This document shows positions 1-64,000 of a stretch of 64,000 bases of DNA, piece after piece. A program made the translations under genes and the position numbers. The stretch lies in assembly GCA_047456305.1 (NCBI GenBank), contig CP179888.1, forward strand, positions 445,307 through 509,306, in the 5' to 3' direction. Numbering within the stretch: position 1 is the stretch's first letter; the number at the start of each line of letters is the position of its first letter. The notes beneath the pieces are model-generated. The model made no database searches. It saw only the letters and a program-made list of their open reading frames with translations, and was not told the origin of the DNA. The DNA is from Candidatus Nealsonbacteria bacterium. GTDB taxonomy: Bacteria; Patescibacteriota; Minisyncoccia; Minisyncoccales; CAZKCU01.

Positions 1-47
1 ATCTAAGAACCTCACTTCGCGAGAACCTTGTTTTCTTCGAAATTAAT

Positions 48-263
48 ATGCCAAATGAACAAATTCCACCAATTCCTCCCGGAGGAAGATTTAGAGTCTC
101 TGGTCGTGGCGGCCGCGGTCGCCAACCCGGTGGCTTTGGTTTAGGACCCGGAAATTTCTGTGTATGCCCGCGATGTAAAACAAGAATTCCTCATAAGAGA
201 GGGGTTCCTTGTTATGAGGAAGTCTGTCTAAAATGTGGGACTCCAATGACTAGAGTCCGCTAA
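48..263 (+). CDS. small Gly/Arg-rich zinc-ribbon protein (DUF5320-like)
   Basis: ORF track; two CxxC pairs (CPRC, CLKC) after a G/R-rich N-terminus; heads the NifX-like/MinD-like cluster. Confidence 0.5.
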   Translation: MPNEQIPPIPPGGRFRVSGRGGRGRQPGGFGLGPGNFCVCPRCKTRIPHKRGVPCYEEVCLKCGTPMTRVR

Positions 264-271
264 AATTTTTT

Positions 272-691
272 ATGAAAATTTGTATTAGTGCTACTGGCAA
301 TAATTTAGATGCACCTTTAGATCCTCGATTTGGAAGAGCGATGTATTTTTTGATTGTTGATGATAAAGGAAAACTAATTAAGGCAATTAAGAATACTGGG
401 GTGCAGGCGATGAGGGGCGCTGGCATTACGGCTGCCCAAATCGTAGCTGCAGAGAAAGTTAACGTAGTGATTACTGGAAATATTGGACCTAACGCCTCTA
501 TGGTTTTAGGCAGTTCTGGAATAAAGATTTTTCTTGGTAGCCCAGGAATGAACGTGCGAGATGTTTTCCAAGAATATCAAAAGGGAAAGCTTCGGGAGGC
601 GACAGAATCTGTACCCTGTGGGCCTGGTTTTGGGCCAGGATTCGGTCAAAGAGGGAAAGGTCTTGGAGGTAGGGGTCGGGGAAGAAGATAA
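272..691 (+). CDS. NifX/NifB-C-terminal-like (FeMo-cofactor-binding fold) protein with G/R-rich tail
   Basis: MKICISA..LDPRFGRA.YF.IVD...ITGNIGPNA pattern typical of the dinitrogenase FeMo-cofactor biosynthesis domain family. Confidence 0.6.
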   Translation: MKICISATGNNLDAPLDPRFGRAMYFLIVDDKGKLIKAIKNTGVQAMRGAGITAAQIVAAEKVNVVITGNIGPNASMVLGSSGIKIFLGSPGMNVRDVFQEYQKGKLREATESVPCGPGFGPGFGQRGKGLGGRGRGRR

Positions 692-709
692 AGCCCCTTT
701 TAGCTGTCT

Positions 710-1951
710 ATGAACCCTCAGTCTGTTTCAATAGTTAGTACTTTTGTGAATCTTGGCTTAGGAATTTCTAAGCTAATTTTTGGTTCCTTAATTGGCAGTG
801 TAGCTTTAATTGCAGACGGAGTGCATTCTGGCTTGGATGTTTTTTCTTCTTTTATTACTTTTTTAGGATTGAAGACAGCCAGAAAACCAGTTGATGAAAA
901 ACATCCCTATGGTCATTGGAAAGCAGAAAGCTTAGCTGGTTTTTTAGTAGCTTTATTGCTGGCAGGATCTGGTATTTGGATTTTGTATGAAGCAATTATT
1001 GGGTTTTTTGGAGAAAAAATAGTCAAACTTAGTGTTGGGGCAATAGCGGTGGTAGTTATTTCCATTTTAATTACCGAAGTCTTAGCCAGATTAAAATTTC
1101 ATTATGGAAGAAAGCACCAAAGCTTAGCTCTGGTGGCTGATGCTGAACATTCAAGAGCTGATGCCCTTTCTTCAATTGGTGTTTTAGTGGGACTTAGCTT
1201 GGTTAAATATTTCAGTTCAGCTGATGCCATAATTGCTCTATTTATTGGCGGTTATATTCTCTATGAGGCATTTCAAGTAGGAAGAGAGATTACTGATTCT
1301 TTGCTGGACGTAGCTAATAAAGACGTGGAAGAGAGAATTAAAAAGATTTGTTCTTCCCATAAAATAGAAATCTCTCAATTAAGAACCAGAAGAATTGGAG
1401 CAGTCAATTTTTCTGAAATCAAAATTAAGCTTCCTCCAAAATTAAAAGTTGAAGATGTTCAAAAAATAACCGATACCTTAGAAGAAAGATTGCTCAAAAA
1501 TATTCCAGAATTAAAGCAGATAGTTATTTCTATTGAAGCTTATCAAATGGCCAGAACCGTTGTTTTACCAAAGCTCGGCAGAAGAATAGGGGAACTTGAG
1601 GGTTTTGAACAAATTGGACCTAAGAAGTTGGGAGAAAGGATTATTATCCCTCTTAAAGGAGAAAGAATCAGTTCTCTTTTTGGAGCAGATAAATATTTGG
1701 TTATAGATAAAAAAGATGAAAATATTTTAACAAAAGAAGTGATTAAGAATCCCTACTTTGAAGAAAATTCTCCCCATGGAGCAAGATTTGCCAAGGCAGT
1801 AAGAACGAATAAAGTTTTAACACAGCAGATTGGTGATAATGCCAAGCAAAATTTAGAAAATTTTGGCATCGAAGTTAAAATAATTCCTTCAGAGAAAAAC
1901 CTTGAAGATATTTTAGAAGAAGTTAAACAAGAAGATGAAAGAGAAAGTTAA
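710..1951 (+). CDS. cation diffusion facilitator (CDF) transporter fused to a C-terminal NifX-like domain
   Basis: TM-rich N-terminus with HSGLDV and DAEHSRADALSS CDF motifs. The C-terminal ~120 aa (FGADKYLVIDKKD...QQIGDNAKQNLENFGIEV) parallels the neighbouring NifX-like ORF. Confidence 0.65.
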   Translation: MNPQSVSIVSTFVNLGLGISKLIFGSLIGSVALIADGVHSGLDVFSSFITFLGLKTARKPVDEKHPYGHWKAESLAGFLVALLLAGSGIWILYEAIIGFFGEKIVKLSVGAIAVVVISILITEVLARLKFHYGRKHQSLALVADAEHSRADALSSIGVLVGLSLVKYFSSADAIIALFIGGYILYEAFQVGREITDSLLDVANKDVEERIKKICSSHKIEISQLRTRRIGAVNFSEIKIKLPPKLKVEDVQKITDTLEERLLKNIPELKQIVISIEAYQMARTVVLPKLGRRIGELEGFEQIGPKKLGERIIIPLKGERISSLFGADKYLVIDKKDENILTKEVIKNPYFEENSPHGARFAKAVRTNKVLTQQIGDNAKQNLENFGIEVKIIPSEKNLEDILEEVKQEDERES

Positions 1952-2774
1952 AAAGCTGGCCATAAGCGGAGGAAAAGGAGGGGTAGGGAAGAGTACGGTT
2001 GCTGTTTTGATGGCCAATAAATTAATTAAGGAAGGGAAAAAAGTTATTCTTTGCGATTGCGATGTTGAATGTCCAAATGATTATTTACTATTGGGTCAGA
2101 AATTAAGAAAACCTCAAAAGAGAGTTTATGCTGAATTCCCAAAGCTAAATAAAAGAAAATGTCAAAAATGCGGCTTGTGTACAAAAACTTGTCGAAGCAA
2201 TGCTATTTTCCAAGCTCCAGGGAAATATCCAATATTTATCAAAGATTTATGTTCAGCTTGTGGAGCTTGCTGGATTGTTTGTCCTTTTAGAGCAATTGAG
2301 CCCCAAAAAGAGGAAGTCGGACAAATTTTTGTTAATAAGATTTTAAAGAATTTCTGGTTGGTTACCGGAGTGGCTAAGGCGGGTTTAGAAGAAACAGGGC
2401 CAGTTGTTACTGAGGTTAAGAAATTTGCTCTAAAATTTGCCGAAAAAGAAAAGGCAGATTTTGTTTTATTTGATACAGCGGCTGGCACTCATTGCCCGGT
2501 AATTTCGGCTTTATTAGATTGCGATTTAGCTTATTGTGTTACCGAACCTACTCCAATGGGAAAGTATGATTTAAATTTAATTTTGGATTTATGCCGAAAA
2601 CTTAAAGTATCAGCTAAAATAATTTTAAATCAGGCAGATTTAGGGAACAAAAAAGGAATTGAAAAAATTGCTAAAAAATTTAAAATAGAAATAAAAGAAG
2701 AAATTCCTTATTCAAAAAAATTAGTTGAGGCCTATTCAAAAGGCAAACTATTAAGTTTTGATTTTTTAAAATGA
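1935..2774 (+). CDS. MinD/ParA-type P-loop ATPase with inserted 2x[4Fe-4S] ferredoxin domain
   Basis: GGKGGVGKST P-loop; CxxCxxCxxxC and CxxCxxCxxxCP motifs. Confidence 0.7.
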   Translation: MKEKVKKLAISGGKGGVGKSTVAVLMANKLIKEGKKVILCDCDVECPNDYLLLGQKLRKPQKRVYAEFPKLNKRKCQKCGLCTKTCRSNAIFQAPGKYPIFIKDLCSACGACWIVCPFRAIEPQKEEVGQIFVNKILKNFWLVTGVAKAGLEETGPVVTEVKKFALKFAEKEKADFVLFDTAAGTHCPVISALLDCDLAYCVTEPTPMGKYDLNLILDLCRKLKVSAKIILNQADLGNKKGIEKIAKKFKIEIKEEIPYSKKLVEAYSKGKLLSFDFLK

Positions 2775-3364
2775 TTACTTTAACCGATGAAAATTTTGAA
2801 AAGGAAATCACGAAAAGCGATAAGCCAGTTTTAGTTGATTTTTGGGCGCTCTGGTGTTCGCCTTGTTTTGTTCTTACTCCAATTTTAGAAAAATTGGCTG
2901 AGGAATATAAAGATAAATTTATTTTAGCTAAAGTTAATTTAGATTATGCCCCGATTGCTGCTCAAAAATATAGGATTGATAGGATACCGGCTGTTGTTCT
3001 TTTCAAAAATGGAAAGCCGGTTAGTGGTTTTATTGGAGTGAAGCCTGAGCCAGTAGTAAAAGATATAATCAGCCAAATGTTAGAAGATAGCGAAAAAAAA
3101 ATAGGAGAGATAGAAAATATAATTAAAAATTACCAGGAATATGCCCAGAAAAATGGGTTTAAGCTAAATCCAGATAAGGGAATAGTGGAGAGATTAGTTA
3201 AAGGGTTATTAGAGAATGAAAAAAAATACGGGGCTCGATATTGTCCTTGCCGAAGGATAACGGGAAATCCGGAAGATGATAAAGGAAAAATCTGCCCTTG
3301 CTATTGGCATCAGGAAGAACTTGAAAGAGACGGCCATTGCTTTTGTGGATTATTTGTAAAATAA
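2771..3364 (+). CDS. thioredoxin (WCSPC) fused to a ferredoxin:thioredoxin-reductase catalytic-subunit-like domain
   Basis: N-terminal VDFWALWCSPC thioredoxin motif; C-terminal YCPCR...CPCYWH...GHCFCGLF matches the CPC/CPC/CxC pattern of FTR catalytic chains. Confidence 0.65.
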   Translation: MITLTDENFEKEITKSDKPVLVDFWALWCSPCFVLTPILEKLAEEYKDKFILAKVNLDYAPIAAQKYRIDRIPAVVLFKNGKPVSGFIGVKPEPVVKDIISQMLEDSEKKIGEIENIIKNYQEYAQKNGFKLNPDKGIVERLVKGLLENEKKYGARYCPCRRITGNPEDDKGKICPCYWHQEELERDGHCFCGLFVK

Positions 3365-3376
3365 ATTATTTAAATA

Positions 3377-3973
3377 ATGCAGGATTTAGAAAAAATAAAA
3401 AATGAGGTTTTAAATTGTAAAAAGTGTCCACTTTATAAAACCAGAAAGAATCCTGTGCTCGGTTCCGGAAACTTAGATGCCAAAATAATGTTTTGTGCTG
3501 AAGCGCCAGGATATTGGGAAGATGTAAAAGGCAACCCATTTGTTGGAGCAGCTGGAAAAATTTTAAATGAACTTTTAGAATCCGTGGGTCTAAAGAGAGA
3601 GGAGGTTTATATTTGTAATTTACTCAAATGCCGACCTATAACTCCTGATTTTAAAAATAGAGCTCCAAATTTAAATGAAATAGAAGCTTGCATACCCTAT
3701 TTAGAGAAACAAATTGAAATTATAAAACCAAAAGTAATTTGCACTTTGGGAAATTATTCAACAGCCTTTATCTTTGAAAAATACGGATTAAAAAATCAGA
3801 TCCAGGGGATAAGCAAAATCCACGGAAAACTTTTTGAATCAAAAACTTTATTTGGAAGCATAAAAATTGTTCCTCTTTATCATCCGGCCGTAGCCACCTA
3901 CAACATAAATATGAAAGAAATCCTCAAAAATGATTTTAAGATTTTAGAGAAATTTAAAAAAGATGAACAATAA
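3377..3973 (+). CDS. uracil-DNA glycosylase, family 4
   Basis: CKKCPL, AEAPGYWED (GEAPG-type motif), LLKCRP and LYHPA motifs. Confidence 0.8.
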   Translation: MQDLEKIKNEVLNCKKCPLYKTRKNPVLGSGNLDAKIMFCAEAPGYWEDVKGNPFVGAAGKILNELLESVGLKREEVYICNLLKCRPITPDFKNRAPNLNEIEACIPYLEKQIEIIKPKVICTLGNYSTAFIFEKYGLKNQIQGISKIHGKLFESKTLFGSIKIVPLYHPAVATYNINMKEILKNDFKILEKFKKDEQ

Positions 3974-4676
3974 TTTTATCTTAAAAGTGAAAAATCTAAA
4001 TGTGGAATTGGATAACGAAAAGGTTATTGGTAATTTATCTTTTCAGGTAAAAAAAGGAGAAATTTTGACAATTTTAGGACCAAACGGAGCAGGAAAAACC
4101 GTATTGCTAAAAGCCCTGTTAGGAATTCTTCCTTATCAAGGAACGATTGAGTGGAAAGCAGGAATTAAGCTGGGCTACGTTCCTCAACGACTGCCGTTTA
4201 TAAAAGATATCCCGCTAAGTGTTAGAGAATTTTTAAAGTTAAAAATTAATTCAGAAGATGCAATAAAAGAAGTTTTGAAACTGGTCGGCATTAAAAATGA
4301 AATTTTAGAGAAGAGAATAGACGAGCTCTCTTCAGGCCAGTTTCAAAGAATACTGGTTGGTTGGGGATTATTAGGTAGTCCCCAAGTTTTGTTATTTGAT
4401 GAACCAATGGCTGGAATTGATATTTCAGGTCAGGAATCTATTTATGACCTTTTAAAAAATTTACAAAAAGAAAAGGGTTTTACTATTTTATTAGTTTCTC
4501 ATGATTTAAGCGTTGTTTATAAATTTTCTTCAAATGTTCTATGTCTTAATAAAAAAGTTTTATGCTATGGCCCGCCGCAAGAGATTTTGACCCCGGAAAA
4601 TTTAACCCGGCTTTATGGAGGCGAAATAAAATTTTATCAACACTATCACCGATATGGAAATTCATTATCTTCTTAG
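3963..4676 (+). CDS. metal (Zn/Mn-type) ABC transporter ATP-binding protein
   Basis: Walker A GPNGAGKT, signature LSSGQFQR, Walker B LLLFDEP; followed by a ZnuB-like permease. Confidence 0.75.
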   Translation: MNNNFILKVKNLNVELDNEKVIGNLSFQVKKGEILTILGPNGAGKTVLLKALLGILPYQGTIEWKAGIKLGYVPQRLPFIKDIPLSVREFLKLKINSEDAIKEVLKLVGIKNEILEKRIDELSSGQFQRILVGWGLLGSPQVLLFDEPMAGIDISGQESIYDLLKNLQKEKGFTILLVSHDLSVVYKFSSNVLCLNKKVLCYGPPQEILTPENLTRLYGGEIKFYQHYHRYGNSLSS

Positions 4677-5421
4677 TTTAATAGTTGGAATTTTTATCGG
4701 AGCTGCATCCGGCTACCTGGGTTCTTTAATGTTGTCAAAAAGAATGGCTTTGGTAGCTGGTCCTCTCGGCCATTTAACTTTACCGGGAATTGCCTTGGCT
4801 CTTATTTACGGCTTTGATGTTTCTTTAGGCGCTTTCCCTTTTGTTATCTTGGGAATAATTGTGATTTGGCTGTTTGAGATGAGAACAAAATTGCCAATGG
4901 AGGCCTTAACAGCCATTATTTTTGCTTCCGGCGTAGCTGTCGCTTTTTTGTTTTTACCAATTGCCCAAGCCGAAACTGCCTTAGTTGGCGACATTTCTCA
5001 GGTAAGTTTTTGGGATGGAGTGATTTCCATCTTTTTGTGCCTTTCTCTCTTTTTAGTAATAAGAAAAATTTATCCGAAAATGACTCTAATAAGCATTTCT
5101 GAAGATTTAGCCAAAGTTGAAGGAATAAATATTAAAAAATATAATTTTATTTATTTAGCAGCAATTGCTATAATTGTGGCTTTGGGAGTAAAAATAGTTG
5201 GCGGTCTTTTAACCGCAGCTTTAGTAGCCATTCCTGCCGCTACGGCCAGAAATTTAAGCAAAAATCTTTCTCAGTATACTTTTGGAGGAATGATAATTGG
5301 GAGTTTAAGTTGTCTTTTGGGTATTTTACTTTTTAAACTAACCGGATTTCCGGCCGGTCCTTTAGTCATTTTAACTGCTACCTTCTTTTTCTTAATTTCT
5401 TTAATTTTTAAGAAAAAATAA
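4654..5421 (+). CDS. metal ABC transporter permease (ZnuB-like)
   Basis: polytopic membrane ORF overlapping the preceding ABC ATPase gene. Confidence 0.7.
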   Translation: MEIHYLLSLIVGIFIGAASGYLGSLMLSKRMALVAGPLGHLTLPGIALALIYGFDVSLGAFPFVILGIIVIWLFEMRTKLPMEALTAIIFASGVAVAFLFLPIAQAETALVGDISQVSFWDGVISIFLCLSLFLVIRKIYPKMTLISISEDLAKVEGINIKKYNFIYLAAIAIIVALGVKIVGGLLTAALVAIPAATARNLSKNLSQYTFGGMIIGSLSCLLGILLFKLTGFPAGPLVILTATFFFLISLIFKKK

Positions 5422-5459
5422 ATTAAGTGTTTAACATCATAAGTTAAACATGAGAGGAA

Positions 5460-6341
5460 ATGAAAAATTCAAAATTAAAATTAGTAATTACTTCAGGGAA
5501 AGGCGGAGTTGGAAAATCTATGTTGACTTCGGTTTTGGCAATGCTCCTTTCACAAATTAAAAAAGTGGTGGCGGTAGATTGTGATGCCGACGCGCCTAAT
5601 TTAGCTATTTGGTTGGGTGGGGTTAAAAAATGGGACAAAACCATTCCGGTTATTACTTCAGCTAAACCGGAGTTTGATTATAGAAAATGTAATGGCTGCG
5701 GCCTTTGTGCTAAAAATTGCCGATTTTCAGCCATCGAGATGGTAAATAGTAAACCTCAGCTGAACCCTTTCTTATGTGAAGGTTGTGGGGCTTGTGAAGT
5801 TGTTTGTCCTCAAAAAGCAATTAAAATGAAGCCAGTTCAAAATGGAGAGATTCAAATCAAAAAAACAAAATATGGTTTTCCCTTAGTTTCTGGCCAACTT
5901 TTTCCAGGAGAATCAGGTTCTGGTAAAGTAGTCGCCGAGATTAAAAAAGAGGCAGAAAAATTCAATTATAAAGTAATGTTAATTGATTCTGCTCCGGGAA
6001 CTGGTTGTCCAGTGATTGCTTCTTTACAAGATTCAAATTTTGCTATTTTAATTACCGAACCAACTCCTTCAGGATTTTCGGATTTAAAAAGAGTTTTAGA
6101 GGTAGTTAATCATTTTAAAATTCCCTATGGTATAGTAGTTAATAAGTGGGATATTAACTTCCAACTGAGCAATAAAATTAAAAATTTTGCCAAAAAGAAA
6201 TTCTTAGGTAGAATATCTTATGATAAAAAGATATTTAAAGCCATTGCTAATCTAACCCCAATTTTAGAAACAAATCTAAAAGCAAAAAAGGAAATTAATA
6301 ATATTTTTAAAAAAGTAAACAAACTATGGCTCGACCAATAA
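5460..6341 (+). CDS. second MinD/ParA-type P-loop ATPase with 2x[4Fe-4S] ferredoxin insert
   Basis: SGKGGVGKS P-loop; CNGCGLCAKNC and CEGCGACEVVCP motifs; paralog of 1935-2774. Confidence 0.7.
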   Translation: MKNSKLKLVITSGKGGVGKSMLTSVLAMLLSQIKKVVAVDCDADAPNLAIWLGGVKKWDKTIPVITSAKPEFDYRKCNGCGLCAKNCRFSAIEMVNSKPQLNPFLCEGCGACEVVCPQKAIKMKPVQNGEIQIKKTKYGFPLVSGQLFPGESGSGKVVAEIKKEAEKFNYKVMLIDSAPGTGCPVIASLQDSNFAILITEPTPSGFSDLKRVLEVVNHFKIPYGIVVNKWDINFQLSNKIKNFAKKKFLGRISYDKKIFKAIANLTPILETNLKAKKEINNIFKKVNKLWLDQ

Positions 6342-6610
6342 AACCAAGGAGGGTTCTTTTTGATCCAAATGTCACTTATTTCAAACCAAGGGCAGTGCCT
6401 CTTTCGATGTTAGAAGAGATGGATTTGGGAGTTGACGAATTAGAAGCTTTGCGGCTTTGCGATTTTAAAAATTTAGATCAAATTACAGCAGCCAAGAAAA
6501 TGAAAATTTCCCAAAGCACCCTTCAACGCATTTTGGCCTCAGCCCGGAAAAAAGTGACCGAAGCTTTAGTTGAAGGAAAAGCAATTAAAATAAGAAAAAA
6601 GCAAATATGA
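6326..6610 (+). CDS. DUF134/UPF0251-type small DNA-binding protein
   Basis: MARPIKPRRV...F.P.......L..DELEALRL.D..nL.Q..AA..M.ISQST..R.L pattern of the DUF134 family. Confidence 0.6.
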   Translation: MARPIKPRRVLFDPNVTYFKPRAVPLSMLEEMDLGVDELEALRLCDFKNLDQITAAKKMKISQSTLQRILASARKKVTEALVEGKAIKIRKKQI

Positions 6611-7761
6611 ATTCGAAAAAAGCCTTAGCTTTATTTTTTATAATTATCTTTTTAGGTTTAGTAGTGAAGGCTGATTTCGTTTTTGCTCAGCAAAATTCGA
6701 TTGGGGTTTATTTTTTTTATAGTGCCTTTTGTCCCCATTGTGAGGAGGAAAAAGAATTTTTGAAAGATTTGGAAAAAAAATATCCAGAAATTGAAATAAA
6801 AAAATACGAAATTGTTTATAACTCAGAAAATCAAAAAATTTTAAATGACTTCTATGAAAAACATCAGGTACCAAAAGGAGAACAAGGATGGGTTCCGGTT
6901 ACTTTTACTGCCAATAGATATTTTGTTGGCTTTAATCAACAAATCGGTAAAGATATTGAAAATTGTTTAAAAAACTGTCTGGTGGAAGAAAAAGCCACTC
7001 CTCAAAAAATTAAGATTCCATTTTTCGGCAGCATTGATTTTTCAAAAATGTCCTTGCCAGCTCTGACCATTACTCTGGGAGCTTTAGATGGATTGAATCC
7101 CTGTGCAATGTGGATTCTGTTGTTTTTGATTGTTCTTTTGATAAATACTCGTTCAAGAAAAAGAATGTGGTTAATTGGTGGAACTTTTATTTTAGCTTCG
7201 GGTATTGTCTATTATTTAATTTTGACTGCTTGGCTAAATTTATTTTTGGCAATTTCTTATGTAAATTTAACTAGAGTTTTAATTGGAGTTTTTGCCTTAG
7301 GGGTTGGAGCTTGGCAGATTAAAAATTTTATTACTTATCATCCCGGAGTTTGTAAAATTCTTGGTATAAGTTCAAAAATTGAGCGGGGATTAAAATTAAA
7401 AGAGAGGGCTGAAAAAATAATTGCTTCTCCATTTACTTTGGCAACAATAGGGGGTTTGATTATTTTAGCTCTGGGAGTAAATTTAATTGAAGTTTTCTGT
7501 TCAGCCGGTCTGCCAGCGATTTTCACCCGAATTTTAGCCCTAAACGAACTCTCGGCTTTAAGCTATTATCTTTATCTTTTGCTTTATACTTTTATTTTTA
7601 TGCTCGATGATTTAATTATTTTTACTCTTGCAGTAATTACTCTAAGCAAAATCGGCTTTACTGAAAAATACAATTACTGGGCTACTTTAATTGGGGGATT
7701 ACTGATGCTTGTTTTAGGATTATTGTTAATATTTAAACCGGAGTGGTTGATGTTTGGATAA
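6607..7761 (+). CDS. membrane protein with N-terminal thioredoxin-fold (CPHC) domain and polytopic Cys-containing domain
   Basis: signal/TM helix, then FFYSAFCPHCEEE. About 6 TM helices with LNPCAMW and FCSAGLP, reminiscent of CcdA/DsbD-type electron-transfer cores. Confidence 0.4.
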   Translation: MNSKKALALFFIIIFLGLVVKADFVFAQQNSIGVYFFYSAFCPHCEEEKEFLKDLEKKYPEIEIKKYEIVYNSENQKILNDFYEKHQVPKGEQGWVPVTFTANRYFVGFNQQIGKDIENCLKNCLVEEKATPQKIKIPFFGSIDFSKMSLPALTITLGALDGLNPCAMWILLFLIVLLINTRSRKRMWLIGGTFILASGIVYYLILTAWLNLFLAISYVNLTRVLIGVFALGVGAWQIKNFITYHPGVCKILGISSKIERGLKLKERAEKIIASPFTLATIGGLIILALGVNLIEVFCSAGLPAIFTRILALNELSALSYYLYLLLYTFIFMLDDLIIFTLAVITLSKIGFTEKYNYWATLIGGLLMLVLGLLLIFKPEWLMFG

Positions 7762-7845
7762 AAGGGGGGCTTGACTACCCTTCTTACTTAAATTAAGCTA
7801 TAATAAAATTGAAGTTCTATAGAAAAAGGTCGAGAATTAAATAAT

Positions 7846-7937
7846 TAGATACCCGAGCCGCAGGCGAAGAAAACAGAGTTTTCTTCTTTACCTTCGCTTT
7901 CATAAATGAAAGCTCGGTGGATGATGAAGGTATCTAA
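7846..7937. repeat. composite box-hairpin repeat (small-element family) closed by a 9-bp inverted repeat
   Basis: TTAGATACC...GGTATCTAA flank ACCCGAGCCGCAGGCGAAG and ACCTTCGCT-TTCAtaaaTGAA-AGCTCGG boxes shared with the copies at 54874, 40571 and 49914. Confidence 0.6.
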
Positions 7938-7970
7938 TATCTATAACCTTATAAACCACAATCTAAAAAT

Positions 7971-8126
7971 ATGGAAGCTTATTGTGTAAAATGTAAGGCG
8001 AAAAGGGAGATAGAGAATGAGAAAGAAATAACAATGAAAGGAAAAGGAGGAACAAAAAGAAGAGCTATGACTGGAAAGTGTCCAAAATGCGGGACAAAGA
8101 TGTTCAGGATTTTAGGAAAGGCATAG
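7971..8126 (+). CDS. 51-aa zinc-ribbon protein (DUF5679-like)
   Basis: hand-translated MEAYCVKCKAKREIENEKEITMKGKGGTKRRAMTGKCPKCGTKMFRILGKA; two CxxC pairs; followed by a strong terminator. It is below the ORF-track length cutoff. Confidence 0.5.
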   Translation: MEAYCVKCKAKREIENEKEITMKGKGGTKRRAMTGKCPKCGTKMFRILGKA

Positions 8127-8156
8127 GAAAGTAAACCTGCAATACAAACCAGTTGA

Positions 8157-8192
8157 CCCAAAACCACCAGTGGTGGTTTTGGTTGTTTATTT
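8157..8192 (+). terminator. rho-independent terminator
   Basis: CCAAAACCACC-agt-GGTGGTTTTGG followed by a T-rich run. Confidence 0.6.
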
Positions 8193-8211
8193 AAAATGAG
8201 AGAAGTGAGAA

Positions 8212-8363
8212 ATGAAAGTCAGAACTAAAAATTTCAGCTTTTTTATTTTAGGAGTTTTGTTTTCTCTAAATATTTTAGCCTGGATTGCAGTTTATAATTT
8301 GAGTAAGCCCCAACTTCTCGTGGTTAACTTTTTTGATGTTGGGCAAGGTGATGCTATCTTTAT
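8212..8363 (+). pseudogene. 5' fragment of a ComEC/Rec2-like MBL-fold gene, interrupted by the element
   Basis: TM helix then VNFFDVGQGDAIFI. After ATCTTTAT the frame runs into 8 unrelated codons and a stop at 8394. Confidence 0.8.
8356..8363. other. attL core (ATCTTTAT)
   Basis: identical to 20563-20570; lies at the point where homology to MBL/ComEC proteins breaks. Confidence 0.7.
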
Positions 8364-8453
8364 TGAATGCTCTATGCTGGAATGCGGAATTTGAAGAAAT
8401 AATCAGAGTTTGAAACGCTTGACCCTTTGCCATTAAATTATTAAGCTAAAATA

Positions 8454-8612
8454 ATGGAAGAAAAAAGAGCCAGAAATTTAGAAATAATTAAAATGCGAAG
8501 GAAGAAAATCACCCTCGCTGAAATTGGAAAAGAATATAAAATAAGCCCTGCGAGGGTTTGGTATGTAGTAAAAAATACAAGGAGAAAGTTAAGAATAGAA
8601 AAGAGGACTTGA
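8454..8612 (+). CDS. 52-aa HTH regulator (sigma-70 region-4/LuxR-like)
   Basis: hand-translated MEEKRARNLEIIKMRRKKITLAEIGKEYKISPARVWYVVKNTRRKLRIEKRT; paralog of 14778-14954. Confidence 0.5.
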   Translation: MEEKRARNLEIIKMRRKKITLAEIGKEYKISPARVWYVVKNTRRKLRIEKRT

Positions 8613-8636
8613 CTTGAATTTTGTAAATGTTAAAAT
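8609..8636 (+). promoter_or_regulatory. sigma-70-like promoter upstream of the rep leader
   Basis: TTGACT, 16 nt spacer, TAAAAT. Confidence 0.45.
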
Positions 8637-8669
8637 AGAAGAAGAAAATAAAAATAAATATAGCGATTA

Positions 8670-8748
8670 TTGAGGTTTGGATAGAGAGACCTCAAGTCCA
8701 AAATAAGAATAAGAATAAAAAAATTGCTGGACTTGAGGTTTTTGTTTT
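8670..8748 (+). promoter_or_regulatory. mutually exclusive hairpins / attenuator-like terminator in the rep leader
   Basis: TTGAGGT(8670-76)/ACCTCAA(8689-95) competes with CCTCAAGTCC(8690-99)/GGACTTGAGG(8729-38), the latter followed by TTTTTGTTTT. Confidence 0.4.
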
Positions 8749-8864
8749 GAAAGAAATGAAGAAAATGAAAAAACCAAAACTCATTATTCAAACAATAAAA
8801 TCCTCCCAAAGAGAGTGGGTAGATTTTATTGATAAAATTTTAAATTGGAAACCAAATAAAGAAA

Positions 8865-10157
8865 ATGATAGAAAAAAAAGAAAATAGAAGTTCATCAAGT
8901 TCCTCATCAAGCTCAAGTTCCAGTGGTTCAATTCAAGAATTAAAAGAAGAATTAAAGAGAACCAAAGAAGAATTAGAAAGAATCAAAATTGAAAAAAAAG
9001 GCAAAGAGGTTGGAGGAGTGCTTTCTAAAAAATTCCACAAACCTATAAGACAGATAGCTAAAACAGGAAAGATGACCTATCGGGAAAAAGAGAAAACGAA
9101 GGAGGGCAAGCTCTACAAAGAGAGAAAATTCTCAATAAGCAGAGAGAAGAGTTTGACTTTGAGCTTTCCTGTTTTTAATTTAGAAAAACTGAAATTAAAA
9201 AATCCTAATTTAGATGTTGATGGACAGCGAGCTATATTTTGGATAACCGGACAAATGAAAAGGCAAAAAACCATAGCACCAGTTTTTACAAAAGAAGAAT
9301 TTTTGAGGGGGCTTGGTTTCTCTAAAAAACAGATAAGGCAGGGCGGTTATTATTCTGACAAAGCGTCTGACATTCTTCAAAACTTGTGGGACAACGAATA
9401 TGTTTTTGAAGATGAAAAAGGAATGATTCTACAATTAAGAATTCTGAAAGCTATAAAAAGACCAAAAGGAAAAGGCAAGAAAGGGGACTTGATAAAGTTA
9501 GGGGTGAATGATTTAATCGTCCCTCAACTGGTGATAGCTGGGACTTTAGACCCGAAGCTCTTGGCAAAAAGTCCCTATGTTTCTTATCCCGCCAAAATCT
9601 ATCAGGACAGAAGTTTGAGAGATGACGAGTTCAAGTTTTTGATTTATCTGTGCGGGATACAGGGGTTTGACAAATTCTATTCCATAAAAGCGACAAGCAT
9701 TCTAAAAGAAGCCGGCTGTTCAACAAAAACAGAAGCAAGAAAAAAAGACCGCAGGGAAATGCTTAATCGTCTTTTAGAGAAGGCAAAGGCAAAGGAACTC
9801 ATACAGGGTTGGAAGGTTGAAAAGGAGGATCAGGGTTTTGAAGAATGGAGGGTTGTATTGAGCTTGCCACCGCGAAAGAGAAAGCAACTGCCACAATCCG
9901 AGCTAAACAAAGAAGCGAATGAGCTTATAGAGGAAATCTTAAGGTGGGTTAAGCAGTGGGAAAAGATTGAGGGATATGAAATAACTTTTTCTGAAAAAGA
10001 AAGAAGGAAGTTCTTGGGCGATTGCGTAAAAAGATTAGGCATAGAAAGGGTGGAAGAGCTGTTTGACATAGAGAGGCAATCGCTTTACCCCAACGCTCTA
10101 CAATTTTTAACACAAGAGCTGTCTGCTGAATTACAGATAAAAGGATTGGATTATTGA
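8865..10157 (+). CDS. candidate replication initiator (Rep) of the element
   Basis: 430-aa orphan ORF with poly-Ser and coiled-coil N-terminus; its stop overlaps the first of five iterons. No family recognised by eye. Confidence 0.4.
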   Translation: MIEKKENRSSSSSSSSSSSSGSIQELKEELKRTKEELERIKIEKKGKEVGGVLSKKFHKPIRQIAKTGKMTYREKEKTKEGKLYKERKFSISREKSLTLSFPVFNLEKLKLKNPNLDVDGQRAIFWITGQMKRQKTIAPVFTKEEFLRGLGFSKKQIRQGGYYSDKASDILQNLWDNEYVFEDEKGMILQLRILKAIKRPKGKGKKGDLIKLGVNDLIVPQLVIAGTLDPKLLAKSPYVSYPAKIYQDRSLRDDEFKFLIYLCGIQGFDKFYSIKATSILKEAGCSTKTEARKKDRREMLNRLLEKAKAKELIQGWKVEKEDQGFEEWRVVLSLPPRKRKQLPQSELNKEANELIEEILRWVKQWEKIEGYEITFSEKERRKFLGDCVKRLGIERVEELFDIERQSLYPNALQFLTQELSAELQIKGLDY

Positions 10158-10331
10158 TGATTTGGTCAGGAATTGTTGATGATCTGGTCAAAATTATTGA
10201 TGATTTGGTCAAAATTATTGATGATTTGGTCAGGATTTTTGCCTCCTGATTTTTGGAAAAAATAAGGATATTTTCCAGATTTTGTTCTTAAAAATAGTGG
10301 AAATATGCCAAAATTACTGATGATTTGGTCA
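10153..10331 (+). repeat. iteron array (5 direct copies of RTTGATGATYTGGTCA)
   Basis: copies at 10153, 10175, 10196, 10217 (21-22 bp spacing) and 10316; followed by AT-rich DNA with AAGTATAAA and GAACGAACG duplications. Confidence 0.8.
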
Positions 10332-10628
10332 GAGAAAAAACAGCAGACCAAAGGAAAGTATAAAGTAAAGTATAAAAAACTTTACAAAGTTTATTAAAGT
10401 TTTTGTTTTATTTTTTTAAAAGCGAACGAACGGGCTTATAAGAAACGAACGAGGCAACAAAGATAGTTAGCTAAAAATTCCGAAAACCCTATATGAATCA
10501 TAAAGAGTTTTCTTCCGATGTCGGAAAATACAAACAAAAAAAAAGCTGTTCTTACAAACAGCACAAAAAAACACTTTTTTTAGTTTTAATGCTTAATTTC
10601 TTTTTAACACGATTTTAAAAAAGGTCAA

Positions 10629-10644
10629 GTGAACCCAGGTTCAC
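10629..10644. promoter_or_regulatory. palindromic operator-like site GTGAACC-ca-GGTTCAC
   Basis: 15 nt identical to 14595-14609; sits just upstream of the PC4-like gene promoter. Confidence 0.45.
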
Positions 10645-10685
10645 AACTCTTGACCCTTCTTGTCAAGAGTATAGAATTAAAATCA

Positions 10686-10922
10686 ATGCCTGAAAATAAC
10701 AAGGAAAAAGTCGTTGGAGAGATAGCCAAAAATTCCCTTGAGAAAGTGATTATTTCGCTTCGTGAGTATCGGGAAAGGCAGTTGGTAGACATTCGCACTT
10801 ATTATCAGAATGACAAAGGCGAATGGCTTCCTACCAAGAAGGGAATTAGCTTGAATTCCGAGAATTATCCCGAGCTGAAACAAGGAGTTTTGGCTTTAGA
10901 GGAAGCAATTAAAGATTTTTAA
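10686..10922 (+). CDS. PC4/p15-like (YdbC-like) ssDNA-binding protein
   Basis: SLREYRERQLVDIRTYYQNDKGEWLPTKKGISL matches the PC4 family core. Start moved to the ATG at 10686, which follows a TTGACC-16-TAGAAT promoter. Confidence 0.6.
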   Translation: MPENNKEKVVGEIAKNSLEKVIISLREYRERQLVDIRTYYQNDKGEWLPTKKGISLNSENYPELKQGVLALEEAIKDF

Positions 10923-10925
10923 CTT

Positions 10926-11102
10926 ATGCGAATTTTTAAGACCAAAACGCCACCGGTAAAAGTTGAAAAAGAGGAAATAAAAAAGCCCCAACACAAGAGC
11001 GCATTTTTCTTTGTTGACCGATATTATCGCCAGAAAGAGTTTGAAGAAATGTTGGAAAAGGACATAGATGCGAAGGCGTTTTTTGGAGATAGTAAGTTTT
11101 AA
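10926..11102 (+). CDS. hypothetical 58-aa protein
   Basis: hand-translated MRIFKTKTPPVKVEKEE...; starts 3 nt after the upstream stop. Confidence 0.3.
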   Translation: MRIFKTKTPPVKVEKEEIKKPQHKSAFFFVDRYYRQKEFEEMLEKDIDAKAFFGDSKF

Positions 11103-11114
11103 TCTTGCGTTTTT

Positions 11115-11309
11115 ATGGCAAAATTTTTAATAACAATTCTTATCTTGATTCTGCTTTTTCTCTGGTTTTACTTTATGGCACAAAAGAAGAAAGAGCCAGA
11201 AACAAAAAAACAAGTTTTTCATTCTGAAGCTGAACGAAAATTTTTCCAAGTTCCGAGTGAGGAGGAGCTGGAACAAAGAGAAGAACAAGAAAAAAAGAAA
11301 ACTATTTAA
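11115..11309 (+). CDS. hypothetical small membrane protein
   Basis: ORF track; one N-terminal TM helix and an acidic tail. Confidence 0.4.
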   Translation: MAKFLITILILILLFLWFYFMAQKKKEPETKKQVFHSEAERKFFQVPSEEELEQREEQEKKKTI

Positions 11310-11345
11310 AAGGTCGCAGGAAACAATAAAATCGTCAAACTAATT

Positions 11346-11522
11346 ATGCCAACAATTAAGGAATTATTAGAACAAATCAAGGATAAAGCTGACGAAGTTG
11401 AAGAAAAACTGGAGGGAAAATACCCCCCACAAGGATACCCGACACCTCCGAAGGGCTATAAGCCACCAAAAGACGAGGTTGAAAAAGATGACGAAGAGGA
11501 AGAAGAGGAATCAGAAGAATAA
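11346..11522 (+). CDS. hypothetical 58-aa acidic protein
   Basis: hand-translated MPTIKELLEQIKDKADEVEEKLEGKYPPQGYPTPPKGYKPPKDEVEKDDEEEEEESEE; AAAAGGTCG motif ~30 nt upstream. Confidence 0.3.
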   Translation: MPTIKELLEQIKDKADEVEEKLEGKYPPQGYPTPPKGYKPPKDEVEKDDEEEEEESEE

Positions 11523-11574
11523 ATAAAAAAGAGATTCTAAAAGGTTGAATAATTAAAAATTAAGTTTTAAAAAA

Positions 11575-12063
11575 ATGGGAACATTCGTAAATTTTAGAAC
11601 CGAAAAAGACCCCGAAGAAAAATCTTTAGCACACCATTTAAAAATGGGAAAAAAGCGACAAGGCACTTCTCCTCCAGAGGAGCTTTACAAATTGGAAAAT
11701 CACCGAGAGGAAAAAAAAGTTGAACAAGCAAAAAATTTTGACCAGATAATAAATTCCCAAATGGGAGTCAGATTTGGGCAAGATGAGAAAATTTATCACA
11801 ATTTGTCAGAACTGAAAGTTGATCAAAAACTGAAAAGGGATTTTGGACTTTCCGAATTTGATGATAGCAATGAAGTGGAATTATCTGATTCCGAAGAAAA
11901 AATTGATGAGCAAAAATTTGAAAGGCAAACTGGTTTCAATTTGGCAGAATTAGAAGAAGATGAGCAACAAAAACAAAACTTGATGGAGGATTTTCAAGAA
12001 TTAGAAGACGAAAAGTTATGGGGTTCGCCAAGCGATTTGGAGGTTGAATTTGAAGAGGGATAA
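11575..12063 (+). CDS. hypothetical acidic protein
   Basis: ORF track; AAAAGGTTG motif upstream. It contains one inverted iteron-like TGACCAGAT sequence. Confidence 0.45.
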   Translation: MGTFVNFRTEKDPEEKSLAHHLKMGKKRQGTSPPEELYKLENHREEKKVEQAKNFDQIINSQMGVRFGQDEKIYHNLSELKVDQKLKRDFGLSEFDDSNEVELSDSEEKIDEQKFERQTGFNLAELEEDEQQKQNLMEDFQELEDEKLWGSPSDLEVEFEEG

Positions 12064-12080
12064 GAATTCAATGAGAGAGT

Positions 12081-12109
12081 TTGAAAAGCAGTTAAAATTC
12101 GCCTATAAA
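12081..12109 (+). promoter_or_regulatory. sigma-70-like promoter at the start of the ORF-free region
   Basis: TTGAAA, 17 nt spacer, TATAAA. Confidence 0.45.
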
Positions 12110-12115
12110 TAATAT

Positions 12116-12546
12116 ATCAATCCTTAAGAATTAAATTATACCCGGTTCAATCGCTGTTTCTAACTCTCGCCCGAGTTAAAAGCTAAAGAATTTCACCCAA
12201 GCTTTAAGTTTGGGTGAGAGTTGGAGGCAGTTTTGAGAGCCAGATGTTTTGACAGGGGGTTGGGTTTGACCACCTCTTCAAAATTGTCCTTTTACTCTGG
12301 CTTTCTAAACTGCCACGCGCAACTCACCAAAACAAAGTCCCATTCAAAAAATGGGGCTTTCTTCCTATTTCCCCTGACGGGAAATAATTGATTTATTCCC
12401 CATCACGGGAAATGGGCTTTCTTCCTCAAAGGGGACACCCGGGTGGCTTCAAAAACACTTCTCAAGCCATTTTAAGGCACTTCTGGGCTTATTTTAAGGA
12501 AGAAAGGATACAATCCCCGAGAAGCCCCTTTAAAAGGGCTTTTTAT
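12116..12546 (+). ncRNA. candidate ~430-nt structured non-coding RNA of the element
   Basis: no ORF on either strand; end-to-end pairing UCCUUAA(12121)/UUAAGGA(12495); long imperfect helix 12218-12243/12297-12325; several local hairpins; weak terminator at 12522-12546. Confidence 0.35.
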
Positions 12547-13190
12547 ATATAGAAACATAATTTAAAAGACCTGTATCAGACAGAGGTTGACAAACCAATG
12601 TAAAAGTGTGCTTATATTTGGTATTGGCTGACTAACATTACATAGAGGAGGACGGGGAGTTTCATTATTTAATTCTCTGTTTTTTTTATGGCTTTTGTTT
12701 TAAATGTCTATTCCTTGTAAGCTACGAACTATTGAATACAGCACAAAAACAAAAGATGTTTTTGGCTTGTTTCTGGTCTTTGTTTCTCGGCATTTGAGAT
12801 TGGCGTTTCTGGGCTTCGGGTCGTGGCTATGAGCTTTCACTTAATATCCTTTGTTTTTAAATATCAATAGCTCTGTGCTCTGTGCTTTGGTATCCCTGTT
12901 ATTTGCCTTTTAGTATTATTAAGCGCCAAAAAAAAACAAGCTTGGCGGATACAAAAGAGCCCATTTTATTATTGGGCTTAACTGCTCAACCCACTTAACA
13001 GCTCATACTCAATTTGTTCTTAACGAATGAATGCGCGAAATTGCTCAATAAAATGTTTTTTGAAAAATCCTGATTTTTGAAAACAAGGTTCAAAAGTTTT
13101 TTAAGAATTAAATTCAAATGGTGGAACTATGTTTCAAAAATGGTCTGTATTTTAGCCCTGAAAGTTATCCACAATTAAGCTCATTTGTGC

Positions 13191-13219
13191 TTGACAGAGT
13201 GCTTGGCTTTTGCTAAAAT
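13191..13219 (+). promoter_or_regulatory. near-consensus sigma-70 promoter
   Basis: TTGACA, 17 nt spacer, TAAAAT; preceded by TTATCCACAATTA at 13165-13177. Confidence 0.55.
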
Positions 13220-13374
13220 AGAGGTGTAAAGAGAGTTCATTTTAAAGGTCTATTTCAACAGCTTGCGAGATTTTTATTTTGGTATATTATTAAAATTGGT
13301 GGTTCTTCATTGAATCGCTAAAGTCCCTCGTTCTGCTCGCAAGCTGTCGGGGGGCTTTTAATTAAAATAAAACT

Positions 13375-13524
13375 ATGACTATTTCAGATTTCGTAAAAGA
13401 TTTAAAAAACGAAGGACTAAACAGAAAGGAGGCATTGGAGATTTTTGAAAGCTGGCTTGACGAGAATATCGGACTTGTCTTAAGAGATGAGGCGATCAAG
13501 TTATTTGAAAAACACTATGAGTAA
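13375..13524 (+). CDS. hypothetical 49-aa protein
   Basis: hand-translated MTISDFVKDLKNEGLNRKEALEIFESWLDENIGLVLRDEAIKLFEKHYE. A 36-aa hydrophobic ORF (13517-13627) overlaps its end. Confidence 0.3.
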   Translation: MTISDFVKDLKNEGLNRKEALEIFESWLDENIGLVLRDEAIKLFEKHYE

Positions 13525-13715
13525 AAAAATCCTTTATTGGGTCGGTCTGATTTTACTGGCAATGATTATCTTTCCCTTTTTCTACGGCTTCATCTACCTG
13601 TTTCTGTTGGCTGATTTAATTATTTAGTCCCTTCACTCCGTCAGCACCTTTGGTGCTGATCGGTGAGAGGATTAAAACTTAATGGCTGATGTCAGGGTCA
13701 GCACTTTAAAAAGCT

Positions 13716-13916
13716 ATGGCTAAAATAAACATTTACTTTCAGGATTTAAATGAAAATGCCCAACAGGAGGTATGGCAAGCTGTAAAAGAAGAATTAGAGG
13801 AAGATATTAAAAATGAGATTGAGTTTCAACCTGATTTAGATCCTCAAACTATTAAATCTGAAACGATTGAAAATCATATAAACTGCCACAATTTTGCCAA
13901 CGAGTTTGTAATATAA
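13716..13916 (+). CDS. hypothetical acidic 66-aa protein
   Basis: ORF track. Confidence 0.4.
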   Translation: MAKINIYFQDLNENAQQEVWQAVKEELEEDIKNEIEFQPDLDPQTIKSETIENHINCHNFANEFVI

Positions 13917-13991
13917 CCAATCAATTCAGCCCTTCAATATCCTGATATTTGGAGGTCTGAAATTGCTTGATTATCAGCTAACAAAAGAACT

Positions 13992-14198
13992 ATGCTAATT
14001 TTCTATACCCAAGTTTCAAATCCCGATAGCGAAAAAAAGAAAAGGTTTTTGAGAATGAAACAAGCCATAGCACGGGAGTTTAAAAGAATGAAAAAGTTTG
14101 ATGAAAAAATGGTAAGCTTGGGACATAAGAAACCGGAAAAACTGATTATGAAATGCGGGCAGAACTTTCTGGCAATCCACCAGTTTAGGAGCGCATAA
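13992..14198 (+). CDS. hypothetical basic 68-aa protein
   Basis: ORF track; Lys/Arg-rich. Confidence 0.35.
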   Translation: MLIFYTQVSNPDSEKKKRFLRMKQAIAREFKRMKKFDEKMVSLGHKKPEKLIMKCGQNFLAIHQFRSA

Positions 14199-14594
14199 TT
14201 TTGCCAATTCTTTTTGGGTCGGTGAGCTTTGAATTCTTGAAGGAGCTTATCTGTTTTAAAAAAACAGAGGAGAAAATCAAAGCGAACCGATGAGGTATGA
14301 GGATTTAGACGGAGGCAAAAATGAAAAAGGGGTTTAGCAAAAGTTAGACCTACCGAACCATAGGAACAGAGGGATATTCTTTCAAGAAAAAACTAACTAT
14401 CCCAAAGCTCTTAATCCGATTGATACATAATTTTTGTTTCAAATCTTTCCAGTAGTATTTGCCGAAGTTTAAAGAGCTGTATCTCTAATAATGGTAAGAT
14501 CCATTCCGAGTAGTCGGTCAAACTATGCTTTTACAATTTCAAGAGTTGGGAGAGCAAAAGAGTTTTTGTTAGTTTTTGCTCTTTTGCTGTCCTT

Positions 14595-14610
14595 GTGAAC
14601 CCAGGTTCAA
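14595..14610. promoter_or_regulatory. second copy of the GTGAACCCAGGTTCA operator-like site
   Basis: 15-nt identity with 10629-10643; ~135 bp upstream of the HTH gene promoter. Confidence 0.45.
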
Positions 14611-14743
14611 TTATCACTATTGACCGACCAAAACCCCATTTTTAAGGATTTAGCCCAAAAACAACGCACCAGATTGCGTTTTAAGAGGATTTGAGGGCTG
14701 GGCGGTGGTTTGATACCCGGTTGCCTGCCTTGATTTTGGGGGC

Positions 14744-14771
14744 TTGACACTATCTCTTGACTTGATAGAAT
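14744..14771 (+). promoter_or_regulatory. sigma-70-like promoter giving a probably leaderless HTH mRNA
   Basis: TTGACA, 16 nt spacer, TAGAAT, ending 6 nt before the ATG at 14778. Confidence 0.5.
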
Positions 14772-14777
14772 GAAATA

Positions 14778-14954
14778 ATGAAAGAAAATATAAAACGAAA
14801 AAAGAAGATTTTGGAATTAAGGGTGAAGGGTTATCAGTTGAAAGAGATCGGGGAAGCTCTTGGAATCTCAAAGCAGAGGGTTCACCAGATTATTAGGCAG
14901 TTTCAAAAAGACCAGCACGATTTGAGGCGCTTAAAACGGAAGAAGATATTATGA
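14778..14954 (+). CDS. 58-aa HTH regulator (sigma-70 region-4/LuxR-like)
   Basis: hand-translated MKENIKRKKKILELRVKGYQLKEIGEALGISKQRVHQIIRQFQKDQHDLRRLKRKKIL. Confidence 0.55.
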   Translation: MKENIKRKKKILELRVKGYQLKEIGEALGISKQRVHQIIRQFQKDQHDLRRLKRKKIL

Positions 14955-15101
14955 CAAAAAAAAAGCCCCCCAGCAGAGAGGAGAGCTAATTGAAAATAGT
15001 TTAATTTAAGCTAATCCAACTCAAAGAAAAATAAGTCAATAAAAATAAAGTCAAAAAATAGTAATTTAATTCACACTTTTATTTTACAAATTTTAAAAAC
15101 T

Positions 15102-16073
15102 ATGTCAAACAAATCTTTAATAATTCCTACAAGTTCAATCAATAATGACCTGATAAATCCTGATGCTTTTAAAAATCAGGAAATCTTGAGTATTGTCATT
15201 GATCCAAAAAAGACCTTCAATTACTTGGACATTTCCTCCGGAAGCCGGGCTGACTACAAATACCGGTTAGGTTTGTTTCTCAACTTTATGAGAAATAAGT
15301 CATTGAGTTTGAATTGCCTGTTGGAATACAAAAGGTATTTGAAGAACTTGATAAATTACAGCACCGCTACAAAAAACCATTACCTCCTTGTGGGCTTGAA
15401 GCTCCTGCGCGAATATCACAGGCAGGGAATTTTAAAAAGAGATATAACTTCCAACATAGAACTTTTTAAAGAAGAAAAGAATAAAATGAAGGTTGAGGAA
15501 TTTAATGAGCAAGAGATGACCAAAATCCTGAATGCCTTAAAGGAATTGCCGAACACAAAAGAGAATAGTCGCCTGAAAGCGATGATGAGCTTGCTGATAT
15601 TTCAGGGCTTGAGATTGATAGAGCTGACAAGGATTGATTACCCTGCTGATGTTGATTTTGGAAATAAAATCATTCAAATTCAAGGAAAGGGTAAGGAATA
15701 CAAACAACCGGTAGATTTACACCCCAAAACTATTGCCGAGCTGAAAAAGTATGTTTCAACCAATGGAATTAAAAGCGGGTCATTGTTCTTTTGTAAGAGC
15801 AACCGCAACCTCCACCAGAAAATAACCACCTCTGGAATTAGGAAGATTATCAAGAAATTTTTGAAGAGTTTGGGAATAGACAGGAATATCCACGCATTCA
15901 GGCACTCCTTTTGCGGTATGCTGGCTCTCAACAAAAACCTGACTACGCTTGATATGGCGCAGTTCTCACGACACTCAAATCCTGCTCAATTACAGGCGTA
16001 TATTGACAGAAGAAAATTCAAATCCAAAATTCCCGAATTCTATAAATGCTTTAGAGGGTGGAATATGAGATGA
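15102..16073 (+). CDS. tyrosine recombinase / integrase (XerC/D-like)
   Basis: GLRLIEL (Arg), HAFRHSF (His-x-x-Arg) and RHSNPAQLQAY (His...Tyr) catalytic motifs. Confidence 0.85.
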   Translation: MSNKSLIIPTSSINNDLINPDAFKNQEILSIVIDPKKTFNYLDISSGSRADYKYRLGLFLNFMRNKSLSLNCLLEYKRYLKNLINYSTATKNHYLLVGLKLLREYHRQGILKRDITSNIELFKEEKNKMKVEEFNEQEMTKILNALKELPNTKENSRLKAMMSLLIFQGLRLIELTRIDYPADVDFGNKIIQIQGKGKEYKQPVDLHPKTIAELKKYVSTNGIKSGSLFFCKSNRNLHQKITTSGIRKIIKKFLKSLGIDRNIHAFRHSFCGMLALNKNLTTLDMAQFSRHSNPAQLQAYIDRRKFKSKIPEFYKCFRGWNMR

Positions 16074-16126
16074 TTGAACCAAGTTCACTTAAAAGGTCGT
16101 TTAATCAAAATTAACTAACTAATAAA

Positions 16127-16489
16127 ATGAAAGAAGAAAAAGAGATTTTACAAGAGATATTAAAATTAGAAAAGGAAGAAAAAGAAGTTGATGAAAAAAT
16201 GGAAAGTGGAAGAGTTGAAAAATTGAATATATTAAAAGGAAAATTAAATGCTTTAAGGTGGGCATTGGGAACAGGTTTTCCTACCATAGACCCATATAAG
16301 GGAATGAAAACAAACAAACAGGTCAGCCACAAAATCAAGGAAATGTCAGCAATGAAGTTCCAGATTGAACCTCTTGAATGTATGAAAGATGCCCTTCGCT
16401 GGGTTTTAGGAGAAACAGATGAAACATATTTTTTTAATGATTGGTTCAAGGAACAACTGAAAGTAGCTGAAAGGGAAAAGGATAATTAA
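16127..16489 (+). CDS. hypothetical coiled-coil protein
   Basis: ORF track; internal repeat ALRWALG / ALRWVLGE; AAAAGGTCG motif 27 nt upstream. Confidence 0.5.
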   Translation: MKEEKEILQEILKLEKEEKEVDEKMESGRVEKLNILKGKLNALRWALGTGFPTIDPYKGMKTNKQVSHKIKEMSAMKFQIEPLECMKDALRWVLGETDETYFFNDWFKEQLKVAEREKDN

Positions 16490-16583
16490 CTTTTACTGAA
16501 TTCCTGATCTGGAAATCGGGGGTTCAGATAAGAGCTGATTTTAAAAGGTCGCAAGAAAATAAAAATTAAAATAAAATTATATT

Positions 16584-16772
16584 ATGGTTAAAGAATTAGA
16601 CAAGCGAAGATTAGAACTTTTGAATTCTTTAAATGAATATTTTTTGAATAACAAAGGAGAATTGAAGGTGTTGATAAATTTTCTTGATGAATCAGCAACG
16701 GGGTGGCGGGATACTCCCTCACCGCTTTTAGAAACCTTGGTTGCTCTGGCAAAGGGATTGGAGTTAAAATAG
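16584..16772 (+). CDS. hypothetical 62-aa protein
   Basis: ORF track; AAAAGGTCG motif 33 nt upstream. Confidence 0.4.
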   Translation: MVKELDKRRLELLNSLNEYFLNNKGELKVLINFLDESATGWRDTPSPLLETLVALAKGLELK

Positions 16773-16825
16773 AGGTAGAGATAAAATTTCAAAGGTCGTT
16801 TAATAAATTAAAATAAAATAAAATT

Positions 16826-17455
16826 ATGGGAACAGAAGAAGAAAAGAAAAAAATTGAGGAAGAAGAAAGAATACGAGCAGAAGCAAGGGTTAAGGCAGAA
16901 AAAGAGCTTAAGCAAAAAGAACAAAAGAAAAAGGGTATAGGTTGTTTGGTTGTTTTAGGGCTTATTATACTTTTTGTCGTTATTATTTCTATCGGTGGCA
17001 AAGAGGATAAAAAAGCAGAACCTACCTTAACCGAACCTCCTGCTAAATCAGAACCAGTACCTCTTACTCCTGAACAAAAACTGGAATCGGCTTATATCCA
17101 ATCTTTCACAGCGATCAACAAAAATGTCGTTGAGGCATCAAATTCTTTAGGTAATCTGGTTGGAGTTAAATCTCCTATCTTATGGACAGAAGAAGAAATA
17201 ATGCTGGTGGCATTCTCAACCGTAATGCTTGAAGAATCCTACACACAGGCGAAAGAGCTTGAACCTCCCGAAAAGTTTGAAGCCGTCCATTCCCTTTTCC
17301 TATCCGGATTGTCCAAATATGCCGAAGCTATGCCACTTTTGAGAGATGGCATAGATTATTCCAATGCTGATAAAATCAACCAATCAACCGATCTTCTTAT
17401 TGAAGGAGTGAAATTTTACGAACAAGCCACAGAGAAATTAAAACTTCTTCAATAA
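16826..17455 (+). CDS. hypothetical membrane-anchored protein
   Basis: ORF track; charged N-terminus, one TM helix, extracytoplasmic domain; AAAGGTCG motif upstream. Confidence 0.5.
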   Translation: MGTEEEKKKIEEEERIRAEARVKAEKELKQKEQKKKGIGCLVVLGLIILFVVIISIGGKEDKKAEPTLTEPPAKSEPVPLTPEQKLESAYIQSFTAINKNVVEASNSLGNLVGVKSPILWTEEEIMLVAFSTVMLEESYTQAKELEPPEKFEAVHSLFLSGLSKYAEAMPLLRDGIDYSNADKINQSTDLLIEGVKFYEQATEKLKLLQ

Positions 17456-17538
17456 ATTTACGAACCCAAATAAAACCAGAGACCGGATAAGCAAAAAAAA
17501 AGGTCGTTTAGTAAATTAAATTAAAATAAAATAAAATT

Positions 17539-17787
17539 ATGAGACCTATTTTTTGGGGCTTAATCTGTTTCCTGATTGGAATGGTTGGCTGGATTGCTTT
17601 TAGTGTTATAGGTGGTCTTGGAGAAGGAATTACTGGAGAAGCTGATCCTACATTCAAAGCTTTGGTGAGCTTTTTTGGAATGATATTCTTTTTCAGCTTG
17701 CCGGTGGCAATTATCTTTGAGATTATTCGCTGGGCAAGAAAGAGAAAGAGAAGGAAAAGAGAAGGAGAGCTAAACTTGAAAAATTAA
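17539..17787 (+). CDS. hypothetical two-TM membrane protein
   Basis: ORF track; AAAAGGTCG motif upstream. Confidence 0.5.
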   Translation: MRPIFWGLICFLIGMVGWIAFSVIGGLGEGITGEADPTFKALVSFFGMIFFFSLPVAIIFEIIRWARKRKRRKREGELNLKN

Positions 17788-17797
17788 AATTCTAACT

Positions 17798-18322
17798 ATG
17801 GCAAAAGAAAGATTAAGCATTTTACAAAAAGCCATTATCACTACCTTAAGAGCTTTAGATGAAGTAGAATATAAAACTAATAAAAAGCTATTCAAAAAGA
17901 AAGCCAAACAACCTCCATACTGGCACAAATTAAGAAAGACAACTGGTGATGGAAGTATGGTGGGATCAGGTTGGATTACAGATAGGGGTTTGAAATTCTA
18001 TGTAGAGAAATGTTTGAAAGCACACTACAAACTTCCGGAATTAGATTTTAGCAATTTAGACAAAGTCAATGCTCAAGAGGAAGAAAGAATGAAGCACCCC
18101 AAATACAATTATTTTGACCATAAGCCGACAGGAAAAGTTAGTCAGCGACTTGGCTATAATATCTATCGTTCCTCCTCTTTTGATATTTCATTCAGCAGGA
18201 GTTTAAAGAGCTTATGGGAAAAGAAGTTTATAGAATGTGATTTTATTAAAAATTGGAGGAATAAGGTAGCTCAAATAAGAACAATAAAACTAACAGAGAA
18301 GGGTCTTAATGTTAAGATGTGA
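17798..18322 (+). CDS. hypothetical protein, MAKERLS paralog 1
   Basis: N-terminus MAKERLSILQKAII shared with the next ORF; C-terminal KLTEKGLNV is suggestive of a winged-helix domain. Confidence 0.5.
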   Translation: MAKERLSILQKAIITTLRALDEVEYKTNKKLFKKKAKQPPYWHKLRKTTGDGSMVGSGWITDRGLKFYVEKCLKAHYKLPELDFSNLDKVNAQEEERMKHPKYNYFDHKPTGKVSQRLGYNIYRSSSFDISFSRSLKSLWEKKFIECDFIKNWRNKVAQIRTIKLTEKGLNVKM

Positions 18323-18367
18323 GCTTCCATAATTTAACAATAAGAAATTTGAAATAGAATTGTAAAT

Positions 18368-18823
18368 ATGGCAAAAGAAAGGTTAAGCAAACTTCAGAAG
18401 TGGATAATAAGGAATTGTAATCGCTGTAAATTCTCTGGCGGGGAAGCAACTGCTATGAGTCGCAAAGACATATTGGGGTTTTTTGCCTTTGATTATGAAG
18501 CCAATGAAGAGTATGAAGAAAGAAAAAACAGAGCAGAGGCAACCATAAGCAGGAGTATAAAAAACTTAAGGTGTAAGGGTTTTATAGAAGAGTTTAGTCG
18601 TGCTATCAAAAGAGGATTTTATATGAAAAAGGAAAATGGTATCTCTATAATGGAAGAACAAATAAAGGAAACTGGTTGTTTGGATAAAAAAGAAGGAAGA
18701 GAAGAAATAAAACAATCTTTTGGGAATTCAAGATTACCTGAATATACAAAATTGATTGAATTGACTGATAAAGGAATAAAAAAAAGGAAAGAACTCTTAA
18801 AGTTAAGTTCTGACAATAGCTAA
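18368..18823 (+). CDS. hypothetical protein, MAKERLS paralog 2
   Basis: N-terminus MAKERLSKLQKWII; C-terminal ELTDKGIKKRKELL. Confidence 0.5.
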   Translation: MAKERLSKLQKWIIRNCNRCKFSGGEATAMSRKDILGFFAFDYEANEEYEERKNRAEATISRSIKNLRCKGFIEEFSRAIKRGFYMKKENGISIMEEQIKETGCLDKKEGREEIKQSFGNSRLPEYTKLIELTDKGIKKRKELLKLSSDNS

Positions 18824-18910
18824 AACTTAACAATAAGAATTAGTTGATATTCTGAAACCCTGTTAAAATAGAAAAAGAGAAAAAAATAAAAAAGTTAATA
18901 AGAAAAAATT

Positions 18911-20572
18911 ATGACCAAAGTAGCAATATACATCCGGGTCTCAACCCAGCGTCAAGAAAAAGAAGAAACAGAAAAAACTCAACTATCTAAATTAAAAGAA
19001 TATTGTAAAAAAAATGACTATCAGATAGTCAAAGAATATTCTGATGTTTGTTCAGGTGCTTATCTATCAAGAACCGCCTTAAACCAATTAAGAGAAGATG
19101 TGAAGAAAGGAATCTTTGATGTTATTTGTGTTTATGCTCTTGATAGATTATCCAGAAAATTAGGACATCAAATAGCATTGCTTGATGAATTTGAAAAAGA
19201 AGCAAAAGTTAAAGTGGAAAGTTTGGAAGAAAAATTTGAAGATAGTCCTGAAGGAATGTTAAACCGAAATATGAGAGGAGCTTTCGCTGAATATGAAAGA
19301 TATAAAATAGCCAAGCGTCTAATGGACGCAAAATGGAGCAAAGTGAAGGAAAAAAAGCTAATTGGTTGTTATCCTCCTTTCGGCTATACTAATGTTAAAA
19401 AGACAGATGACACGCCGGCTCATTTTCTAATAAACCCAAAAGAAGTTTCAATAGTTAGGTTGATATTTAAGATTTATCTTGAAACAAATAGCACTTATCA
19501 AACAGCTATTCAACTTAAGGAAATGGGAATTAAAGGCAGAGGCAGAGGCAAGGGCAAAAATGGTAAGGACAAGCCGACATCTCTTCACCCAAAAACAATC
19601 CGAGAAATGCTGAAGAATGAATCATACATTGGTAATTGGTATTATGGCAAAACCTATTGTTGCGAGGCAAAGTATCACATTAAAGAGGAAAGGAAGCATA
19701 AAATAACCGGAAGAAAAATTAGACCCAAGTCAGATTGGAAACTGGTGAAAATACCAGAAATTATTGATAAAGAAATTTTTGATAGAGTTCAAGAAAAAAT
19801 GAATAAAAAGAAAAGTGATTATTTAAAACCATCAAAAAAGCATTTTTATCTTTGTCAAAGTTTAATTAAGTGTATTCATTGTAAAAGGACTTATAGTGGT
19901 CATAAGCAAACTAACAGAAAAAGAAAAAAACCTTTCTTCACTTATTATTGTGGGCAAAAATATCCAAGAAGAAATAAGCTTGATGAAGTTGCCTGTCCCT
20001 CAAGGTCAATGGGAAGAGACAGATTGGATAATGCTGTTTGGGATTATGTTAAATCTTTGGTTAGTGATGAGAATAAAGTCAAAAAGGGAATAAAAAAATT
20101 AGCAGAGAAAAGAGAAAAAGATAGGTCATTTAATCAGAAAGTTTATAATTCTCTGATAGCTGAAAAAGGGAAACTGGAAAAAAAGAAGCAGAGATTTATA
20201 GATCTCTATGGCGATGAAAACTTCACTCAAGAAGAGATAGATAATAAAGTTTCAGAAGTCAACAGCTTACAAGAAAATTTGAATAATCAAATAAGAGAAG
20301 TAGAAAAAGAATTTCAAAAGATAGAAAATCTTAAACTAATAGAAAAGGAAATTGAAAAACTTTGTTTTAGATATAAAACTAAAATAAAAAAGAATCCAAG
20401 CCCAGAATTAAAGAAATTTATTGTCAGAAGTTGGATAAAAGAAATAAATATACTTGATGACGGAAGAGTTTTTATCAAAGCAAAATTGCCGGAATTAGAA
20501 GAAATTTCAAGGGAGAAATTAGAATTTCCCTCTCAAAAGCGTATTCCAGCACAAACTCCTCAATCTTTATAG
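18911..20572 (+). CDS. large serine recombinase (integrase)
   Basis: VAIYIRVSTQRQ (catalytic Ser), YALDRLSR, recombinase domain, Cys-rich zinc-ribbon region (CIHC...C...C) and C-terminal coiled coil; ends in attR. Confidence 0.9.
   Translation: MTKVAIYIRVSTQRQEKEETEKTQLSKLKEYCKKNDYQIVKEYSDVCSGAYLSRTALNQLREDVKKGIFDVICVYALDRLSRKLGHQIALLDEFEKEAKVKVESLEEKFEDSPEGMLNRNMRGAFAEYERYKIAKRLMDAKWSKVKEKKLIGCYPPFGYTNVKKTDDTPAHFLINPKEVSIVRLIFKIYLETNSTYQTAIQLKEMGIKGRGRGKGKNGKDKPTSLHPKTIREMLKNESYIGNWYYGKTYCCEAKYHIKEERKHKITGRKIRPKSDWKLVKIPEIIDKEIFDRVQEKMNKKKSDYLKPSKKHFYLCQSLIKCIHCKRTYSGHKQTNRKRKKPFFTYYCGQKYPRRNKLDEVACPSRSMGRDRLDNAVWDYVKSLVSDENKVKKGIKKLAEKREKDRSFNQKVYNSLIAEKGKLEKKKQRFIDLYGDENFTQEEIDNKVSEVNSLQENLNNQIREVEKEFQKIENLKLIEKEIEKLCFRYKTKIKKNPSPELKKFIVRSWIKEINILDDGRVFIKAKLPELEEISREKLEFPSQKRIPAQTPQSL
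20563..20570. other. attR core (ATCTTTAT)
   Basis: identical to 8356-8363; MBL homology resumes immediately. Confidence 0.7.
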
Positions 20573-21279
20573 TAAGCCCTCAGAGGCATCAGATTCTGAT
20601 TGATGGAGGACCGGGGCCTGCTATTTTAGAAAAATTGGCAACTGAGATGCCTTTTTATGATCGCTCTTTGGATTTAATTGTTTTAACTCACCCTGAACAT
20701 GATCACATTGCAGGTTTAATTGAGGTTCTAAAAAGATACAAAGTAGATTATATTTTGTGGACTGGCATTATTAGAAATACCTCTGAATATGAAGAATGGT
20801 TAAAGACCATTGCCCGAGAGAATGCTCAAATAAAAATAGCTAAAGCTGGCCAGAGAATAATCGCATCGAGAATGGTTCTTGATATTTTACATCCTTTTGA
20901 AAATCTTGAGGACAAAAAAGTCAAAAATAGCAATAATACCTCTATAATTTCCCATCTAATTTTTGGTAATAACTCTTTTTTATTCACTGGCGATGCTTAC
21001 AAATCAGTAGAGAAAAAACTTATTGAAAGCAAGACCAATATTGATTCTGATGTTTTAAAAGTCGGTCATCATGGGAGTAAAACTTCAAGTGCAAAAGATT
21101 TTATTGAAAAAGTATCTCCGGCAATTGCTGTAATTCAATGTGGCAAAAACAATCCTTATGGTCATCCCCGCCCTGAAACTCTTGAAACTTTAGCCAAGTA
21201 TGATATAAAAATTTTAAGAACTGATTTAGATGGCGACATAAAAATAATTTCCGACGGCACAAAAATAAAAATAAAATAA
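20563..21279 (+). pseudogene. 3' fragment of the ComEC/Rec2-like MBL-fold gene
   Basis: open frame reads IFIVSPQRHQILIDGGPGPAILEKL...LTHPEHDHIAGL...GDA...HHGS. The ORF-track start at 20635 is an artefactual TTG. Confidence 0.8.
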
Positions 21280-21451
21280 TTCGCTCGGCAGGACATTCGG
21301 GGATAAACCGCTCGGCAACGAAGTTTTCAAAGTACCGACCCTCAAAATCCCAGCGAGATTTTGGGGTCTGCGTTCTCGGCTCGTCGTCCGCCTTCGGCGG
21401 AACCATGCCGACGAGCCTCCGAAAGCTACTTTGAAACTTGTTACCTCGCTT
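21280..21451 (+). repeat. family A structured repeat, copy 1
   Basis: CGCTCGGCA boxes, outer stem AAGTTTTCAAAGTA/TACTTTGAAACTT, hairpin with CCCAGCGA loop, nested hairpin then ACCATGCC, ends TTACCTCGCT. Confidence 0.75.
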
Positions 21452-21492
21452 ATTATTCGTATATTCGTACTTATTCGTAATTCGTAGGGTTT

Positions 21493-22557
21493 ATGAATTT
21501 TCCAATTTTTAAAACTAAAATCGAAGGCGTAAATCAGAAGTTTCAACTATCCAATCCTCAGGAGCGGCAGAGATATTTTGAGCTGAAAGCAGGATTAGAG
21601 ATTGAAAAGCTAAAGGAGTATCTCAAAGATAATACCTTTATTGCTTATCTCTTGGGCAAGAAGAATTCGGGTAAAGGTACTTATTCAAAAATGTTTGGAG
21701 AAGCTGTCGGGAAAGAAAAAGTTGACCATTTTTCCATTGGCGATATGGTTAGAGATATTGATAAGGAAATCAGAGACAAAAAAAAGAAAAAAGATTTAAT
21801 TACTTTTTTAGAAAAAAACTATCGGGGCTGGCTTTCTCTTAAAGAAATAAGTCAGACCTTAGAAGAGAGAAGTACCAAAACTCTCTTGCCAACCGATTTA
21901 ATTTTGGCCCTTGTAAAACGAGAAATTGCCAAAAGAGAGAAAAAAGCCGTTTTTATTGACGGCTTTCCTAGAGATTTGGGACAAATTTTTTATTCTTTAT
22001 TTTTTAGAGATTTAATTGGTTATCGTGACGACCCTGATATTTTTGTTTTGATTGATGTTCCTGAAGCAGTAATTGATGAAAGAATCAAGTGGAGAAGAGT
22101 TTGTCCCGTTTGCCAGACCTCAAGGAATTTAAAACTACTCCCGACCTCAAAGATTGGATATGATAAAGCAAAAAAAGAATTTTATTTAATTTGTGACAAT
22201 TCCGACTGTCGAGGAGTTAAGATGGTTTCAAAAGAAGGAGATGAATTTGGCATAGCACCAATAAGAGAAAGATTAAAAAAAGACACTGAGTTAATTCAGC
22301 GGGCTCTTTCTCTTTACGGTATCCCTAAAGTTTTTCTCCGCAATTCTATTCCAATAACAAAAGCAAAAGAATTCGTCGATGATTATGAGATTACCCCCGA
22401 ATATCATTATGAATGGGATGATAAGGAAGAAAAAGTAAAAATAGAAGAGTTACCCTGGATTATGAAAGATGATGAGGGTAATGCATCTTACAGTTTATTA
22501 GCTCCGCCAGTGGTAGTCTCTTTAATTTCCCAGATAGTTGAAGTGTTGAATCTTTAA
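21493..22557 (+). CDS. divergent adenylate-kinase-family protein with N-terminal extension
   Basis: P-loop GKKNSGKGT, DGFPR motif, Zn-lid CPVC...CDNSDC. The canonical adk is at 39914. Confidence 0.55.
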   Translation: MNFPIFKTKIEGVNQKFQLSNPQERQRYFELKAGLEIEKLKEYLKDNTFIAYLLGKKNSGKGTYSKMFGEAVGKEKVDHFSIGDMVRDIDKEIRDKKKKKDLITFLEKNYRGWLSLKEISQTLEERSTKTLLPTDLILALVKREIAKREKKAVFIDGFPRDLGQIFYSLFFRDLIGYRDDPDIFVLIDVPEAVIDERIKWRRVCPVCQTSRNLKLLPTSKIGYDKAKKEFYLICDNSDCRGVKMVSKEGDEFGIAPIRERLKKDTELIQRALSLYGIPKVFLRNSIPITKAKEFVDDYEITPEYHYEWDDKEEKVKIEELPWIMKDDEGNASYSLLAPPVVVSLISQIVEVLNL

Positions 22558-22599
22558 CTGAAAGCCAAGAGTTAAAAACAAAGAATTTTATTTTTGGAC

Positions 22600-22629
22600 T
22601 TGACTTAGTTCCAGGTAGGGAGGTATAAT
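22600..22629 (+). promoter_or_regulatory. sigma-70-like promoter of the candidate sRNA
   Basis: TTGACT, 18 nt spacer, TATAAT. Confidence 0.5.
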
Positions 22630-22635
22630 AAAAAT

Positions 22636-22808
22636 AGCCCTGCCAAAACTTCTGGTTATATCTGGTACAAACATTTTTTTCGGGAGTCTGATATGATTAT
22701 AGCCTTCGGGCTGTATCTTCGACACCCACATGGATTTTTTTCCGGATACGATTCTCTGGGGGTGGAAGCAGGGCTCCAAAAAATCTCGGAAATATCCGAG
22801 TTTTTTTG
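22636..22808 (+). ncRNA. candidate ~170-nt small RNA (class unresolved)
   Basis: promoter at 22600; 5'/3' closing helix AGCCCUGC/GCAGGGCU; internal helices UAUCUGG/CCGGAUA and UAUAGCC-uucg-GGCUGUA; terminator CTCGGAaatatCCGAG plus T7. Confidence 0.4.
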
Positions 22809-22839
22809 TTTTTCCCCAGATTTGACACGTACCGAATAG

Positions 22840-22911
22840 TCGGGGCGCTGAGAATCGAACTCAGATCACAAGACCCCCAGCCTTGCATACTAACCGTTGT
22901 ACTACGCCCCG
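22840..22911 (-). tRNA. tRNA-Pro (anticodon GGG)
   Basis: hand-folded cloverleaf: acceptor CGGGGCG/CGCCCCG, D stem GTAC/GTAT, anticodon stem CAAGG/TCTTG with loop CTGGGGG, T arm CTGAG-TTCGATT-CTCAG, discriminator A; no encoded CCA. Confidence 0.85.
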
Positions 22912-22913
22912 AT

Positions 22914-23135
22914 TTACTTCCTTTTTCCCATTGCTTTTATACATTTGGTGCAGGCTAAAATTCTTTTTCCAGCAAATTTTTTATAAGATTCTTTTTTTAT
23001 CCCAACAGGAATTTTAACTCGTTGTAAATTTGGGTATTTTCTTTTTTTGATGGTTGGATTATATTTCCCTCGAAGTTTTTTTAACTTCCAGACCATCCCT
23101 GATTTTTTACCGCAAATTAGACATTGCTTTGCCAT
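22914..23135 (-). CDS. rpmB: 50S ribosomal protein L28
   Basis: MAKQCLICGKK...YNPT.KKRKYPNLQ pattern. Confidence 0.85.
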   Translation of the reverse strand: MAKQCLICGKKSGMVWKLKKLRGKYNPTIKKRKYPNLQRVKIPVGIKKESYKKFAGKRILACTKCIKAMGKRK

Positions 23136-23200
23136 ACGTTTTCATTTTAAACTTTTTATTAATTTTTGCAAGGCATTTGTTAATATGTTATAAAAAAAAC

Positions 23201-23812
23201 ATGGATCCAACTATCATCTTTTTCTTAATCATTTTACTTTTTTCGATTGTTATTCATGAGGTTTCTCACGGAGCCATGGCTAATTTGTTGGGCGATCCTA
23301 CAGCAAAATACGCCGGTCGTCTTACTTTAAATCCAATCAAACATTTAGATCTAGTTGGGTCTATTTTTGTGCCGTTGTTTTTGCTCATCCTAAGAAGCCC
23401 CATTTTATTTGGCTGGGCAAAACCAGTACCAATTAATCCTTATAATTTTAGAAACCCAAAATGGGATGGAGCCAAGGTAGCCATAGCTGGCCCCGGAGCA
23501 AATATTCTGGTAGCCTTAATTTTCGGACTAGCTATTAGATTTTTCCCGTTACCTGCTTCAATTTTAACCATTTTTAGTATTATTGTTATTTTAAATCTCA
23601 TCCTAGCCATTTTCAATCTAGTTCCCATTCCACCTTTAGATGGTTCTCATATCCTTTTTACTTTTTTGCCCGAAAAATTTGCCAACATTAAATTATTTTT
23701 ACATCAATTTGGAATTTTTATTTTACTCTTTTTTATATTCTTTGCTCTGCGTTGGATATTCTCAGGAGTGATGATACTTTATTATTTAATTACCAGCCAG
23801 CCCTTTATTTAG
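23201..23812 (+). CDS. site-2 protease family (M50) membrane metalloprotease
   Basis: HEVSHG zinc motif in TM1, polytopic, NLVPIPPLDGS motif. Start moved to the ATG at 23201 because the track start overlaps rpmB. Confidence 0.7.
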   Translation: MDPTIIFFLIILLFSIVIHEVSHGAMANLLGDPTAKYAGRLTLNPIKHLDLVGSIFVPLFLLILRSPILFGWAKPVPINPYNFRNPKWDGAKVAIAGPGANILVALIFGLAIRFFPLPASILTIFSIIVILNLILAIFNLVPIPPLDGSHILFTFLPEKFANIKLFLHQFGIFILLFFIFFALRWIFSGVMILYYLITSQPFI

Positions 23813-23942
23813 TTGACATTTTTAGATTTATTTTATAATATAAAACATAAGCGCAAAGCGCTTTATATTTTTTAATTTTGATATTTGATTTTTAATTTTG
23901 ACTAAGCCCAAGCGAAGCGAAAGCGAGCGAGGGTGAAGGAAT

Positions 23943-24356
23943 ATGCCAACCATTAGACAATTAATTAAAAAAAGAAGAAAAAAAATCATTAAAGGTCACA
24001 AGATGCCGGCTTTGACATTTAGTTTTAACGTTTTAAAGAATCGACCCAAAAAACATCCCTCTCCATTTAAAAGAGGAGTTTGTCTTAAGGTTTTTACAGT
24101 AACTCCTAAAAAACCAAACTCGGCCTTAAGAAAAGTAGCAAGGGTCAAACTTACTAATGGGATGGAAGTTACTGCCTATATCCCTGGGGAAGGTCATGAT
24201 TTACAGGAACACTCAATAGTTTTAATTAAAGGAGGAAGAGTAAGAGATTTGCCCGGGGTAAGATACCATATTGTTCGTGGCGTTCTCGATACAGGGGGAG
24301 TGGAAGGAAGGAAACAGGAGAGAAGTAAGTACGGAACCAAGAAAGAGAAAAAGTAA
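23943..24356 (+). CDS. rpsL: 30S ribosomal protein S12
   Basis: MPTIRQLI...[10 protein letters not shown]...[10 protein letters not shown]. Confidence 0.95.
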
Positions 24357-24440
24357 CAACACGAAACCAATACACGAATGAGGCACCAATGTCACAAATA
24401 TTTATTCGTGTCATTGGTGTATTATTAGTGTCGAGCTCAT

Positions 24441-24908
24441 ATGAGAGGAAAAAAGAAAATAAAACAAGAAATTTCGCCTGACCCCGTTTACAATAACGTT
24501 ATTGTTGCCAAATTTATAAACCAGGTGATGCGCCGGGGCAAAAAGACTATAGCCAGAAAAATTGTCTATAGAGCATTTGACATTATTAAAACTAAGACCA
24601 AAAAGGAACCTTTAGAAGTTTTTGATTTGGCTTTTAAAAATGCCTCGCCTTTACTCGAAGTAAAACCAAAAAGAGTTGGCGGAGCAACCTATCAGGTTCC
24701 CAGAGAAGTAAAGGGGGAGAGAAGGTTAACTTTGGCTATGCGCTGGATAATTCAGGCGGCAAAATCAAAAAAGGGAAAGCCAATGAGAGAAAAGTTGGCT
24801 GAAGAATTAATTGCAGCCGCAAATAATACTGGAGCGGCAGTTAAGAAAAAAGAAAATACCCACCGTATGGCCGAGGCTAACAGGGCTTTTGCCCATTTCG
24901 CTTGGTAA
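24441..24908 (+). CDS. rpsG: 30S ribosomal protein S7
   Basis: [17 protein letters not shown]. Confidence 0.95.
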
Positions 24909-24934
24909 TTCACCTTTGCTTTAAAATTTTCATT

Positions 24935-27109
24935 ATGCCTCGTTTATATCCAATTGAAAAGGTCAAAGATATAGGAATTATTGCTCATATTGATGCCGGA
25001 AAAACAACCGTGACAGAACGGGTGCTTTTTTATACCGGAATTTCCCATAAAATTGGAGAAGTTCACGATGGCCAAGCTATTATGGATTGGATGGAGCAAG
25101 AAAGAGAAAGAGGGATTACTATTACCGCTGCTGCCACCACCTGTTTTTGGACTCCACAAGATTTGGACGCCACCCTCCCGCCACCCCGAAAAAAAGATTA
25201 CAACCCACCCACCGCGTCCTCCCATTCGCCTGTCGGCGAACGGGTCCCTAATGAATATAGAATAAATATCATTGATACTCCAGGCCATATTGATTTTACT
25301 GCCGAAGTTCAAAGGTCTCTAAGGGTCTTAGATGGAGCAGTTGTGGTTTTTGATGGGGTGGCGGGAGTAGAGCCTCAGTCAGAAACTGTTTGGCGTCAGG
25401 CTGATACCTTTAAAATTCCCAGAATCTGCTTTATAAACAAAATGGACAGAATAGGAGCCTCTTTTGAAAAAAGTTTAGAATCTATTTTGGAAAAATTATC
25501 TCCGAATGCTCTAGCCCTTCAGCTACCAATTGGCGAAGAAGATAAATTTGAAGGAGTGATTGATCTTTTAAATCTGAAAGCTCTAAAATTTGAAGGTGAT
25601 TTCGGTCAAATAGTAAAAGAAGAAGATATTCCCGCTAATTTATTGGAAAAGGCAAAGGAATGGCGGGCAAAATTAGTTGAGAAAATTGTTGCTGAAGATG
25701 AAAGACTCTTGGAGAAATTTTTAGCTAAAAAAGAAGTTTCTATTGATGAGCTAAGAAAAGTTTTAAGAAAAGCTGTTTTAGACTACAAACTCGTTCCAGT
25801 TTTTTGCGGAGCAGCTCTCAGAAATATAGGAATCCAACCCCTCTTAGATGGAATTTGTTATTATCTTCCCAGTCCTTTAAATCTTCCACCGGTTAAGGGA
25901 ATTGATCCTAAAGATGGAAAAGAAATTGAAAGAAAACCGGAGGATTCAGAAAAATTTTCTGCCTTGGTCTTTAAAGTTGCGGATGACCCTTATGTTGGAA
26001 CCCTAACCTATTTTCGAGTTTATTCTGGTTTCTTAACAAGAGGCTCTTATTTATTAAACTCAACAACAGGAGAGAAAGAAAGGATTGGCCGGATTTTAAG
26101 AATGCATGCTTCGGAAAGAGAAGAGGTAAAAGAAATTTTCACCGGGGATATTGCTGCCACTATAGGGCTGAAAAAAACGTCCACCGGACATACTCTCTGT
26201 GAGATTAATAATCCAATTGTTCTTGAAAAAATTAGTTTTCCTGAACCGGTTATCTCTATACGCATTGAGCCAAAAACCCGGGCTGACCAGGAAAAGATGA
26301 GTTTGGCTCTAAGAAGATTGTCAGAAGAAGACCCCACTTTTAAAACCAAAAGTGATTTAGAAACTGGAGAGACGATTATTTCTGGAATGGGAGAATTGCA
26401 CCTTGAGATTATTGTTGATCGTATGAAAAGAGAATTTAAAGTGGAAGGCCTGGTGGGAAAACCTCAGGTAGCTTATAAGGAGACTATCAAACAGACTGCA
26501 GAGGCTGAAGGAAAATATATTAGACAATCGGGAGGACGAGGTCAATATGGTCATGTTTGGCTAAAGGTTTTACCAAAAAATAGGGGAGAGGGATTCGAAT
26601 TTATTGATGAAATCAAAGGCGGAATTATTCCCAAAGAATTTATTCCGGCAGTAGGAAAGGGAGTAAAGGAAGCTATAGAGAAAGGAATTCTGGCTGGATA
26701 TCCGATGGTTGATATGGAAGTTAGGCTGTATGATGGTTCTTTCCATGATGTAGATTCTTCAGAGGTCGCTTTTAAAATTGCAGGTTCTATAGCTCTTCAA
26801 GAAGCTTCCAAGAGAGCAAAACCAGTGATCCTCGAGCCAATTATGCGGCTTGAGGTTATTGTTCCTGAGGAATTTTTTGGTGATACTATCGGAGATTTAT
26901 CAGCCAGAAGGGGAAAAATTGAAGAGACTAAAGATAGATTAAATCTAAAAGTTATTGATGTTATTGTTCCTTTAGCTGAAATGTTTGGTTATGCCACTGC
27001 CCTACGTTCCTTGACTGAAGGCAGAGGAACCTTTACAATGGAATTTAATTACTACGAGGAAGTACCGGCAAATATTGCTCAGGAAATTATCGAAGGGCGA
27101 AGAAGATAA
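24935..27109 (+). CDS. fusA: elongation factor G, with a ~30-aa GC-rich insertion in the G domain
   Basis: [26 protein letters not shown]. Start taken at the ATG at 24935. Confidence 0.95.
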
Positions 27110-27190
27110 ATCTTCTTCTTGACCCTTCGCTAACGCTCGGGTGGCCGAAGAAGATAAATCTTCTTTTTTTCCCTTCGCTATCGCTCGGGA
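27091..27190 (+). repeat. two tandem small hairpin-box elements overlapping the fusA stop
   Basis: CGAAGGG-c-GAAGAAGA-taaa-TCTTCTTC-ttga-CCCTTCGCTAACGCTCGGG, then GAAGAAGAtaaaTCTTCTT...CCCTTCGCTATCGCTCGGGAG. The fusA TAA lies in the first hairpin loop. Confidence 0.8.
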
Positions 27191-27228
27191 GAAAGAGGAG
27201 ATGATTTTTATCCACAATTAGAGAACCA

Positions 27229-27257
27229 TTGACTTTATTTTAAAAATTTAATAAAAT
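27229..27257 (+). promoter_or_regulatory. sigma-70-like promoter upstream of tuf
   Basis: TTGACT, 17 nt spacer, TAAAAT; preceded by TTATCCACAATTA at 27208-27220. Confidence 0.5.
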
Positions 27258-27353
27258 AATAATATAGTTAATCATATAAATAAACATTTAAACATAATAA
27301 CATTTAAACAAATATGTTTAGATGCTAAAATGCTTAAATGTTAAAAGGAAATT

Positions 27354-28553
27354 ATGGCAGAAAAAGAAAAATTTGAGAGGGTAAAACCTCATATTAATGT
27401 GGGGACCATCGGCCATGTTGACCATGGTAAAACCACCTTAGCAGCAGCCATTCTTAAAATTTTGGCTATGAAAGGGCTTAGGGCCTCAAAAAAAACGGTT
27501 GAGGAAATTGATTCAGCTCCCGAAGAAAGGGCTCGGGGCTTGACCATTTCTGTTTCCCATCTTGAATACGAAACAGAAAAAAGACACTATGCTCACATTG
27601 ATTGCCCTGGTCATGCCGACTATATCAAAAACATGATTACCGGAGCTGCTCAAATGGATGGAGCAATCTTAGTGGTTTCTGCTCCTGACGGTCCCATGCC
27701 CCAGACCAGAGAGCACGTTTTATTAGCTCGCCAGGTAGGACTACCTTCAATTGTTGTCTTTTTGAATAAAGTTGATATGGTGGATGATCCAGAAATTATT
27801 GATTTAGTTGAGTCTGAAGTAAGGGAGCTCTTGAAAAAATATGGTTATTCAGGAGATAAAATTCCGATAATTCGGGGGTCTGCTCTAAAAGCTTTGGAGG
27901 CAAAATCTCCAGATGACGAGGTAGCTCGACCTATTCTGGATTTGGTTAAAGCTATAGACGAACATATACCTGAACCAGTTCGAGAGGTTGATAAACCTTT
28001 CTTAATGTCTATTGAAGATGTTTTCTCAATTGCCGGACGTGGTACGGTGCCTACTGGAAGAATTGAAAGAGGAGTAGTCCACCCTGCAGAAGAGGTTGAG
28101 TTAGTTGGTCTCCGGCCTACTGTCAAAACTGTGGCAGTGAGTATTGAAATGTTTAATAAAATGCTTGATGAGGGAAGGGCAGGAGATAATGTTGGAGTTT
28201 TGCTTAGAGGTCTTAAAAAAGAAGAAGTAGAAAGAGGTCAGGTTCTGGCAAAACCAGGAACTATTACTCCTCATACTGAATTTGAGGCCGAAGTTTATAT
28301 CTTGACCAAAGAGGAAGGTGGTCGGCATACCCCTTTCTTCTCTGGTTATAAACCTCAGTTTTATATACGAACTACCGATGTGACTGGAGATGTAACCTTG
28401 CCAGAAGGAACAGAGATGGTTATGCCTGGTGATACGGCTAATTTAAAAGCTAAATTAATTGTCCCAGTTGCTCTTGAGGAAAAACAGAGATTCGCCATCC
28501 GTGAAGGAGGAAAGACAGTGGGAGCAGGAGTAGTAACTAAAATTGTTAAATAA
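27354..28553 (+). CDS. tuf: elongation factor Tu
   Basis: [21 protein letters not shown]. Confidence 0.97.
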
Positions 28554-28622
28554 ATAATGCGAGATATCGTGCGTTCATCGTGCTCAAAATCTTGTGTTCA
28601 TTATTAAAAAGCTTCTTTTAAG

Positions 28623-28973
28623 ATGCCAGTAAAAACGGAAGTGAAGAAAAAAGAAGTCGAAGAAGAAGTAAAATCCAGGCTTCGGATTAAACTCCGTGCC
28701 TATGACCACAAAGTTATTGATAATAGTACTCGACAGATTGTTGAGGCAGCTTTGCGCTATGGGGTTGAAATTTTAGGGCCGGTTCCCCTTCCAACCGAAA
28801 CTCATAAATATACAGTGAATAGGTCCTCTTTTATTCATAAAGATTCGAGAGAACAATTCGAAATGAGAGTTCACAAAAGATTGGTTGATATTTTAAATCC
28901 TACTCCCAAAGTTATTGATGCCTTAATGAGCCTGACTCTGCCAGCAGGAGTTGATATTGAAATAAAAATGTAG
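28623..28973 (+). CDS. rpsJ: 30S ribosomal protein S10 (N-terminal extension)
   Basis: [13 protein letters not shown]...; position after tuf. Confidence 0.9.
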
Positions 28974-29070
28974 TATAATTAAAATGTTGAAATTATTAAG
29001 TTTTTAGAATTTAAGTTATATAAATAGTCACGGAAGAAAACCGGGCTATGCCCGGTTTTTAATTACCAAA

Positions 29071-29694
29071 ATGGCAAAGTTTATTTTAGGATTAAAATTA
29101 GGAATGAGTCAAATCTTTGATGAGAAAGGAAATGTTATTCCGGTAACAGTTATTGAAGCAGGTCCCTGTTATGTTACCCAAATAAAGACAAAGGAAAAAG
29201 ATGGATATTCAGCTGTTCAGATTGGTTTTGGTGAAGCAAAAAAAATAACCAAAGCTTTGGCTGGCCATCTTAAAGGAGCAAAAGTTGGAAAATTGATGTT
29301 TTTGAGAGAATTTCGAAACGAAACACCTAAAATTGATGATAAAGAGCTAAAAATAAAGGATAAGATTGATGTTTCAATTTTTAAAGAAGGGGATAAAGTT
29401 AAAATTTCTGGAATCTCAAAAGGCAAAGGTTTTCAGGGAGCAGTTAAAAGATGGGGATTTTCAGGAATGGGGGCTAGCCATGGAGTAAAGCATGAGCACC
29501 GAACCTTGGGTTCGGTCGGAAGCAGCTTTCCGGAAAGAGTAATCAAGGGCAAGAAGATGCCCGGTCGGATGGGAAACGAAAGAGTAACGGTCAAAAATTT
29601 AAAAGTAGTTAAAATTGATAAAGAAAATAATTTATTAGCAGTAAAAGGAGCTGTGCCGGGTAGAAAGGGTATATTATTAGAAATTAGAGGATAA
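29071..29694 (+). CDS. rplC: 50S ribosomal protein L3
   Basis: G.KLGMSQIFDE.G...PVTVIE; FQG..KRWGF.G. Confidence 0.95.
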   Translation: MAKFILGLKLGMSQIFDEKGNVIPVTVIEAGPCYVTQIKTKEKDGYSAVQIGFGEAKKITKALAGHLKGAKVGKLMFLREFRNETPKIDDKELKIKDKIDVSIFKEGDKVKISGISKGKGFQGAVKRWGFSGMGASHGVKHEHRTLGSVGSSFPERVIKGKKMPGRMGNERVTVKNLKVVKIDKENNLLAVKGAVPGRKGILLEIRG

Positions 29695-29838
29695 TCGCTC
29701 GGCAAGCTGGTTTCAGGGTCGTTCGCTCGCCCCAGCGAGGCTCGCTCACTCAGGTAAAGACCTTCGCTCTTCGAGCTAAAGCTCGAAACCATGCCCGCTC
29801 AGGCCTTTAACTGTCCCTGAAACCACTGCCTCGCTTAA
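29695..29838 (+). repeat. family A structured repeat, copy 2 (between rplC and rplD)
   Basis: CGCTCGGCAA..., outer stem TGGTTTCAGGG/CCCTGAAACCA, CCCAGCGA, hairpin TTCGAGC-taaa-GCTCGAA then ACCATGCC, ends CTGCCTCGCT. Confidence 0.7.
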
Positions 29839-29858
29839 GGGAAGGGGATTAAAAAATT

Positions 29859-30488
29859 ATGCTTATTGAGACTTATGACCAAAACGGAAAAAAAATTGGA
29901 CAGGCGAGATTGCCCTCGGAAATTTTTGATGTGAAAATAAATCCTGATTTGGTTCATCAGGTGGTTCGCTCCCAGATAGCAAATCGAAGACGAATTATTG
30001 CCCATACTAAAGGTCGGGCTGAGGTTCGCGGCGGGGGCAGAAAACCCTGGCGGCAAAAAGGAACTGGAAGGGCAAGAGCAGGTTCAATTCGTTCCCCAAT
30101 TTGGAGAGGCGGGGGAGTAACCTTTGGGCCTACAACTGAGAAGGTTTTCAAGAAAAGAATTCCTAAAAAAATGAGAAGGAAAGCTTTATTTATGGTTTTA
30201 TCAGCTAAGGCAAAAGAGAATTTACTTTTAGTTTTAGATAATTTAAAGATTGAAAAACCTAAAACAAAATTGATGAGAGAGATATTAGATAAATTATTCT
30301 TGAAAAAAGGTTCGGGTTTAATTGCCTTGGCCCAGAAAGATGAGAATATAATTAAGGCAGCCAGAAATATTCCAAAAACTGAGACAATGCAAGCTAAAGA
30401 TTTAAATGTTTTAGATTTGCTTAGTTTTAAATACTTAGTGATGCCAAAAGAAGTAATAAAAGTAATAAAAGAAACATTTATAAAATAA
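29859..30488 (+). CDS. rplD: 50S ribosomal protein L4
   Basis: GGGRKPWRQKGTGRAR. Confidence 0.95.
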   Translation: MLIETYDQNGKKIGQARLPSEIFDVKINPDLVHQVVRSQIANRRRIIAHTKGRAEVRGGGRKPWRQKGTGRARAGSIRSPIWRGGGVTFGPTTEKVFKKRIPKKMRRKALFMVLSAKAKENLLLVLDNLKIEKPKTKLMREILDKLFLKKGSGLIALAQKDENIIKAARNIPKTETMQAKDLNVLDLLSFKYLVMPKEVIKVIKETFIK

Positions 30489-30498
30489 GTGAAAAAAT

Positions 30499-30945
30499 AT
30501 GGCAATTTTAGATATTTTCAAAAGAAAAAAACCAGAGAAGAAAAAGGAAGTCAAAAAACCCGCCGTCGTTAAAGCTTTGACGGGCAAGGAGGTTAAAAAG
30601 ATCCCCGAAGTTAAAGGGAAGCCGTCTAAAAAAATTTCTGAATTACCAGTAAAAAAAGGCTTTAATGTTGCCTATCGTACTTTAAAGATACCCCACATTA
30701 CAGAAAAAGCGGGAGATTTGGCTAAAAAAAATCAATACGTTTTTAAAATTTGGCCAGGGGCAAATAAAACTGAAATAAAAAAAGCGATTCAAGATATTTA
30801 TGGAGTAGATGTTTTAGATGTAAGAATTATTAAGATTTCGAGAAAACCCAGAAGATTGGGAAGGCAAAGAGGTTGGAGAGAAGGATATAAAAAGGCTATT
30901 GTAAAGATAAAAGAGGGACAAAAAATTGAGGTGTTACCGAGATAG
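30499..30945 (+). CDS. rplW: 50S ribosomal protein L23 (Lys-rich N-terminal extension)
   Basis: operon position; L23-like core ITEKA......YVFKI....NK.EIK.A. Confidence 0.85.
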   Translation: MAILDIFKRKKPEKKKEVKKPAVVKALTGKEVKKIPEVKGKPSKKISELPVKKGFNVAYRTLKIPHITEKAGDLAKKNQYVFKIWPGANKTEIKKAIQDIYGVDVLDVRIIKISRKPRRLGRQRGWREGYKKAIVKIKEGQKIEVLPR

Positions 30946-30975
30946 CAGTTTGGTAGGTTTGTTTCCCTTAAGGAT

Positions 30976-31755
30976 ATGACACAAAAAAAATTACTCACAA
31001 AAAAAGAACCGGAAAAAAAGCTGCTAAAATTTATAAAAAAGAAAGCAGGAAGGGCTCGTTCAGGCCGGATAACTGTTCGTCATCGGGGGAAAGGAGCAAA
31101 AAGACTTTATAGAATCATTGATTTCGGACAGGAAAAACTCGGTCTCCAGGCTAAAATTGTTGCTTTAGAATACGACCCTTACAGAACCAGTTTTATTGCT
31201 CTTTTGGAATACCAGGATGGAGAAAAAAGATACATTTTAGCCCCCCAAAATTTAAAGATTGGGGATGAAATTATTATTTCAGAAAAAGCTGAAATCCGGC
31301 CGGGGAATCGAATGAAACTAAAAAATATTCCAGTAGGAACTCAGCTCTATAATATTGAGATTGAGCCTGGCAAAGGAGGAAAGTTGGTCAGGGGAGCAGG
31401 AACTACTGCAAGAATCTTGGCTCAGGAAGGAAAGTTCGTCCATTTGGAGATGCCCTCTTCAGAAATTAGGCGGATTTCTCAAGAATGTTTTGCCTCAATT
31501 GGGATGGTTTCCCGACCCGAGCATAAATTTACTACTCTTTCAAAGGCAGGCAGAGCTCGCCATATGAGACGGAGGCCAACTGTTCGAGGAACAGCTATGG
31601 TTCCTGCTGACCATCCTCATGGAGGAGGTGAAGGTAAAGCCCCAATTGGATTAAAACACCCAAAGACTCCCTGGGGAAAACCAGCTCTAGGGAAAAAAAC
31701 AAGAAAGAAAAAGTGGACGGATAAATACATTATTAAAAGAAGATCAAAGAGATAA
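30976..31755 (+). CDS. rplB: 50S ribosomal protein L2
   Basis: [17 protein letters not shown]; HPHGGGEG. Confidence 0.95.
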
Positions 31756-31797
31756 ATCTCTTTTCTCCCTTCGTTCCGCTGTGTGGCGGAACTCGGA
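31745..31797 (+). repeat. small hairpin-box element overlapping the rplB stop
   Basis: AAAGAGA-taaa-TCTCTTT with the rplB TAA in the loop, then CCCTTCG-TTCCGC-tgtgt-GCGGAA-CTCGGAG. Confidence 0.65.
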
Positions 31798-31819
31798 GAA
31801 AAAAGAAAAAGAAATAATT

Positions 31820-32140
31820 ATGGCAAGGTCACTTAAAAAAGGTCCATATGTGTCAGAAAAACTTTTAGGAAAGATTAAGAAATTAAAACCAGGCACAAAG
31901 GAAGTTATAAAAACTTGGTGCCGGGCTTGTGTCATTACTCCAGAAATGATTGGTTTTACTTTTGGCGTCCATAATGGAAAAGAACACATCCCTGTTTATG
32001 TAACTGAAGATATGGTTGGTCACCGACTTGGGGAATTTGCTCTGACGACTAAATTTTCAAGGCATGGCGGAAGAATGCAGAGGGAGTTAGAGCAAAAAAC
32101 AACTGAAAAGGAAGTAGAGAAACTTAAAAAATCTGAGTAA
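31820..32140 (+). CDS. rpsS: 30S ribosomal protein S19 (C-terminal extension)
   Basis: [11 protein letters not shown]...; start taken at the internal ATG at 31820. Confidence 0.9.
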
Positions 32141-32196
32141 AGGAAACAGCTATCATAACTCTTATTATTAATGCTAAATGTAATTTTTTTAATAAT

Positions 32197-32694
32197 ATGT
32201 CAGTACTTGCTAAATTAAAATATTTACGGATTGCTCCTCGAAAAGTTCGCTTAGTCGCTAATCTCATTCGAGGAAAATCAGTTGAGGAAGCTCAAACTAT
32301 TTTAGATTTTACTGTAAAAAAAGCGACCCAGCCCCTTTTAAAACTCTTAAAATCTGCTCTTTCTAACGCTAAACATAATTTCCAGTTATTAGATGAATCA
32401 AATCTTTATATCTCTAAAATTATAGTTGAGGAGGGACCAAAATTAAAAAGATGGAGGGCTCGGGCCCGGGGAACAGTTGCCTCAATTCAAAAAAAGACTT
32501 CTCATATAACAATAATTCTTGATGAAATTTCAAAAAAACCCAAAAAAGTAAAAAAGGTTAGAAAGGTTGAAAAAGCTAAAAAAGTGAAAAGAATTCCCCG
32601 GCTGAAAAAACCAAAACTAAAAGCTGAGATGGAAATATCCAAACCCAAAATTGAAAGGGGAGTAAAAAGAATATTTAGGCGAAAAGCCTTTTAA
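32197..32694 (+). CDS. rplV: 50S ribosomal protein L22 (Lys-rich C-terminal extension)
   Basis: A..K.LRI.PRK.R.VA..IRGK.V.EA..IL. Confidence 0.9.
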   Translation: MSVLAKLKYLRIAPRKVRLVANLIRGKSVEEAQTILDFTVKKATQPLLKLLKSALSNAKHNFQLLDESNLYISKIIVEEGPKLKRWRARARGTVASIQKKTSHITIILDEISKKPKKVKKVRKVEKAKKVKRIPRLKKPKLKAEMEISKPKIERGVKRIFRRKAF

Positions 32695-32698
32695 TTAT

Positions 32699-33337
32699 AT
32701 GACTCATAAGGTTCACCCAAAAGCATTTAGAATAAAAGAAGCAACTGACTGGGATTCTCGTGGATTTTATAAAAAAAACTTTCCAGAATACCTGAAAGAG
32801 GATTTTGAAATTAGAGAATTTTTAAGAAAAAAATTAAAGAATATGGGGGTTGAAAAAATTGAAATTGAAAGGTTTCCAAGGAAATTAAATATTATTATTT
32901 CGACAGTTCGCCCGGGTCTTATCATTGGCCGAGGAGGAGGAGGAGTTGAAGTATTAAAAAAAGCATTAGAAAAAGTTGTGACTACGCCCTCTTCGGAATT
33001 AAGAATTGAGATTAGAGAAATTAAAAATCCTTGGCTTTCCGCTGTCTTGGCTGCAGAGTGGATTGCTCAACAAATCGAGAAAAGAGTTCGCTACCGAAGA
33101 GTATTAAAACAGGCTTTAGATAAAATTACAGCTCATAAGGCTGCCCAGGGAGCGAGGGTAGAGGTTGCCGGTAGATTAAACGGAGTAATGATTGCTCGAA
33201 CTGAATGGTTAAAGAAGGGTCGTCTTCCTCGCCAAACTCTGAGAGCTGTGATAGATTATGGGAAAGCAAGAGCTTATTGCTCTTATGGAGTGGTGGGGGT
33301 TAAGGTCTGGATATATAAAGGAGAACGCTTTGAGTAA
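32699..33337 (+). CDS. rpsC: 30S ribosomal protein S3
   Basis: HKVHP..FR......W.S; KH-domain GRGG. Confidence 0.95.
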   Translation: MTHKVHPKAFRIKEATDWDSRGFYKKNFPEYLKEDFEIREFLRKKLKNMGVEKIEIERFPRKLNIIISTVRPGLIIGRGGGGVEVLKKALEKVVTTPSSELRIEIREIKNPWLSAVLAAEWIAQQIEKRVRYRRVLKQALDKITAHKAAQGARVEVAGRLNGVMIARTEWLKKGRLPRQTLRAVIDYGKARAYCSYGVVGVKVWIYKGERFE

Positions 33338-33385
33338 GTTATAGTTGTTCTAAATGTTTTAATGTTATAATTGTAATTTTTAGAC

Positions 33386-33796
33386 ATGGCTCTATTAATT
33401 CCACGAAAAGTTAAACACCGGAAATGGCAAAAAGGAAGAAGTAAAGGGAGGGAGACTCGGGGGACTGAGCTGGTTTTTGGCAGTTATGGTTTAAAAAGTC
33501 TACAAGAAGGGTGGATTAGTTCTCGCCAAATAGAAGCAGCTAGAAGAACTATCATTAGATATCTAAAAAAAGGAGGAAAACTCTGGATTAGAATTTTTCC
33601 TCAAAAACCAATAACTAGGAAAGGAACAGAAATTCCCATGGGGGGAGGAAAAGGGAGTGTAGATCATTATGTTTTTCCAATAAAGCCTGGCCGAATTATT
33701 TTTGAATTAGAAGGAATAAAAATAACTGAAGCTCAGGAATCCTTAGAGAAAGCAGCTGGCAAATTACCGGTTAAAACAAGATTTATTAAAAGATAA
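33386..33796 (+). CDS. rplP: 50S ribosomal protein L16
   Basis: P...KHRK...GR; MGGGKG. Confidence 0.95.
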
Positions 33797-33857
33797 ACCC
33801 CGTTAGAGATTACAAAGACATAGAGAAAGCACAAAGAGAACAAATCTCTAACGGGGT
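33797..33857 (+). other. perfect 15-bp-stem hairpin between rplP and rpmC
   Basis: ACCCCGTTAGAGATT ... AATCTCTAACGGGGT with a 31-nt loop. Confidence 0.7.
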
Positions 33858-33872
33858 AAATCATTAATTTTT

Positions 33873-34058
33873 ATGAAATCTGCAGAATTGAGTCAAAAGC
33901 CAAAAAATGAATTGCAGGCTTTACTATCTGAAAAAAGAGAGAGATTGCGACAATTAAGATTTAGCATATCTTCAGGTAAAGTTAAAAATGTCAGAGAAAT
34001 TAGAATAGTAAAGAAAGATATCGCGAGAATATTAACAATATTAAAAGAGATTAAGTGA
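33873..34058 (+). CDS. rpmC: 50S ribosomal protein L29
   Basis: size and position; L.....L...L..LRF. Confidence 0.9.
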   Translation: MKSAELSQKPKNELQALLSEKRERLRQLRFSISSGKVKNVREIRIVKKDIARILTILKEIK

Positions 34059-34145
34059 AGCAAGTGATTAAGAGATTAAGTTTAAGATTTTTCTCTATTT
34101 ACTTAATTAGCTTAATCGCGTAGTCAACTTAATTAGCTTACCACT

Positions 34146-34379
34146 ATGTCAAAAAAACAAATAGCTGGGGTAGTTGTTTCTAATAAAATGAAAAAGACGG
34201 TAGTAGTTAAAACAGAGAGAATAAAAGAACACCCGAGGTACAAAAAGAGATACAAAATTCACAAAAAATATAAAGCCCATGATGAAAGCGGAGAGTGCAA
34301 AGTAGGAGATAAGGTTATTATTGAAGAATGTAGGCCAATGAGCAAAGAGAAAAGGTGGAGAGTAATTAAGAAGTTTTAA
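34146..34379 (+). CDS. rpsQ: 30S ribosomal protein S17
   Basis: G.VVS.KM.KT.VV......H..Y.K......K..AHDE. Confidence 0.9.
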
Positions 34380-34384
34380 AATGT

Positions 34385-34756
34385 ATGATTCAGCCCCGAA
34401 CAATGTTAAAAGTTGTCGACAATACCGGAGCTAAAGTCATCCAGTGTTTTCGAGTTTTGGGTGGTAGCCGCCGGCGTTATGCTCAAATTGGAGATATTAT
34501 AGTTGCCACCGTGAAAGAAGCTGAACCAAGGAGGATTGTTAAAAAACACGATGTAGTTAGAGCAGTAATTATTCGGCAAAAAAAAGCCTACAGGAGAAAT
34601 GATGGTTCTTATATTAGATTTGAGGAGAATGCAGCCGTAATTCTTGAAGGGAAAACAAAAGATCCAAAAGGAGGAAGAATTTCCGGACCCCTACCAAAGG
34701 AATTAAAAGAAAAGGGATTTGAAAAGATTGCCGCCTTGGCCGAAGAATTAGTATAG
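34385..34756 (+). CDS. rplN: 50S ribosomal protein L14
   Basis: MIQ..T.L.V.DN.GAK...C..VLGG. Confidence 0.95.
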
Positions 34757-34926
34757 CAGCTTTTGGAAGATAATTTTTGGTACACGCAAATTTTTCCAGC
34801 GAAAATTTGCTCCTACTCGCGAATTGCTCGCCGCGAAGCGGCGAGACCAAGCCAATTCGCTGCGGACTCCACCCACCCGCCACCCTCCTAAGAGGCACCT
34901 GTCCCAAAAATTACTTCCCTCGCTTA
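34757..34926 (+). repeat. family A structured repeat, copy 3 (between rplN and rplX), carrying an extra CCACCC-rich ~33-nt insert
   Basis: about 90 percent identical by eye to copy 5, except for CTCCACCCACCCGCCACCCTCCTAAGAGGCACC at 34868-34900. Confidence 0.8.
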
Positions 34927-34987
34927 GAGTTTTTTTATTCGTATATTCTTATTAATTCTTAATTTACAAAGAGATGAAAATAAAAAT

Positions 34988-35293
34988 ATGAAGATTCATA
35001 AAGGCGACCAGATTCTTATAATTTCCGGTAAAGACAAAGGTAGAAAAAGTAAGGTTTTAGAGGTTCTTCCTAAAGAGCAGAGAGTTGTAATAGAAGGCGT
35101 TAATATAAGAAAAAAACATGTCAGACCGAGAAAGACGGGGGAGAAGGGTCAAATTATAGAAACACCCGGTCCCGTCCATATTTCTAATCTAAAGCTTATT
35201 TGCTTGAAATGTGGAAAAGCAACGAGGGTGGAATATAAAATTGTAGAAAAGAAAAAATATCGAGTTTGTAAAAAATGTGGGCAAGAAATATGA
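34988..35293 (+). CDS. rplX: 50S ribosomal protein L24
   Basis: KGD.V.II.GKDKG..G.V; ends at TGA at the expected length. Confidence 0.9.
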   Translation: MKIHKGDQILIISGKDKGRKSKVLEVLPKEQRVVIEGVNIRKKHVRPRKTGEKGQIIETPGPVHISNLKLICLKCGKATRVEYKIVEKKKYRVCKKCGQEI

Positions 35294-35850
35294 TTACCAA
35301 ATTACCAGAAAAATATAAAAAAGAGGTTATACCTCAGATGAAAGAAAAATTCGGGTATACTAATAAGATGGCTGTTCCAAAGATTGAAAAAGTTGTAGTT
35401 AATACTGGCTTTGGTAGATTGATTGCTGATAAAGCTTCAGAAGAACAGAAAAATTTTTTTGAAGCTATTTTAGAAGATTTTAGCTTAATCACCGGCCAAA
35501 GACCTGTTTTAACAAGAGCAAAAAAGTCAATTTCCGGCTTTAAAATTCGTCAAGGCCTTCCAATCGGGGCTCAGGTTACATTGAGGGGAAAAAGAATGTT
35601 TGATTTTTTAGAAAGATTAATTAATATTGGTCTTCCCAGATCTCGCGATTTTCAGGGGATTGACTCAAAATCATTTGATAAAAAGGGAAATTTAACTATT
35701 GCTATTCGAGAACATATTACCTTTCCCGAAATTTTAATAGAAAAGGCAAAAAATATTTTTGGCCTTGAAATTACCGTGGTAACTACGGCGAAAAAAAGAG
35801 AAGAAGGGATAGAATTATTAAAGTTACTCGGCTTTCCAATTAAGGCTTAA
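35290..35850 (+). CDS. rplE: 50S ribosomal protein L5
   Basis: operon position; L5-like P.I.KVVVN.G; start taken at the ATG at 35290. Confidence 0.9.
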
Positions 35851-35854
35851 AAGT

Positions 35855-36040
35855 ATGGCGACGAAAGCTAAAATAGTAAAATCTAAAAAGAAACCTAAAT
35901 TTAGTTCGAGAATAGTTCGGCGTTGCTTTAGATGTGGGAGAAAAAGAGGATATATGAGAAAATTTGGATTATGCCGGATATGTTTTAGAGAGATGGCAAA
36001 CCAAGGATTAATTCCCGGAGTAAAGAAATCAAGTTGGTAG
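35855..36040 (+). CDS. rpsN: 30S ribosomal protein S14, zinc-binding type Z
   Basis: 61 aa; CxxCGR...CRIC. Confidence 0.9.
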
Positions 36041-36090
36041 TTATAAGATTAAGGTTGAAAATTCTTTAATCTTTAATCTTTAATCTAACT

Positions 36091-36600
36091 ATGACTGACC
36101 CTATCACCGATATGCTCAATCGAATAAGAAATGCTCAAGCTGTTTTAAAAGAAACGGTTGATATTCCTTTTTCTAATTTAAAATATGAAATTTCTAAAAT
36201 TTTAGAAAAGGAAAATTTTATTGAGAAGGTCGAAAAAAAAGGAAGGAAAAGTAAAAAATTCATTAAAATTAGCTTAAAATACTTGCCCTCCCGAGCGATA
36301 GCGAAGGGGAAAGAAGAAAGCTTGCTTTCTTCGCCCTCCCGAGCGACAGCGAAAGGGGAAGAAAAGGATAAATCCTCTTCGCCCTTCCAAGTTTTGCAAG
36401 ATAAAATAAAGGTGGCAGCAATTTCTGGTTTAAAAAGAATTTCCAAACCAGGCCAAAGGATTTACCTTTCAGCTAAAAAAATGCGGAGAGTGAGAGGGGG
36501 TTATGGAATAGCAATAATCTCAACACCAAAAGGATTGATGACTGATAAAAAAGCGAGGAGGCAGAAATTGGGAGGGGAAGTTTTATGTGAAGTCTGGTAA
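36091..36600 (+). CDS. rpsH: 30S ribosomal protein S8, with a ~35-aa repeat-derived insertion
   Basis: DPI.DML.RIRNA at the N-terminus and GGE.LC.VW at the C-terminus; 169 aa against ~130 aa typical. Confidence 0.9.
   Translation: MTDPITDMLNRIRNAQAVLKETVDIPFSNLKYEISKILEKENFIEKVEKKGRKSKKFIKISLKYLPSRAIAKGKEESLLSSPSRATAKGEEKDKSSSPFQVLQDKIKVAAISGLKRISKPGQRIYLSAKKMRRVRGGYGIAIISTPKGLMTDKKARRQKLGGEVLCEVW
36286..36388 (+). repeat. two tandem 48-nt small hairpin-box elements inside rpsH, in frame
   Basis: CCCTCCCGAGCGATAGCGAAGGGGAAAGAAGAAAGCTTGCTTTCTTCG followed by CCCTCCCGAGCGACAGCGAAAGGGGAAGAAAAGGATAAATCCTCTTCG. Confidence 0.85.
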
Positions 36601-36605
36601 ATATT

Positions 36606-37151
36606 ATGTCCAGAGTAGGTAAAAAACCAATTTTAATACCAGAACGTGTAGAAATTAAAATAGAGAACCAGAAAGTGATAATTAAAGGTCCCAAAGGGGA
36701 ACTCGAGAGAGAAATTCGCCCGGAGATTAGAGTTGAGTTAAAAGAAGGCAAAATTTTTGTTTTACCAAAGATCGAAACTAAAAAAACCAAGGCTTTTTGG
36801 GGTTTAACTCGGGCCCTCCTCGCCAACGCAATAGAAGGAGTAACCGCTGGTTATGAGAAGAAATTACAGATAGAAGGGCTTGGTTTTAGAGCAAGTTTGG
36901 AGGGAGATAATTTAGTATTGCAAGTTGGGTTTACCCACCCTGTTAAATTAAAAACTCCAGAAGGTATAAAATTTTCAGTCGAAAAAAATATTATTACTGT
37001 TTCTGGAATTAATAAAGAATTAGTGGGCCAAGTTGCTGCCAAAATAAGAAAAGTAAAACCTCCTGAACCCTACAAAGGAAAAGGAATTAGATATTTGGGA
37101 GAAGTAATTAGGAAGAAGGTAGGAAAGAAAGTAGCAATTACTACAGAGTAA
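36606..37151 (+). CDS. rplF: 50S ribosomal protein L6
   Basis: MSRVGKKPI.IP. Confidence 0.95.
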   Translation: MSRVGKKPILIPERVEIKIENQKVIIKGPKGELEREIRPEIRVELKEGKIFVLPKIETKKTKAFWGLTRALLANAIEGVTAGYEKKLQIEGLGFRASLEGDNLVLQVGFTHPVKLKTPEGIKFSVEKNIITVSGINKELVGQVAAKIRKVKPPEPYKGKGIRYLGEVIRKKVGKKVAITTE

Positions 37152-37172
37152 CAGCTTAGCTTATTTTTACTT

Positions 37173-37215
37173 ACCCGAGCGTAGCGAAGGGTGAAGAAGA
37201 GGATTTATCCTCTTT
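37173..37215 (+). repeat. small hairpin-box element (between rplF and rplR)
   Basis: ACCCGAGCGTAGCGAAGGGTGAAGAAGAGGATttatCCTCTT. Confidence 0.75.
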
Positions 37216-37222
37216 GACTAAA

Positions 37223-37642
37223 ATGTTAAAAAAACAAGAAAAACGCTATAGACGTCATAAAAGAGTAAGGGCCAAAATTTTTGGTAGGGCTTCTCGACCA
37301 CGACTTTGCGTTTTCAGGTCTCCAAAACATATTTACGCTCAGTTAATTGATGATGAAAAAGGAATAACCTTGGTGTCAGCTTGTGACCTGGAATTAGTCC
37401 CTCAACCTAGGATTAAAAGAGAAGCCAAGGCAAGAGCCGGAATCAGGCGGAAAAAAAACCAAAAAGAGACAAAAATTTTTAAGGGAAAGATTGCTTTAGC
37501 TTCCGAGGTCGGAAAGTTAATTGCTAAAAAAGCCCTGAAAAAGAAAATTGAAAAAGTGGTCTTTGACAGGGGAGGGTATACTTTTCATGGAAGAGTTAAG
37601 GCCCTATCAGAAGGGGCAAAGAAAGGAGGTTTAAAATTTTAA
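37223..37642 (+). CDS. rplR: 50S ribosomal protein L18
   Basis: RHKRVR.KI.G...RPRL.VFRS.KHIYAQ; start taken at the ATG at 37223. Confidence 0.9.
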
Positions 37643-37660
37643 ATTGCAAATTGCAAATTT

Positions 37661-38131
37661 ATGATTAAAGAAAAAGAAGCAAGAATTGAAAAAAAGGAGG
37701 AGTTTGAATCCAAACTGCTTGATTTGGCTCGGGTAGTTCGGGTGGCAGCCGGCGGTCGGCGTTTTCGCTTTCGCGCGGTAATGGTAATTGGTAATAAAGA
37801 GGGGAAGGTTGGAGTGGGGGTAGCAAAGGGAGCAGATGTTGCTCAGGGAGTTGAGAAAGCGACAAGGATGGCTAAGAAAAATTTAATAGAGGTTCCCATT
37901 ATAAATGATTCTATTCCTCATCAGGTGGAAGCAAAATTTGGACCAGCTAAAGTTTTACTCAGACCCCAAAGAAAAGGAAGAGGATTAGTGGCTGGAGGAA
38001 CAGTTAGGGTTATTTGCAATTTAGCCGGAATAAAAAACATTTCTTCAAAAATTCTAGGAAGAACGAGTAACAAATTAAACAATGCCAGAGCAACCATCAA
38101 GGCTCTACAAAAATTAAAAATAAAAACGTAA
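37661..38131 (+). CDS. rpsE: 30S ribosomal protein S5
   Basis: V.RV..GGRRFRFRA.VV.GN..G.VG.G. Confidence 0.95.
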   Translation: MIKEKEARIEKKEEFESKLLDLARVVRVAAGGRRFRFRAVMVIGNKEGKVGVGVAKGADVAQGVEKATRMAKKNLIEVPIINDSIPHQVEAKFGPAKVLLRPQRKGRGLVAGGTVRVICNLAGIKNISSKILGRTSNKLNNARATIKALQKLKIKT

Positions 38132-38138
38132 AACCACT

Positions 38139-38570
38139 ATGCAGTTACACGAATTACGTCCAAAATATAAATTAAAACGACGAAAAAGAGTTGGTCGTGG
38201 AGGTAAAAGGGGGACCTATTCTGGTAGAGGCCAAAAGGGCCAAAAATCTCGGGCAGGCAGAAGATTTAAGCCGGCTATTCGGGGATTGATAAAAAGATAC
38301 CCAAAGTTAAGAGGATACAAATTCAAACCCTTAAAATTAAAGCCAGCCATAATTAATATAGAAGCCCTTGGAAAAAAAATTAAAGGGGGTGAAATTATTA
38401 ATCCTCAAGTCTTGATTAAACAAGGCCTAGTTCATAGAATAAAAGGAAAGACGCCAGAGGTTAAGATTTTAGGGAAAGGAGAGCTAACCAAAGCTTTGAT
38501 TGTTGAAGGATGCGAAGTGTCGAAAGGAGCAAAAGAGAAAATAGAGAAAGCCGGAGGCACCATAAAATAA
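38139..38570 (+). CDS. rplO: 50S ribosomal protein L15
   Basis: L..L.P......R.KRVGRG...G...GRG.KGQK.R; directly follows rpsE, so no rpmD is present. Confidence 0.9.
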   Translation: MQLHELRPKYKLKRRKRVGRGGKRGTYSGRGQKGQKSRAGRRFKPAIRGLIKRYPKLRGYKFKPLKLKPAIINIEALGKKIKGGEIINPQVLIKQGLVHRIKGKTPEVKILGKGELTKALIVEGCEVSKGAKEKIEKAGGTIK

Positions 38571-38571
38571 T

Positions 38572-39852
38572 ATGCAGTGGTTAAATAAAATTACCCAAAT
38601 ATTTAAAATCCATGATTTAAGAAACAAGATATTATTTGTTTTAGGAATTTTTGTGGTTTTTCGAATAATGGCTAACATTCCTATGCCTGGAATTGATGCT
38701 CAAAAAATGCGGGAATTTTTTGAGGGATTTCAGATTTTCGGTCTTTTAAATATTTTTACTGGCGGCGCTTTAGACAGACTTTCCATTATTATGCTTGGCT
38801 TGGGTCCTTATATTACGGCAGTTATCGTTATCCAGCTTCTAACCATGATATTTCCCAAACTTGAGCGAATGTACAAAGAAGAAGGAGAGCAAGGCCGCCA
38901 AAAATTTAATCAATATGGAAGATTGCTGACTGTTCCATTTGCCATGCTTCAGAGCTATGCGATGTTAGTTTTATTCCAGAGACAAAATGTCATAAGTAGC
39001 CTTTCTCCTATTTTACTTTTAACTTCAATTTTAACAGTTACAGCCGGAGCCGTATTTTTAATGTGGCTCGGGGAGCTAATTACTGAAAAAGGGATTGGCA
39101 ATGGAATTTCGCTCTTAATTTTTGCTGGAATTGTTTCTGCCGTTCCAAATAATATTCGGCAGCTAGCTTTAACCTGGGATCCAGCTAAAATCCCGGCTTA
39201 TTTGCTCTTTTTTAGTATGGCTTTGATTATTATTGCCGGAGTAGTTTTAATTAACGAGGGTAGGCGAAATATTCCAGTTTCTTATGCCAAGCGAGTCAGG
39301 GGAATGAAAATGTATGGCGGTGTCTCTACTTATTTACCTTTAAATGTTAATCCAGCCGGAGTAATCCCTATAATTTTTGCCTTATCGATTTTACTCTTCC
39401 CTGGGATGATAGCTAATTTTTTGGCCGGAACAGAAGGAGCAGTTGGAAGGATAGCTCAGGGAATAGGGGAATTCTTGCAAAATGTCTGGGTTCATGGAAT
39501 TTTGTATTTTCTCTTAGTTTGTCTCTTTACCTATTTTTATACCGCCGTAACTTTTGACCCCAAGGCTATTGCTTCTAATTTAAAAAAAATGGGTGGATTT
39601 ATTCCTGGTATCAGGCCCGGAGACTCAACTGCCAACTTTTTATATTATATTTTAAACCGAATTTTACTTATCGGAGCCTTATTTTTAGGGACGATTGCTG
39701 TCCTTCCATCAATTATTGGAGGAATAACCGGAGTGATGGTTTTTCAATTTTTAATTGGAGGAACCTCTCTGCTTATTGTAGTAAGCGTAGTTCTTGAGAC
39801 CCTTCGCCAAATTAATGCCCAGCTTCAGATGAGAGAATATGAAACATTTTGA
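38572..39852 (+). CDS. secY: preprotein translocase subunit SecY
   Basis: 10-TM protein; GI.PYIT..I..QLL; position. Confidence 0.95.
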   Translation: MQWLNKITQIFKIHDLRNKILFVLGIFVVFRIMANIPMPGIDAQKMREFFEGFQIFGLLNIFTGGALDRLSIIMLGLGPYITAVIVIQLLTMIFPKLERMYKEEGEQGRQKFNQYGRLLTVPFAMLQSYAMLVLFQRQNVISSLSPILLLTSILTVTAGAVFLMWLGELITEKGIGNGISLLIFAGIVSAVPNNIRQLALTWDPAKIPAYLLFFSMALIIIAGVVLINEGRRNIPVSYAKRVRGMKMYGGVSTYLPLNVNPAGVIPIIFALSILLFPGMIANFLAGTEGAVGRIAQGIGEFLQNVWVHGILYFLLVCLFTYFYTAVTFDPKAIASNLKKMGGFIPGIRPGDSTANFLYYILNRILLIGALFLGTIAVLPSIIGGITGVMVFQFLIGGTSLLIVVSVVLETLRQINAQLQMREYETF

Positions 39853-39910
39853 CCCTACGAATTGCCCACTGTTTACAGACAGCGAGTTATTACGAATATA
39901 CGAATAAAAA
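39853..39910 (-). repeat. TTATTCGTATATTCGTA...ATTCGTAGGG repeat, inverted copy
   Basis: the reverse complement shares TTATTCGTATATTCGTA and AATTCGTAGGG with 21452-21490; 34937-34950 shares a 14-mer. Confidence 0.5.
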
Positions 39911-39913
39911 TTT

Positions 39914-40573
39914 ATGAAAAAACCTTTAGTGATAATTCTTCTGGGGCCGCCGGGTTCTGGTAAAGGAACCCAGGCCAAACTGCTTGTTAAAAAATTTGGG
40001 TTCGAATATTTCGGGTCAGGTGATGCTCTCAGAAATAGACAAAAAGCAGCTGATTTTACTGGAAAGAAGCTTATAAAAGTTATGAATTGCGGGGAGTTAG
40101 TTCCTTCTTTTGTGATTTCTAAGCTCTGGATAGATAAATTAGAAAAATTTGGGCAGAGGACAAAAACCAACGGTTTTGTTTTTGATGGTACTCCAAGAAA
40201 AATCATTGAGGCTAAATTTTTTGATGAAGCTTTGATTTGGTACGAATTGCAAAAAAAAGTAAAATTTATCTTCATTAATATTTCAAGAAAAGAATCGCTC
40301 CATCGTTTAATAAGAAGAAGGATATGTAAAAAATGTGGCAGACAAATTCCTTGGATTGGGAAATTTAAGTCACTTAAAAAATGCGACAAATGCGGAGCAA
40401 AACTTATAGTTAGAGCTGATGATGAACCAAAAGCCATAAAAAAGCGCTTGGAGGAATTTAAAAAAGAGGTGATACCAGTAATAAATTATTACAAAAAACA
40501 AAGAAAATTAATTGAAATAAATGGAGAGCGAAGTATTGAGACTATTTTTCAAGATATTTTAAAAGCGCTATAG
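39914..40573 (+). CDS. adk: adenylate kinase (Zn-lid type)
   Basis: LLGPPGSGKGTQA; DG.PR; CKKCG...CDKCG. Confidence 0.95.
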   Translation: MKKPLVIILLGPPGSGKGTQAKLLVKKFGFEYFGSGDALRNRQKAADFTGKKLIKVMNCGELVPSFVISKLWIDKLEKFGQRTKTNGFVFDGTPRKIIEAKFFDEALIWYELQKKVKFIFINISRKESLHRLIRRRICKKCGRQIPWIGKFKSLKKCDKCGAKLIVRADDEPKAIKKRLEEFKKEVIPVINYYKKQRKLIEINGERSIETIFQDILKAL

Positions 40574-40668
40574 TCGAGAGAAGAAGCTTGCTTCTTCGAA
40601 CCCATCTGCGCTAGTCGATGAAGCTAAAGCTTCATCTCCATCTTCGCTTCCACAAGTGGAAGCTCGAT
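40571..40668 (+). repeat. three consecutive box-hairpin units (between adk and map)
   Basis: TCGAGAGAAGAAGCttgcTTCTTCGAACCC; TCGATGAAGCtaaaGCTTCATC; CTTCGC-TTCCAC-aa-GTGGAA-GCTCGA. Confidence 0.6.
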
Positions 40669-40670
40669 AA

Positions 40671-41435
40671 ATGATTACAATAAAATCAAAAGAGGAAATC
40701 GCTATAATTGCAGAAGGTGGTAAAATCCTGGCAAAAATTATGGCTGAGATAGAAAGAGAAATTCAGCCAGGAATTAAAACTCGCGAATTAGACAGGCTTG
40801 CTGAAAGCCTGATTTTAAAATCTGGAGGAAAATGTTCTTTTAAAGGATATCAAAAATTTCCGGCTTGTTTATGTACATCAATTAATGAAGAAATTGTTCA
40901 CACAGCTCCCTCAGACCGGCAATTAAAGGAAGGCGATATAATTTCTCTTGATTTGGGGATTTGTTTTAAAGGTTTTCATACCGATATGGCGGTTACCCTT
41001 CCGGTTACGAAACCCGGCAATGTAGGGAAAATTGACCCAGAGGCTTTAAGATTAATTCGGGTAACAAAAAAATCTCTAAAAAGAGGAATTAAAAAAGTTC
41101 ACCCGGGAAATACTTTTGGTGATATTGGAAATACTATTCAAAGATATGTTGAGAGCCAGGGATTCAATGTTGTCCGTGATCTTTGCGGTCATGGTATAGG
41201 AAAAGAGATTCACGAGGAACCCCAAATACTTAATTACGGAAAAAGACACACAGGTCCTAAAATTCAAGAGGGGATGATTTTTTGTATTGAACCGATGGTA
41301 ACAATAGGGGATTGGAAAATAAAAAAAAGCAAGGATGGTTACGGATTTGAAACAGCCGATGGTTCCTTGTCTTGCCATTTTGAACATACAATGGCTGTAA
41401 CAAAAGATAGTTGTCAGATCTTGACAGAAATTTAA
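40671..41435 (+). CDS. map: methionine aminopeptidase, type I
   Basis: operon position after adk; size and overall type I MAP pattern (..HG...D..L..GDI...D) by eye. Confidence 0.95.
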   Translation: MITIKSKEEIAIIAEGGKILAKIMAEIEREIQPGIKTRELDRLAESLILKSGGKCSFKGYQKFPACLCTSINEEIVHTAPSDRQLKEGDIISLDLGICFKGFHTDMAVTLPVTKPGNVGKIDPEALRLIRVTKKSLKRGIKKVHPGNTFGDIGNTIQRYVESQGFNVVRDLCGHGIGKEIHEEPQILNYGKRHTGPKIQEGMIFCIEPMVTIGDWKIKKSKDGYGFETADGSLSCHFEHTMAVTKDSCQILTEI

Positions 41436-41556
41436 TAAAGATATAGTCCAGGAAGGAAGGTTAATAATAGGAACTCCTAACTATTTTTGTTATAATAAGC
41501 TAATTTTGTTATAATCTATAAAGATTTCAAGCTTTGCTTATAATAAAGTAAAATTT

Positions 41557-42306
41557 ATGTACTTATCCGTCATCGTTCCTGCCTATAATGAGGAAAGGAG
41601 GTTGCCAAAAACTTTGCGAGAAATCGACAAATATTTAAGGGCAAAAACTTACGATTACGAAATTATTGTTGTTTCCGATGGTTCAAAAGACAGAACAGTT
41701 GAAGTTGTTAGGAATTTAATGGCCGAAATTAAGAATCTGAAAATCCTTGATTTTAAAGAAAATCAGGGTAAAGGTTTTGGTGTCCGCCAGGGAATGCTGG
41801 AGGCAAAAGGGGATTTTCGGCTTTTTACCGATGCCGACAATTCCACTTCGGTCGACCAAGTTGAAAAAATGTGGCCAGAATTTAAGAAGGGCTATGATAT
41901 TGTTATTGGGTCAAGAGATGTGAAGGGAGCGGTTTTAGATCCGCCCCAATCCTGGCTTCATGGATTTTTGGCTGACATTTTTAAGTTATTACGAAAAATA
42001 ATTGCTGGCCTTTGGGAACTTGAAGATACTCAATGTGGTTTTAAATGCTTTACTAAAAAAGCAGCTGAAAGCATTTTTCCCAAGTGTAAAATTAATCGTT
42101 TTGCTTTTGACCCAGAATTTTTAATTGTAGCTAAAAAATTAAGATATAAAATCAAAGAAATTCCAATTTATTGGAAAAATGACCCAGAAAGTAAAGTAAA
42201 GTTCAAAAGCATGGTAAAAATGGGAATTGATTTGTTAAAAATAAGGTGGAATTTAATAACTGAAAAGTATGATGAAACTAAAGTTTCATCAACAGCTTCG
42301 TTTTAA
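41557..42306 (+). CDS. family-2 glycosyltransferase (polyprenol-phosphate glycosyltransferase-like)
   Basis: SVIVPAYNEE, VVSDGSKD and DADNS motifs. Confidence 0.8.
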   Translation: MYLSVIVPAYNEERRLPKTLREIDKYLRAKTYDYEIIVVSDGSKDRTVEVVRNLMAEIKNLKILDFKENQGKGFGVRQGMLEAKGDFRLFTDADNSTSVDQVEKMWPEFKKGYDIVIGSRDVKGAVLDPPQSWLHGFLADIFKLLRKIIAGLWELEDTQCGFKCFTKKAAESIFPKCKINRFAFDPEFLIVAKKLRYKIKEIPIYWKNDPESKVKFKSMVKMGIDLLKIRWNLITEKYDETKVSSTASF

Positions 42307-42324
42307 TAAATTAAAACTCGCTAT

Positions 42325-43362
42325 ATGAATAAGAAAATTAATCAGAAGAAATTTCCTTCTGAATTACGGTTTGATTTGACTTCAAAAGATTGGGTTGTCA
42401 TTGCTACAGGTAGAGCAAAAAGGCCGGAAACTTTCAAGAGAGAAAAGCGGAAAAAAGAGGAATCCCCCAAAGCTCTATGTCCTTTTTGTCAAATTTCCAC
42501 TCAAGAAGCTCCTGTTTTAATTTTTTCTCATGGAAAAAAAATACCTTTAGAAAGGGGAATTCCTAAAGATTGGACTACTATTTCTATTCCTAATAAATTT
42601 CCAGCCTTTCTCCCTTCTAAAAAATTAAATCCAAGAGTTGAAGGAAAATTTTATAAAACAATAAATGCGGTAGGTTTCCATGAAGTAGTAATTACCAGAG
42701 ACCATAAAAAATCAATGGGTCAATTTTCAATTAGTCAGGTTAAAGAAGTACTTGATGTTTACCAGGAAAGATATTTAGAATTAATGAAAGAAAAATTTGT
42801 TAATTACGTTTCTATTTTTCATAACCATGGAGTTGAAGCTGGAGCTTCGATGTCGCATCCTCACTCCCAAATTATAACTACCCCTTTAATTGATGTTGAC
42901 CTTAAAAAAGCTCTCTTTAATTCAAGAAAATATTATAGAGCCCATCGAAAATGTATTTATTGTCAGATGAATAATTGGGAAAAGAAAAATAAAAAAAGAG
43001 TAGTTTTTGAAAATAAAGATTTTTTAGTAATTTGTCCCTTTGCTTCAAAAGCTGCCTTTGAAGTTATTATTTCTCCCCAAAAACATTTAGCTTATTTTGA
43101 GAAAATAACCGAAAAAGAAAAAGAGCTTTTATCTGAAGCTTTCCAGATAGCCTTAAACAAACTTTACAAAGCCCTGAATGATCCGGCTTATAATTTCTAT
43201 TTGCATACTTCCCCTTGCGATGGGAAAAAATATCCCTTTTACCACTGGCACTGGACAATATTACCAAAAACCGCTACCTGGGCTGGTTTTGAAATCGGCA
43301 CCAGAATGGAAATTTCTACCATTGAACCTAAAAAAGCTGCTGAATATTTAAGAAAGCAATAA
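42325..43362 (+). CDS. galactose-1-phosphate uridylyltransferase-like (GalT/HIT superfamily)
   Basis: CPFC zinc motif; HPHSQI (HxHxQ) active site. Confidence 0.7.
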   Translation: MNKKINQKKFPSELRFDLTSKDWVVIATGRAKRPETFKREKRKKEESPKALCPFCQISTQEAPVLIFSHGKKIPLERGIPKDWTTISIPNKFPAFLPSKKLNPRVEGKFYKTINAVGFHEVVITRDHKKSMGQFSISQVKEVLDVYQERYLELMKEKFVNYVSIFHNHGVEAGASMSHPHSQIITTPLIDVDLKKALFNSRKYYRAHRKCIYCQMNNWEKKNKKRVVFENKDFLVICPFASKAAFEVIISPQKHLAYFEKITEKEKELLSEAFQIALNKLYKALNDPAYNFYLHTSPCDGKKYPFYHWHWTILPKTATWAGFEIGTRMEISTIEPKKAAEYLRKQ

Positions 43363-43364
43363 AT

Positions 43365-43558
43365 ATTGCTCGGCAATGAAGTGTTAAAGTACCGATAGTT
43401 CAAATCCCAGCGCGAAGAGGATAAATTCTCTTCTTCCCCCTTCGCTATCGCTCGGGAGCGAGATTTGACTATCTACATTCTCGTCCCGTCGCTCCGACTT
43501 CGTCGGAGACCGTGCCGACGGGACTGCGAAAGTTACTTTAAAACTTATTGCCTCGCTT
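43365..43558 (+). repeat. family A structured repeat, copy 4, with a small hairpin-box element nested in its first loop
   Basis: TTGCTCGGCAA...TTGCCTCGCT. CCCAGCG[43413-43460 insert]CGAGATTTG; GTCCCGTCG/CGACGGGAC around CTCCGAC-ttcg-GTCGGAG then ACCGTGCC. Confidence 0.8.
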
Positions 43559-43565
43559 GATTATA

Positions 43566-44354
43566 ATGAAGCCCTTAATCGTAGCAAATTGGAAATGTAA
43601 CCCCACGACATTAAAAGAGGCAAAAGCCCTCTTTAATTCAGTTGGGAAAGGAATAAAAAATATCAAAAATGTGGAAGTAGTAATTTGTCCGCCCTTTGTT
43701 TATCTGCCGGTATTAATAGGTGCTTCCGCCTCCGCTCGCCGCAAGGAGAACTTCAGTAGACTCGCCTTTGGCTCGCAAAATTGTTTTTGGGAAGAGAAAG
43801 GAGCTTTTACCGGAGAAATTTCTCCCCGAATGCTTAAAGATATAGGGGTGAAGTATGTTATTTTAGGTCATTCTGAACGTCGGATTTACCTTAGTGAAAC
43901 CGACCAAATGATAAATAAAAAAATAAAAGCAGTTTTGAAAGCAAAATTAAATCCTATTTTATGTGTTGGAGAAACTAAAGAGGAGAGAAATCAAGGAAGA
44001 ACCCAGGAGGTTTTAAAAAATCAATTAATATCTGCCCTTTTGAACATTTCTAAATCTATAATTCAAAGCTCAAAATTCTCAATTGCCTATGAACCAATTT
44101 GGGCAATTGGGACAGGAAAAGCTTGTGAAACTAACGAAGCTCAAACTATGGGTTTATTCATTCGAAAAATTATAGCCCAGCTTTATGGAGGTTTTATTTC
44201 TAAAAAGGTTCAAATACTATATGGAGGAAGCATAAACTCTAAAAATGCGCTGAGTTATATTAAAGAAGCAAGAATGCAAGGGCTTTTAGTGGGAGGAGCC
44301 TCTTTAAATAAGCAAGAATTTATCCAATTAGTTAAAAATGTTAGTAAGGGTTGA
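43566..44354 (+). CDS. tpiA: triosephosphate isomerase
   Basis: ANWKCN, GHSERR, AYEPIWAIGTG and GGAS motifs. Start taken at the ATG at 43566 because the track start lies inside the repeat. Confidence 0.9.
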   Translation: MKPLIVANWKCNPTTLKEAKALFNSVGKGIKNIKNVEVVICPPFVYLPVLIGASASARRKENFSRLAFGSQNCFWEEKGAFTGEISPRMLKDIGVKYVILGHSERRIYLSETDQMINKKIKAVLKAKLNPILCVGETKEERNQGRTQEVLKNQLISALLNISKSIIQSSKFSIAYEPIWAIGTGKACETNEAQTMGLFIRKIIAQLYGGFISKKVQILYGGSINSKNALSYIKEARMQGLLVGGASLNKQEFIQLVKNVSKG

Positions 44355-44387
44355 TTTTCTTTTTTATTTTTGTTATTCTAATAAAGA

Positions 44388-44554
44388 ACCCACATCGGAA
44401 GGGGGTCGGGGAAACCCTTCGGTTTCCCCGTGTAGGAAAATATTAAAAACCGAGGGTTTTTAAAGAGCGAGCCCGAAGCGAGGCTGAGCTTGTCGAAGCC
44501 GAGCGCCAGCCGTAAGGCTGGATGAGGGCGAGCGACTAACTTAGTAATACCACT
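44388..44554 (+). repeat. family B structured element, copy 1, ending exactly at the ATG of 44555
   Basis: shares ACCCAyATCGGAAGGGGGTCGGGGAAACCyTTCGGTTTCCCCGTGTAGGAAAATA, GAGGGTTTyTTAA(A)GAGCGAGCCCGAAG and GAGGGCGAGCGACTAACTTAGTAAyACCACT-ATG with 50574-50760. Confidence 0.8.
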
Positions 44555-45073
44555 ATGGAAAATTTTTCTAAAGGCCATTTTTATAATCCAACCCGAGGAA
44601 ATTTGACATTGCCAAAGGTAATTGAAGAGATATTAAATTATATTGCCGAAAAGCCAGAGAAATTTTATGACATTATTGTTGGCTGTGATTCATCCTCAAA
44701 CCAGGAACCTCATTTCCCCGTGGCAGTAGTTATTTTGAGAATAGGAGAGGGAGGGAGATTTTTTCTTAAAAAAATAAGTTATCCTTTTTCTTCAAAAAAG
44801 AAATTTTATAACTGGAAAGAAAGAGTTCTGGAAGAAGTTTTGCTATCTTGCCAGCTGGCCTTATTTTTGAAGGAAAGTTTAGAAAAACAAATCAAAAAGT
44901 TAGTTCCCCTACCTAATTATCAGTTTCGATATATTCATGCTGATATTGGAGAAAATGGGCAGACAAAAGATATGATAAAAGAAGTGACTGGTCTTATTCA
45001 GGGAAATGGGTTTGAGCCCAAAATAAAACCGGAATCTTTTGTTGCCTCAACAGTAGCAGATAGATATACCTAA
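44555..45073 (+). CDS. YkuK-like (DUF458) RNase-H-fold protein
   Basis: IIVGCDSS...FPVAVVI...IHADIG pattern; moderate recognition only. Confidence 0.45.
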   Translation: MENFSKGHFYNPTRGNLTLPKVIEEILNYIAEKPEKFYDIIVGCDSSSNQEPHFPVAVVILRIGEGGRFFLKKISYPFSSKKKFYNWKERVLEEVLLSCQLALFLKESLEKQIKKLVPLPNYQFRYIHADIGENGQTKDMIKEVTGLIQGNGFEPKIKPESFVASTVADRYT

Positions 45074-45082
45074 AAATAAAAG

Positions 45083-46870
45083 ATGAATTCAAAAAGGCTT
45101 CGTCAGAAATTTTTAGAGTTTTTTGAAAAAAGAGGGCATAAAGTAGTGCCCTCAAGTTCGTTATTATCAACTGACCCCAGTGTTTTGTTTACCAGTGCTG
45201 GAATGCAGCAATTCAAAGTCTATTATTTAGGCGAGAAATCACCATATGGGTTGGATGTTGTTTCCTGTCAGAAATGTTTCAGGACCTCTGATATTGAGGA
45301 GGTGGGAAATGAAAAACATTTAACTTTTCTTGAAATGCTGGGCAATTTTTCTTTTGGGGGATATTTTAAAAAAGAAGCGATAAATTGGGCTTATCAATTT
45401 CTTTTTGAAGAATTAAAATTGCCAATAGAAGAAGCTATTTTCACGGTTTTTAAGGGTAACAAAGATGTCCCAGAAGATAAAGAATCGATTGAAATTTGGA
45501 AAAAATTAGGAATTCCCGAAAATAAAATAAAAAAATGTGGAAGAGCAGATAATTTTTGGGGGCCGACCGGCGAAGAAGGTCCTTGCGGCCCAACAACCGA
45601 AATTCATCTTCGAGGCATTGAGGTTTGGAATTTGGTTTTTAATGAATATTATCAAGACTACAACCCGCCCACCACCCACTCACCACCACGAAACAAAAAA
45701 TTAACTCCTTTAAAACAAAAAGGAGTAGATACTGGAATGGGTCTGGAAAGATTAGCTATGGTTGTTCAAAATAAACCCAGCGTCTTCGAGACCGATTTGT
45801 TTGAGCCTATTATCGGCGAGCTCCAAAAATACACGGGTCCCACCCCTGCAAATTTAAAAGCAGAAAGGATTATTGCTGACCACATTAAGGGTTCGATTTT
45901 TTTGATAGCAGAGGGGATTTTTCCTTCTAATGTGGAAGAAGGTTATGTTTTAAGAAGGATTCTACGAAGAGCGATAAGATTTGGGAAACTTTTAGACTAC
46001 AACCCACCCACCACCCAATATAGTTTTTTAATTCCTTTGGCTCAAAAAGTTATTGAAATTTATCAAGACATTTATCCCGAAGTAAAATCCCGAGAAGCTG
46101 ATATCTTAACTGTTATTCAAAAAGAAGGAGAGAAATTTGAAAAAACTTTGGAAAAAGGACTCAAAGAGTTTGGGAAAATTGCAGCCAAAGGCGATATTAA
46201 GGGAGATGAAGCCTTTCATCTTTATGATACTTACGGCTTTCCATTGGAGTTGACCGGAGAGTTGGCTAAAGAAAAGGGGCTGAAAGTCGATGTTAAAGGA
46301 TTCGAGGAATCCTTTAGAAAACACCAAGAAATTTCAAGAGCAGGTGTAGAAAAAAAATTTGGCGGAGTAGGGAAGAAAGTAACTTACGAATCAACTAAGC
46401 TTCATACAGCCACCCATTTACTTCACTCAGCTTTGAGAAAGATTTTCGGTGAACATGTTAGACAAATGGGATCTGACATTACTCTTCAGCGCCTTCGCTT
46501 TGATTTTTCTCATCCACAAAAAATGACAATTGAGGAGATAAAAAAAGTTGAAGATTTAGTTAATCAAAAAATTAGAGAAAATTTGGAGGTAAGAAAGGAA
46601 GAGATGTCATTGAAAGAAGCTCTAAATTCAGGAGCCTTATCTTTTTTTAAAGAGAAATACCCGGAAAAAGTAACTGTCTATTCAATAACCGAGCTTCTGA
46701 AGGAAGCGAAGGTGAAGAAGAGGACGAAGTCCTCTTCGCCTAAAGCTTTTTCAAAAGAAATTTGTGCCGGCCCCCATGTTAAAAAGACATCCGAATTAGG
46801 CAGTTTTAAAATTATAAAGGAAGAATCTTCTGGAGCAGGCGTGCGAAGAATTCGAGCTATTTTAAGATAA
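45083..46870 (+). CDS. alaS: alanyl-tRNA synthetase, short form (no C-Ala domain), with three small in-frame insertions
   Basis: F..F..RGH..V.SS.L; DTGMGLERL; HTATHLLH; CAGPHV. Confidence 0.9.
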   Translation: MNSKRLRQKFLEFFEKRGHKVVPSSSLLSTDPSVLFTSAGMQQFKVYYLGEKSPYGLDVVSCQKCFRTSDIEEVGNEKHLTFLEMLGNFSFGGYFKKEAINWAYQFLFEELKLPIEEAIFTVFKGNKDVPEDKESIEIWKKLGIPENKIKKCGRADNFWGPTGEEGPCGPTTEIHLRGIEVWNLVFNEYYQDYNPPTTHSPPRNKKLTPLKQKGVDTGMGLERLAMVVQNKPSVFETDLFEPIIGELQKYTGPTPANLKAERIIADHIKGSIFLIAEGIFPSNVEEGYVLRRILRRAIRFGKLLDYNPPTTQYSFLIPLAQKVIEIYQDIYPEVKSREADILTVIQKEGEKFEKTLEKGLKEFGKIAAKGDIKGDEAFHLYDTYGFPLELTGELAKEKGLKVDVKGFEESFRKHQEISRAGVEKKFGGVGKKVTYESTKLHTATHLLHSALRKIFGEHVRQMGSDITLQRLRFDFSHPQKMTIEEIKKVEDLVNQKIRENLEVRKEEMSLKEALNSGALSFFKEKYPEKVTVYSITELLKEAKVKKRTKSSSPKAFSKEICAGPHVKKTSELGSFKIIKEESSGAGVRRIRAILR

Positions 46871-46879
46871 AAATAAGCC

Positions 46880-46924
46880 GAATTCTTCTTACCCCTTCGC
46901 TGGCGCTCGGGAATAAGAAGAATT
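46880..46924 (+). repeat. small element with arms flanking the box (after alaS)
   Basis: GAATTCTTCTTA-CCCCTTCGCTGGCGCTCGGG-AATAAGAAGAATT. Confidence 0.75.
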
Positions 46925-46958
46925 AGGGCAATTTTGCAATAATTGCTATAATCAAACA

Positions 46959-48278
46959 ATGAAGATTAGTTTTCTTAAACCCAAGAAGAAGGGGGAGTAT
47001 TTTTTAGTTTTAGATATCGGCACAGAAGCAGTAAAAGCTATAATTTTTTCTCTCTCAGAAAAAAAAGATAAAAAGATTACTATTTTGGGAAACTCTCTTT
47101 CCTACTTTGACAGTTACGGGCTATTTGACAGTCAGGATTTTGAAGCCGATGTTGTTAAAAAAACTATTTCAAAAACGATTAAAGAGGCTCAAGAAAAAGT
47201 TAATCAAAAGCCAAGCGAGGCGGAGCCGAGCGAGGCGGGAGATGAGACGAAGTCTCAGCGACCGCCTAACCTGACATTACTTGAATTGCCAGCTAACATT
47301 TTAAAAGGAAGAATTGCTTTTCAGTCTTTTAAAAGAAAAAATTCTCAATCGATTATTGACAAAAAAGAGAAAGAAGTGATTTATCAGAAGATTTTAAGCA
47401 AGGCTCAAAATGAAATTTCCCAGATTTTTGCCACAGAATCCGGCATTTTGCCAAAAGATGTTCACTTTATTAACCTAAAAATCCTGGAAATAAAAATTGA
47501 TGGATATGTAGTGCCAGTTCTTCAAGGGTATGATGGAAAAAATTTAGATTTTAGAATTTTAGCTATTTTTTTACCGAAATATTATTTAGAGAATATCAAA
47601 AAAATTATTCAGGCTTTAATTCCTACTGATTTTTATAGAGATAAATATATCCAGGAAGACTTTACCAAAAACGAGGAGGGATTAGAAATTCTCCACCTTG
47701 CGGAAGCCTTACCTTATTTCTTTACAAGGAGAGTGGTTGATGGAATTTTTCTTGATGTTGGAGGAAATTTGACCCAGATTTTTTTAGTAAACAATGGAAA
47801 ACTAAATAATGTCGATGAATTCGAAATAGGAGGAAAAACTTTTTCCCAAGCTCTTTCTCAGAGCTTGGGAATAGAAATTTCAGAGGCAAGAGTTTTAAAA
47901 GAAAATTATTCTAAAGGAGAATTATCAGAAGAAGTGAGAAAAAGAGTTAGAGAGATTTTTTCTCAATCTTTAGGAGATTGGTTCAAAAATCTAAAACTAA
48001 AATTAAAGACCCAAAGCATTTTTGGCAGAGGAAGGAAATCTGGAGGTGTACTACTTCCATCAACTTTTTTTCTTTTCGGGGGAGGAAGTCAACTGCCTGA
48101 AATTCAGGAAATTTTAGAAGAGGGGAATTGGGAAGACTTTTCTTTTTTTACTCCCCCAAAAGTAAAATTTATTTATCCAAATGATCTCAGAAATATTGAA
48201 GATATAACAAAAAAATTAAATAGCCCTCAAGACATCCCTGCCTTACTACTTTGTTATGCCTCCCAAATCTATGACTAA
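46959..48278 (+). CDS. actin-like ATPase (FtsA/PilM family)
   Basis: LVLDIGTEAVKA, FLDVGGNLTQI and FGGGSQLP motifs. Confidence 0.6.
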   Translation: MKISFLKPKKKGEYFLVLDIGTEAVKAIIFSLSEKKDKKITILGNSLSYFDSYGLFDSQDFEADVVKKTISKTIKEAQEKVNQKPSEAEPSEAGDETKSQRPPNLTLLELPANILKGRIAFQSFKRKNSQSIIDKKEKEVIYQKILSKAQNEISQIFATESGILPKDVHFINLKILEIKIDGYVVPVLQGYDGKNLDFRILAIFLPKYYLENIKKIIQALIPTDFYRDKYIQEDFTKNEEGLEILHLAEALPYFFTRRVVDGIFLDVGGNLTQIFLVNNGKLNNVDEFEIGGKTFSQALSQSLGIEISEARVLKENYSKGELSEEVRKRVREIFSQSLGDWFKNLKLKLKTQSIFGRGRKSGGVLLPSTFFLFGGGSQLPEIQEILEEGNWEDFSFFTPPKVKFIYPNDLRNIEDITKKLNSPQDIPALLLCYASQIYD

Positions 48279-49608
48279 AAAAATTTTTGATATTTTTCCT
48301 CCGGAAACTCCGACTACCTTTAGGCCGGAGGACTTTCAGGCTCCAAAATCTTCAGCTCAGCTAGAGATTTCTTCGCCAAAGGCGAACAAATTACCAACTG
48401 GAAAGTATCTGAGAGGGAAGAGGGGTTTAATTTTAGTTCTTGGAGTTTTAATTTTAACCGGGATTTTTGGTTATTTTTTATTACCTCGAGCTCAAATAGA
48501 AATTTGGCCGGAAACTCAAACTTTGAATTTTAAAGAAAAAATAGAGGTTTCTTCAGAAGTAATTCAGCCTAATCCCGGCTTTTGGCTAAAGCGTGGGGCT
48601 ATCCCTGGAAAAGTTTTTTATAATCAAAAATCTTCTTCTCAAGAATTTCTTTCATCGGGTAAGCTAATTAAAGAAGAGAAGGCCAGGGGTATAATTCGAG
48701 TTTACAATGCTTATTCTACCTCTTCTCGATCGTTAATACCTTCTCGTTTTATTTCGGCCGATGGAAAATTATTTTGGTCATTGAAAAAAGAGGTGATTCC
48801 CGGGGGGAAATATGAGAAAGAAAAGTTTATTCCAGGTTACGCCGACATTGAGGTTCAGGCAGCCGAGGCAGGAGAAGATTATAATATTAAACCCTCTACT
48901 TTTGCTCTTCCTGCTCTTGCCGGAAGTCCATTATACACTACCATTTATGGAAGATCTTTCTCTCCTATGACAGGTGGCTTTAAAGGTGAAGTTTCTCAGG
49001 TTACTCAGGAAGATTTAGAGAAGGCAGAAAGTATTTTAGCCACCAATCTTTTTGAAGAGGGGAGTAAAGCTTTAAAAAATGAGCTCCAGTCGAATAAAAA
49101 TTCCTCAGATTTTATCTTGCTTAATGAAGCTCAGAGTCAAGAAATTGTTGAGGCTTTATCTTCGGTCAAGCCAGGCGAGGAGGCTCAAACATTTAATTTC
49201 CAGGTTAAAGTTGATTCAAAGGCTTTAGTATTTAAAAAATCTGATTTAGAAAAATTTGCCAAAGAATTTATTCTTTCTCAAATACCTCAAAATGATTTAG
49301 AGCCAAATATCTTCTGGTTAAATAAAAAAATTCACAATGAAAGTCTAAAAATAGATTTTAGACCAGAATCAATAGATTTGAAATCAAAGAAGATTGTCTT
49401 AAATTTAGACATCACTGCTAAAGTTTATTCAGATATTAATGAGATTAGCCTAAAGAAAGCCCTTTTCGGGAAACCTTTAGAAGAAACCCAAATTCTTTTG
49501 GAAGATCAGCCTCAAATTACTAAAGTCCAGGTAAAATTTTGGCCATTTTGGGTAAAGAGAGTTCCCCAAAATATGGGAAGGATTAAAATAAAACTAAATA
49601 TTGACTAG
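48256..49608 (+). CDS. hypothetical membrane-anchored protein
   Basis: ORF track; one TM helix after ~60 aa; overlaps the preceding gene end. Confidence 0.5.
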   Translation: MPPKSMTKKIFDIFPPETPTTFRPEDFQAPKSSAQLEISSPKANKLPTGKYLRGKRGLILVLGVLILTGIFGYFLLPRAQIEIWPETQTLNFKEKIEVSSEVIQPNPGFWLKRGAIPGKVFYNQKSSSQEFLSSGKLIKEEKARGIIRVYNAYSTSSRSLIPSRFISADGKLFWSLKKEVIPGGKYEKEKFIPGYADIEVQAAEAGEDYNIKPSTFALPALAGSPLYTTIYGRSFSPMTGGFKGEVSQVTQEDLEKAESILATNLFEEGSKALKNELQSNKNSSDFILLNEAQSQEIVEALSSVKPGEEAQTFNFQVKVDSKALVFKKSDLEKFAKEFILSQIPQNDLEPNIFWLNKKIHNESLKIDFRPESIDLKSKKIVLNLDITAKVYSDINEISLKKALFGKPLEETQILLEDQPQITKVQVKFWPFWVKRVPQNMGRIKIKLNID

Positions 49609-49643
49609 TTTAGGAAAATTTGTTATTGTAAATAATTATCTTA

Positions 49644-49868
49644 ATGATAAATTCAAATAAAAAATTCTTACGAAAATCCGGTCAGGTGATAGAAGCTTTG
49701 CCCAGTATCCATTTCCGAGTAAAGTTAGATGATGGGAAAGAAATAATTGCTCATCTGGCTGGGAAATTAAGACTTTATCGAATAAAAGTTTTACCTGGTG
49801 ATCGGGTAACAGTAGAAATGAGCCCTTATGATGAAAAAAGGGGAAGAATAGTGTATCGTGGGAAATAG
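49644..49868 (+). CDS. infA: translation initiation factor IF-1
   Basis: G.V.E.LP...FRV.L..G....AH..GK.R...I....GD.V.VE.SPYD...GRI.YR. Confidence 0.95.
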   Translation: MINSNKKFLRKSGQVIEALPSIHFRVKLDDGKEIIAHLAGKLRLYRIKVLPGDRVTVEMSPYDEKRGRIVYRGK

Positions 49869-49968
49869 TCAAAGAAGATAAATCTTCTTCTTCACTCTTC
49901 GTTGCGGCTCGGGTAGTCAAAGAAGATAAATCTTCTTTTCCATCTTCGCTTTAATAAATTAAAGCTCA
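49866..49968 (+). repeat. two tandem small hairpin-box units starting at the infA stop codon
   Basis: TAGTCAAAGAAGAtaaaTCTTCTTCTTCACTCTTCGTTGCGGCTCGGG, then TAGTCAAAGAAGAtaaaTCTTCTTTTCCATCTTCGCT-TTAAtaaaTTAA-AGCTCA. Confidence 0.8.
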
Positions 49969-49972
49969 ATAA

Positions 49973-50086
49973 ATGAAGGTTCGCTCATCAGTTAAAAAAA
50001 TTTGTAAAAATTGTAAAATAGTTCGGCGAAAAGGCCGACTCTATGTTATCTGTAAAAATCCCAAGCATAAACAACGCCAAGGATAA
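49973..50086 (+). CDS. rpmJ: 50S ribosomal protein L36
   Basis: hand-translated [37 protein letters not shown]; below the ORF-track cutoff. Confidence 0.9.
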
Positions 50087-50162
50087 TTTTAACTATAAAC
50101 CTTAAACCATAAACATTTAATTAAGTTTAGAGTTTATTGTTTAAAGTTTTGCGAAACAAGAG

Positions 50163-50552
50163 ATGCCACGCATAGCTGGTGTAAACATACCAGAACAAAA
50201 ACAAATAGAAGTTGCCTTAACCTATATTTTTGGCATAGGACTGTCTTTGAGCAGAAAGATTTTAGCTACAGCTGGTATTGAAAAGCAGAGACTGGCATCT
50301 GAGTTAACTCCGGAAGAAATAAATCTGCTTAAAGAAATTATTGAAAAAAAATATAAAATTGAGGGGAATCTTAAAAGAGAGATAATGATAAATATTAGAA
50401 GATTAAAAAATATATCTTCTTTTCGAGGAATTCGTCATATTAAAGGGTTACCGGTGAGAGGCCAAAGAACCCGAACAAATACTCGGACTGTCCGGGGGAA
50501 TGTCAGAAAAACAGTAGGATCGGGAAGAAAACCACCGGCAGCCCCCAAGTAA
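50163..50552 (+). CDS. rpsM: 30S ribosomal protein S13
   Basis: MPRIAGV.IP; GIRH..GLPVRGQRT.TN. Confidence 0.95.
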   Translation: MPRIAGVNIPEQKQIEVALTYIFGIGLSLSRKILATAGIEKQRLASELTPEEINLLKEIIEKKYKIEGNLKREIMINIRRLKNISSFRGIRHIKGLPVRGQRTRTNTRTVRGNVRKTVGSGRKPPAAPK

Positions 50553-50573
50553 AGCTTCCTACTAAAACGACCG

Positions 50574-50760
50574 ACCCATATCGGAAGGGGGTCGGGGAAA
50601 CCTTTCGGTTTCCCCGTGTAGGAAAATAAGAGTGAGTTGCTAAAAGCAACGAACGACGTAAGAAAACGAGGGTTTCTTAAGAGCGAGCCCGAAGGTCGAC
50701 GAAGGCGACCGCTGGAGCAAAGCTCCAGAGAGGGCGAGCGACTAACTTAGTAACACCACT
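50574..50760 (+). repeat. family B structured element, copy 2, ending exactly at the rpsK ATG
   Basis: see 44388-44554. Variable helices differ but stay paired: GTCG-acgaagg-CGAC and CTGGAGC-aaa-GCTCCAG, versus GGCT...AGCC and CCAGCC-gtaa-GGCTGG. Confidence 0.8.
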
Positions 50761-51213
50761 ATGGGTAAAAAGAGAATCATCACTAAAACAGAAGAAGAGC
50801 TTTTGAAAGAAAGAGAAAAAGTAGAAGAGAGCCTAAAAAAAGAGGTTAAACTTAAACCCTCTCAAAAGATTAGAGAAGGCAGAATTTATGTTTTAGCTTC
50901 TTATAATAACACCATTATAACTTTAACCGATATTCGGGGAAATGTTTTGGCCTGGGCCAGTGCAGGCAATATTGGATTTAAAGGAACAAAAAAGGCTACT
51001 CCTTTTGCCGCCTCGAGGGTAGCGGAAGTTTTAGCTCAGGCTGCTAAAAAATTAGGAATTGAGAAGGTAGCCGTTTTAGTAAAGGGAATTGGGTCAGGCC
51101 GGGAATCAGCAGTTAGATCTTTGGCTGCCAGAGGTCTTGATATCATTTCAATTAAAGATGTCACACCGATTCCCCATAATGGATGTAGACCGCCAAAAGT
51201 TCGTCGAGTTTAA
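50761..51213 (+). CDS. rpsK: 30S ribosomal protein S11
   Basis: operon position between rpsM and rpsD; S11-like core AS.NNTI.T.TD..GN...W.S.G..GFKG..K.TPFAA. Confidence 0.95.
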
Positions 51214-51222
51214 TATCAATTT

Positions 51223-51855
51223 ATGCAGAATTCTAAATGTAAAATATGTCGCCGATTAGGAATAAAGCTCTTCTTGAAGGGTGAACGTTGTTTAACCCAA
51301 AAATGCCCAATGGTAAAAAGGTCCTATCCGCCCGGTCAGAAGAAGAAAAGGAGAATCAGGGCTCCTTCTGAATATGGGAAAGAATTAAGGGAAAAACAAA
51401 AATTAAAAAAATGCTATAATTTAGGAGAAAGGCAATTTCGGAAATACGTGAAAGAAATCTTAGAGTCTCATCGGGGAGAAAAAAAAGATGTCCTCACTTT
51501 ATTAATTAAAACTTTAGAAAGTCGTTTAGATAATGTGATTTTTCGGTTAGGAATTGCCGCTTCCAGATCTCAGGCAAGGCAATTAATCTCCCACGGTCAT
51601 TTTTTAGTTAACTCAAAAGCAGTTAACAACCCAGGATATCTTGTAAAAAAAGGAGACAAAATTAGAATCTCCCCGTCTTCTCGTAAAAAAATTATTTTTC
51701 AAAACCTCCCTACTTTATTAAAAAAAAGAGAGCTGCCTTCTTGGATTTCTTTAGATGTTGAAAAAATAGAAGGGAAGGTGATAGGTACCCCTTCTTTAGA
51801 GGAGGCTGTTCCTCCGGCTGAAGTTTCACTAATATTTGAGTATTATTCAAGATAA
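51223..51855 (+). CDS. rpsD: 30S ribosomal protein S4
   Basis: CK.CRR.G.KLFLKG.RC; S4 domain LESRLDNV.FR.G.A.SR.QARQL..HGH. Confidence 0.95.
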   Translation: MQNSKCKICRRLGIKLFLKGERCLTQKCPMVKRSYPPGQKKKRRIRAPSEYGKELREKQKLKKCYNLGERQFRKYVKEILESHRGEKKDVLTLLIKTLESRLDNVIFRLGIAASRSQARQLISHGHFLVNSKAVNNPGYLVKKGDKIRISPSSRKKIIFQNLPTLLKKRELPSWISLDVEKIEGKVIGTPSLEEAVPPAEVSLIFEYYSR

Positions 51856-51881
51856 ATTAACATAATCCCAATTATATTTAT

Positions 51882-52754
51882 ATGATTCCTTTACCGCTTC
51901 AACCAAAAATTATTGAAAAAAAAGGAAATAGGGCAATCTTTCAGATAGAGGCCCTCTACCCGGGTTATGGAGTGACCATTGGGAATTCTCTGAGAAGAGT
52001 TTTACTCTCTTCTTTAGCGGGGGCAGCGGTTACTCGAGTAAAAATCAGAGGGATTCAGCACGAATTTTCAACAATACCAGGAATTCTGGAAGATGTGATT
52101 GAAATCATACTAAACTTAAAACAGTTGAGATTTAAACTTTTTACTTCAGAAATCCAAAAAGCCAGATTAAAAGTAAAAGGCGAAAAGGAGGTGAAGGCCT
52201 CGGATTTTGAATTGCCCTCACAGGTTGAAATAGTAAATAAAACAGCTCATATCGCTACTTTAACTACCAAAAAAGCTGAACTTGAAATGGAAATCCAAAT
52301 TGAAAAAGGGCTGGGATATCAGCCAAGAGAATCAAGAGAGGAGGAAAAATTAGAAATAGGAGAAATTTCCCTTGATGCTATTTTTACTCCGGTAAAAAAA
52401 GTAAGTTATCAAATTGAAAATATGCGAGTGGGGAAAAGAACCGATTTCGATAGACTAAATTTAGAAATTGAAACCGATGGTCAGATTACTCCCGAAGAAG
52501 CTTTTAGCCAGGCTTCAGAAATTTTGGTAAAACACTTTTCTTTGTTTGCTGAAGTATTCAAAAAGCCAGAAGAGAAAGTAATAGAGGTAGCTCCAGTCAA
52601 AAAGAAAAAAACTATAGCTCGAAAAAAAATTCCCTCCAAAAAACATATCAAAAAACATATGAAGGCGGGAAAAAGGAAAAGACCTTCAGCTCGCCCGCCC
52701 AAATTTCGGAGAAACTTGGTGCGGACTCAGCGCCGTCGTACCTCCAAAAAATAA
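51882..52754 (+). CDS. rpoA: RNA polymerase alpha subunit: N-terminal domain only, plus a basic tail
   Basis: GYG.T.GN.LRR.LLSS..GAA; 290 aa; the last ~65 aa are Lys/Arg-rich with no alpha-CTD-like sequence. Confidence 0.85.
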   Translation: MIPLPLQPKIIEKKGNRAIFQIEALYPGYGVTIGNSLRRVLLSSLAGAAVTRVKIRGIQHEFSTIPGILEDVIEIILNLKQLRFKLFTSEIQKARLKVKGEKEVKASDFELPSQVEIVNKTAHIATLTTKKAELEMEIQIEKGLGYQPRESREEEKLEIGEISLDAIFTPVKKVSYQIENMRVGKRTDFDRLNLEIETDGQITPEEAFSQASEILVKHFSLFAEVFKKPEEKVIEVAPVKKKKTIARKKIPSKKHIKKHMKAGKRKRPSARPPKFRRNLVRTQRRRTSKK

Positions 52755-52764
52755 TTAAATAATT

Positions 52765-53115
52765 ATGCGGAAACGTAAACAAGGACGAAAATTAAGTCGA
52801 AAAAGGGATCAACGCCAAGCATTATTGAAGGCAGAAATTTCTGCTCTTTTATCGAGAGAAAAAATTAAGACCACTGAGGCCAAAGCTAAGGAAGTTTCTG
52901 AAATTTCAGAGAAATTTATAACTCGGGCCAAAAAAGGAGATTTATCTTCAAGGAGATTATTGGCAAAATTTTTTTCTCCAGAAATAGTTATAAAATTATT
53001 TAAAGAAATTGGACCAAGGTACAAAGAAAGGAAAGGAGGATATACAAGGATTATTAAACTTGGGCCGAGAAAAAGTGATGGAGCCAAGATAGCAATTATT
53101 GAATTAGTTAAATGA
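52765..53115 (+). CDS. rplQ: 50S ribosomal protein L17
   Basis: R......L.R....R.AL......L.....I.TT..KAKE; GGYTRI.K...R.GD.A. Confidence 0.9.
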   Translation: MRKRKQGRKLSRKRDQRQALLKAEISALLSREKIKTTEAKAKEVSEISEKFITRAKKGDLSSRRLLAKFFSPEIVIKLFKEIGPRYKERKGGYTRIIKLGPRKSDGAKIAIIELVK

Positions 53116-53118
53116 AAT

Positions 53119-53463
53119 ATGCGAAAAACTCATACAATAGATGCCACAGGCAAGGTCTTGGGCAGATTAGCGGCAGAAATCGCAATTTTGTTGCGAGGCA
53201 AACATAAGCCAGATTTCGTCCCTTATAAAGACATGGGTGACGTTGTTGTTGTTAAAAATATTAATAAAATAAAATTTACTGGTAAAAAATTTGAGAAGAA
53301 AAAATATTTCCGCCATTCAGGGTATCTCGGCAGCCTAAAAGAAATTCCTCTAAAAACACTTTTTAAGAAGGATTCTCCTAAAGTTTTGCAGAGAGCAGTT
53401 TTTGGGATGCTGCCGAAAAATAAACTAAGAGCAAAAATGATAAAGCGTTTAAAAATAGAATAA
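53119..53463 (+). CDS. rplM: 50S ribosomal protein L13 (short)
   Basis: IDA....LGRLA..IA..LRGKHKP.F.P..D.GD.VVV.N. Confidence 0.9.
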   Translation: MRKTHTIDATGKVLGRLAAEIAILLRGKHKPDFVPYKDMGDVVVVKNINKIKFTGKKFEKKKYFRHSGYLGSLKEIPLKTLFKKDSPKVLQRAVFGMLPKNKLRAKMIKRLKIE

Positions 53464-53474
53464 CGCAAATTAAT

Positions 53475-53999
53475 ATGAAGAAAGTTAAAAAGACAAAAAA
53501 AGCAGTTAAAAAAAAGCCTGCCGTCAAAAAAGTTAAGGAAGCAAAAGTTGTAAAAAAAGCCAAAAAGCCAACTCCTAAGAAAAAAGTTAGAAAACCAGCG
53601 CCGCCGCCAGCTCGCTATTTTGAAGCAGTTGGCAAAAGAAAAACAGCGGTAGCAAGGGTGCGTCTATTTACCCGGGGAGAAAAAGTATTTTTAGTTAATG
53701 AAAAACCTTTTACTGTTTATTTTCCCACATTTTACCTTCAACAAATTGCTACAGCCAGCTTAAGAAAGATGCGATGTCTTGATAAATTCAGAGTTTTAGT
53801 TAAAGTTAGGGGAGGTGGAGTAAATGCCCAGGCCGAAGCTTTAAGGCATGGGATAACTCGAGCCCTCACCCTTTTTAATCCTGATTTTAAAAAAAGATTA
53901 AGAAGAGCAGGTTATTTAACTCGTGATGCTAGAAAGAGAGAAAGAAAGAAATTCGGATTAAAACGAGCAAGACGTGCTCCTCAGTGGGCAAAACGATAA
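53475..53999 (+). CDS. rpsI: 30S ribosomal protein S9 (Lys-rich N-terminal extension)
   Basis: GKRK.A.ARV.L..G; GGG...QA.A.RHGI.RAL; C-terminus ARRAPQWAKR. Confidence 0.9.
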   Translation: MKKVKKTKKAVKKKPAVKKVKEAKVVKKAKKPTPKKKVRKPAPPPARYFEAVGKRKTAVARVRLFTRGEKVFLVNEKPFTVYFPTFYLQQIATASLRKMRCLDKFRVLVKVRGGGVNAQAEALRHGITRALTLFNPDFKKRLRRAGYLTRDARKRERKKFGLKRARRAPQWAKR

Positions 54000-54005
54000 A
54001 ATAAT

Positions 54006-54356
54006 ATGGAGACAAAAATTATAAAAGATTCGATAAGCAAAAAAGATCTTATTGATATTGCAAAAAAACAATTTGGCAATTTGGTGAAAGCAGTTGTTGA
54101 TGTTGAGCAGGGAATAATAGCTGTGGCTGGCGAATTGCACGCCGATGAGGAAGTAGCTTTGATTGAAGAGGAAGAATCAAAAAGAGAGCATACTTGGGGT
54201 ATTAATCTTTATCCCGAAAAACCAGAAAAAGAATGGATTGAGTTTGACTCCATTATTAATATCAAGCCTTCTTTTGGCAATCAGTCGCGAGAAGTAGAGA
54301 ACCCGGAAACAAGAGAAAAGATTAAAAACATTGTTCAAAAATTAGTTATTCAATAA
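54006..54356 (+). CDS. hypothetical protein (DUF5674-like)
   Basis: ORF track; family assignment from memory of the sequence pattern only. Confidence 0.4.
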   Translation: METKIIKDSISKKDLIDIAKKQFGNLVKAVVDVEQGIIAVAGELHADEEVALIEEEESKREHTWGINLYPEKPEKEWIEFDSIINIKPSFGNQSREVENPETREKIKNIVQKLVIQ

Positions 54357-54359
54357 AAA

Positions 54360-54707
54360 ATGTCTTTCACGATGCATCAAAATTTAGCTTCAGGTAGATG
54401 GCGAACACTTTCTTTAGTCGAGCAGCTCGCCAATATTGGGAGCGAAGTTGGCCGGGCACGGCGATGGGCTGGTAAAGATCAGAAGTTATATGAAGGAGCA
54501 GTTCAGAGGGCTTTGGAACTATTTGATTTAACGCTGGCTGATTCGCGCTGGAAGGGACGTCTACGAGAAATTGCTCGAGCCAGAGAATTATTTTGCGACG
54601 CTATCACTGGCGGCAGGGAATATAAAAGCTCGCTCAAGGACCTTGAACGTTACTTCTTTTATTACGCCTTAGTTGCCCGTCGAGCTCCCCAGTGGCAAAA
54701 GCGGTAA
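54360..54707 (+). CDS. hypothetical helical protein whose C-terminus duplicates the S9 tail
   Basis: ORF track; visibly GC-richer than its neighbours; ends VARRAPQWQKR against S9 RARRAPQWAKR. Confidence 0.5.
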   Translation: MSFTMHQNLASGRWRTLSLVEQLANIGSEVGRARRWAGKDQKLYEGAVQRALELFDLTLADSRWKGRLREIARARELFCDAITGGREYKSSLKDLERYFFYYALVARRAPQWQKR

Positions 54708-54710
54708 AGT

Positions 54711-54873
54711 GCTCAGGAAGTTAATTTTTGGTACACGCGAATTTTTCCAGCGAAAATTCGCTGCTACTCGCGAATTGCTCCGACTTCGTGGGAGACCAAG
54801 CCAATTCGCTGCGGATTGTCCCAAAAATTACTTCCCTCGCTCCGAAATTTACTCTGAAACTTGTTACCTCGCT
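54711..54873 (+). repeat. family A structured repeat, copy 5, plus a truncated 3' remnant of another copy
   Basis: AATTTTTGGTACA/TGTCCCAAAAATT, GCGAATTTT-tccagcg-AAAATTCGC, GCGAATTG..ACCAAGCCAATTCGC. The following CCGAAATTTACTCTGAAACTTGTTACCTCGCT matches the 3' end of copy 1. Confidence 0.8.
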
Positions 54874-54925
54874 TACCCGAGCCGCAGGCGAAGGGTGAAG
54901 AAAAGGACGAAGTCCTCTTTGCCTA
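54874..54925 (+). repeat. small hairpin-box element
   Basis: ACCCGAGCCGCAGGCGAAGGGTGAAGAAAAGGACgaaGTCCTCTTTGCC. Confidence 0.75.
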
Positions 54926-54936
54926 GTTGATAATTT

Positions 54937-54997
54937 ATGCTCAAAGAATTTTCAATTCATTTCGATCTTCAATAAATTTTCAATTTATTTCGATGTT
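54937..54997 (+). repeat. 61-nt leader repeat, copy 1 (includes the ATG of the Cas4-like gene)
   Basis: identical to 61090-61150 except for one base. Confidence 0.85.
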
Positions 54998-55685
54998 AAA
55001 AGAGTTAATTGATAAATTTTATTTAGACAGAAAAAAAGATAAAGAACAGCAGCATTTTTATATTAGCGAGGCAGGGAAGTGTCCCCGACAGATTTTTTTT
55101 AAATTTAAAAACGCCCCCCGGAAAGAAATGGAGGCAAATATTTTAAGGTTATTTGACCATGGCGACCACATGCACCAGCTTATTATGAAGCCTCTTTTAA
55201 GCACAAGGGAGGTACGAGTGGTATCAGCTGAAGTGGAAATTCCTCCCCAAGAGCTTGTGAAAGGGAGGGCGGATGCAGTAATTAGTGATGGTAAAGAGCT
55301 TTATGTTTTAGATATTAAAAGTATGAATAGTATGATTTTTAGAAATTTAACTTCTCCCAAAGAAGAAAACATTAATCAAATTCAACTCTACCTTCATTAT
55401 TTTAAAATAGCAAAGGGGATACTTCTTTACGTTGATAAAGATAAATTGAATTTGAAAGAATTCGTGATTGATTACAATAAGACATTAGCTGAGAAAATTT
55501 TAAGCGATTTAGCTTACCTAAAAAAACAAATTGATTCCAATATTATTCCTCCGAGAATCCCTGATTATTCAGATAACTGGCAGTGTTCATACTGCCAATT
55601 TAGAGAACTTTGCGATATAGGGGTTCCAGGCGAAATGAACTGGGAAGATTTTAAGAAAAAAATCGAAGCCCAAAATACAAAATAA
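54993..55685 (+). CDS. Cas4-like PD-(D/E)xK nuclease with Fe-S cysteines
   Basis: GKCPRQ near the N-terminus, D...DIK core, C-terminal CSYCQFRELC. Start taken at the ATG at 54993. Confidence 0.6.
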   Translation: MLKELIDKFYLDRKKDKEQQHFYISEAGKCPRQIFFKFKNAPRKEMEANILRLFDHGDHMHQLIMKPLLSTREVRVVSAEVEIPPQELVKGRADAVISDGKELYVLDIKSMNSMIFRNLTSPKEENINQIQLYLHYFKIAKGILLYVDKDKLNLKEFVIDYNKTLAEKILSDLAYLKKQIDSNIIPPRIPDYSDNWQCSYCQFRELCDIGVPGEMNWEDFKKKIEAQNTK

Positions 55686-55737
55686 ACGATTATTTGTTTA
55701 ATATTTAAAAAAAGCTCTTAGGGAGCTTTTTTGTAAA

Positions 55738-56307
55738 ATGAAACTAAAAAGACTTTCCCGAAAATTCTATACTCGCAAAACTTTAACTGTAGCTAAAGAC
55801 CTTTTAGGAAAATATATAGTCAGGAAAATCGGTTCAAAAAAACTGGTTGGTAAGATTGTTGAGACCGAAGCTTATATTGGGCCAAAAGATAAAGCCAGTC
55901 ATGCTTTTGGGGGAAAGTTAACTCTTAGAAATAAAACAGAATATTTAAAAGGTGGCCACATTTATATTTATCTCTGTTATGGAATGTATTGGCAGTTGAA
56001 TATTACAACTGAGAAAGCTGGGAAACCAGAGTGTGTTTTAATTAGGGCGTTAGAACCAATTGGTAAGGTGAAATCAAAAAAAATTGCTTCAGGTCCTGGG
56101 AAACTTTGCAAATGGATGAAATTAGATAAATCTTTTAATGGAGAAGATTTAGTAAATTCAAAAAAAATATGGTTGGAAGCCGATGAAAAATTAAAAAAGC
56201 AACAGATTATAGCTGCAAAAAGAATCGGCATTGAATATGCCGGCATCTGGAAAGAAAAACCCTGGCGTTTCTATCTCAAGAATAATCCTTTTGTTTCTCA
56301 TTTTTAA
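55738..56307 (+). CDS. mpg: DNA-3-methyladenine glycosylase (Mpg/AAG family)
   Basis: T..VAKDLLGK......G...GKIVETEAY.G..D.ASHA. Confidence 0.8.
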   Translation: MKLKRLSRKFYTRKTLTVAKDLLGKYIVRKIGSKKLVGKIVETEAYIGPKDKASHAFGGKLTLRNKTEYLKGGHIYIYLCYGMYWQLNITTEKAGKPECVLIRALEPIGKVKSKKIASGPGKLCKWMKLDKSFNGEDLVNSKKIWLEADEKLKKQQIIAAKRIGIEYAGIWKEKPWRFYLKNNPFVSHF

Positions 56308-56354
56308 TAAGCTGACAAAGTGGTTTAACCTTCTGTTTTTTTTAAAGGATGATT

Positions 56355-57782
56355 CTAAGGTATCAACTTTTCTGAGACATATAAATTTTCCTCAGCCAAG
56401 AGATATAATTTCTTATTTTTTTGATTAAAAAACATTTTTGGATTTTGAAATTCTGTTAAATCCCAGGTTTGAATTCTATCTCGGTCGTCAATTTCGGCGA
56501 TTTTTATTTTGTTCCCGGTATTAAAAACTAAATAATGACTTGTTAACCAAAAAACTTCCCCAATTTTTTCTGAAAAACGAGTTAAAAAAATTTCTTCTCC
56601 AACTTTTTTTTGAGGTTGATCCAATTTTTCTTCCAGAAATAAAATCCAGATTTCATAGTTGTTAAAATAAACAATTTTTTTGAGGTCTGGAGCAAAGCTA
56701 AAACTATTAGCCGGGGCAGAAACCTTTTTAAAATTCTTTAAATCTTGATCAAAAAAATAAAGATTGTCATTTTCTTTGAGTAAAATTTTAGGAAAATTTA
56801 CCAGAAGTTGATAATTAACCTCCTTTTTAATCGCAAATGGCAAGAAAGAAAGTTGTTCCTGTTTTTTTCCAGAAAGGTCGGTTCTAAAAAGAAACCCTTC
56901 ATTTGAAATCAAGAACATATTTCCTTCGGAAATCCCGTAAGTTACTAAATTACTTGAGATAGCTTGAGAAATTTCTTTGGTTTCCCAGTCACCTTCAAAG
57001 AGCTCTATTTGGGAAATTTTGTTTTCCTTAATTTTCTTTTCAGAAGATTTAGTAAAAAATATTTTTTTAGGAACTTGAGAATTAAAAGAAATATTCTCAA
57101 TGTCAGCTTCTAAGAAATCGAGGGAAATTAAGTCGGGAGGAGTTTTTTCCATGTCCAAAATAAAATATTTCTCTTCCTCTTTTAAGCTAACTTTTAATAA
57201 AATCCTTTTGGAATCTGGAGAAAATTTTAAACTAAGGAAATCAACTTTAGATTTCTCGCTTTTAGCAATGTCTTTTTCTCCAATCAAATAACTTTTAACA
57301 TTGTTTTTTAAATCATAAAGATTAATCTGCCAACCGTTTTCTCTGATTTCTTCAAGAATTATTTTTTTTTCATCAGGCGAGAAAAAGAAATCTTTTACTT
57401 CTTTACTCAAAACAGAAAAACCTAAACTTTCAGGGATTAAGACAATATTTTTTGCTTCAGTAACTTGTTTTTCTTTTATTTCTAAAGTTTTTTCCCAGGC
57501 GAGATATCCTTCCTTCTTTATTTGGATGTTATAGGTTTTGGGTAAGAGATTTTCAATCAGGGTTGAACCAAAGAGAAAATCAGTTTTCTTTTTTAGTTTG
57601 CCGCCAAAATAAATTTGGGTGCTTTTTGGCAAAACCTTAAAATAAAAAGCCCCGGTTTGGGTAACCTTTTTCTTTTCGAAGTCAAACCTATAACCCTGAG
57701 AATAAAAAACAACTGCTGGAGCAATTAAGAGAAATAAAAAGAGACAAATAAAGAATAAAATAGTTCGAGTTTTCCGAGTCAT
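56355..57782 (-). CDS. membrane-anchored PEGA-domain / TolB-like beta-propeller-repeat protein
   Basis: start moved to the ATG at 57782 (MTRKTRTILFFICLF...). The upstream 148 codons of the track ORF overlap murA on the other strand. Repeats FSPDEKKI, FSPDSKRI and FAPDLKKI. Confidence 0.6.
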   Translation of the reverse strand: MTRKTRTILFFICLFLFLLIAPAVVFYSQGYRFDFEKKKVTQTGAFYFKVLPKSTQIYFGGKLKKKTDFLFGSTLIENLLPKTYNIQIKKEGYLAWEKTLEIKEKQVTEAKNIVLIPESLGFSVLSKEVKDFFFSPDEKKIILEEIRENGWQINLYDLKNNVKSYLIGEKDIAKSEKSKVDFLSLKFSPDSKRILLKVSLKEEEKYFILDMEKTPPDLISLDFLEADIENISFNSQVPKKIFFTKSSEKKIKENKISQIELFEGDWETKEISQAISSNLVTYGISEGNMFLISNEGFLFRTDLSGKKQEQLSFLPFAIKKEVNYQLLVNFPKILLKENDNLYFFDQDLKNFKKVSAPANSFSFAPDLKKIVYFNNYEIWILFLEEKLDQPQKKVGEEIFLTRFSEKIGEVFWLTSHYLVFNTGNKIKIAEIDDRDRIQTWDLTEFQNPKMFFNQKNKKLYLLAEENLYVSEKLIP

Positions 57783-57849
57783 AATAAATAATTTTAACCT
57801 TTCTAAAAGGATTTGCCAAGTTTTGAATTTTAATATAAGATAAATTATA

Positions 57850-59124
57850 ATGGCTGAGAAATTTATAATTGAAGGCGAAAAGCCGCTTGAGGGAGAAATT
57901 GAGGTGAGGGGGTCAAAAAATGCTGCTGGAGCCATCTTAGCTGCAACTTTACTTACTTCAGAAGAATGCGTTATTGATAATCTTCCATTGGTTTCTGATA
58001 TCTTAAATTTAATTGATATTTTAAAAGAGATGGGAGCAGAGATTGAATGGCTTGAGAAAAGGAAAGTTAAAATCAGAGCCGGGAAGAGAATTGACCTCAA
58101 AAAACTGGATTTTGAAAAAATTTCCAAATCAAGAGTTTCTGTTCTTTTAATCGGAGCTCTTCTGCCGCGGGTTAAAGAATTTAGATTTTCCCGGCCCGGA
58201 GGTGATAGGATAGGTTTGCGCCCCATAGATACCCACTTAAACGCTTTAAGGGAATTAGGCGCCGAAATAGAGGAAGCTGGAGATTTTTATTATCTCAAAT
58301 CAAAACAGTTAAAAGGAAAAGAAATCGTTTTACCGGAATTCAGCGTTACTACTACTGAGAATTTAATAATGGCATCAGTTTTTGCTGAGGGGGAGACAAT
58401 TATTAAATTAGCTGCTCAAGAGCCCCAAGTTCAGGATTTAATTTTGATTCTGAATAAAATGGGGGCTAAAATTGAAGGTAATAGAACTCATACATTGAAA
58501 ATTCAGGGCGTTAAAAGACTAAAAGGAGTAGAGCATAGAATTATTCCCGATCCTAATGAAGCGGGGACATTTTTAACCATTGGAGCAGCTGCCGCTAAAA
58601 AACTTTTGGTGAAAGATTTAATTCCTGAACATCTGGATATTTTTTTACTGAAGCTTAAAGAAGCAGGAGTTAATTTTATTAGAAAAGGCGATAATTCAAT
58701 TGAAATTTACAAGCCAGAAAAGCTTTTTCCAACCAAAATTCAGGCGCTTCCTTATCCAGGATTTCTTACAGATATTCTTCCTTTAATTATTCCTCTTTTA
58801 ACTCAAGCAGAAGGGAAAAGTTTGATTCATGACACTCATTATGAGAATCGCCTGAACTTTATTCATCAGTTGAGAAAGATGGGAGCTGATATTGAAATTA
58901 TTGACCCTCACCGAGCCATTATTTTTGGTCCAACTCCGCTTACTGGGGTGACCATTGAGTCGTGGGATATCAGGGCAGGAGCTGCCTTGGTGATGGCAGG
59001 ACTGATGGCTCAAGGCAAAACTATAATTGAGAATGTGGAGCAAATTGATAGAGGATATGAGAGAATAGAGGAGAGACTACAGAAGTTAGGAGCGAATATA
59101 AAACGAGTTAAGTCTGAAGTCTGA
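57850..59124 (+). CDS. murA: UDP-N-acetylglucosamine 1-carboxyvinyltransferase
   Basis: I.G...L.GE..V.GSKNA; 424 aa. Confidence 0.9.
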   Translation: MAEKFIIEGEKPLEGEIEVRGSKNAAGAILAATLLTSEECVIDNLPLVSDILNLIDILKEMGAEIEWLEKRKVKIRAGKRIDLKKLDFEKISKSRVSVLLIGALLPRVKEFRFSRPGGDRIGLRPIDTHLNALRELGAEIEEAGDFYYLKSKQLKGKEIVLPEFSVTTTENLIMASVFAEGETIIKLAAQEPQVQDLILILNKMGAKIEGNRTHTLKIQGVKRLKGVEHRIIPDPNEAGTFLTIGAAAAKKLLVKDLIPEHLDIFLLKLKEAGVNFIRKGDNSIEIYKPEKLFPTKIQALPYPGFLTDILPLIIPLLTQAEGKSLIHDTHYENRLNFIHQLRKMGADIEIIDPHRAIIFGPTPLTGVTIESWDIRAGAALVMAGLMAQGKTIIENVEQIDRGYERIEERLQKLGANIKRVKSEV

Positions 59125-59182
59125 AGTCTGAAGATCTGAAGATTGCTTTGTTTCTTCATACTTCCTACTTCGTAATTCAAAC

Positions 59183-60190
59183 GTGTTTATTAAAAAAATC
59201 GGCATCGATCTTGGAACCTGTAATTCATTAGTTTTTATCCCTGGTAAAGGGGTGGTTTTAAAAGAGCCTTCAGTGGTAGCGGTGACTCTTTCTGAAAATA
59301 AAATTTTAGCAGTGGGGGTTGAAGCCAAAGAGATGACTGGTCGGACTCCTGATACTATCAGAGTTTACCGTCCCCTAAAAGATGGAGTTATTGCTGAATA
59401 CCGAATTACTGAAGCCATGTTGAGATATTTTATTACTAAAGCAAGTGGTAAGTTCCGGCTTTTCAAGCCTGAGTTAATGATTGGAGTACCGGCCGGTATT
59501 ACCTCCACTGAAAGAAGGGCGGTAATTGAAGCTGGCATTAGTGCTGGAGCTAAGGCTGTCTATGTGGCAAAAGAGCCAATTTTAGCAGCTATTGGGGCTG
59601 GTATTCCTATTAATTCTTGTTCCGGACATATAATTGTTGACATTGGTGGCGGGACATCCGAGGTGGCGGTAATTTCTCTTGGAGGAATAGTTGCCTCTAA
59701 TTCAGTAAGGACTGGTGGTGACAAAATGGATTCGGCAATCGCAGATTATATTAAGAAAAAATATAATTTAGCCATAGGTTCCCAGACTGCCGAGGAAATA
59801 AAAATAAAAATCGGCACTGCTTCACCCGAAGAAGAAGAAAGATATTTGGAAATTCGGGGGAGGGATTTAATTTTAGGGTTACCACGAACGATTAAAATTT
59901 CTTCTAATGAGGTCTGCGAAGCAGTTTCTGATGTCTTGAGTGAAATTATCCAGGTAGTTAAACAAGTTCTAAGAGACACTCCGCCTGAGTTATCTGCTGA
60001 TATTATGGACAAAGGAATGATTCTTTCAGGAGGCGGAGCCTTGCTTAGAAATATTGATGAGCTCATCGCCCAGACAACTGGCATACCCTGTTTTATAGCT
60101 GAGGGACCTTTGTTATGCGTGGCTAAAGGAACAGGAATCGTCTTGGAAAACTTAGAAGCATATAAAAAGAGCATAATGAGCAAAAAGTAA
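59183..60190 (+). CDS. mreB: rod-shape-determining actin homolog MreB
   Basis: IGIDLGT.N; RPLKDGVIA; VDIGGGT.EVAVIS. Confidence 0.9.
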   Translation: MFIKKIGIDLGTCNSLVFIPGKGVVLKEPSVVAVTLSENKILAVGVEAKEMTGRTPDTIRVYRPLKDGVIAEYRITEAMLRYFITKASGKFRLFKPELMIGVPAGITSTERRAVIEAGISAGAKAVYVAKEPILAAIGAGIPINSCSGHIIVDIGGGTSEVAVISLGGIVASNSVRTGGDKMDSAIADYIKKKYNLAIGSQTAEEIKIKIGTASPEEEERYLEIRGRDLILGLPRTIKISSNEVCEAVSDVLSEIIQVVKQVLRDTPPELSADIMDKGMILSGGGALLRNIDELIAQTTGIPCFIAEGPLLCVAKGTGIVLENLEAYKKSIMSKK

Positions 60191-60196
60191 CTGCTT

Positions 60197-61087
60197 ATGA
60201 TCATTGGTCACCAAAAACAATGGCAATTTTTGAGAAAATCGGCAGAAATCGGAAGAACTTCCCATGCTTATTTATTTGTCGGTCAAGCCCAATTAGGAAA
60301 AAAAACTTTAGCTATTGAATTTGTTGAATGGCTTTTTAATGAGAATATCCAGGCAAAACAACATCCTGATTTTATTTTTGTCGAGCCCCAAAAAGGGGAA
60401 ATCCAAATTTCTCAGATTAGAGAATTTATCAGAAGGTTATCTTTTAAGCCATTGCTATCTCCTTTCAAAGCAGCAATTATAGATCAGGCCCATTGTATGA
60501 ATCAGGAAGCTCAGAACTGTCTTTTAAAAACCCTTGAAGAGCCAAAAGGCAGAGCTATTTTAATTTTAATAACTGAATATCCAGAAATGTTATTTCCGAC
60601 CATTCTCTCACGATGCGAAATCATAAAATTCTATCCAGTAAGAAAAATAGAAATTAAAAAATATTTAGAAAGTCAAGGAATTCCCAACAAAGAGATTGAA
60701 GAATTGGTTCGCTCTTCTATGGGAAGACCGGGAGTAGTCATAGATTTTATTTCTGACCCTCAGAAATTAGAAAATCAAAGAAAAACGATAAAAGATTTAA
60801 TTAAATTTTCAAATTCAGAATTATCCACTCGTTTTCAATATGTCAAAGATTTGTCTCAAGACCCTCAGAACTTAAGAAAAATTTTAGATATCTGGTTGAG
60901 ATACTTTAGGAATGTTTTGCTGGCTCGGAGTACAGACAAAAAGCCTTCAAACAGTCTTCAATTTAATAATTACTCTTCCTTTAGAATAAGAAAAATTCTT
61001 AAACTTATTCAAAGAATAAATTTTTTAATTGAAAATACCAATGTTAATTCAAGACTGGCTTTGGAAATATTAATGATAGAGTTATAA
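60197..61087 (+). CDS. holB: DNA polymerase III delta-prime subunit
   Basis: HAYLF.G....GK..LA; LLKTLEEP; SRC. Confidence 0.8.
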   Translation: MIIGHQKQWQFLRKSAEIGRTSHAYLFVGQAQLGKKTLAIEFVEWLFNENIQAKQHPDFIFVEPQKGEIQISQIREFIRRLSFKPLLSPFKAAIIDQAHCMNQEAQNCLLKTLEEPKGRAILILITEYPEMLFPTILSRCEIIKFYPVRKIEIKKYLESQGIPNKEIEELVRSSMGRPGVVIDFISDPQKLENQRKTIKDLIKFSNSELSTRFQYVKDLSQDPQNLRKILDIWLRYFRNVLLARSTDKKPSNSLQFNNYSSFRIRKILKLIQRINFLIENTNVNSRLALEILMIEL

Positions 61088-61089
61088 TA

Positions 61090-61150
61090 ATGCTCAATGA
61101 ATTTTCAATTCATTTCGATCTTCAATAAATTTTCAATTTATTTCGATGTT
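61090..61150 (+). repeat. 61-nt leader repeat, copy 2 (includes the frr ATG)
   Basis: see 54937-54997. Confidence 0.85.
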
Positions 61151-61700
61151 TAAAGAAATTATTAACAAAATCAAACCCGAACTGGACAAAACCATTAATT
61201 TTTTAGATAGGGAATTAGCTAAAATTCGAACTGGACGGGTTTCAGCTTCCTTGGTTGAAGATTTAATGGTTGATTACTACGGAAAAAAAACTCCCTTAAA
61301 ACAAGTATCTTCAATTTCAACTCCTGGTCCTCGAACTCTTTGCATTCAGCCCTGGGACCATTCGATTCTTCTAAATATTGAAAAAGCCATCTTGGAATCA
61401 AATTTGGGGATAAATCCAATTGTTGAGAAAGATTTAATTAGACTTTCTTTGCCTCCTCTAAGTGAAGAATATCGAAAAAATCTTCTTCGAGTTTTAAATG
61501 AAAAATTAGAAGCAGCTCGTTTGACTCTCAGACGCTGGAGAGAGGAAGCCTGGCGCCAGATTCAAGAGGGGTTTAGGCAGGGAAAAATTCGAGAAGATGA
61601 TAAATTTCGGGCAAAAGACGAACTCCAAGAATTGATTGATGAATATAATCAAAAGATTAAAGAGATGGAGGAGAGAAAAAAGAAGGAGATAATGAAGTAA
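61146..61700 (+). CDS. frr: ribosome recycling factor
   Basis: R.GR..P..L....V.YYG...PL.Q...I; 184 aa. Confidence 0.9.
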   Translation: MFKEIINKIKPELDKTINFLDRELAKIRTGRVSASLVEDLMVDYYGKKTPLKQVSSISTPGPRTLCIQPWDHSILLNIEKAILESNLGINPIVEKDLIRLSLPPLSEEYRKNLLRVLNEKLEAARLTLRRWREEAWRQIQEGFRQGKIREDDKFRAKDELQELIDEYNQKIKEMEERKKKEIMK

Positions 61701-61704
61701 AAAT

Positions 61705-62832
61705 ATGATTCTTACAATTTTTATCGCTTTTATCAGCTTAATAAGTTTAATAATTTTACATGAGTTTGGCCATTTTATTGTAGCTAGGCGCTTTGGAGTG
61801 AAAGTTGAGGAATTTGGAATTGGCTATCCCCCTAGATTGTTTGGGAAAAGAATTGGCGAGACGATTTATTCTTTAAATCTTTTACCTTTTGGAGCATTTG
61901 TTAAAATTTACGGAGAGGAAAAGAAAATTGAGCACGAGCGAAGTTTTTCTCAAAAACCAATCTGGCAGAGAGCCTTCATTGTTTTAGGTGGAGTAGTATC
62001 TTTTTGGATAATTTCAGCAATTTTGTTGAGCATCGTGATGAGTTTGGGAAGCCCGACCGCTATTTCTGATGAAGAAAATGGTGAATTGATAGACCCGAGA
62101 GTTCAGATTGCCGCTGTCGCTCCAGGCTCGCCGGCCCAAGTCGCAGGAATAAAAGTGGGGGACACAATCGCTTTACTCAAATTAAAAATTAAAAATGACC
62201 CCGAAAAGAAATCAGAGACTTCTAACGGGGCAAGCAGCCAGCGATTAATAATTAATAAGGTAAAAGAAGTTCAAGAATTTACAAATTTACATAAAGGAGA
62301 AGAGATAACTTTAACGATTGAAAGGGGGAAAGAAGTTTTTGAGGTTTCTTTAGTTCCGAGAGTTTCACCGCCAGCCAGAGAGGGGGCAATGGGAGTAGCT
62401 TTAGTCAGGACAGCGATTAAAAGTTATCCCTGGTACAAAGCTATATTTCAGGGAATTTTGGCTACTGGGAATTTAACAATAGCAGTAATTCAGGGTTGGG
62501 CTCAGGCCTTAGGCAATCTAATAAAAGGATTACCAACCGGAGTTCAATTAATGGGACCGGTAGGAATTTTTTCTTTATTTGCCCAAGTTAGTCAGTTGGG
62601 AGTAATTTATTTTTTACAATTTATTGCCATTATTTCTATTTATATTGCTTTGTTCAACATCTTACCAATTCCAGCTTTAGATGGAGGAAAACTTTTATTT
62701 TTAGGAATTGAAGCAGTAAGAAGAAAACCAGTTTCTCAAAAAATTGAACAAAATATAACTTTTGCTTTCTTTATGATATTGATTGTTCTAATGGTTTTGG
62801 TAACAATAAAAGATATTGCCAGGCTATTTTGA
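61705..62832 (+). CDS. rseP: RseP-like M50 zinc metalloprotease with PDZ domain
   Basis: HEFGHF in TM1; PDZ-like GSPA..AGIKVGD; NLLPIPALDGG. Confidence 0.85.
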   Translation: MILTIFIAFISLISLIILHEFGHFIVARRFGVKVEEFGIGYPPRLFGKRIGETIYSLNLLPFGAFVKIYGEEKKIEHERSFSQKPIWQRAFIVLGGVVSFWIISAILLSIVMSLGSPTAISDEENGELIDPRVQIAAVAPGSPAQVAGIKVGDTIALLKLKIKNDPEKKSETSNGASSQRLIINKVKEVQEFTNLHKGEEITLTIERGKEVFEVSLVPRVSPPAREGAMGVALVRTAIKSYPWYKAIFQGILATGNLTIAVIQGWAQALGNLIKGLPTGVQLMGPVGIFSLFAQVSQLGVIYFLQFIAIISIYIALFNILPIPALDGGKLLFLGIEAVRRKPVSQKIEQNITFAFFMILIVLMVLVTIKDIARLF

Positions 62833-62876
62833 GCGAAGCGAAAACAAGGTTATAACAAATAGGCTCTTATTTTAAC

Positions 62877-64000
62877 ATGAGACAATCTCAACTTTTCACA
62901 AAAACAATTAGAGAAACACCGAGAGATGAAAAAAGTATAAATTCTCGTCTTTTAATTAAAGCTGGCTTTATTGATAAATTAACAGCCGGAGTTTATTCTT
63001 ATTTACCTTTAGGATTTAAAGTGCTCAAAAAAATTGAAAATATTATTCGAGAAGAAATGAATAAAATTTTAGGCCAAGAGGTTTTTTTACCAGCTCTTCA
63101 TCCTAAAAAAAACTGGGAGATAACAGACCGCTGGCATTATAAAGAAATGTTTAAAGTAAAAAGTCGGGGAGGAAAAGATTTTAGTTTGGGTTGGACCCAC
63201 GAAGAAATTATTACTCCTTTGGTCAAAAAATTTGTTCAATCATATAAAAACTTACCAGTTTTTGTTTATCAAATTCAAGATAAATTTAGGGACGAACTCC
63301 GAGTCAAATCTGGATTATTAAGGGGAGTAGAGTTTATTATGAAGGACCTTTACTCTTTCCATCGAGATGAAAAAGATTTGGATAAATATTATGAGAAAGT
63401 GAAAAAGGCTTATCTCCGAATTTTCGAGAGATGCGGTTTGGGGAAGCAAACTTTTTTAACCCTGGCTTCTGGAGGGACTTTTAGCAAATATTCTCATGAA
63501 TTTCAAACAATAACTCCTGTCGGTGAAGATGAAATATATCTTTGTCAAAAATGTAAATTAGCTGTCAATAAAGAGATTATTAAAGAAGAGAAATATAAAT
63601 GTCCAAAATGTAAAAGTAAAAAATTAGAAATTAAAAAAGCCATTGAAGTAGGAAACATTTTTAAATTAAAAGACAAATTTAGCAAACCATTTAATTTTAA
63701 ATTTAAAGATAAAGATGGAAAAGAAAAAATGGTCTTAATGGGTTGTTATGGTATAGGGCTTGGCAGACTTATGGGGGCTGTAGTTGAGGTTCATTATGAT
63801 AAAGATGGAATTATTTGGCCAAAAGAAGTAGCTCCTTTTGATTGTCATTTGTTAGCTCTATCTGGTAGTAAAAAAAAGTTTGAAAGAAAAATTGGAAAAG
63901 TTAGTGAAAAATTATACCAAGATTTACAAGGAGCTGACCTCAAAGTATTATATGATGATAGGAAAGACAAAACAGCTGGTGAAAAATTTGCCGAAGCCGA
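62877..64000 (+). CDS. proS: prolyl-tRNA synthetase (5' part; runs off the window)
   Basis: hand-translated MRQSQLFTKTIRETPRDEKSINSRLLIKAGFIDKLTAGVYSYLPLG...; no stop before 64000, so it is absent from the ORF track. Confidence 0.85.
   Translation, partial: MRQSQLFTKTIRETPRDEKSINSRLLIKAGFIDKLTAGVYSYLPLGFKVLKKIENIIREEMNKILGQEVFLPALHPKKNWEITDRWHYKEMFKVKSRGGKDFSLGWTHEEIITPLVKKFVQSYKNLPVFVYQIQDKFRDELRVKSGLLRGVEFIMKDLYSFHRDEKDLDKYYEKVKKAYLRIFERCGLGKQTFLTLASGGTFSKYSHEFQTITPVGEDEIYLCQKCKLAVNKEIIKEEKYKCPKCKSKKLEIKKAIEVGNIFKLKDKFSKPFNFKFKDKDGKEKMVLMGCYGIGLGRLMGAVVEVHYDKDGIIWPKEVAPFDCHLLALSGSKKKFERKIGKVSEKLYQDLQGADLKVLYDDRKDKTAGEKFAEA

Follow-up and report, generated by a model that had tools for sequence, protein, structure and literature searches.

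Why should a structured insert without coding capacity lie between the L14 and L24 genes? With L3/L4, S7/EF-G, S8/L6 and rpoB/rpoC, this junction is among the tightest and most conserved in bacteria, and CPR (Patescibacteria) genomes, of about 1 Mb, are considered streamlined, with little mobile DNA. The insert was studied within a 64-kb window (the whole stretch of DNA analysed), whose host belongs to a CPR lineage with about 36% GC. The sequence-only reading of this window had assigned the insert to a family of five intergenic copies (Family A) and had proposed selection on its structure, either as an RNA module inside polycistronic mRNAs or as a MITE whose fold is required.

Copies of Family A in the window and beyond

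The five copies had been placed at 21280-21451, 29695-29838, 34757-34926, 43365-43558 and 54711-54842, all on the plus strand. A covariance model (R1) built from copy 1 and copy 4, searched against both strands of the window with filters off, recovered just these, all on the plus strand (Table 1). A family-wide model (R2) returned the identical five copies with 157, 105.5, 105.5, 85 and 32 bits, and its next-best matches were reverse-strand echoes or had E>0.4. The rplC-rplD (L3/L4) and rplN-rplX (L14/L24) locations were confirmed by Pfam. At copy 1 an element is indeed present, but the span given for it is composite, a 5' remnant followed by a full copy, a layout that recurs at the GalT/TIM junction of L245. 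The 3' remnant behind copy 5 has counterparts at S7/EF-G of L245 and in L046. Copies 3 and 5 are 84% identical once the extra segment of copy 3 is removed. The small repeat inserted in copy 4 (Family X) also occurs at 27109-27192 and elsewhere.

Table 1. Positions of the Family A copies and their parts in the window
Feature	Position	Strand	Description
5' remnant of older or other copy	21280-21306	+	27 nt: 5' box TTCGCTCGGCAGG and about 14 nt; directly after TAA of upstream MBL-fold gene
Copy 1, full type I	21307-21451	+	175 bits (R1), 157 bits (R2); model match starts at 21307; fold z = -4.97
Copy 1, P1	21310-21334 with 21426-21449	+	
Copy 1, P2	21337-21367	+	loop CCAGCGA at 21350-21356
Copy 1, P4/P5	21378-21417	+	UUCG loop; bulge ACCATGCC at 21402-21409
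Copy 2, type II, L3/L4 junction	29694-29838	+	105.5 bits (R2); TAA of L3 ends at 29694; L3 and L4 by Pfam
Copy 3 (focal), type III, L14/L24 junction	34757-34926	+	32 bits (R2), full length; directly after TAG of L14
Copy 3, boxes	34759-34769; 34917-34924	+	degenerate 5' box GCTTTTGGAAG; 3' box CCCTCGCT
Copy 3, P1 5' strand	34758-34784	+	pairs with 34900-34924; minimum-free-energy fold
Copy 3, P1 3' strand	34900-34924	+	includes 3' box; minimum-free-energy fold
Copy 3, P2	34786-34810	+	hairpin GCAAATTTTT / AAAATTTGC, CCAGCG(A) loop
Copy 3, P4 around P5	34819-34860	+	P4 GCGAATTG/CAATTCGC; P5 CTCGCCGC-GAA-GCGGCGAG; bulge ACCAAGCC at 34846-34853
Copy 3, extra C-rich segment	34867-34897	+	about 31 nt; absent from copy 5 and family consensus
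Copy 4, type I, junction of GalT/HIT-like gene and TIM	43365-43558	+	156 bits (R1); orthologous to L179 and L245 copies
Secondary insertion in copy 4 P2 loop	43413-43461	+	49 nt, a different small repeat (Family X); absent from orthologue L179
Copy 5, type III	54708-54842	+	begins at TAA of upstream gene
3' remnant of type-I element behind copy 5	54843-54876	+	34 nt, CCGAAATTTACTCTGAAACTTGTTACCTCGCTTA; matches copy 1 3' end

About 60 distinct relatives were found at unrelated junctions in Patescibacteria genomes and metagenomes, and several subfamilies (types I, II and III) occur side by side in one genome. The copies measure 132-194 nt (typically ~145 nt) and have no coding capacity, as is usual for small dispersed non-coding MITEs (PMC2229807, Table 1).

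No known RNA family or repeat was matched in Rfam. The whole window searched against Rfam 15 at gathering thresholds gave tRNA-Pro only, and copies 1, 2 and 3 searched at E up to 5-10 gave chance matches far below threshold; hammerhead, twister, twister-sister, pistol, hatchet, HDV-like, HEARO and IS605-associated RNAs and ribosomal-protein leaders were all without a match. Phage and plasmid records held no Family A match (those in Ensifer traA are due to chance), and the three matches of a viral-contig scan were likewise due to chance. A genome scan with the pattern CCAGCGA..ACCRWGCC..CCTCGCT proved too loose, since 117 of 120 loci were chance matches in high-GC genomes and L011, L044 and L046 alone were real. 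A literature search found no such element described for CPR bacteria, and no identical copy of the window's L14 protein is on record. As far as could be found, Family A is an undescribed family of elements in Patescibacteria.

Fold architecture and covariation

The fold of Family A is a closed three-way junction of five helices (P1; P2; P3-P4-P5), where three helices had been proposed. P1 is a long terminal stem joining the 5' and 3' boxes, P2 is a hairpin with the CCAGCGA loop, and the P3-P4-P5 arm has the ACCRUGCC bulge and a tip mostly capped by UUCG. The boxes 'CGCTCGGCA(A)' and 'YCTCGCT' do not lie free as flanks but pair with each other as the base of the outer stem, through GC/GC, a UC/UC internal loop and GGCAA/UUGCC. 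At the ends of the element GCTCGGCAAC is complementary to GTTGCCTCGC, with the UC/UC mismatch inside, and within subfamilies the pairing reaches ~20 bp, as in the terminal inverted repeats of MITEs. Type I has CGGCAAC/GTTGCCT as its boxes, type II GGCAAG/CTTGCC. The stems quoted in the sequence-only reading are complementary as written and were reproduced by minimum-free-energy folds, with z-scores of -3.9 to -5.0 against dinucleotide shuffles. Its remark that hairpin 1 is degenerate in copy 2 holds for that copy, but other type-II members keep a covarying 7-bp P2; the alignment and consensus fold of type II revealed that this subfamily is without P4.

Every helix of the three-way junction is kept by compensatory substitutions. 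Among 65 distinct sequences, 90.3% of stem cells were paired, compared with 64.5% in shuffles and 30-53% when the partners were slid, and both sides had changed in 47 of 52 pairs. The covariation score was 0.577 against 0.165, and none of 500 shuffles reached the real value. Similar results were obtained for 21 type-I copies aligned with MAFFT from sequence only, an alignment not fitted to structure: 95.7% of cells were paired (82.9% in shuffles), and in this same-type check double changes occurred in 35 of 52 pairs (16.6 expected). Distinct fully paired variants numbered at least 8 for P2 and at least 12 for P4 among these 21 copies. The covariation is therefore retained in the larger alignments, whose compensatory changes strongly support selection on structure. 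The unpaired motifs are also conserved between subfamilies that have almost no common stem sequence; in the large set, part of this conservation stems from the search pattern used to collect the copies.

Further contacts were considered. Nothing supports a pseudoknot in which the P2 loop (AGCGAG) would pair with the 3' box (CUCGCU); the two are complementary but both nearly invariant, and the 3' box varies in L046, L133, L141 and L130, yet the P2 loop does not follow. Pairing of the loop with the bulge and an alternative pairing of the 5' box with UGCC of the bulge were dropped, as neither is kept in type III. No covariation was detected for a pseudoknot or a loop-bulge contact.

Two comparisons were tried as indicators of the selected strand. 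Non-Watson-Crick stem cells showed no excess of G-U over A-C (16 against 29 in type I; 5 against 39 in P1 of all types), and folding of the plus strand against the minus strand did not discriminate, the minus strand folding as stably or more so. Some of the A-C cells trace back to a G-to-A change by which the 5' strand of P1 acquires a UGA stop codon. With no G-U excess and a minus strand at least as stable, there is no clean sequence signature for plus-strand RNA as the selected molecule. UUCG caps P5 in 28 of 64 copies, and UACG also occurs, which hints at selection at the RNA level.

Position at stop codons and orientation

Family A begins 0-5 nt past the upstream stop codon or supplies the stop itself. 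In 45 of 61 loci the stop codon ended -2 to +5 nt from covariance-model position 1, which places it about 0-5 nt ahead of the element, and in nine further loci the reading frame terminated inside the 5' strand of P1. The junctions used lie in co-directional core operons and include S7/EF-G, S8/L6, L3/L4, L14/L24, rpoB/rpoC and dnaK/dnaJ, the first three each occupied in several organisms. The flank consensus is T-A-R-T-C/GCTCGGCAA, with left-flank positions 50-75% conserved and a spacing from stop to box of 1-5 nt. TAR precedes the 5' side, and about half of the copies carry TA(A/G) after the 3' box; a conserved UARAG and an AU-rich trailer lie ahead of the next ATG. The genes of the window have AU-rich leaders and are without Shine-Dalgarno sequences. 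Several predicted genes extend into the element or have their start within its 3' box.

The co-orientation with operons that had been noted in the window was borne out across the family. The element lies on the same strand as the upstream gene in 56 of 58 loci and as the downstream gene in 46 of 50, and overall in gene direction in about 57 of 58. One antisense copy is known (L208), so the opposite orientation arises, but rarely. In the same genome a different repeat is found in either orientation, so it is not the region that dictates the strict orientation of Family A. ERIC and Correia elements also occur in both orientations. Because genes, GC skew and elements all point one way in the window, orientation relative to transcription is inseparable there from orientation relative to replication.

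Other roles at the junction were considered. A scan for intrinsic terminators found none on the plus strand at copies 1 and 3; the U-rich trailer lies 5-6 nt away from P1, which ends in a weak, mismatched base. A promoter facing outward from the 3' box (TTGTTA and TATATT, 16 nt apart, at copy 1) was rejected, since the spacing to the TTCGTA module varies between 5 and 15 nt across copies and leaves no fixed -35/-10 pair. A mini ORF of nine codons (RUG...UGA), starting from the bulge in 44 of 60 copies, was rejected as well: its peptides are unrelated between types (..LRKLL against ..AFNSP), AUG is absent from some types (copies 3 and 5), and RUG itself is imposed by the search pattern.

Gain, replacement and loss between close relatives

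Family A is gained, replaced and lost quickly between close relatives. L245 has secY DNA 96.1% identical, yet its occupancy differs at S7/EF-G, L3/L4, L14/L24 and S8/L6. The L14/L24 junction of copy 3 is empty both there and in L244, whose L24 protein is 95% identical, and L3/L4 carries type I in some organisms and type II in others. Truncated older copies adjoin full copies, the new copies lying on the stop-codon side. L179 is a chimera of two variants, its 5' 30 nt belonging to another variant. Differing occupancy, remnants and chimeric copies thus support the mobility implied by the MITE half of the original proposal. Its two halves, RNA module and MITE, are not mutually exclusive, and the present data do not separate them.

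Copy 4 and L179 show no difference over 115 nt against a third-codon divergence of 8.7%, which was considered as a sign of purifying selection in situ and rejected, since the foreign 5' 30 nt of L179 indicate that recent recombination explains the identity equally well. Flanking trinucleotides were identical in 7 of 54 copies (4.4 expected, P-value = 0.12), no filled and empty pair being clean enough to read a duplication. All the solo boxes detected across 0.59 Mb of loci proved to be remnants that flank no gene, and no transposase, autonomous copy or related insertion sequence was found in the loci examined.

Possible explanations

The explanation that we prefer, and to which we give about an even chance, is that Family A is a non-autonomous mobile element selected to fold, probably in the operon mRNA so as to be looped out. 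The element would be co-transcribed with the operon, and P1 would pair its two ends and loop out about 130 nt. This would keep the stop codon near the start of the next gene, a region that is AU-rich and has no Shine-Dalgarno sequence. A ribosome terminating 2-3 nt before P1 would have to open the basal box-box pairing; this could free the 3' strand and the trailer, and downstream initiation would remain coupled to upstream translation. Copies folding in this manner may be tolerated in essential operons, while those at other positions or in the opposite orientation would be purged. The end boxes, the CCAGCGA loop and the ACCRUGCC bulge might, speculatively, be recognition sites of the copying machinery. 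There is a precedent in ERIC, which is co-transcribed and in which ribosomes have been proposed to induce a change of conformation that uncovers an RNase E site, orientation being critical to the effect (PMC2229807). A simple hairpin would be enough for looping out, and the model leaves the three-way junction with its conserved loop and bulge unexplained.

It is also possible, though doubtful, that the element is a transposon of single-stranded DNA, its fold being needed by a strand-specific HUH-type enzyme, as in miniature derivatives of IS200/IS605 or in REP/RAYT systems. The single orientation would then reflect replication direction, with genes co-oriented and the RNA fold incidental; the element would insert on the 3' side of a short target, for instance TAR(T), and in a compact genome such targets would survive mainly at stop codons. 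The strand-specific orientation without detectable target-site duplication, the semi-conserved T-A-R-T of the 5' flank and the co-orientation of GC skew with genes and elements agree with this, and the lack of a G-U excess and the equal folding of the opposite strand fit a structure required for propagation, not in situ. Compensated differences between lineages with random-looking decay within copies likewise fit a few selected source copies. However, the ends pair together over about 20 bp in P1, unlike those of IS200/IS605, and a cleavage target recognized by base pairing should be near invariant, whereas the left flank and the stop-to-box spacing vary to the extent given above. UUCG tetraloops are without special stability in DNA, and informal inspection showed no Y1 transposase in any locus. 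The copy in L208 is antisense to its operon, a case whose interpretation needs the replication direction there.

A more far-reaching possibility, which we regard as unlikely, is that Family A represents a new class of functional RNA that works directly behind stop codons, on the mRNA or on the terminating ribosome, or else that it spreads through an RNA intermediate, with integration directed at places where translation terminates. As a functional RNA it might be an 'operon punctuation' module that cleaves itself or guides an RNase, or a termination-reinitiation (shunt-like) device in bacteria without Shine-Dalgarno sequences. In each of these cases the position at stop codons would be mechanistic and not an effect of survivorship.

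Quite unlikely, in our view, is an intercistronic RNA device that benefits the host, spread by duplication and kept in highly expressed operons as a substrate of RNase III or another RNase, a new self-cleaving ribozyme at the stop codon, or a reinitiation element interacting with the ribosome. Its precise placement at the stop codon, the repeated occupation of S7/EF-G, S8/L6 and L3/L4 and a P1 of about 20 bp, enough for RNase III, would suit such a device, as would the adjacency of an RNase III gene to two copies, a weak indication. The unpaired motifs shared by subfamilies with unrelated stems point the same way, but their conservation is in part an ascertainment effect of the search pattern. 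Against this, occupancy differs between genomes with 96% identical secY, and the empty junctions evidently work, so the element is dispensable at any one site. Remnants and chimeras resemble the turnover of selfish elements, no ribozyme or cis-regulatory family of Rfam was matched at E up to 10, and neither a pseudoknot nor loop-bulge covariation was detected.

Very unlikely is an ordinary MITE moved by cut and paste through a DDE transposase, such as an IS630-like enzyme (TA target) or an IS5-like one (TNA/YTAR target). P1 would then simply be the terminal inverted repeats, and the stop-codon site would come from a TAA/TAG target regenerated by duplication. The imperfect inverted repeat (GCTCGGCAAC against GCGAGGCAAC, 8/10, longer within subfamilies), the TA(A/G) and TAR flanks, a TA duplication that at copy 2 would rebuild the site exactly, and a size of 100-200 bp with a stable transcript fold, typical of bacterial MITEs (PMC2229807), all fit. 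On the other side, flanking trinucleotide identity is not above chance, P2-P5 covary although a transposase binding double-stranded DNA needs no such thing, an orientation bias such as 57:1 is not known from DDE MITEs, and no related insertion sequence was found.

Implications

A structured insert of 145 nt in such junctions turns over between genomes differing by 4% in secY. The element and its remnants may account for some of the unusual sequence between genes in CPR ribosomal-protein operons, and the annotation of gene calls that overlap it can be corrected. It offers a natural system for studying how inserts are tolerated in translationally coupled operons without Shine-Dalgarno sequences, and its stop-codon position, single orientation and conserved loops are handles in the search for either a new RNA function or a new mechanism of transposition. 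For a census, the covariance model R2 can be applied as it stands.

Comparison with known systems

Some systems resemble Family A in their working. The RNase III sites between T7 early genes are also repeated intercistronic structured elements in polycistronic RNA, and in the CaMV leader ribosomes can shunt over a long closed hairpin structure and resume behind it, owing to a stop codon placed a few nucleotides ahead of its base. Neither has sequence or structural homology to Family A, and the shunt is a phenomenon of eukaryotic scanning. MIRU are reportedly, from work by Supply et al. in 1997, intercistronic repeats that follow operon direction and are linked to the stop and start codons of the neighbouring genes; they are direct repeats of 40-100 bp with short ORFs overlapping the flanking stop and start codons and are not structures kept by covariation.

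In integron attC sites, cores of the form RYYYAAC ... GTTRRRY accompany a bottom-strand hairpin at the end of a cassette gene, whereas in Family A the AAC/GTT core is not conserved and the hosts are fixed core operons, not cassettes. The PATEs of IS200/IS605, which move as single-stranded DNA by 'peel and paste' transposition, share with Family A strand-specific orientation, folded single strands and insertion by a short motif; they make no target duplication, and none is demonstrable in Family A. Their left end directly follows an invariant target of 4-5 nt, and they lack terminal inverted repeats. The ends of Family A are complementary and pair together, its left-flank motif is not invariant (50-75% conserved), and it does not have a pair of similar subterminal hairpins; TnpA and TnpB genes were not seen with Family A, and no IS605- or HEARO-type RNA was matched in Rfam.

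The REP/BIME of Escherichia coli are likewise extragenic structured repeats in operons, often just after stop codons, where they stabilise the upstream mRNA; REPs within about 15 nt of a stop codon are said, after Liang, Rudd and Deutscher in 2015, to interfere with terminating ribosomes. REPs are simple palindromes of 20-40 nt with a GTAG head, mobilised by RAYT and arranged as inverted pairs in BIME or REPIN. Family A shares neither their sequence nor their architecture, being an asymmetric three-way junction without a GTAG head.

ERIC/IRU, Correia/NEMIS, RUP and bcr1 of the Bacillus cereus group resemble Family A in being non-coding, 100-200 bp long and present in many copies in intergenic regions that are, or in Family A probably are, transcribed. 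Compensatory changes have been reported in the predicted RNA fold of bcr1, and we know of none of these elements that abuts stop codons within 0-5 nt. ERIC-type MITEs also have complementary ends and a stable transcript fold, and the effects of ERIC on neighbouring mRNA depend on orientation and on unfolding by the ribosome (PMC2229807). They differ in carrying TA or other target duplications, none of which is demonstrable in Family A, and in occurring in both orientations, as against 57:1. ERIC, Correia, RUP and bcr1 each form one long imperfect hairpin, whereas Family A forms a three-way junction of five helices with conserved loop and bulge motifs.

Family A copies in the window

A covariance model built from copy 1 and from copy 4 without its insert (R1; 52 base pairs, one branch point) was run with filters off against both strands of the 64-kb window, and it returned five copies of Family A, all on the + strand, and nothing else of note. 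A second model, built from 60 relatives (R2), scored the five copies at 157, 105.5, 105.5, 85 and 32 bits. The five stretches and the common strand named in the sequence-only reading were borne out by these searches; the elements lie where it had placed them, but its stretches also take in composite pieces, which are separated in the table. L179, the orthologue of copy 4, is without the 49-nt insertion in the P2 loop. Identity is 77% between the two type-I copies of the window, 84% between the two type-III copies and about 55% across types. The GC content of the elements is 49-58%, against 35.6% for the window.

Table. Positions of Family A copies, associated pieces and neighbouring repeats (window coordinates unless a locus is named)
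Feature	Position	Strand	Remark
Family A 5' remnant	21280-21306		27 nt, before copy 1; part of another copy
Family A copy 1	21307-21451	+	type I
Family A copy 2	29694-29838	+	type II
Family A copy 3	34757-34926	+	type III
Extra segment of copy 3	34867-34897		~31 nt
Family A copy 4	43365-43558	+	type I
Insertion in copy 4	43413-43461	+	49 nt, in P2 loop; Family X, an unrelated small repeat
Family A copy 5	54708-54842	+	type III
Type-I 3' remnant	54843-54876		34 nt, after copy 5
Antisense Family A copy	L208:527-674		
Nine-codon frames	21405-21434, 29791-29820, 43512-43541		
TTG called as start	43548		within 3' box
S7/EF-G spacer	24909-24934		TTCACCTTTGCTTTAAAATTTTCATT
Second module	21453-21489, 34935-34951	+	TTCGTAnnTTCGTA
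Second module	39853-39910	-	
Family X	27109-27192	+	two in tandem
Family X	46880-46925	+	
Family X	~49870-49965	+	two
Family X	37170-37213, 54873-54921	-	
Family C	44385-44554, 50570-50760	+	
Family C	L135:4440-4640		

Secondary structure and covariation

The stems quoted in the earlier reading were recovered in minimum-free-energy folds (z = -3.9 to -5.0 against dinucleotide shuffles), but the anatomy is richer than its three helices, and five (P1-P5) are distinguished here. P1 is a long terminal stem, at the base of which the 5' box pairs with the 3' box (GC/GC and GGCAA/UUGCC, with a UC/UC internal loop between them). The P2 hairpin closes on a loop of 7 nt (CCAGCGA), a short P3 runs into P4, an 8-nt 3' bulge (ACCRWGCC) follows, and P5 is the tip hairpin, mostly capped by UUCG. 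In type II, P3 is long and an internal loop takes the place of P4.

Compensatory change was upheld in larger alignments. Among 65 distinct sequences in a model-fitted alignment, standard pairs occupied 90.3% of cells (64.5% when shuffled, 30-53% with slid partners), both sides had changed in 47 of the 52 pairs, and the covariation score was 0.577, a value reached by none of 500 shuffles, against 0.165. Because a fitted alignment leans towards its own model, we repeated the count after aligning 21 type-I copies with MAFFT alone, the fold being taken from copy 1. Here 95.7% of cells were paired (82.9% in shuffles, at most 50% in slid-partner controls), and double changes were found in 35 of 52 pairs where 16.6 were expected, including 10 of 12 in P2 and 9 of 9 in P4; these copies hold at least 8 distinct fully paired sequences for P2 and at least 12 for P4. 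P2 also covaries among type-II members (GCUCGCC/GGCGAGC, GUCCCAC/GUGGGAC, AUCCCGC/GCGGGAU, GCUAUCC/GGAUAGC). In the large set, three motifs owe part of their near-invariance to the search itself, since the metagenome pattern demanded CTCGGYAA, CCAGCGAG and ACCRTGCC; the stems lie in its unconstrained gaps, so their covariation is unaffected. Copies outside the pattern's retrieval (window copies 3 and 5, the two in L245, L239:4178 and L167:8469) keep recognisable, less perfect motifs.

Relatives and host range

A first pattern, too loose, yielded three true homologues from the genome collection, all in Patescibacteria genome bins (L011, L044 and L046), and a tighter one applied to metagenome contigs found Family A in 75 of 120 loci. 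No element was found in the viral contigs, phage records and plasmid records searched, and a full-text literature search returned no description of one. The suggested comparison with Rfam (release 15) produced no matching family, either for the window at gathering thresholds or for copies 1, 2 and 3 at E up to 5-10. By SecY, the window organism is closest to Candidatus Pacebacteria bins (94%) and Nealsonbacteria bins (82%); from these affinities, the hosts are read as Patescibacteria in general, beyond the bins labelled Saccharibacteria.

Gene context

Among flank-distinct copies, the element shares its strand with the upstream gene at 56 of 58 sites and with the downstream gene at 46 of 50. 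Of the two upstream exceptions, one is merely the echo, on the reverse strand, of a genuine match, which corrects the figure to ~57/58. The only clearly antisense copy, in L208, lies between a gene of 559 residues and a gene that is probably trpS by its N-terminal sequence; 5 nt separate its 3' box from the stop codon, and 3 nt its 5' box from the trpS start.

Core genes flank the element. Family A occupies the S7/EF-G junction in five organisms and the S8/L6 and L3/L4 junctions in three each, follows enolase in three, is carried at dnaK/dnaJ and rpoB/rpoC, and has genes for ATP synthase, RRF, FtsZ, RNase III and PilB as single neighbours. In 45 of 61 loci, the stop codon of the upstream gene ends between -2 and +5 nt relative to the first covariance-model position. 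In nine others, the reading frame enters the element by 17-23 nt and stops inside the 5' strand of P1, the -17 cases using the UGA of a type-II GCUGA variant, GCUGAUUU. In the other seven, the stop is 10-27 nt off, the gap being filled by a 5' remnant in at least one (copy 1). The 5' flank has the consensus T-A-R-T-C/GCTCGGCAA and the 3' flank CCTCGCT/Y-A-A-A-G, the latter followed by an AU-rich stretch and the next ATG. No recognisable Shine-Dalgarno motif precedes the start codons of the window genes (all + strand genes, 17.8-56.3 kb), whose leaders are AU-rich (...aaaattATG, ...ccactATG).

Several side observations concern reading frames. Upstream genes without a stop of their own read 17-23 nt into the element at L212/L234 (rpoB), L210, L217/L223 and L242, and also at L133/L138/L192; this lengthens RpoB, among other proteins, by some five residues (..RSAS). 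Gene callers start some downstream genes at a TTG within the 3' box. Many junctions among the same + strand window genes are 1-10 nt or overlapping. In 44 of 60 copies, a nine-codon frame opens at the AUG/GUG of the bulge (ACC-RUG-CC) and closes at a conserved UGA/UAA in P1's 3' strand, within the sole P1 block (GUUUCA/UGAAAC) common to types I and II; type-III-like copies have the frame end instead at a UAR after the 3' box. The peptides are unconserved between types, and the RUG itself was imposed by the search pattern.

Turnover of copies

L245, a syntenic 20-kb stretch of a relative with secY DNA 96.1% identical, differs from the window in occupancy. At S7/EF-G it has a type-III copy and a 3' remnant, against a 26-nt spacer in the window; at L3/L4 a possible short footprint (CGCTCACTTACC) against a type-II copy; at L14/L24 27 nt and no element against a type-III copy; at S8/L6 a 45-nt mini remnant against 5 nt; and at GalT/TIM a different type-I variant, after a 30-nt type-III 5' remnant, against a type-I copy. 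L14/L24 is likewise empty in L244 (L24 protein 95% identical), and L171, from another organism, has a type-I copy at L3/L4 in place of type II. Because the S7/EF-G spacer of the window resembles a decayed 3' box and trailer (CCTCGCTTAAAGATTTTTATT), some short spacers of this genome may be relics of lost copies.

Copy 4 matches L179 at every one of the last 115 nt and differs from it at 7 of the first 30, where L179 has the copy-1 variant sequence; L179 is therefore a chimera. Solo 5' boxes stand right after stop codons at L135, L210 and L225. From this handful of loci we infer one rule that all arrangements fit: new copies would land on the stop-codon side of existing sequence, and the tandem would then collapse, recombination giving chimeras and deletion giving remnants.

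Neighbouring repeats and leaders

The second module (TTCGTAnnTTCGTA, often extended as TATTCGTATATTCGTA-n3-5-ATTCGTAATTCGTAGGGTT-ATG) abuts start codons of unrelated genes in different organisms and recurs in many loci (for example L150, L011, L225, L144 and L178). Over 0.56 Mb, 28 of its 41 occurrences follow a same-strand Family A copy by no more than 40 nt, at a variable spacing of 5-15 nt; the other 13, in either orientation, comprise 12 elsewhere and one that is near a Family A copy but differently arranged. The module could serve as a promoter or leader cassette, or represent a further mobile unit.

Family X, also present in L215/L232, is a 45-50-nt repeat consisting of a hairpin (GAAGAAGATAAATCTTCTTC) plus CCCTTCGCTAWCGCTCGGG, and shares the motif TCGCTCGG with the Family A 5' box. 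Family C, a structured leader ~170-190 nt long (CCCAYATCGGARGGGGTCGGGRAAACC...GAGGGTTTTTAARGAGCG...ACTTAGTAAYACCACT-ATG), is kept across organisms (also L210 and L225) and ends exactly at the next gene's start codon; it had no match in Rfam and may act as a cis-regulatory RNA. A solo Family A 5' box stands ahead of this leader in other genomes.

Proposed mechanism and alternatives

We favour, at roughly even odds, the reading of Family A as a non-autonomous mobile element, presumably co-transcribed with the host operon and under selection to form a closed domain. P1 would clamp both ends, looping out the insert and keeping the stop codon adjacent to the next gene's AU-rich initiation region. 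A terminating ribosome spans roughly 10 nt past the stop codon, and for this reason would have to melt the basal box-box pairing; the 3' strand and trailer would thereby be freed upstream of the next AUG, so that downstream initiation would remain coupled to upstream translation. Where Family A sits and which way it points would both be accounted for if copies at other positions or in the opposite orientation were purged from essential operons. The conserved loop, bulge and boxes may be recognition sites for a copying machinery. The closest experimental precedent is ERIC, where orientation matters and ribosomes have been proposed to induce a change of conformation (PMC2229807).

As to the molecule that folds, a + strand RNA is favoured by the near-exclusive co-orientation of elements with genes, by the P5 loop (UUCG in 28 of 64, plus UACG), such tetraloops being special in RNA and not in DNA, and by the presence of another small window repeat in both orientations. 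Against a clean RNA signature, non-canonical stem cells show no enrichment of G-U over A-C (16 against 29 in type I, 5 against 39 in P1 of all types), and the plus strand folds no better than the minus. Within the window, genes, elements and GC skew all point the same way, which leaves replication and transcription inseparable there.

Among the alternatives, transposition as single-stranded DNA (HUH-type), in which the fold would be required in DNA and replication would set the orientation, is the strongest, though unlikely. A functional RNA, or RNA-mediated mobility, mechanistically tied to translation termination also appears unlikely. A host-beneficial intercistronic RNA acting in processing, as a ribozyme or in reinitiation we likewise hold to be unlikely; the precise placement at stop codons is in its favour, and the differing occupancy between close relatives is against it. 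An ordinary MITE of the DDE type, targeting TA or TAR, is improbable. Family A has the size, copy number and inverted ends of a MITE; no target-site duplication stood out in the flanks, where 3-mers were identical in 7 of 54 copies against 4.4 expected (p = 0.12). A non-systematic look through ~0.6 Mb of loci revealed no transposase, reverse transcriptase or autonomous copy.

Comparison with known systems

In how it works, Family A is like the structured bacterial MITEs (ERIC, Correia, bcr1) and the REP elements found next to stop codons. It lacks the defining features of REP/REPIN, IS200/IS605 derivatives, attC sites and intrinsic terminators, and fits none of the Rfam families. It is set apart by its five-helix three-way junction, its conserved unpaired motifs, its CPR host, its 57:1 orientation bias and its placement 0-5 nt after stop codons.

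Follow-up and report, generated by a model that had tools for sequence, protein, structure and literature searches.

Two in-frame copies of a probably selfish 48-nt hairpin repeat in the ribosomal protein S8 gene of a CPR bacterium

REP and BIME sequences are short (20-50 nt) hairpin repeats that are mobilised by RAYT proteins, IS200/IS605-like Y1 transposases; they are extragenic by definition and often occur as inverted pairs. The genomes of the Candidate Phyla Radiation (CPR) are among the smallest and most streamlined known, and therefore "junk" inside one of their ribosomal proteins is unexpected. The RPEs of Rickettsia are dispersed palindromic repeats that are found in spacers and also in frame within genes (Ogata et al., 2000, summarised in PMC10969869). 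A 2024 review on MITEs describes their in-frame frequency in Rickettsia as unusual, and similar cases elsewhere have only been speculated about (PMC10969869). A full-text literature search retrieved no paper that links CPR bacteria to REP, MITE or RPE-type elements or to repeat-derived inserts in ribosomal proteins. The RPE-like in-frame colonisation of genes, which has been treated as nearly unique to Rickettsia, now appears in the CPR.

The window, i.e., the whole stretch of 64 kb of DNA that was analysed, contains rpsH, the gene for ribosomal protein S8, in a standard S10-spc ribosomal protein cluster on the plus strand. The original prediction stated that rpsH encodes 169 aa and carries two 48-nt units in frame, and both statements were confirmed by the ORF at 36091..36600 and by Tandem Repeats Finder, which detected a period of 48 at 36285-36385 (2.1 copies, 79% matches). 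The ORF, the repeat search and an exact translation also reproduced the predicted coordinates, unit length and frame of the insert, and the translation contains ...LKYLPSRAIAKGKEESLLSSPSRATAKGEEKDKSSSPFQ... exactly as originally given. The match of rpsH to the Pfam family Ribosomal_S8 (PF00410, E 5.4e-43) is divided into two stretches with the insert in between, and the GC content of the insert is 0.44-0.50, compared to 0.23-0.39 in the rpsH flanks. The assignment of the host to the CPR agrees with an identical S8 protein on record from a 'Candidatus Nealsonbacteria' MAG. The host gene, the units of the insert and the further copies in the window are as follows:

36091..36600, plus strand: rpsH (ribosomal protein S8), host of the insert; ORF of 169 aa, Pfam PF00410, Foldseek
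36285..36332, plus strand: repeat unit 1, 48 nt; box hairpin CCCGAGCGATAGCGAAGGG, then hairpin GAAGAAAGC-TT-GCTTTCTTC; encodes PSRAIAKGKEESLLSS; found by Tandem Repeats Finder, repeat-family search (family D1, inverted pair I5) and box search
36333..36380, plus strand: repeat unit 2, 48 nt; box CCCGAGCGACAGCGAAAGG, then hairpin GAAG-AAA-AGGA-TAAA-TCCT-CTTC; encodes PSRATAKGEEKDKSSS
36381..36403, plus strand: partial, decayed third copy GCCCTTCCAAGTTTTGCAAGAT, encodes PFQVLQD; repeat family D2, three copies spaced 48 nt
27098..27189, minus strand: two tandem units immediately behind the fusA stop codon; Tandem Repeats Finder period 48, 1.9 copies, 90% matches; inverted pair I1
37173..37217, plus strand: single unit in the rplF-rplR spacer; inverted pair I3; box loop one base short
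43413..43460, minus strand: single unit of exactly 48 nt; missing from the otherwise collinear relative L001; flanked by the 4-nt direct repeat AGCG
46846..46913 (approx.), minus strand: unit whose second hairpin is enlarged; overlaps a 595-aa ORF (45083..46870) at its 3' end
49870..49916, minus strand: diverged unit with box variant CCCGAGCCGCAACGAAGAGTG; repeat families D1 and D2
49917-49976, directly after the preceding unit: related unit with a longer box stem, seen in the sequence

The two units in rpsH are 90% identical across the first 31 nt, have different hairpin-2 sequences, and differ at about 20% of their positions overall. They are flanked by short direct repeats (TTGCCCTCC... / TTCGCCCTTCC). 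The 64-kb window contains six occurrences of the 21-nt box CTCCCGAGCGATAGCGAAGGG with at most three mismatches (minus strand at 27123, 27171, 43438 and 46893; plus strand at 36288 and 36336), versus none in 100 shuffles. It had been proposed that the units belong to a dispersed hairpin-box repeat with a copy near 27 kb in the opposite orientation. Indeed, over 100 nt the arms 27092-27191 and 36288-36387 show 80% complementarity, and thus the intergenic array is the rpsH element in opposite orientation. The fusA stop codon (27107-27109) falls into the first hairpin arm of this array. The ORF overlapped by the copy at 46846..46913 is alanyl-tRNA synthetase-like, with the tRNA-synt_2c/tRNA_SAD family at the orthologous position in the relatives L001, L004 and L007. 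Within the ribosomal cluster, rpsH is the only gene with an in-frame copy, both in the window and in the four nearest relatives. The copies at 37173-37217, 43413-43460, 46846-46913 and 49870-49916 are additional to those that had been noticed originally. In our view the insert very probably consists of two head-to-tail copies of a mobile, probably selfish 48-nt repeat that has colonised rpsH and is read through by the ribosome.

For the characterisation of the element 53 distinct copies were gathered from the window and related loci, 45 of which are included in alignment A2. The first part of the unit, a box of 19 nt, has the fold x-CCC/GA-GC[GNNA]GC-GA-A/GGG-x'. Its three C-G pairs and two inner pairs are nearly invariant in A2, the closing pair x-x' covaries (AU 17, UG 17, UA 8, unpaired 3), and one copy shows a compensatory CGC...GCG change. 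The second part follows after a spacer of 3-5 nt and is an 8-bp hairpin, GAAGAAGA-TTTA-TCTTCTTC, with double-sided changes in five of the eight pairs, e.g., GAAGAGGAT/ATCCTCTTC, GAAGAAAGC/GCTTTCTTC, and GAAGAACGA/TCGTTCTTC. The third part is GCCCT at the 3' end. In A2 pairing is found in 91.9% of the cells, compared to 46-62% when the partners were slid by 1-3 columns, and the number of double-sided changes is 58, compared to 21 +/- 3 in shuffles (0/500). By this alignment-based measure both hairpins are supported by covariation, and part of the signal may have been inherited within two or three subfamilies instead of stemming from many independent events. For its composition the insert has an ordinary folding energy (z -0.91 as RNA, -0.88 as DNA); the hairpin claim rests on covariation because folding energy is uninformative for a sequence with a purine/pyrimidine bias.

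In most copies the 10 nt that precede the box are similar to the last 10 nt of the unit (TCTTCGCCCT). The 5' flank and the 3' end co-vary within copies (5.84 of 10 matches versus 5.16 +/- 0.16 after shuffling, 0/5000), and the flank could equally belong to the unit. The CGAAGGG arm is immediately preceded by a conserved motif, N-T/C-A-G, and A2 shows no terminal inverted repeats. Four of the six reading frames are open through the unit and its length is divisible by three, and therefore an insertion extends the protein by 16 hydrophilic residues per unit without breaking the gene.

A search with Rfam 15 yielded one tRNA as the sole match at the gathering threshold in the whole window; for the region 36230-36430 the best sub-threshold score was 19.8 bits, versus a threshold of 60, and none was obtained for the insert at E values up to 10. 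A role as intrinsic terminator was rejected, no copy of the element between 27000 and 46990 being called terminator-like, and hairpin 2 is followed by CCCTTCGC without a T-run. A CRISPR array was ruled out by the units abutting without spacers, and an intron or intein by the small size of the segment, its being in frame, and its lack of the required motifs.

Comparison with L001, which is about 95% identical to the window over 20 kb, revealed that the copies occupy different places in the two genomes. At 43413-43460 the window has exactly 48 nt extra, and L001 has the empty site CCCAGCG/AGATTT (the slash marks the insertion point) with the 4-nt direct repeat AGCG. After the fusA stop the window has about 95 nt extra at the same fusA end, and this native end (GAAGGGCGAAGAAGATAA), present in both, already resembles the first arm of the element. 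After the triose-phosphate isomerase gene, a copy is present in L001 and L007 and a different repeat in the window. L007 also contains copies between S19 and L22 and between L6 and L18, and the L6-L18 copy is in opposite orientation to the window copy at 37173-37217. Within these genome comparisons, presence/absence polymorphism marks the element as mobile, or at any rate as highly dynamic. The 64-kb window and the 8-kb fragments of relatives that were examined yielded no transposase or other gene that could mobilise it. The element had no match in phage records and IMG/VR viral contigs, so that nothing points to a viral vector. Single-strand transposition of the IS200/IS605/RAYT type is suggested by the hairpins, the absence of terminal inverted repeats, the 5' motif and the resemblance between the target and the end of the element, as a lead rather than a result.

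The S8 proteins of relatives form an allelic series at the site of the insert:

169/170 aa: two units
152/153 aa: one unit
137-142 aa: zero units, or box only (140-141 aa)
139 aa: LPSEALAKGG-type
129 aa: without the loop, ...LKYDNKIPAISG; more distant relatives

The number of units changes quickly, as two, one or no units are found among near-identical S8 genes (86-97% identity outside the insert). At least 13 length variants (137 to 170 aa) were found at the site, and all of them are in frame and stop-free. The preservation of the frame in every length variant is the main, indirect argument for the translation of the region, which we infer. Tryptic peptides that are expected from a translated insert include AIAKGKEESLLSSPSR, ATAKGEEK, and DKSSSPFQVLQDK.

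L001, the closest relative, lacks the two units, and the rest of its rpsH shares 97% nucleotide identity with the window. Alignment of six forms of the site as DNA gave TACTTGCCTTCTTCCCGAGTTTTGCAAG for L001 and TACTTGCCCT + 96 nt + TCCAAGTTTTGCAAG for the window. The 0-unit allele of L001 (TTGCCTTCTTCCCGAGTTTTG) is 3 nt and two substitutions away from the window sequence minus 96 nt; because it is not an exact empty site, it may have arisen by imprecise deletion instead of being ancestral. An exact empty allele, as predicted (137 aa, LKYLPSQALEDK), is on record as P0013. Each of the two backbone subclades, KISLKY... and KIILKY..., contains 0-unit or box-only, 1-unit and 2-unit alleles.

The clade shares a segment of 8-10 aa at the site (LPSQALED / LPSEALAKGG), and the residues left in the 'empty' alleles (LPSQALED / PFQVLQD / LPSEALAKGG) have a coding sequence that is still box-like; for example, L039 (CCCTCCGAAGCCTTGGCAAAGGGG) matches the box at 18 of 24 positions, counted on the DNA alignment. 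Between P0017 (139 aa) and P0021 (129 aa) the differences are a 10-residue block, LPAEALAKEG, and four substitutions. The third-copy remnant at 36381..36403 is common to 0-unit and 1-unit alleles of relatives (DNA alignment with L001, L004, L007, L038 and L039; 137-139-aa alleles), and it is probably an older insertion. Our reading of these alignments is that the site has been hit repeatedly, with an old, decayed copy common to the clade and younger units that would have been gained and lost. A homologous non-repeat segment in S8 orthologs across the lineage had been named originally as evidence against the repeat interpretation. The ortholog alignment showed no such segment in place of the two units, which are missing in L001, and the 129-aa relatives lack the whole loop; what the clade does share is the 8-10-aa remnant, which itself resembles an older, decayed box.

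According to the mechanism that we propose, the 48-nt element would insert into rpsH and would be read through by the ribosome, and a further element could insert beside a resident copy, because most copies are preceded by a sequence similar to its 3' end. Copy number changes could also result from slippage or unequal recombination between units. It is possible that only one unit entered rpsH and that the second unit and the copy variation arose in place by slippage or unequal recombination, as in a coding minisatellite. The exact head-to-tail arrangement with a period of 48 nt would fit this explanation. In addition, the 1-unit alleles of the window subclade have retained one type or the other, that of unit 1 (P0005, EESLLSS) or that of unit 2 (P0004, EEKDLSSS), as expected if a two-unit ancestor had lost one of them, and the box-only alleles (140-141 aa), e.g., L038 (...GCGAAAGGAGAAGATAAAATAAAG), fit deletions between GAAGAT direct repeats. 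However, the two units are only about 79% alike and have different second hairpins, so that the duplication would have to be old, and the 5' flank, which resembles and co-varies with the 3' end of the element, also fits insertion beside a resident copy. The data are compatible with either route.

In S8, an N-terminal alpha-beta-alpha-beta-beta domain is combined with a C-terminal domain, which is responsible for most of the RNA contacts (PMC4176348). An AlphaFold model of the window S8 was built from an 84-sequence alignment. Its layout is H4-17, E22-26, H29-40, E44-52 and E55-62, with the C-terminal domain starting at about residue 107; the pLDDT is about 90 in both domains and below 50 at residues 73-104, and a short helix is predicted at residues 67-75. 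The best Foldseek matches are bacterial S8 chains (target-normalised TM 0.90-0.96), and the core is intact. Residues 1-70 align to residues 2-71 of Thermus S8 and residues 110-169 to 79-138, and about 40 residues remain unmatched. By the model, the insert is located exactly at the junction of the two S8 domains, a site that is naturally variable in length among bacteria and at which Thermus S8 carries extra residues. The additional 32 residues most likely form a disordered, flexible and hydrophilic loop that leaves the two RNA-binding domains intact, and this loop would be solvent-exposed in the 30S subunit.

The insert could also be a functional, lineage-specific expansion of S8 that is kept by selection for rRNA binding or ribosome stability, its likeness to intergenic repeats being secondary. 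The extra residues of Thermus S8 at the same site point in this direction, as do the 168-aa Aquifex S8 in the PDB (3rf2), the widespread 8-10-aa segment in the clade, and the short AlphaFold helix. Nevertheless, we regard this explanation as unlikely, because the copy number varies between zero, one and two among S8 genes that are otherwise so similar, and because spacers as well as at least 15 unrelated proteins contain the same DNA unit, in either orientation. Furthermore, the low pLDDT of the insert and its lack of similarity to any PDB chain speak against this explanation; a PDB search with the insert peptide gave a chance match only (E 0.61). The Foldseek alignment to 3rf2 has 202 columns for 169 and 165 residues, and thus the inserts of the two proteins do not superpose.

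When one genome per species of bacteria and archaea was scanned for the exact pattern, the element was detected in 28 loci from 14 assemblies, all of which are CPR/Patescibacteria by title (Nealsonbacteria, Parcubacteria group, Ca. Paceibacter, Minisyncoccales, and several uncultured Saccharibacteria). In these loci, 27 of 40 copies are located inside open frames of at least 180 codons. Pfam confirmed ten host frames as known gene families, with UvrB, DegT-type aminotransferases, PurD, IF-2, MurF, FtsZ, ribosomal protein S9, pyruvate/indolepyruvate oxidoreductase (POR) and DNA polymerase III delta (HolA) among the hosts. In UvrB, PurD and IF-2, the hosts for which positions could be compared, the element falls between the matched Pfam domains. 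The copies are read in the following frames:

Antisense phase 0: 17 copies, ...EEDKSSSPFA(I/V/T)ARE...
Sense phase 1 (as in S8): 5 copies, ...PSRA(I/T)AKG.EEDLSSS...
Sense phase 2: 2 copies, hydrophobic or basic
Antisense phase 2: 2 copies, hydrophobic or basic
Sense phase 0: 1 copy, TAG in most box variants
Antisense phase 1: 0 copies, TAA in the loop

Frame usage is strongly skewed, mostly towards two hydrophilic frames. This is the distribution that selection against unreadable or disruptive insertions would leave; the choice of targets may contribute, because GAA-GAA-GAT runs encode Glu-Glu-Asp in surface loops. The analogy to the RPEs of Rickettsia, which the original prediction had drawn, turned out to be stronger than it was stated, because the element is present in frame in many unrelated CPR genes. 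It is proposed that being read through as a surface peptide, which is tolerated, is what allows the element to survive in essential genes.

The skewed frame usage is also relevant for a further alternative, namely that the insert is absent from mature S8, either because it is removed from the mRNA or because it is skipped by translational bypassing, for which T4 gene 60 and the mitochondrial 'byp' elements are precedents. The units form hairpins, are richer in GC than their surroundings and are flanked by short direct repeats, which gives them a superficial similarity to bypass elements. However, there is no stop codon at the 5' edge of the insert, the insert is stop-free and in frame in every S8 allele, including at least 13 alleles of different lengths, and the copies in other genes favour frames that are open and hydrophilic, with none in the antisense frame that contains TAA, a pattern that is expected only if the element is read. 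Removal or bypassing is therefore highly improbable.

Repeats are a classic cause of misassembly, and the exact window S8 protein is on record from one contig only, an exact-sequence look-up of the encoding contigs yielding no match; nevertheless, a tandem duplication generated by an assembler that collapsed or expanded a repeat has hardly any probability left, because the array of about 100 nt is shorter than a typical sequencing read, the units differ at about one position in five and are thus not an assembler's duplication, and the same two-unit alleles are found in separate assemblies. P0121 and P0122 (169 aa, the same two units) are 2-3 residues away from the window S8, and one of them stems from NCBI contigs, the other from a Logan assembly. 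P0002 (169 aa, second backbone, two units) was found on contigs of three separate ENA samples and P0124 (170 aa) on 22 contigs, and near-identical 169/170-aa alleles are represented by dozens of independently assembled contigs; the 1-unit allele P0010 and the 0-unit allele P0009 are present on 13 and 11 contigs, respectively. Judged from these assemblies the misassembly that had been considered at the outset is effectively excluded.

The case is well supported at the DNA level, where the identity of the repeat, the covariation of its structure, the presence/absence polymorphism, the preservation of the frame and the in-frame copies in many other genes were directly observed. The best reading is that an RPE-like selfish element family, new for the CPR, is read through as a disordered loop of S8; that the element is selfish rather than adaptive is what we infer. 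With modest confidence we extend this to an undescribed mobile family of 48-nt two-hairpin elements that would occur across Nealsonbacteria/Parcubacteria-type CPR, mainly in frame inside genes (S8, S9, IF-2, FtsZ, UvrB), and would stack into exact tandem arrays by inserting beside itself, possibly without a dedicated transposase. It would represent a second, independent and more extreme RPE-like case, and a source of rapid length polymorphism in the essential proteins of ultra-small genomes.

The natural series of S8 proteins with zero, one or two units offers a test of the tolerance for disordered sequence in a ribosomal protein. Furthermore, repeat DNA can be what lies behind differences in protein length and 'CPR-specific regions' of conserved markers, which matters for phylogenomics and annotation because S8 is a standard marker protein. 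And, as a compact element of 48 nt with defined hairpins, the repeat provides a handle on a possibly new mechanism of mobilisation.

The tolerance of extra residues at the junction of the two S8 domains is shared with the loop of Thermus thermophilus S8. For the S8 of Aquifex aeolicus (168 aa, 3rf2) the insertion is a folded subdomain according to the title of Menichelli et al. (2012), as cited in PMC4176348. In contrast to the Thermus and Aquifex segments, which are fixed in their lineages, the insert in the window consists of repeat DNA, varies from strain to strain, and should be disordered according to the prediction.

Compared to the MITEs for which in-frame fusions have been described (ERIC, Correia, Anabaena sp. 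PCC 7120; PMC10969869), the element is likewise small and non-autonomous, shows presence/absence polymorphism, and has short flanking direct repeats. However, it is far shorter, has neither evident terminal inverted repeats nor an evident parent insertion sequence, and the fraction of intragenic in-frame copies (27/40) is far higher. With REP sequences and BIMEs it shares the short hairpins, the preceding motif, the high number of copies, the bias in strand or orientation, and the lack of terminal inverted repeats. Unlike REP sequences and REPINs, which are extragenic, its copies are mostly intragenic in the relatives surveyed and form direct tandem arrays.

RPEs are about 100-150 bp long, whereas the unit described here has 48 nt, two small hairpins and exact head-to-tail arrays. 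It is read in both orientations, as PSRA(I/T)AKG..EEDLSSS or EEDKSSSPFA.ARE, and its hosts are CPR/Patescibacteria instead of Alphaproteobacteria. By its length, host phylum and architecture, the element is not a member of the RPE families. With RPEs it has in common that copies are present in spacers (27098-27189, 37173-37217 and 43413-43460 in the window) as well as in frame in rpsH, and that unusually many in-frame copies are found inside unrelated, often essential genes of a reduced genome. As with RPEs, a conserved peptide is added and the host protein is not destroyed: the frame is kept in all S8 alleles, and the core of the AlphaFold model is intact.

The native 3' end of fusA (window 27092-27109) reads ...GAAGGGCGAAGAAGATAA, encodes ...EGRRR*, and is nearly identical to the element arm CGAAGGG-C-GAAGAAGATAAA. 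Its counterparts in two close relatives are located as follows:

L001 940-956, fusA 3' end
L007 about 1210-1227, fusA 3' end

The end is arm-like also in L001, although the element is absent there, and this suggests that the element after fusA was inserted at a microhomology. The single copy in the rplF-rplR spacer (37173-37217) contains the TTG listed as the start codon of rplR (37214); the ATG at 37223 is more likely to be the start.

A repeat family related to the 48-nt element is present at four places in the window:

7862-7924, copy of the related family
40612-40674, copy of the related family
42266-42328, copy of the related family
49914-49976, copy of the related family

The first hairpin is of the element type, a longer stem replaces the box loop (e.g., CTTCGCTTCCACAAGTGGAAGCTCG), and all four copies end in AAATGA. 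For 40612-40674 and 42266-42328, the two copies compared in this respect, the ATG of this motif serves as the initiation codon of the ORF that follows (40671 and 42325, respectively).

The window contains further dispersed repeats. The rplN-rplX spacer harbors an insert (34765-34960) that is GC-rich and about 200 nt long; its first 65 nt are found again at 54716-54780 with 94% identity. This spacer measures 232 nt in the window and 236 nt in L001 but is much shorter in L004 (5 nt) and L007 (62 nt), the latter three being loci of close relatives, and the insert looks like another insertion-type repeat. A 55-nt repeat, which includes the hairpin GGGGTCGGGGAAACCCTTCGGTTTCCCCG, is present at 44388-44442 and 50574-50628 (96% identical). 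The region 44389-44552 is 83% alike to the S3-L16 spacer of L001 (6860-7024), and therefore this family is also mobile between spacers. The 36-nt repeat CTCCGAAAGCTACTTTGAAACTTGTTACCTCGCTTA has three copies (21417-21452, 43524-43559, and 54840-54875; 83-92% identical), each shortly upstream of the start of an ORF (21493, 43548, and 54927, respectively), and the region 21309-21455, which spans one of them, is 81% like L001 16972-17120. This repeat may represent a common leader or promoter module or another mobile spacer element.

Other repeats lie at the edges of ORFs. The 21-nt tandem repeat ATTATTGATGATTTGGTCAAA (10150-10232, 3.9 copies, 90% matches) spans the end of ORF 8865..10157. An 80-nt repeat with an internal 28-nt tandem occurs twice with 91% identity; one copy (54937-55016) starts 10 nt into ORF 54927..55685, and the other (61090-61169) lies across two ORF boundaries, the 3' end of 60197..61087 and the start of 61146..61700.

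Tandem in-frame repeat peptides beyond the 48-nt element were found in two loci of related CPR genomes:

L034 6779-7999, minus strand, in-frame repeat peptide
L034 999-2486, minus strand, in-frame repeat peptide
L020 4953-5864, minus strand, in-frame repeat peptide

FtsZ contains two copies of GDELRSSSRFAKARV, a protein of 496 aa contains three of LPSGARGKKRRSFFA, and an open frame of 304 aa contains two of SPMSPAKRDGIKKRTQFS. Therefore, at least one further repeat family behaves like the 48-nt element.

In S8 homologs of other CPR lineages, unrelated inserts (e.g., LPGSEASLLRGADKRSVEGPLRHEEKSEASETRQG and LPSQILPSKTWEGE) are present at the domain junction:

P0023, 160 aa
P0051, 161 aa
P0030/P0040, 142 aa
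P0109, 146 aa

Judged from these sequences, the junction is a general hot spot for inserts. In unit 2 of the window S8, the loop of hairpin 2 (36363-36372) is TAAA and yields Lys (...EEKDKSSS), whereas protein comparison revealed Leu at this residue (...EEKDLSSS) in the near-identical alleles P0121 and P0122, which implies TTTA in their DNA. A GATAAATC copy is also present in L030, a locus of a related CPR genome. In the S8 unit, the loop is thus flipped among otherwise identical alleles, a behavior known of palindromes.

Follow-up and report, generated by a model that had tools for sequence, protein, structure and literature searches.

A structured element with dozens of copies in each genome of roughly 1 Mb was identified in Candidatus Nealsonbacteria and its relatives among the Parcubacteria, which are tiny and uncultured. 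It belongs to a family that is uncatalogued, and since each copy fills the gap before an unrelated gene and runs into its start codon, it probably helps to express whatever gene follows. We observed the family, its fold, the geometry of tail and AUG, the gene contexts and the long-term selection on the copies. As an explanation that we consider possible, if short of probable, we propose from these sequences that the element is a portable, transcribed, cis-acting 5' leader or intercistronic module, which would act post-transcriptionally, its fold protecting or insulating the RNA and its tail serving as a landing site at the start codon.

The window, that is the whole stretch of DNA analysed, comprises 64,000 nt of Candidatus Nealsonbacteria (GCA_047456305.1, contig CP179888.1, positions 445,307-509,306 of the forward strand) and contains two copies of the element, at 44387-44554 and 50573-50760 (+ strand). 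As a previous sequence-only reading had described, they share three conserved blocks, the second and third exactly as first given; block 1 is 55 nt long with two differences between the copies. Each block had exactly two matches in the window at up to three mismatches and none in 100 shuffles. A covariance model scored the copies at 176 and 134 bits, the next match in the window reaching 11.8 bits. The 5' boundary of both copies had been placed one base too late, the conserved edge lying at 44387 and 50573. The variable hairpins CCAGCC/GGCTGG (copy 1) and CTGGAGC/GCTCCAG (copy 2) fold as claimed, as do GGCT..AGCC and its counterpart GTCG..CGAC, given here as GGTCG..CGACC, and the fold likewise confirmed the extra hairpin GTTGC-taaaa-GCAAC of copy 2. 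In both copies ATG directly follows ...ACCACT, at 44555 and 50761, and opens the genes previously named, those of a YkuK-type protein (PF04308) and rpsK. The individual parts are as follows:

44387-44393, + strand: copy 1, 5' edge AACCCAC; family consensus A-U/A-CCCA-n (alignments A2/A3)
44394-44405, + strand: copy 1, 5' purine strand AUCGGAAGGGGG; proposed to lie alongside P2, from register-specific covariation
A44394, + strand: copy 1, proposed pair with a U in the P2 loop
A44399-G44404 (consensus 13-18), + strand: copy 1, proposed R.R-Y base triples with P2
44407-44430, + strand: copy 1, hairpin P2, CGGGGAAACC-CUUC-GGUUUCCCCG; from the fold and from double changes in 6 of 10 pairs in the family
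44431-44442, + strand: copy 1, joining strand UGUAGGAAAAUA; GUnUAGGAAAAnA in the family, nearly invariant in A2/A3, with a conserved UAG
44443-44463, + strand: copy 1, hairpin P3, UUAAAAACC-GAG-GGUUUUUAA; A-U to G-C and U-A to C-G exchanges
44465-44474, + strand: copy 1, P4 5' strand GAGCGAGCCC; pairs with 44526-44536, two tandem G.A motifs
44478-44504, + strand: copy 1, variable hairpin hpA, GCGAGGCU...AGCCGAGCGC; two-hairpin pattern in 80 of 84 distinct copies
44506-44521, + strand: copy 1, variable hairpin hpB, CCAGCC-GUAA-GGCUGG; same two-hairpin pattern
44526-44536, + strand: copy 1, P4 3' strand GGGCGAGCGAC; pairing and covariation with the P4 5' strand
44537-44554, + strand: copy 1, conserved 18-nt tail UAACUUAGUAAUACCACU; from tail consensus and spacing
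44555-45073, + strand: gene behind copy 1, RNaseH_like/YkuK-type protein (PF04308), 172 aa; ATG adjoins the tail
50163-50552: rpsM, upstream of copy 2; stops 20 nt before the element
50573-50591, + strand: copy 2, 5' edge GACCCAU and purine strand AUCGGAAGGGGG (50580-50591); from alignment and covariation
50593-50616, + strand: copy 2, hairpin P2, CGGGGAAACC-UUUC-GGUUUCCCCG; from the fold and family covariation
50617-50659, + strand: copy 2, joining strand UGUAGGAAAAUA and extra hairpin GUUGC-UAAAA-GCAAC (50636-50650); from the fold
50660-50678, + strand: copy 2, hairpin P3, AAGAAAAC-GAG-GGUUUCUU, one A.G mismatch; from the fold
50681-50742, + strand: copy 2, three-way junction; P4 5' strand 50681-50690, P4 3' strand 50732-50742
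50694-50710, + strand: copy 2, hpA GGUCGACGAAGGCGACC; from the fold and the two-hairpin pattern
50712-50728, + strand: copy 2, hpB CUGGAGC-AAA-GCUCCAG; from the fold and the two-hairpin pattern
50743-50760, + strand: copy 2, 18-nt tail UAACUUAGUAACACCACU; from tail consensus
50761-51213, + strand: gene behind copy 2, rpsK, ribosomal protein S11; ATG adjoins the tail

A wider search of Nealsonbacteria and Paceibacterales genomes and of metagenomes yielded about 100 copies of 135-260 nt, 97 of them distinct, with the structure conserved and the relation to start codons kept in the great majority. The notion of a duplicated structured leader before unrelated genes was thereby borne out, as the element is multi-copy, precedes unrelated genes and varies its helices by compensatory change. 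Three patterns of the element gave no match in viral contigs, and a full-text literature search returned no published description of it.

Covariation backs five helices, namely P2, P3, P4 with its tandem G.A pairs, and the hypervariable hairpins hpA and hpB. Across these helices 97.9% of the cells are paired and 14 of 25 pairs show double changes, a level that none of 500 shuffles reached, and the signal is register-specific. Exactly two hairpins, hpA and hpB, are present in 80 of the 84 distinct copies, built from many different stems. At loci L041 and L059 the P4 5' strand reads GCUCGCCC, so that the inner G.A/A.G become Watson-Crick pairs. Changes in the 5' purine strand track those in P2 in the register expected for base triples, to which one loop pair (A8-U32) is added; this parallel register reaches 90.6% pairing. 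An antiparallel helix between the purine strand and the P2 3' strand was rejected, because a fixed register gives 49% pairing and zero double changes, and such a helix, conceivable as a switch, would need another register for each haplotype. RNA strands are reportedly disfavoured in purine-motif triplexes, a point against the proposed docking. A closing helix of the 5' edge with the tail or AUG (CCAUA/UAUGG; GUGUAGG/CCACU) and an HDV-like P1 (CCCAnAU with GUnUAGG) were discarded as well, the former for pairings without covariation, the latter for lack of covariation at its variable positions; the junction strands GAA / G / AGA fail to match a hammerhead core.

The periphery of the fold varies further. 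In the near-identical strain L001, the P2 hairpin of the copy 2 counterpart contains a 49-nt branched expansion, and the extra hairpin in copy 2 occupies one of three sites at which the family repeatedly shows insertions. A second subtype retains the 5' domain and the tail and has the junction domain replaced. Variants in which P2, or P3 together with the junction, is deleted still precede genes (L028:1543, L017:9513, L055:1645), which indicates that the full fold is dispensable at least sometimes.

The structured part is followed by a conserved tail of 18-20 nt, UAACUUnGUAwUACCACU, after which ATG comes at once in most copies. In 64 of 105 occurrences the start codon comes 18-20 nt past the GAGCGAC block; nearly all others have a shortened tail with the start codon directly after it, and an unrelated spacer of more than about 5 nt between tail and start codon was never observed among the 105. 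The spacing between structured domain and start codon is thus constrained, as in an IRES-like or standby leader. Tail length ranges from 5 to 31 nt with a second mode at 9, and as tails are shortened to 5-12 nt, the ruler is not strict. With a mean unpaired probability of 0.53, the tail has moderate predicted accessibility. No Shine-Dalgarno sequence precedes either ATG in the window, as the sequence-only reading had pointed out, but this lack is not specific to the element: essentially no window gene has one, so that it is a genome-wide trait. CCACUAUG was considered as a general start context of the lineage and rejected, as 42 of its 55 occurrences in 733 kb lie in the element and the other 13 do not exceed chance. 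That the element delivers a translation start context is plausible. The abutment to a start codon, noted earlier for the two window copies, holds for the great majority of the roughly 100 copies, but not for all of them. Two adjoin nucleotide +1 of a tRNA gene instead (tRNA-Lys at L041, tRNA-Tyr at L036), with the junction, CCACU followed by N+1, identical for ATG and the first tRNA nucleotide. About 10% are orphans that have no gene behind them and are still well conserved, with AGG, AGU or AAU, or an ORF of 3-20 codons, where the gene start would be. With such copies in the family, the element must be more than a translation-start device, and given the two exact tRNA junctions, translation cannot be its sole role.

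The common junction also suits an explanation that we regard as distinctly unlikely, a role in RNA processing: self-cleavage steered by the fold, or cutting by an RNase that it guides, would occur at the 3' end of the element and perhaps at its 5' end too. The products would be leaderless mRNAs from AUG and tRNAs with a mature 5' end, comparable to the tRNA punctuation of mitochondria, with which the element shares the position of a structured RNA between stop and next start, leaderless mRNAs if excised, and a tRNA +1 adjoined at the same junction as AUG. The near-universal ATG fits this, as do the leaderless-type promoters of the genome (for example TATAAT-6 nt-ATG at 46959) and the 5' edge, which in about half of the copies lies 1-12 nt after the upstream stop codon. 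A fixed position for this stop was rejected, since the stops are scattered over the 1-12 nt; at other loci, the UAG of the joining strand is itself the stop of some upstream ORFs. However, the varying tail length means that a cleavage site would not lie at a fixed distance from the fold, the conserved 18-nt tail would be thrown away, and RNase P makes tRNA 5' ends whatever the leader. No model of a self-cleaving ribozyme (hammerhead, twister, HDV-like, pistol, hatchet, glmS) or of RNase P matched at E <=10. In contrast to mitochondrial punctuation, the element is not tRNA-like by Rfam or ARAGORN, the latter calling no tRNA or tmRNA in the window copies or the four L036 copies, its tail varies in length, and its excision is hypothetical. 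RNase J was sought in the window, where the large ORFs scanned were AlaRS, EF-G, SecY, a serine recombinase and others.

At L030, L017, L092/L031, L059 and L036:4133 the element starts within a few nucleotides of a start site predicted from an extended -10 box. Promoter-proximal copies, one of which leads a tRNA operon, begin 6-10 nt past the (extended) -10 box, in AT-rich flanks that yield many spurious -10 matches. Since several copies follow good promoters or lie 1-12 nt past a stop codon, they would be transcribed as leader or intercistronic RNA. A function at the level of DNA appears very improbable, be it a promoter that starts transcription just after CCACT, or H-DNA or single-strand DNA formed by the purine mirror repeat. 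A fixed transcription start would suit the exact abutment to AUG and tRNA +1, hexamers of the TAnnnT type occur in the tail (TAACTT, or TAGTAT in a few of the copies), and the mirror repeat GGARRGGGG-UC-GGGGRRA is a classic H-DNA motif. Yet in most copies the best -10 candidates are wrongly spaced or miss the key A/T, no -35 is present, a shortened tail would shift the start into the ORF, and good promoters lie upstream of several copies; a promoter within the tail was rejected on these grounds. In addition, G.U pairs and GNRA- or UUCG-like loops are consistent with the sense strand only, which argues for RNA, not DNA, as the active form.

The proteins encoded behind the copies represent 67 Pfam families in 51 proteins and are mostly housekeeping: ribosomal proteins (rpsK, rpsM, rpsD, rpsS, rplN, rplM, rplX, rpsR, rpsU), EF-P, RRF, IF1, aminoacyl-tRNA synthetases, NusA/G, SecY, GroEL, ClpP, MreB and pilus genes. 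Also represented are galU, pilB and dnaB, and further targets comprise glycosyltransferases, PCMT, dCMP deaminase leader peptides and proteins without assigned function. This set bears on the idea, unlikely in our estimate, of a global regulatory leader, a riboswitch-like or protein-binding sensor of one general signal, be it a nucleotide alarmone, an ion, a ribosomal protein, an RNA-binding protein or the ribosome. Through it, genes for translation, secretion, chaperones, cell shape and tRNAs would be controlled together as a growth regulon. The targets, tRNA operon included, resemble a stringent or growth regulon, the joining strands are very strongly conserved around a tertiary-structured, aptamer-like core, copies are retained long-term at orthologous sites, and the second subtype keeps 5' domain and tail with a different junction domain. 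Like riboswitches, T-boxes and ribosomal-protein leaders, the element is a structured 5' leader of about 150 nt just upstream of a coding region, in which the joining strands are conserved, the helices covary and the peripheral hairpins vary. Unlike these, it stands before more than 60 unrelated protein families and tRNAs. The single pathway or ligand of a riboswitch is not seen among the 67 Pfam families and the tRNA operons, nor the restriction to the own operon that marks ribosomal-protein autoregulation, many unrelated genes lying behind the copies; the glycosyltransferases, PCMT, leader peptides and unassigned proteins likewise fit a regulon poorly. Neither a U-tract terminator nor a covarying, AUG-sequestering pairing with the tail or AUG was found that could serve as expression platform. 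The Rfam scan proposed with the sequence-only reading, run with Rfam 15 at gathering thresholds over the whole window, matched nothing but a tRNA (22840-22911). When the threshold was relaxed to E <=10 for 43300-51300, no match overlapped either copy; only tRNAs matched at seven other loci, and no family, aptamers included, matches the element.

The number of copies, with up to four in 11.7 kb at the densest locus, L036, and their intergenic position are those of a REP- or MITE-type repeat. A selfish or neutral repeat of the REP, BOX, Correia or MITE kind would be tolerated in short gaps before genes, abutment to stop and start resulting from insertion into the very short spacers of a compact genome. 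We judge this to be quite unlikely. Orphan and decayed copies exist, hairpin modules are inserted in the loops of the element, copies are present in some genomes and absent in others at the same operon junctions (rpsM, rpsK, rpsD), and unrelated repeat families in the window likewise end at ATGs. Similar to REP/BIME of enterobacteria, BOX/RUP of pneumococci and Correia elements of Neisseria, the element occurs in dozens of copies per genome, only intergenically, is built from hairpins and variably present between genomes, and would be co-transcribed with its neighbours. In contrast to them, it is much larger, has a conserved multi-helix tertiary fold, a fixed orientation and 3' start-codon junction, and orthologous sites conserved over long divergence, and carries neither terminal inverted repeats nor target duplications. 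Its two ends, AUCCCAnAUCGG... and ...UACCACU, do not form inverted repeats, locus-specific duplications are absent from the flanks of the copies, and no transposase is associated. Orthologous copies have 80-93% core identity compared to only 40-52% at third codon positions of the neighbouring coding DNA, and synonymous sites are saturated between genomes that share copies at orthologous sites, which fits copies that are old and under selection better than an actively mobile element. Recent mobility of the leader, described earlier as mobile or duplicated, is thus unsupported. The extensive compensatory change together with tertiary covariation points to selection on the RNA fold.

We infer that the element is active as RNA and has stabilising and ribosome-presenting roles. 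The proposed leader module would act after transcription on any RNA that starts at the 3' end of the element. The 5' purine strand would dock onto P2, followed by P3 and then by the three-way junction closed by the G.A-rich P4. This compact, tertiary-locked fold would mark and protect the 5' boundary of the downstream RNA, block decay that depends on the 5' end or proceeds 5' to 3', and shield the start region from the upstream cistron. The mostly unpaired tail of about 18 nt would fix the spacing between fold and AUG and so permit initiation without Shine-Dalgarno sequence. Its length is about that of the mRNA stretch covered by the 30S subunit 5' of the start codon, and a fold seated on the ribosome platform would leave no naked RNA between fold and ribosome. 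The copy heading a tRNA operon is consistent with a general 5'-protective role. The sequence of the element is more conserved than a purely mechanical block would demand. Exact abutment to tRNA +1 or AUG is not required by the module; only genome compaction accounts for it.

Parts of such a module have precedents. The 5' hairpins of ompA and aprE, the STAB-SD of cryIIIA and flaviviral xrRNA also place structure at or near the 5' end of a transcript or cistron, and share with the element, whose nuclease resistance is putative, a 5' strand locked by tertiary contacts beside a three-way junction and the ability to serve any downstream RNA. They differ in that sequence homology is absent and the structural likeness is one of predicted fold only, the known bacterial stabilisers being simple hairpins and not repeated families. 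Viral IRES, the platform-binding operators of rpsO and thrS and the epsilon of T7 gene 10 position a fold or sequence at a fixed spacing on the 5' side of the AUG and function without, or beside, a Shine-Dalgarno sequence, as the element would if its putative ribosome binding holds; its tail motif UAACUUU resembles the T7 gene 10 epsilon enhancer, UUAACUUUA. The loci analysed contain no 16S rRNA gene whose complementarity to the element could be gauged. The bacterial examples, however, are repressor sites of single genes and not a genome-wide positive module.

Bacteria of the Candidate Phyla Radiation have tiny genomes with few known regulators, and this lineage lacks Shine-Dalgarno sequences. 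Being highly structured, repeated and selected before ribosomal, chaperone, secretion and tRNA genes, the element is a strong candidate for a lineage-wide device of post-transcriptional expression. It would also allow a purine-type RNA base-triple motif backed by covariation to be studied in a natural RNA, and might furnish synthetic biology with a ready-made 'insulator plus start site'. Even if it were merely a tolerated repeat, its precise junctions with stop codon, start codon and tRNA +1 would still need explaining. A bolder possibility, on the unlikely side, is that in these bacteria without Shine-Dalgarno sequences the element works as an autonomous RNA device and sets the 5' end of the RNA behind it, as a new processing ribozyme or RNase guide, or as an IRES-like or exonuclease-resistant purine-triplex fold. 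If true, these bacteria would use a standard, genome-wide expression cassette for their housekeeping genes.

The three blocks that the sequence-only reading had found common to two look-alike stretches are nearly identical base for base. Each gave exactly two matches in the window, compared to none in 100 shuffles. Block 1 of the element reads ACCCAyAUCGGAAGGGGGUCGGGGAAACCyUUCGGUUUCCCCGUGUAGGAAAAUA. The segments between the blocks are wholly different in sequence and keep their hairpin folding, as had been proposed. Single-sequence folds of the two copies were more stable than those of shuffled sequence (z = -3.2 and -4.5), and a covariance model built later recovered only copies 1 and 2 in the window (176 and 134 bits; next match 11.8 bits). 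An ATG immediately 3' of ...ACCACU was likewise confirmed at both sites.

Copies of the element in the window
44387-44554: copy 1; ATG at 44555; 5' gene, triose-phosphate isomerase; 3' gene, PF04308 RNaseH_like (YkuK-type) protein
50573-50760: copy 2; ATG at 50761; 5' gene, S13; 3' gene, ribosomal protein S11

The further claim that no Shine-Dalgarno sequence precedes these ATGs is correct for the element but generic, as such a sequence was absent from essentially every gene in the window. Abutment to the ATG is also seen in several further repeat families of the window and therefore partly reflects a compact genome without Shine-Dalgarno sequences. Some genes in the window have leaderless-type promoters, namely at 46930-46961 (TATAAT, 6 nt, then the ATG of the 46959 ORF) and at 23165-23203 (TTGCAA-16 nt-TTATAA, 7 nt, then the ATG at 23201). 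A weak Rfam match to Alpha_RBS, the S4-binding alpha-operon leader, lies at 50090-50195 (+; 23.7 bits, gathering 38, E = 0.033); positioned at the expected site just 5' of rpsM, it may be a divergent true member.

The element also occurs outside the window. In a near-identical strain (locus L001; NCBI GCA_964518365.1), the rpsM-rpsK copy has its first hairpin expanded internally by a 49-nt branched segment. When species-representative genomes were scanned with 19 nt of block 3, true copies turned up at two loci of a Candidatus Nealsonbacteria MAG and in a MAG of Candidatus Paceibacterales; one further match is chance. A two-anchor pattern, which fixes two blocks in most copies, yielded 112 loci from a metagenome collection; about 97 bear the complete element, and about 15, in GC-rich contigs, match by chance. 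Covariance model R1, whose E-values are approximate, found 115 matches (97 distinct) across 100 of these loci. Twelve model matches had escaped the search pattern and so lie outside the ascertainment by which CGAGGGUUU and GAGGGCGAGCGAC are fixed in the other copies; among them is a second subtype that keeps the 5' domain and tail but whose junction domain instead reads GGAGCGGUGUUAG-[hairpins]-CGCGUGCCGCGAC. The densest locus is L036, with 4 copies per 11.7 kb. No copy was present in the viral contigs searched, no Rfam 15 family matched the element even at E up to 10, and a full-text literature search of incomplete coverage returned no description of it.

The minimal element comprises about 135 nt up to the tail and is built as follows.

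Parts of the element, 5' to 3'
5' edge, conserved: A(U/A)CCCAn
5' purine strand, after the edge: AUCGGARRGGGG
Hairpin P2: GGGGRRAACC-loop-GGUUYYCCCC
Joining strand after P2, nearly invariant: GUnUAGGAAAAnAUU
Hairpin P3: AAAAACC-GAG-GGUUUUU
Three-way junction, closing helix P4: GAGCGAGCCC pairs with GGGCGAGCGAC
hpA and hpB: two hairpins within the three-way junction
Tail: UAACUUnGUAwUACCACU

On the model alignment, which is biased toward its own structure, P2, P3 and P4 were 97.9% paired, with two-sided changes at 14 of 25 pairs. These pairing values were reached by 0/500 shuffles, and pairing dropped to 54-61% when the partner was slid by one column. P4 contains two tandem G.A motifs, and its pairing is supported by L041 and L059, where UC replaces the inner GA and so exchanges G.A/A.G for U-A/C-G. 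Exactly two hairpins, hpA and hpB, are present in 80 of 84 distinct type-1 copies; their stems have many unrelated sequences and their loops are mostly GAA or GNRA-type. Hairpin modules are inserted at three points, the P2 tip, the P2-P3 joining strand and the P3 tip.

Mutual information linked nucleotides 14 and 15, in the 5' purine strand, to the two variable pairs of P2. The relation is identity to the P2 purine strand in mirror order, which amounts to parallel-register complementarity with the P2 pyrimidine strand. Complementarity in this register was 90.6%, with 67 double-change cells compared to 31.7 ± 10 in shuffles (0/500), the triple counts being inflated by relatedness, as two haplotypes dominate. 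The signal disappeared when the register was slid. The antiparallel register was rejected (49%, zero double changes). The covariation pattern is that of putative R.R-Y base triples, G.G-C and A.A-U. At position 15, U.A-U occurs in three loci (L048, L097, L116); a third triple changes to U.A-U in L100, and one triple is broken in GGAAAGGGG haplotypes. A8, the nucleotide 5' of the purine strand, shows Watson-Crick covariation with a nucleotide of the P2 loop (AU 55, UA 3, CG 3, GC 1, plus wobbles). These pairs occur against several unrelated loop backgrounds, at the point where a strand running along P2 would come to its end. A shifting-register alternative helix in place of the triples retains a small residual probability.

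In about half of the copies, an upstream ORF on the same strand stops 1-12 nt 5' of the element, at no fixed position; in a few, it reads into the element and stops at the conserved UAG of GUnUAGG, as does ribosomal protein S17 (L014, L079). Such stopless ORFs (L014:9399-9450, L079, L072, L054) enter by about 12-16 codons and end at the UAG of GUnUAGGAAAA. In other copies (L030, L017, L092/L031, L059, L036:4133), the element lies 6-10 nt 3' of a good, often extended, -10 box, so that its start would approximate the predicted transcription start. Judged by these upstream stops and -10 boxes, the element is a presumptive transcribed leader or intercistronic RNA that brings no promoter of its own. 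A DNA-level role, as a promoter or H-DNA element, appears very improbable beside these outlying -10 boxes and beside G.U pairs and hpA/hpB loop types that are compatible only with the strand of the downstream gene.

Start-codon spacing was counted over 105 occurrences of block 3, duplicates included. The start codon of a real ORF follows GAGCGAC by 18, 19 or 20 nt in 64 of these, by 9 nt in 9, and by 5-31 nt in most of the remainder. In all start-codon cases, the AUG directly abuts the full or shortened tail, with at most about 5 extra bases. The same junction meets tRNA nucleotide +1 in two independent copies, before tRNA-Lys (L041) and before tRNA-Tyr, which opens a tRNA operon (L036). Orphan copies (about 10%) lie opposite a convergent gene (L006/L103/L105, L009/L101, L051) or, in L090, 5' of a promoter, and have AGG, AGU or AAU, or a 3-20-codon ORF, at the AUG position. 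Housekeeping predominates among the downstream genes (67 Pfam families among 51 proteins), which encode ribosomal proteins (S11, S13, S4, S19, S18, S21, L14, L13, L24), IF1, EF-P, RRF, LysRS, SerRS, NusA, NusG, SecY, GroEL, ClpP, DnaB, MreB and pilus proteins. CCACUAUG as a general start context was rejected, since the element accounts for 42 of its 55 occurrences in 733 kb. In the 530 loop of 16S rRNA, which is universally conserved, GGUAAUAC is exactly complementary to the tail consensus GUAUUACC; the window copies (44545-44552 in the tail of copy 1) have 1-2 mismatches to this complement. Tail UAACUUU resembles the T7 gene 10 'epsilon' enhancer UUAACUUUA.

Two further arrangements were seen 3' of the element. 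Four different genomes (L082:673-, L096, L116, L083) have a tiny conserved ORF between the element and a dCMP-deaminase-type gene (MGIEIVE*, MGIEIKE*, MGITIE*, MGLEIE*), a candidate leader peptide. At L074:1694-1800, a different repeat (GACUACAACCCGCCC...; related window copies at 45655-45678 and 45994-46017) is inserted just within the pcm gene start and the first ~9 codons are duplicated (MALIDDLIE... then MSLINLLIE...), leaving the element driving a short dead-end ORF.

The element precedes the same genes in different genomes (rplN, rpsK, mreB, secY, nusA, pcm, efp, frr, rpsR and others). Between such orthologues, identity is 69-84% for the downstream proteins and 40-52%, near saturation, at third codon positions; the 5' core of the element, at 80-93%, exceeds the coding DNA, at 72-80%. 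Hairpins have been replaced across the same divergence. A core more conserved than coding DNA at this distance indicates that the copies are old and under purifying selection on the RNA fold, rather than a recently active repeat. A tolerated repeat, which would match REP, BOX and Correia repeats in copy number, is a rather improbable reading next to this conservation; presence at ribosomal junctions does vary (rpsK only in the window, rpsK and rpsD in L054, rpsM in L118), and truncated copies persist 5' of genes.

Repeat families make up much of the genome's intergenic DNA, and a serine recombinase in the window is a possible marker of an integrated mobile element or prophage.

Other repeats and mobile DNA in the window
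27100-27215, 40612-40674, 42266-42328, 43415-43482, 49872-49976, also 7862-7924: second intergenic repeat family, presumably the sequence-only reading's 'Family A', built from hairpins of the AAGAAGAUAAAUCUUCUU and CCCUUCGC..GCUCGGG types; in several copies the closing ...CUCGAUAAAUG abuts a start codon (40671, 42325, 49973)
54937-55016 and 61090-61169; 34765-34829 and 54716-54780: two-copy intergenic repeats, 83-94% identity
21417-21452, 43524-43559, 54840-54875: three-copy intergenic repeat, same identity range
54993 and 61146: ATGs into which two of the 83-94%-identity repeats extend
18911-20572 (+): large serine recombinase with Resolvase, Recombinase and Zn_ribbon_recom domains

Hairpin modules like those of the second family are inserted in P2 and P3 of the element in L001, L010 and L116. 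L001:2064-2163 is a scaffold gap of exactly 100 N where the window has a copy of the second family (infA/rpmJ gap), which suggests that these repeats break assemblies.

Taken together, the comparisons show an RNA fold on the sense strand that is under selection, has tertiary structure and marks the 5' boundary of the following RNA. Its conserved tail, largely unpaired as modelled, sets the AUG at a distance of about one ribosome half-footprint. We place it with structured cis-acting leaders or intergenic repeats; the chance that it is something categorically new is small but real. The element also recalls riboswitch-type leaders by its architecture, 5' stabilisers and xrRNAs or IRES-like elements by its position, and mitochondrial tRNA punctuation by its junctions, but fails tested defining features of each of these systems, the repeats included. 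A leader acting as a global sensor is accordingly close in architecture, yet unlikely. A processing or punctuation element yielding leaderless mRNAs has a fairly low probability; the exact tRNA +1 junction is not demanded by a 5' module alone. We tentatively favour such a portable post-transcriptional 5' module, which accounts for the tRNA-operon copy, the copies beginning at a transcription start, the housekeeping bias, the AUG loss in orphans and the near absence of naked spacer. Against it stand truncated copies, in which parts of the fold are dispensable, and a predicted tail accessibility that is only moderate (0.53). As such a module, the fold would protect and insulate the downstream cistron or pre-tRNA at its 5' end, and the tail may present the start codon for Shine-Dalgarno-free initiation.
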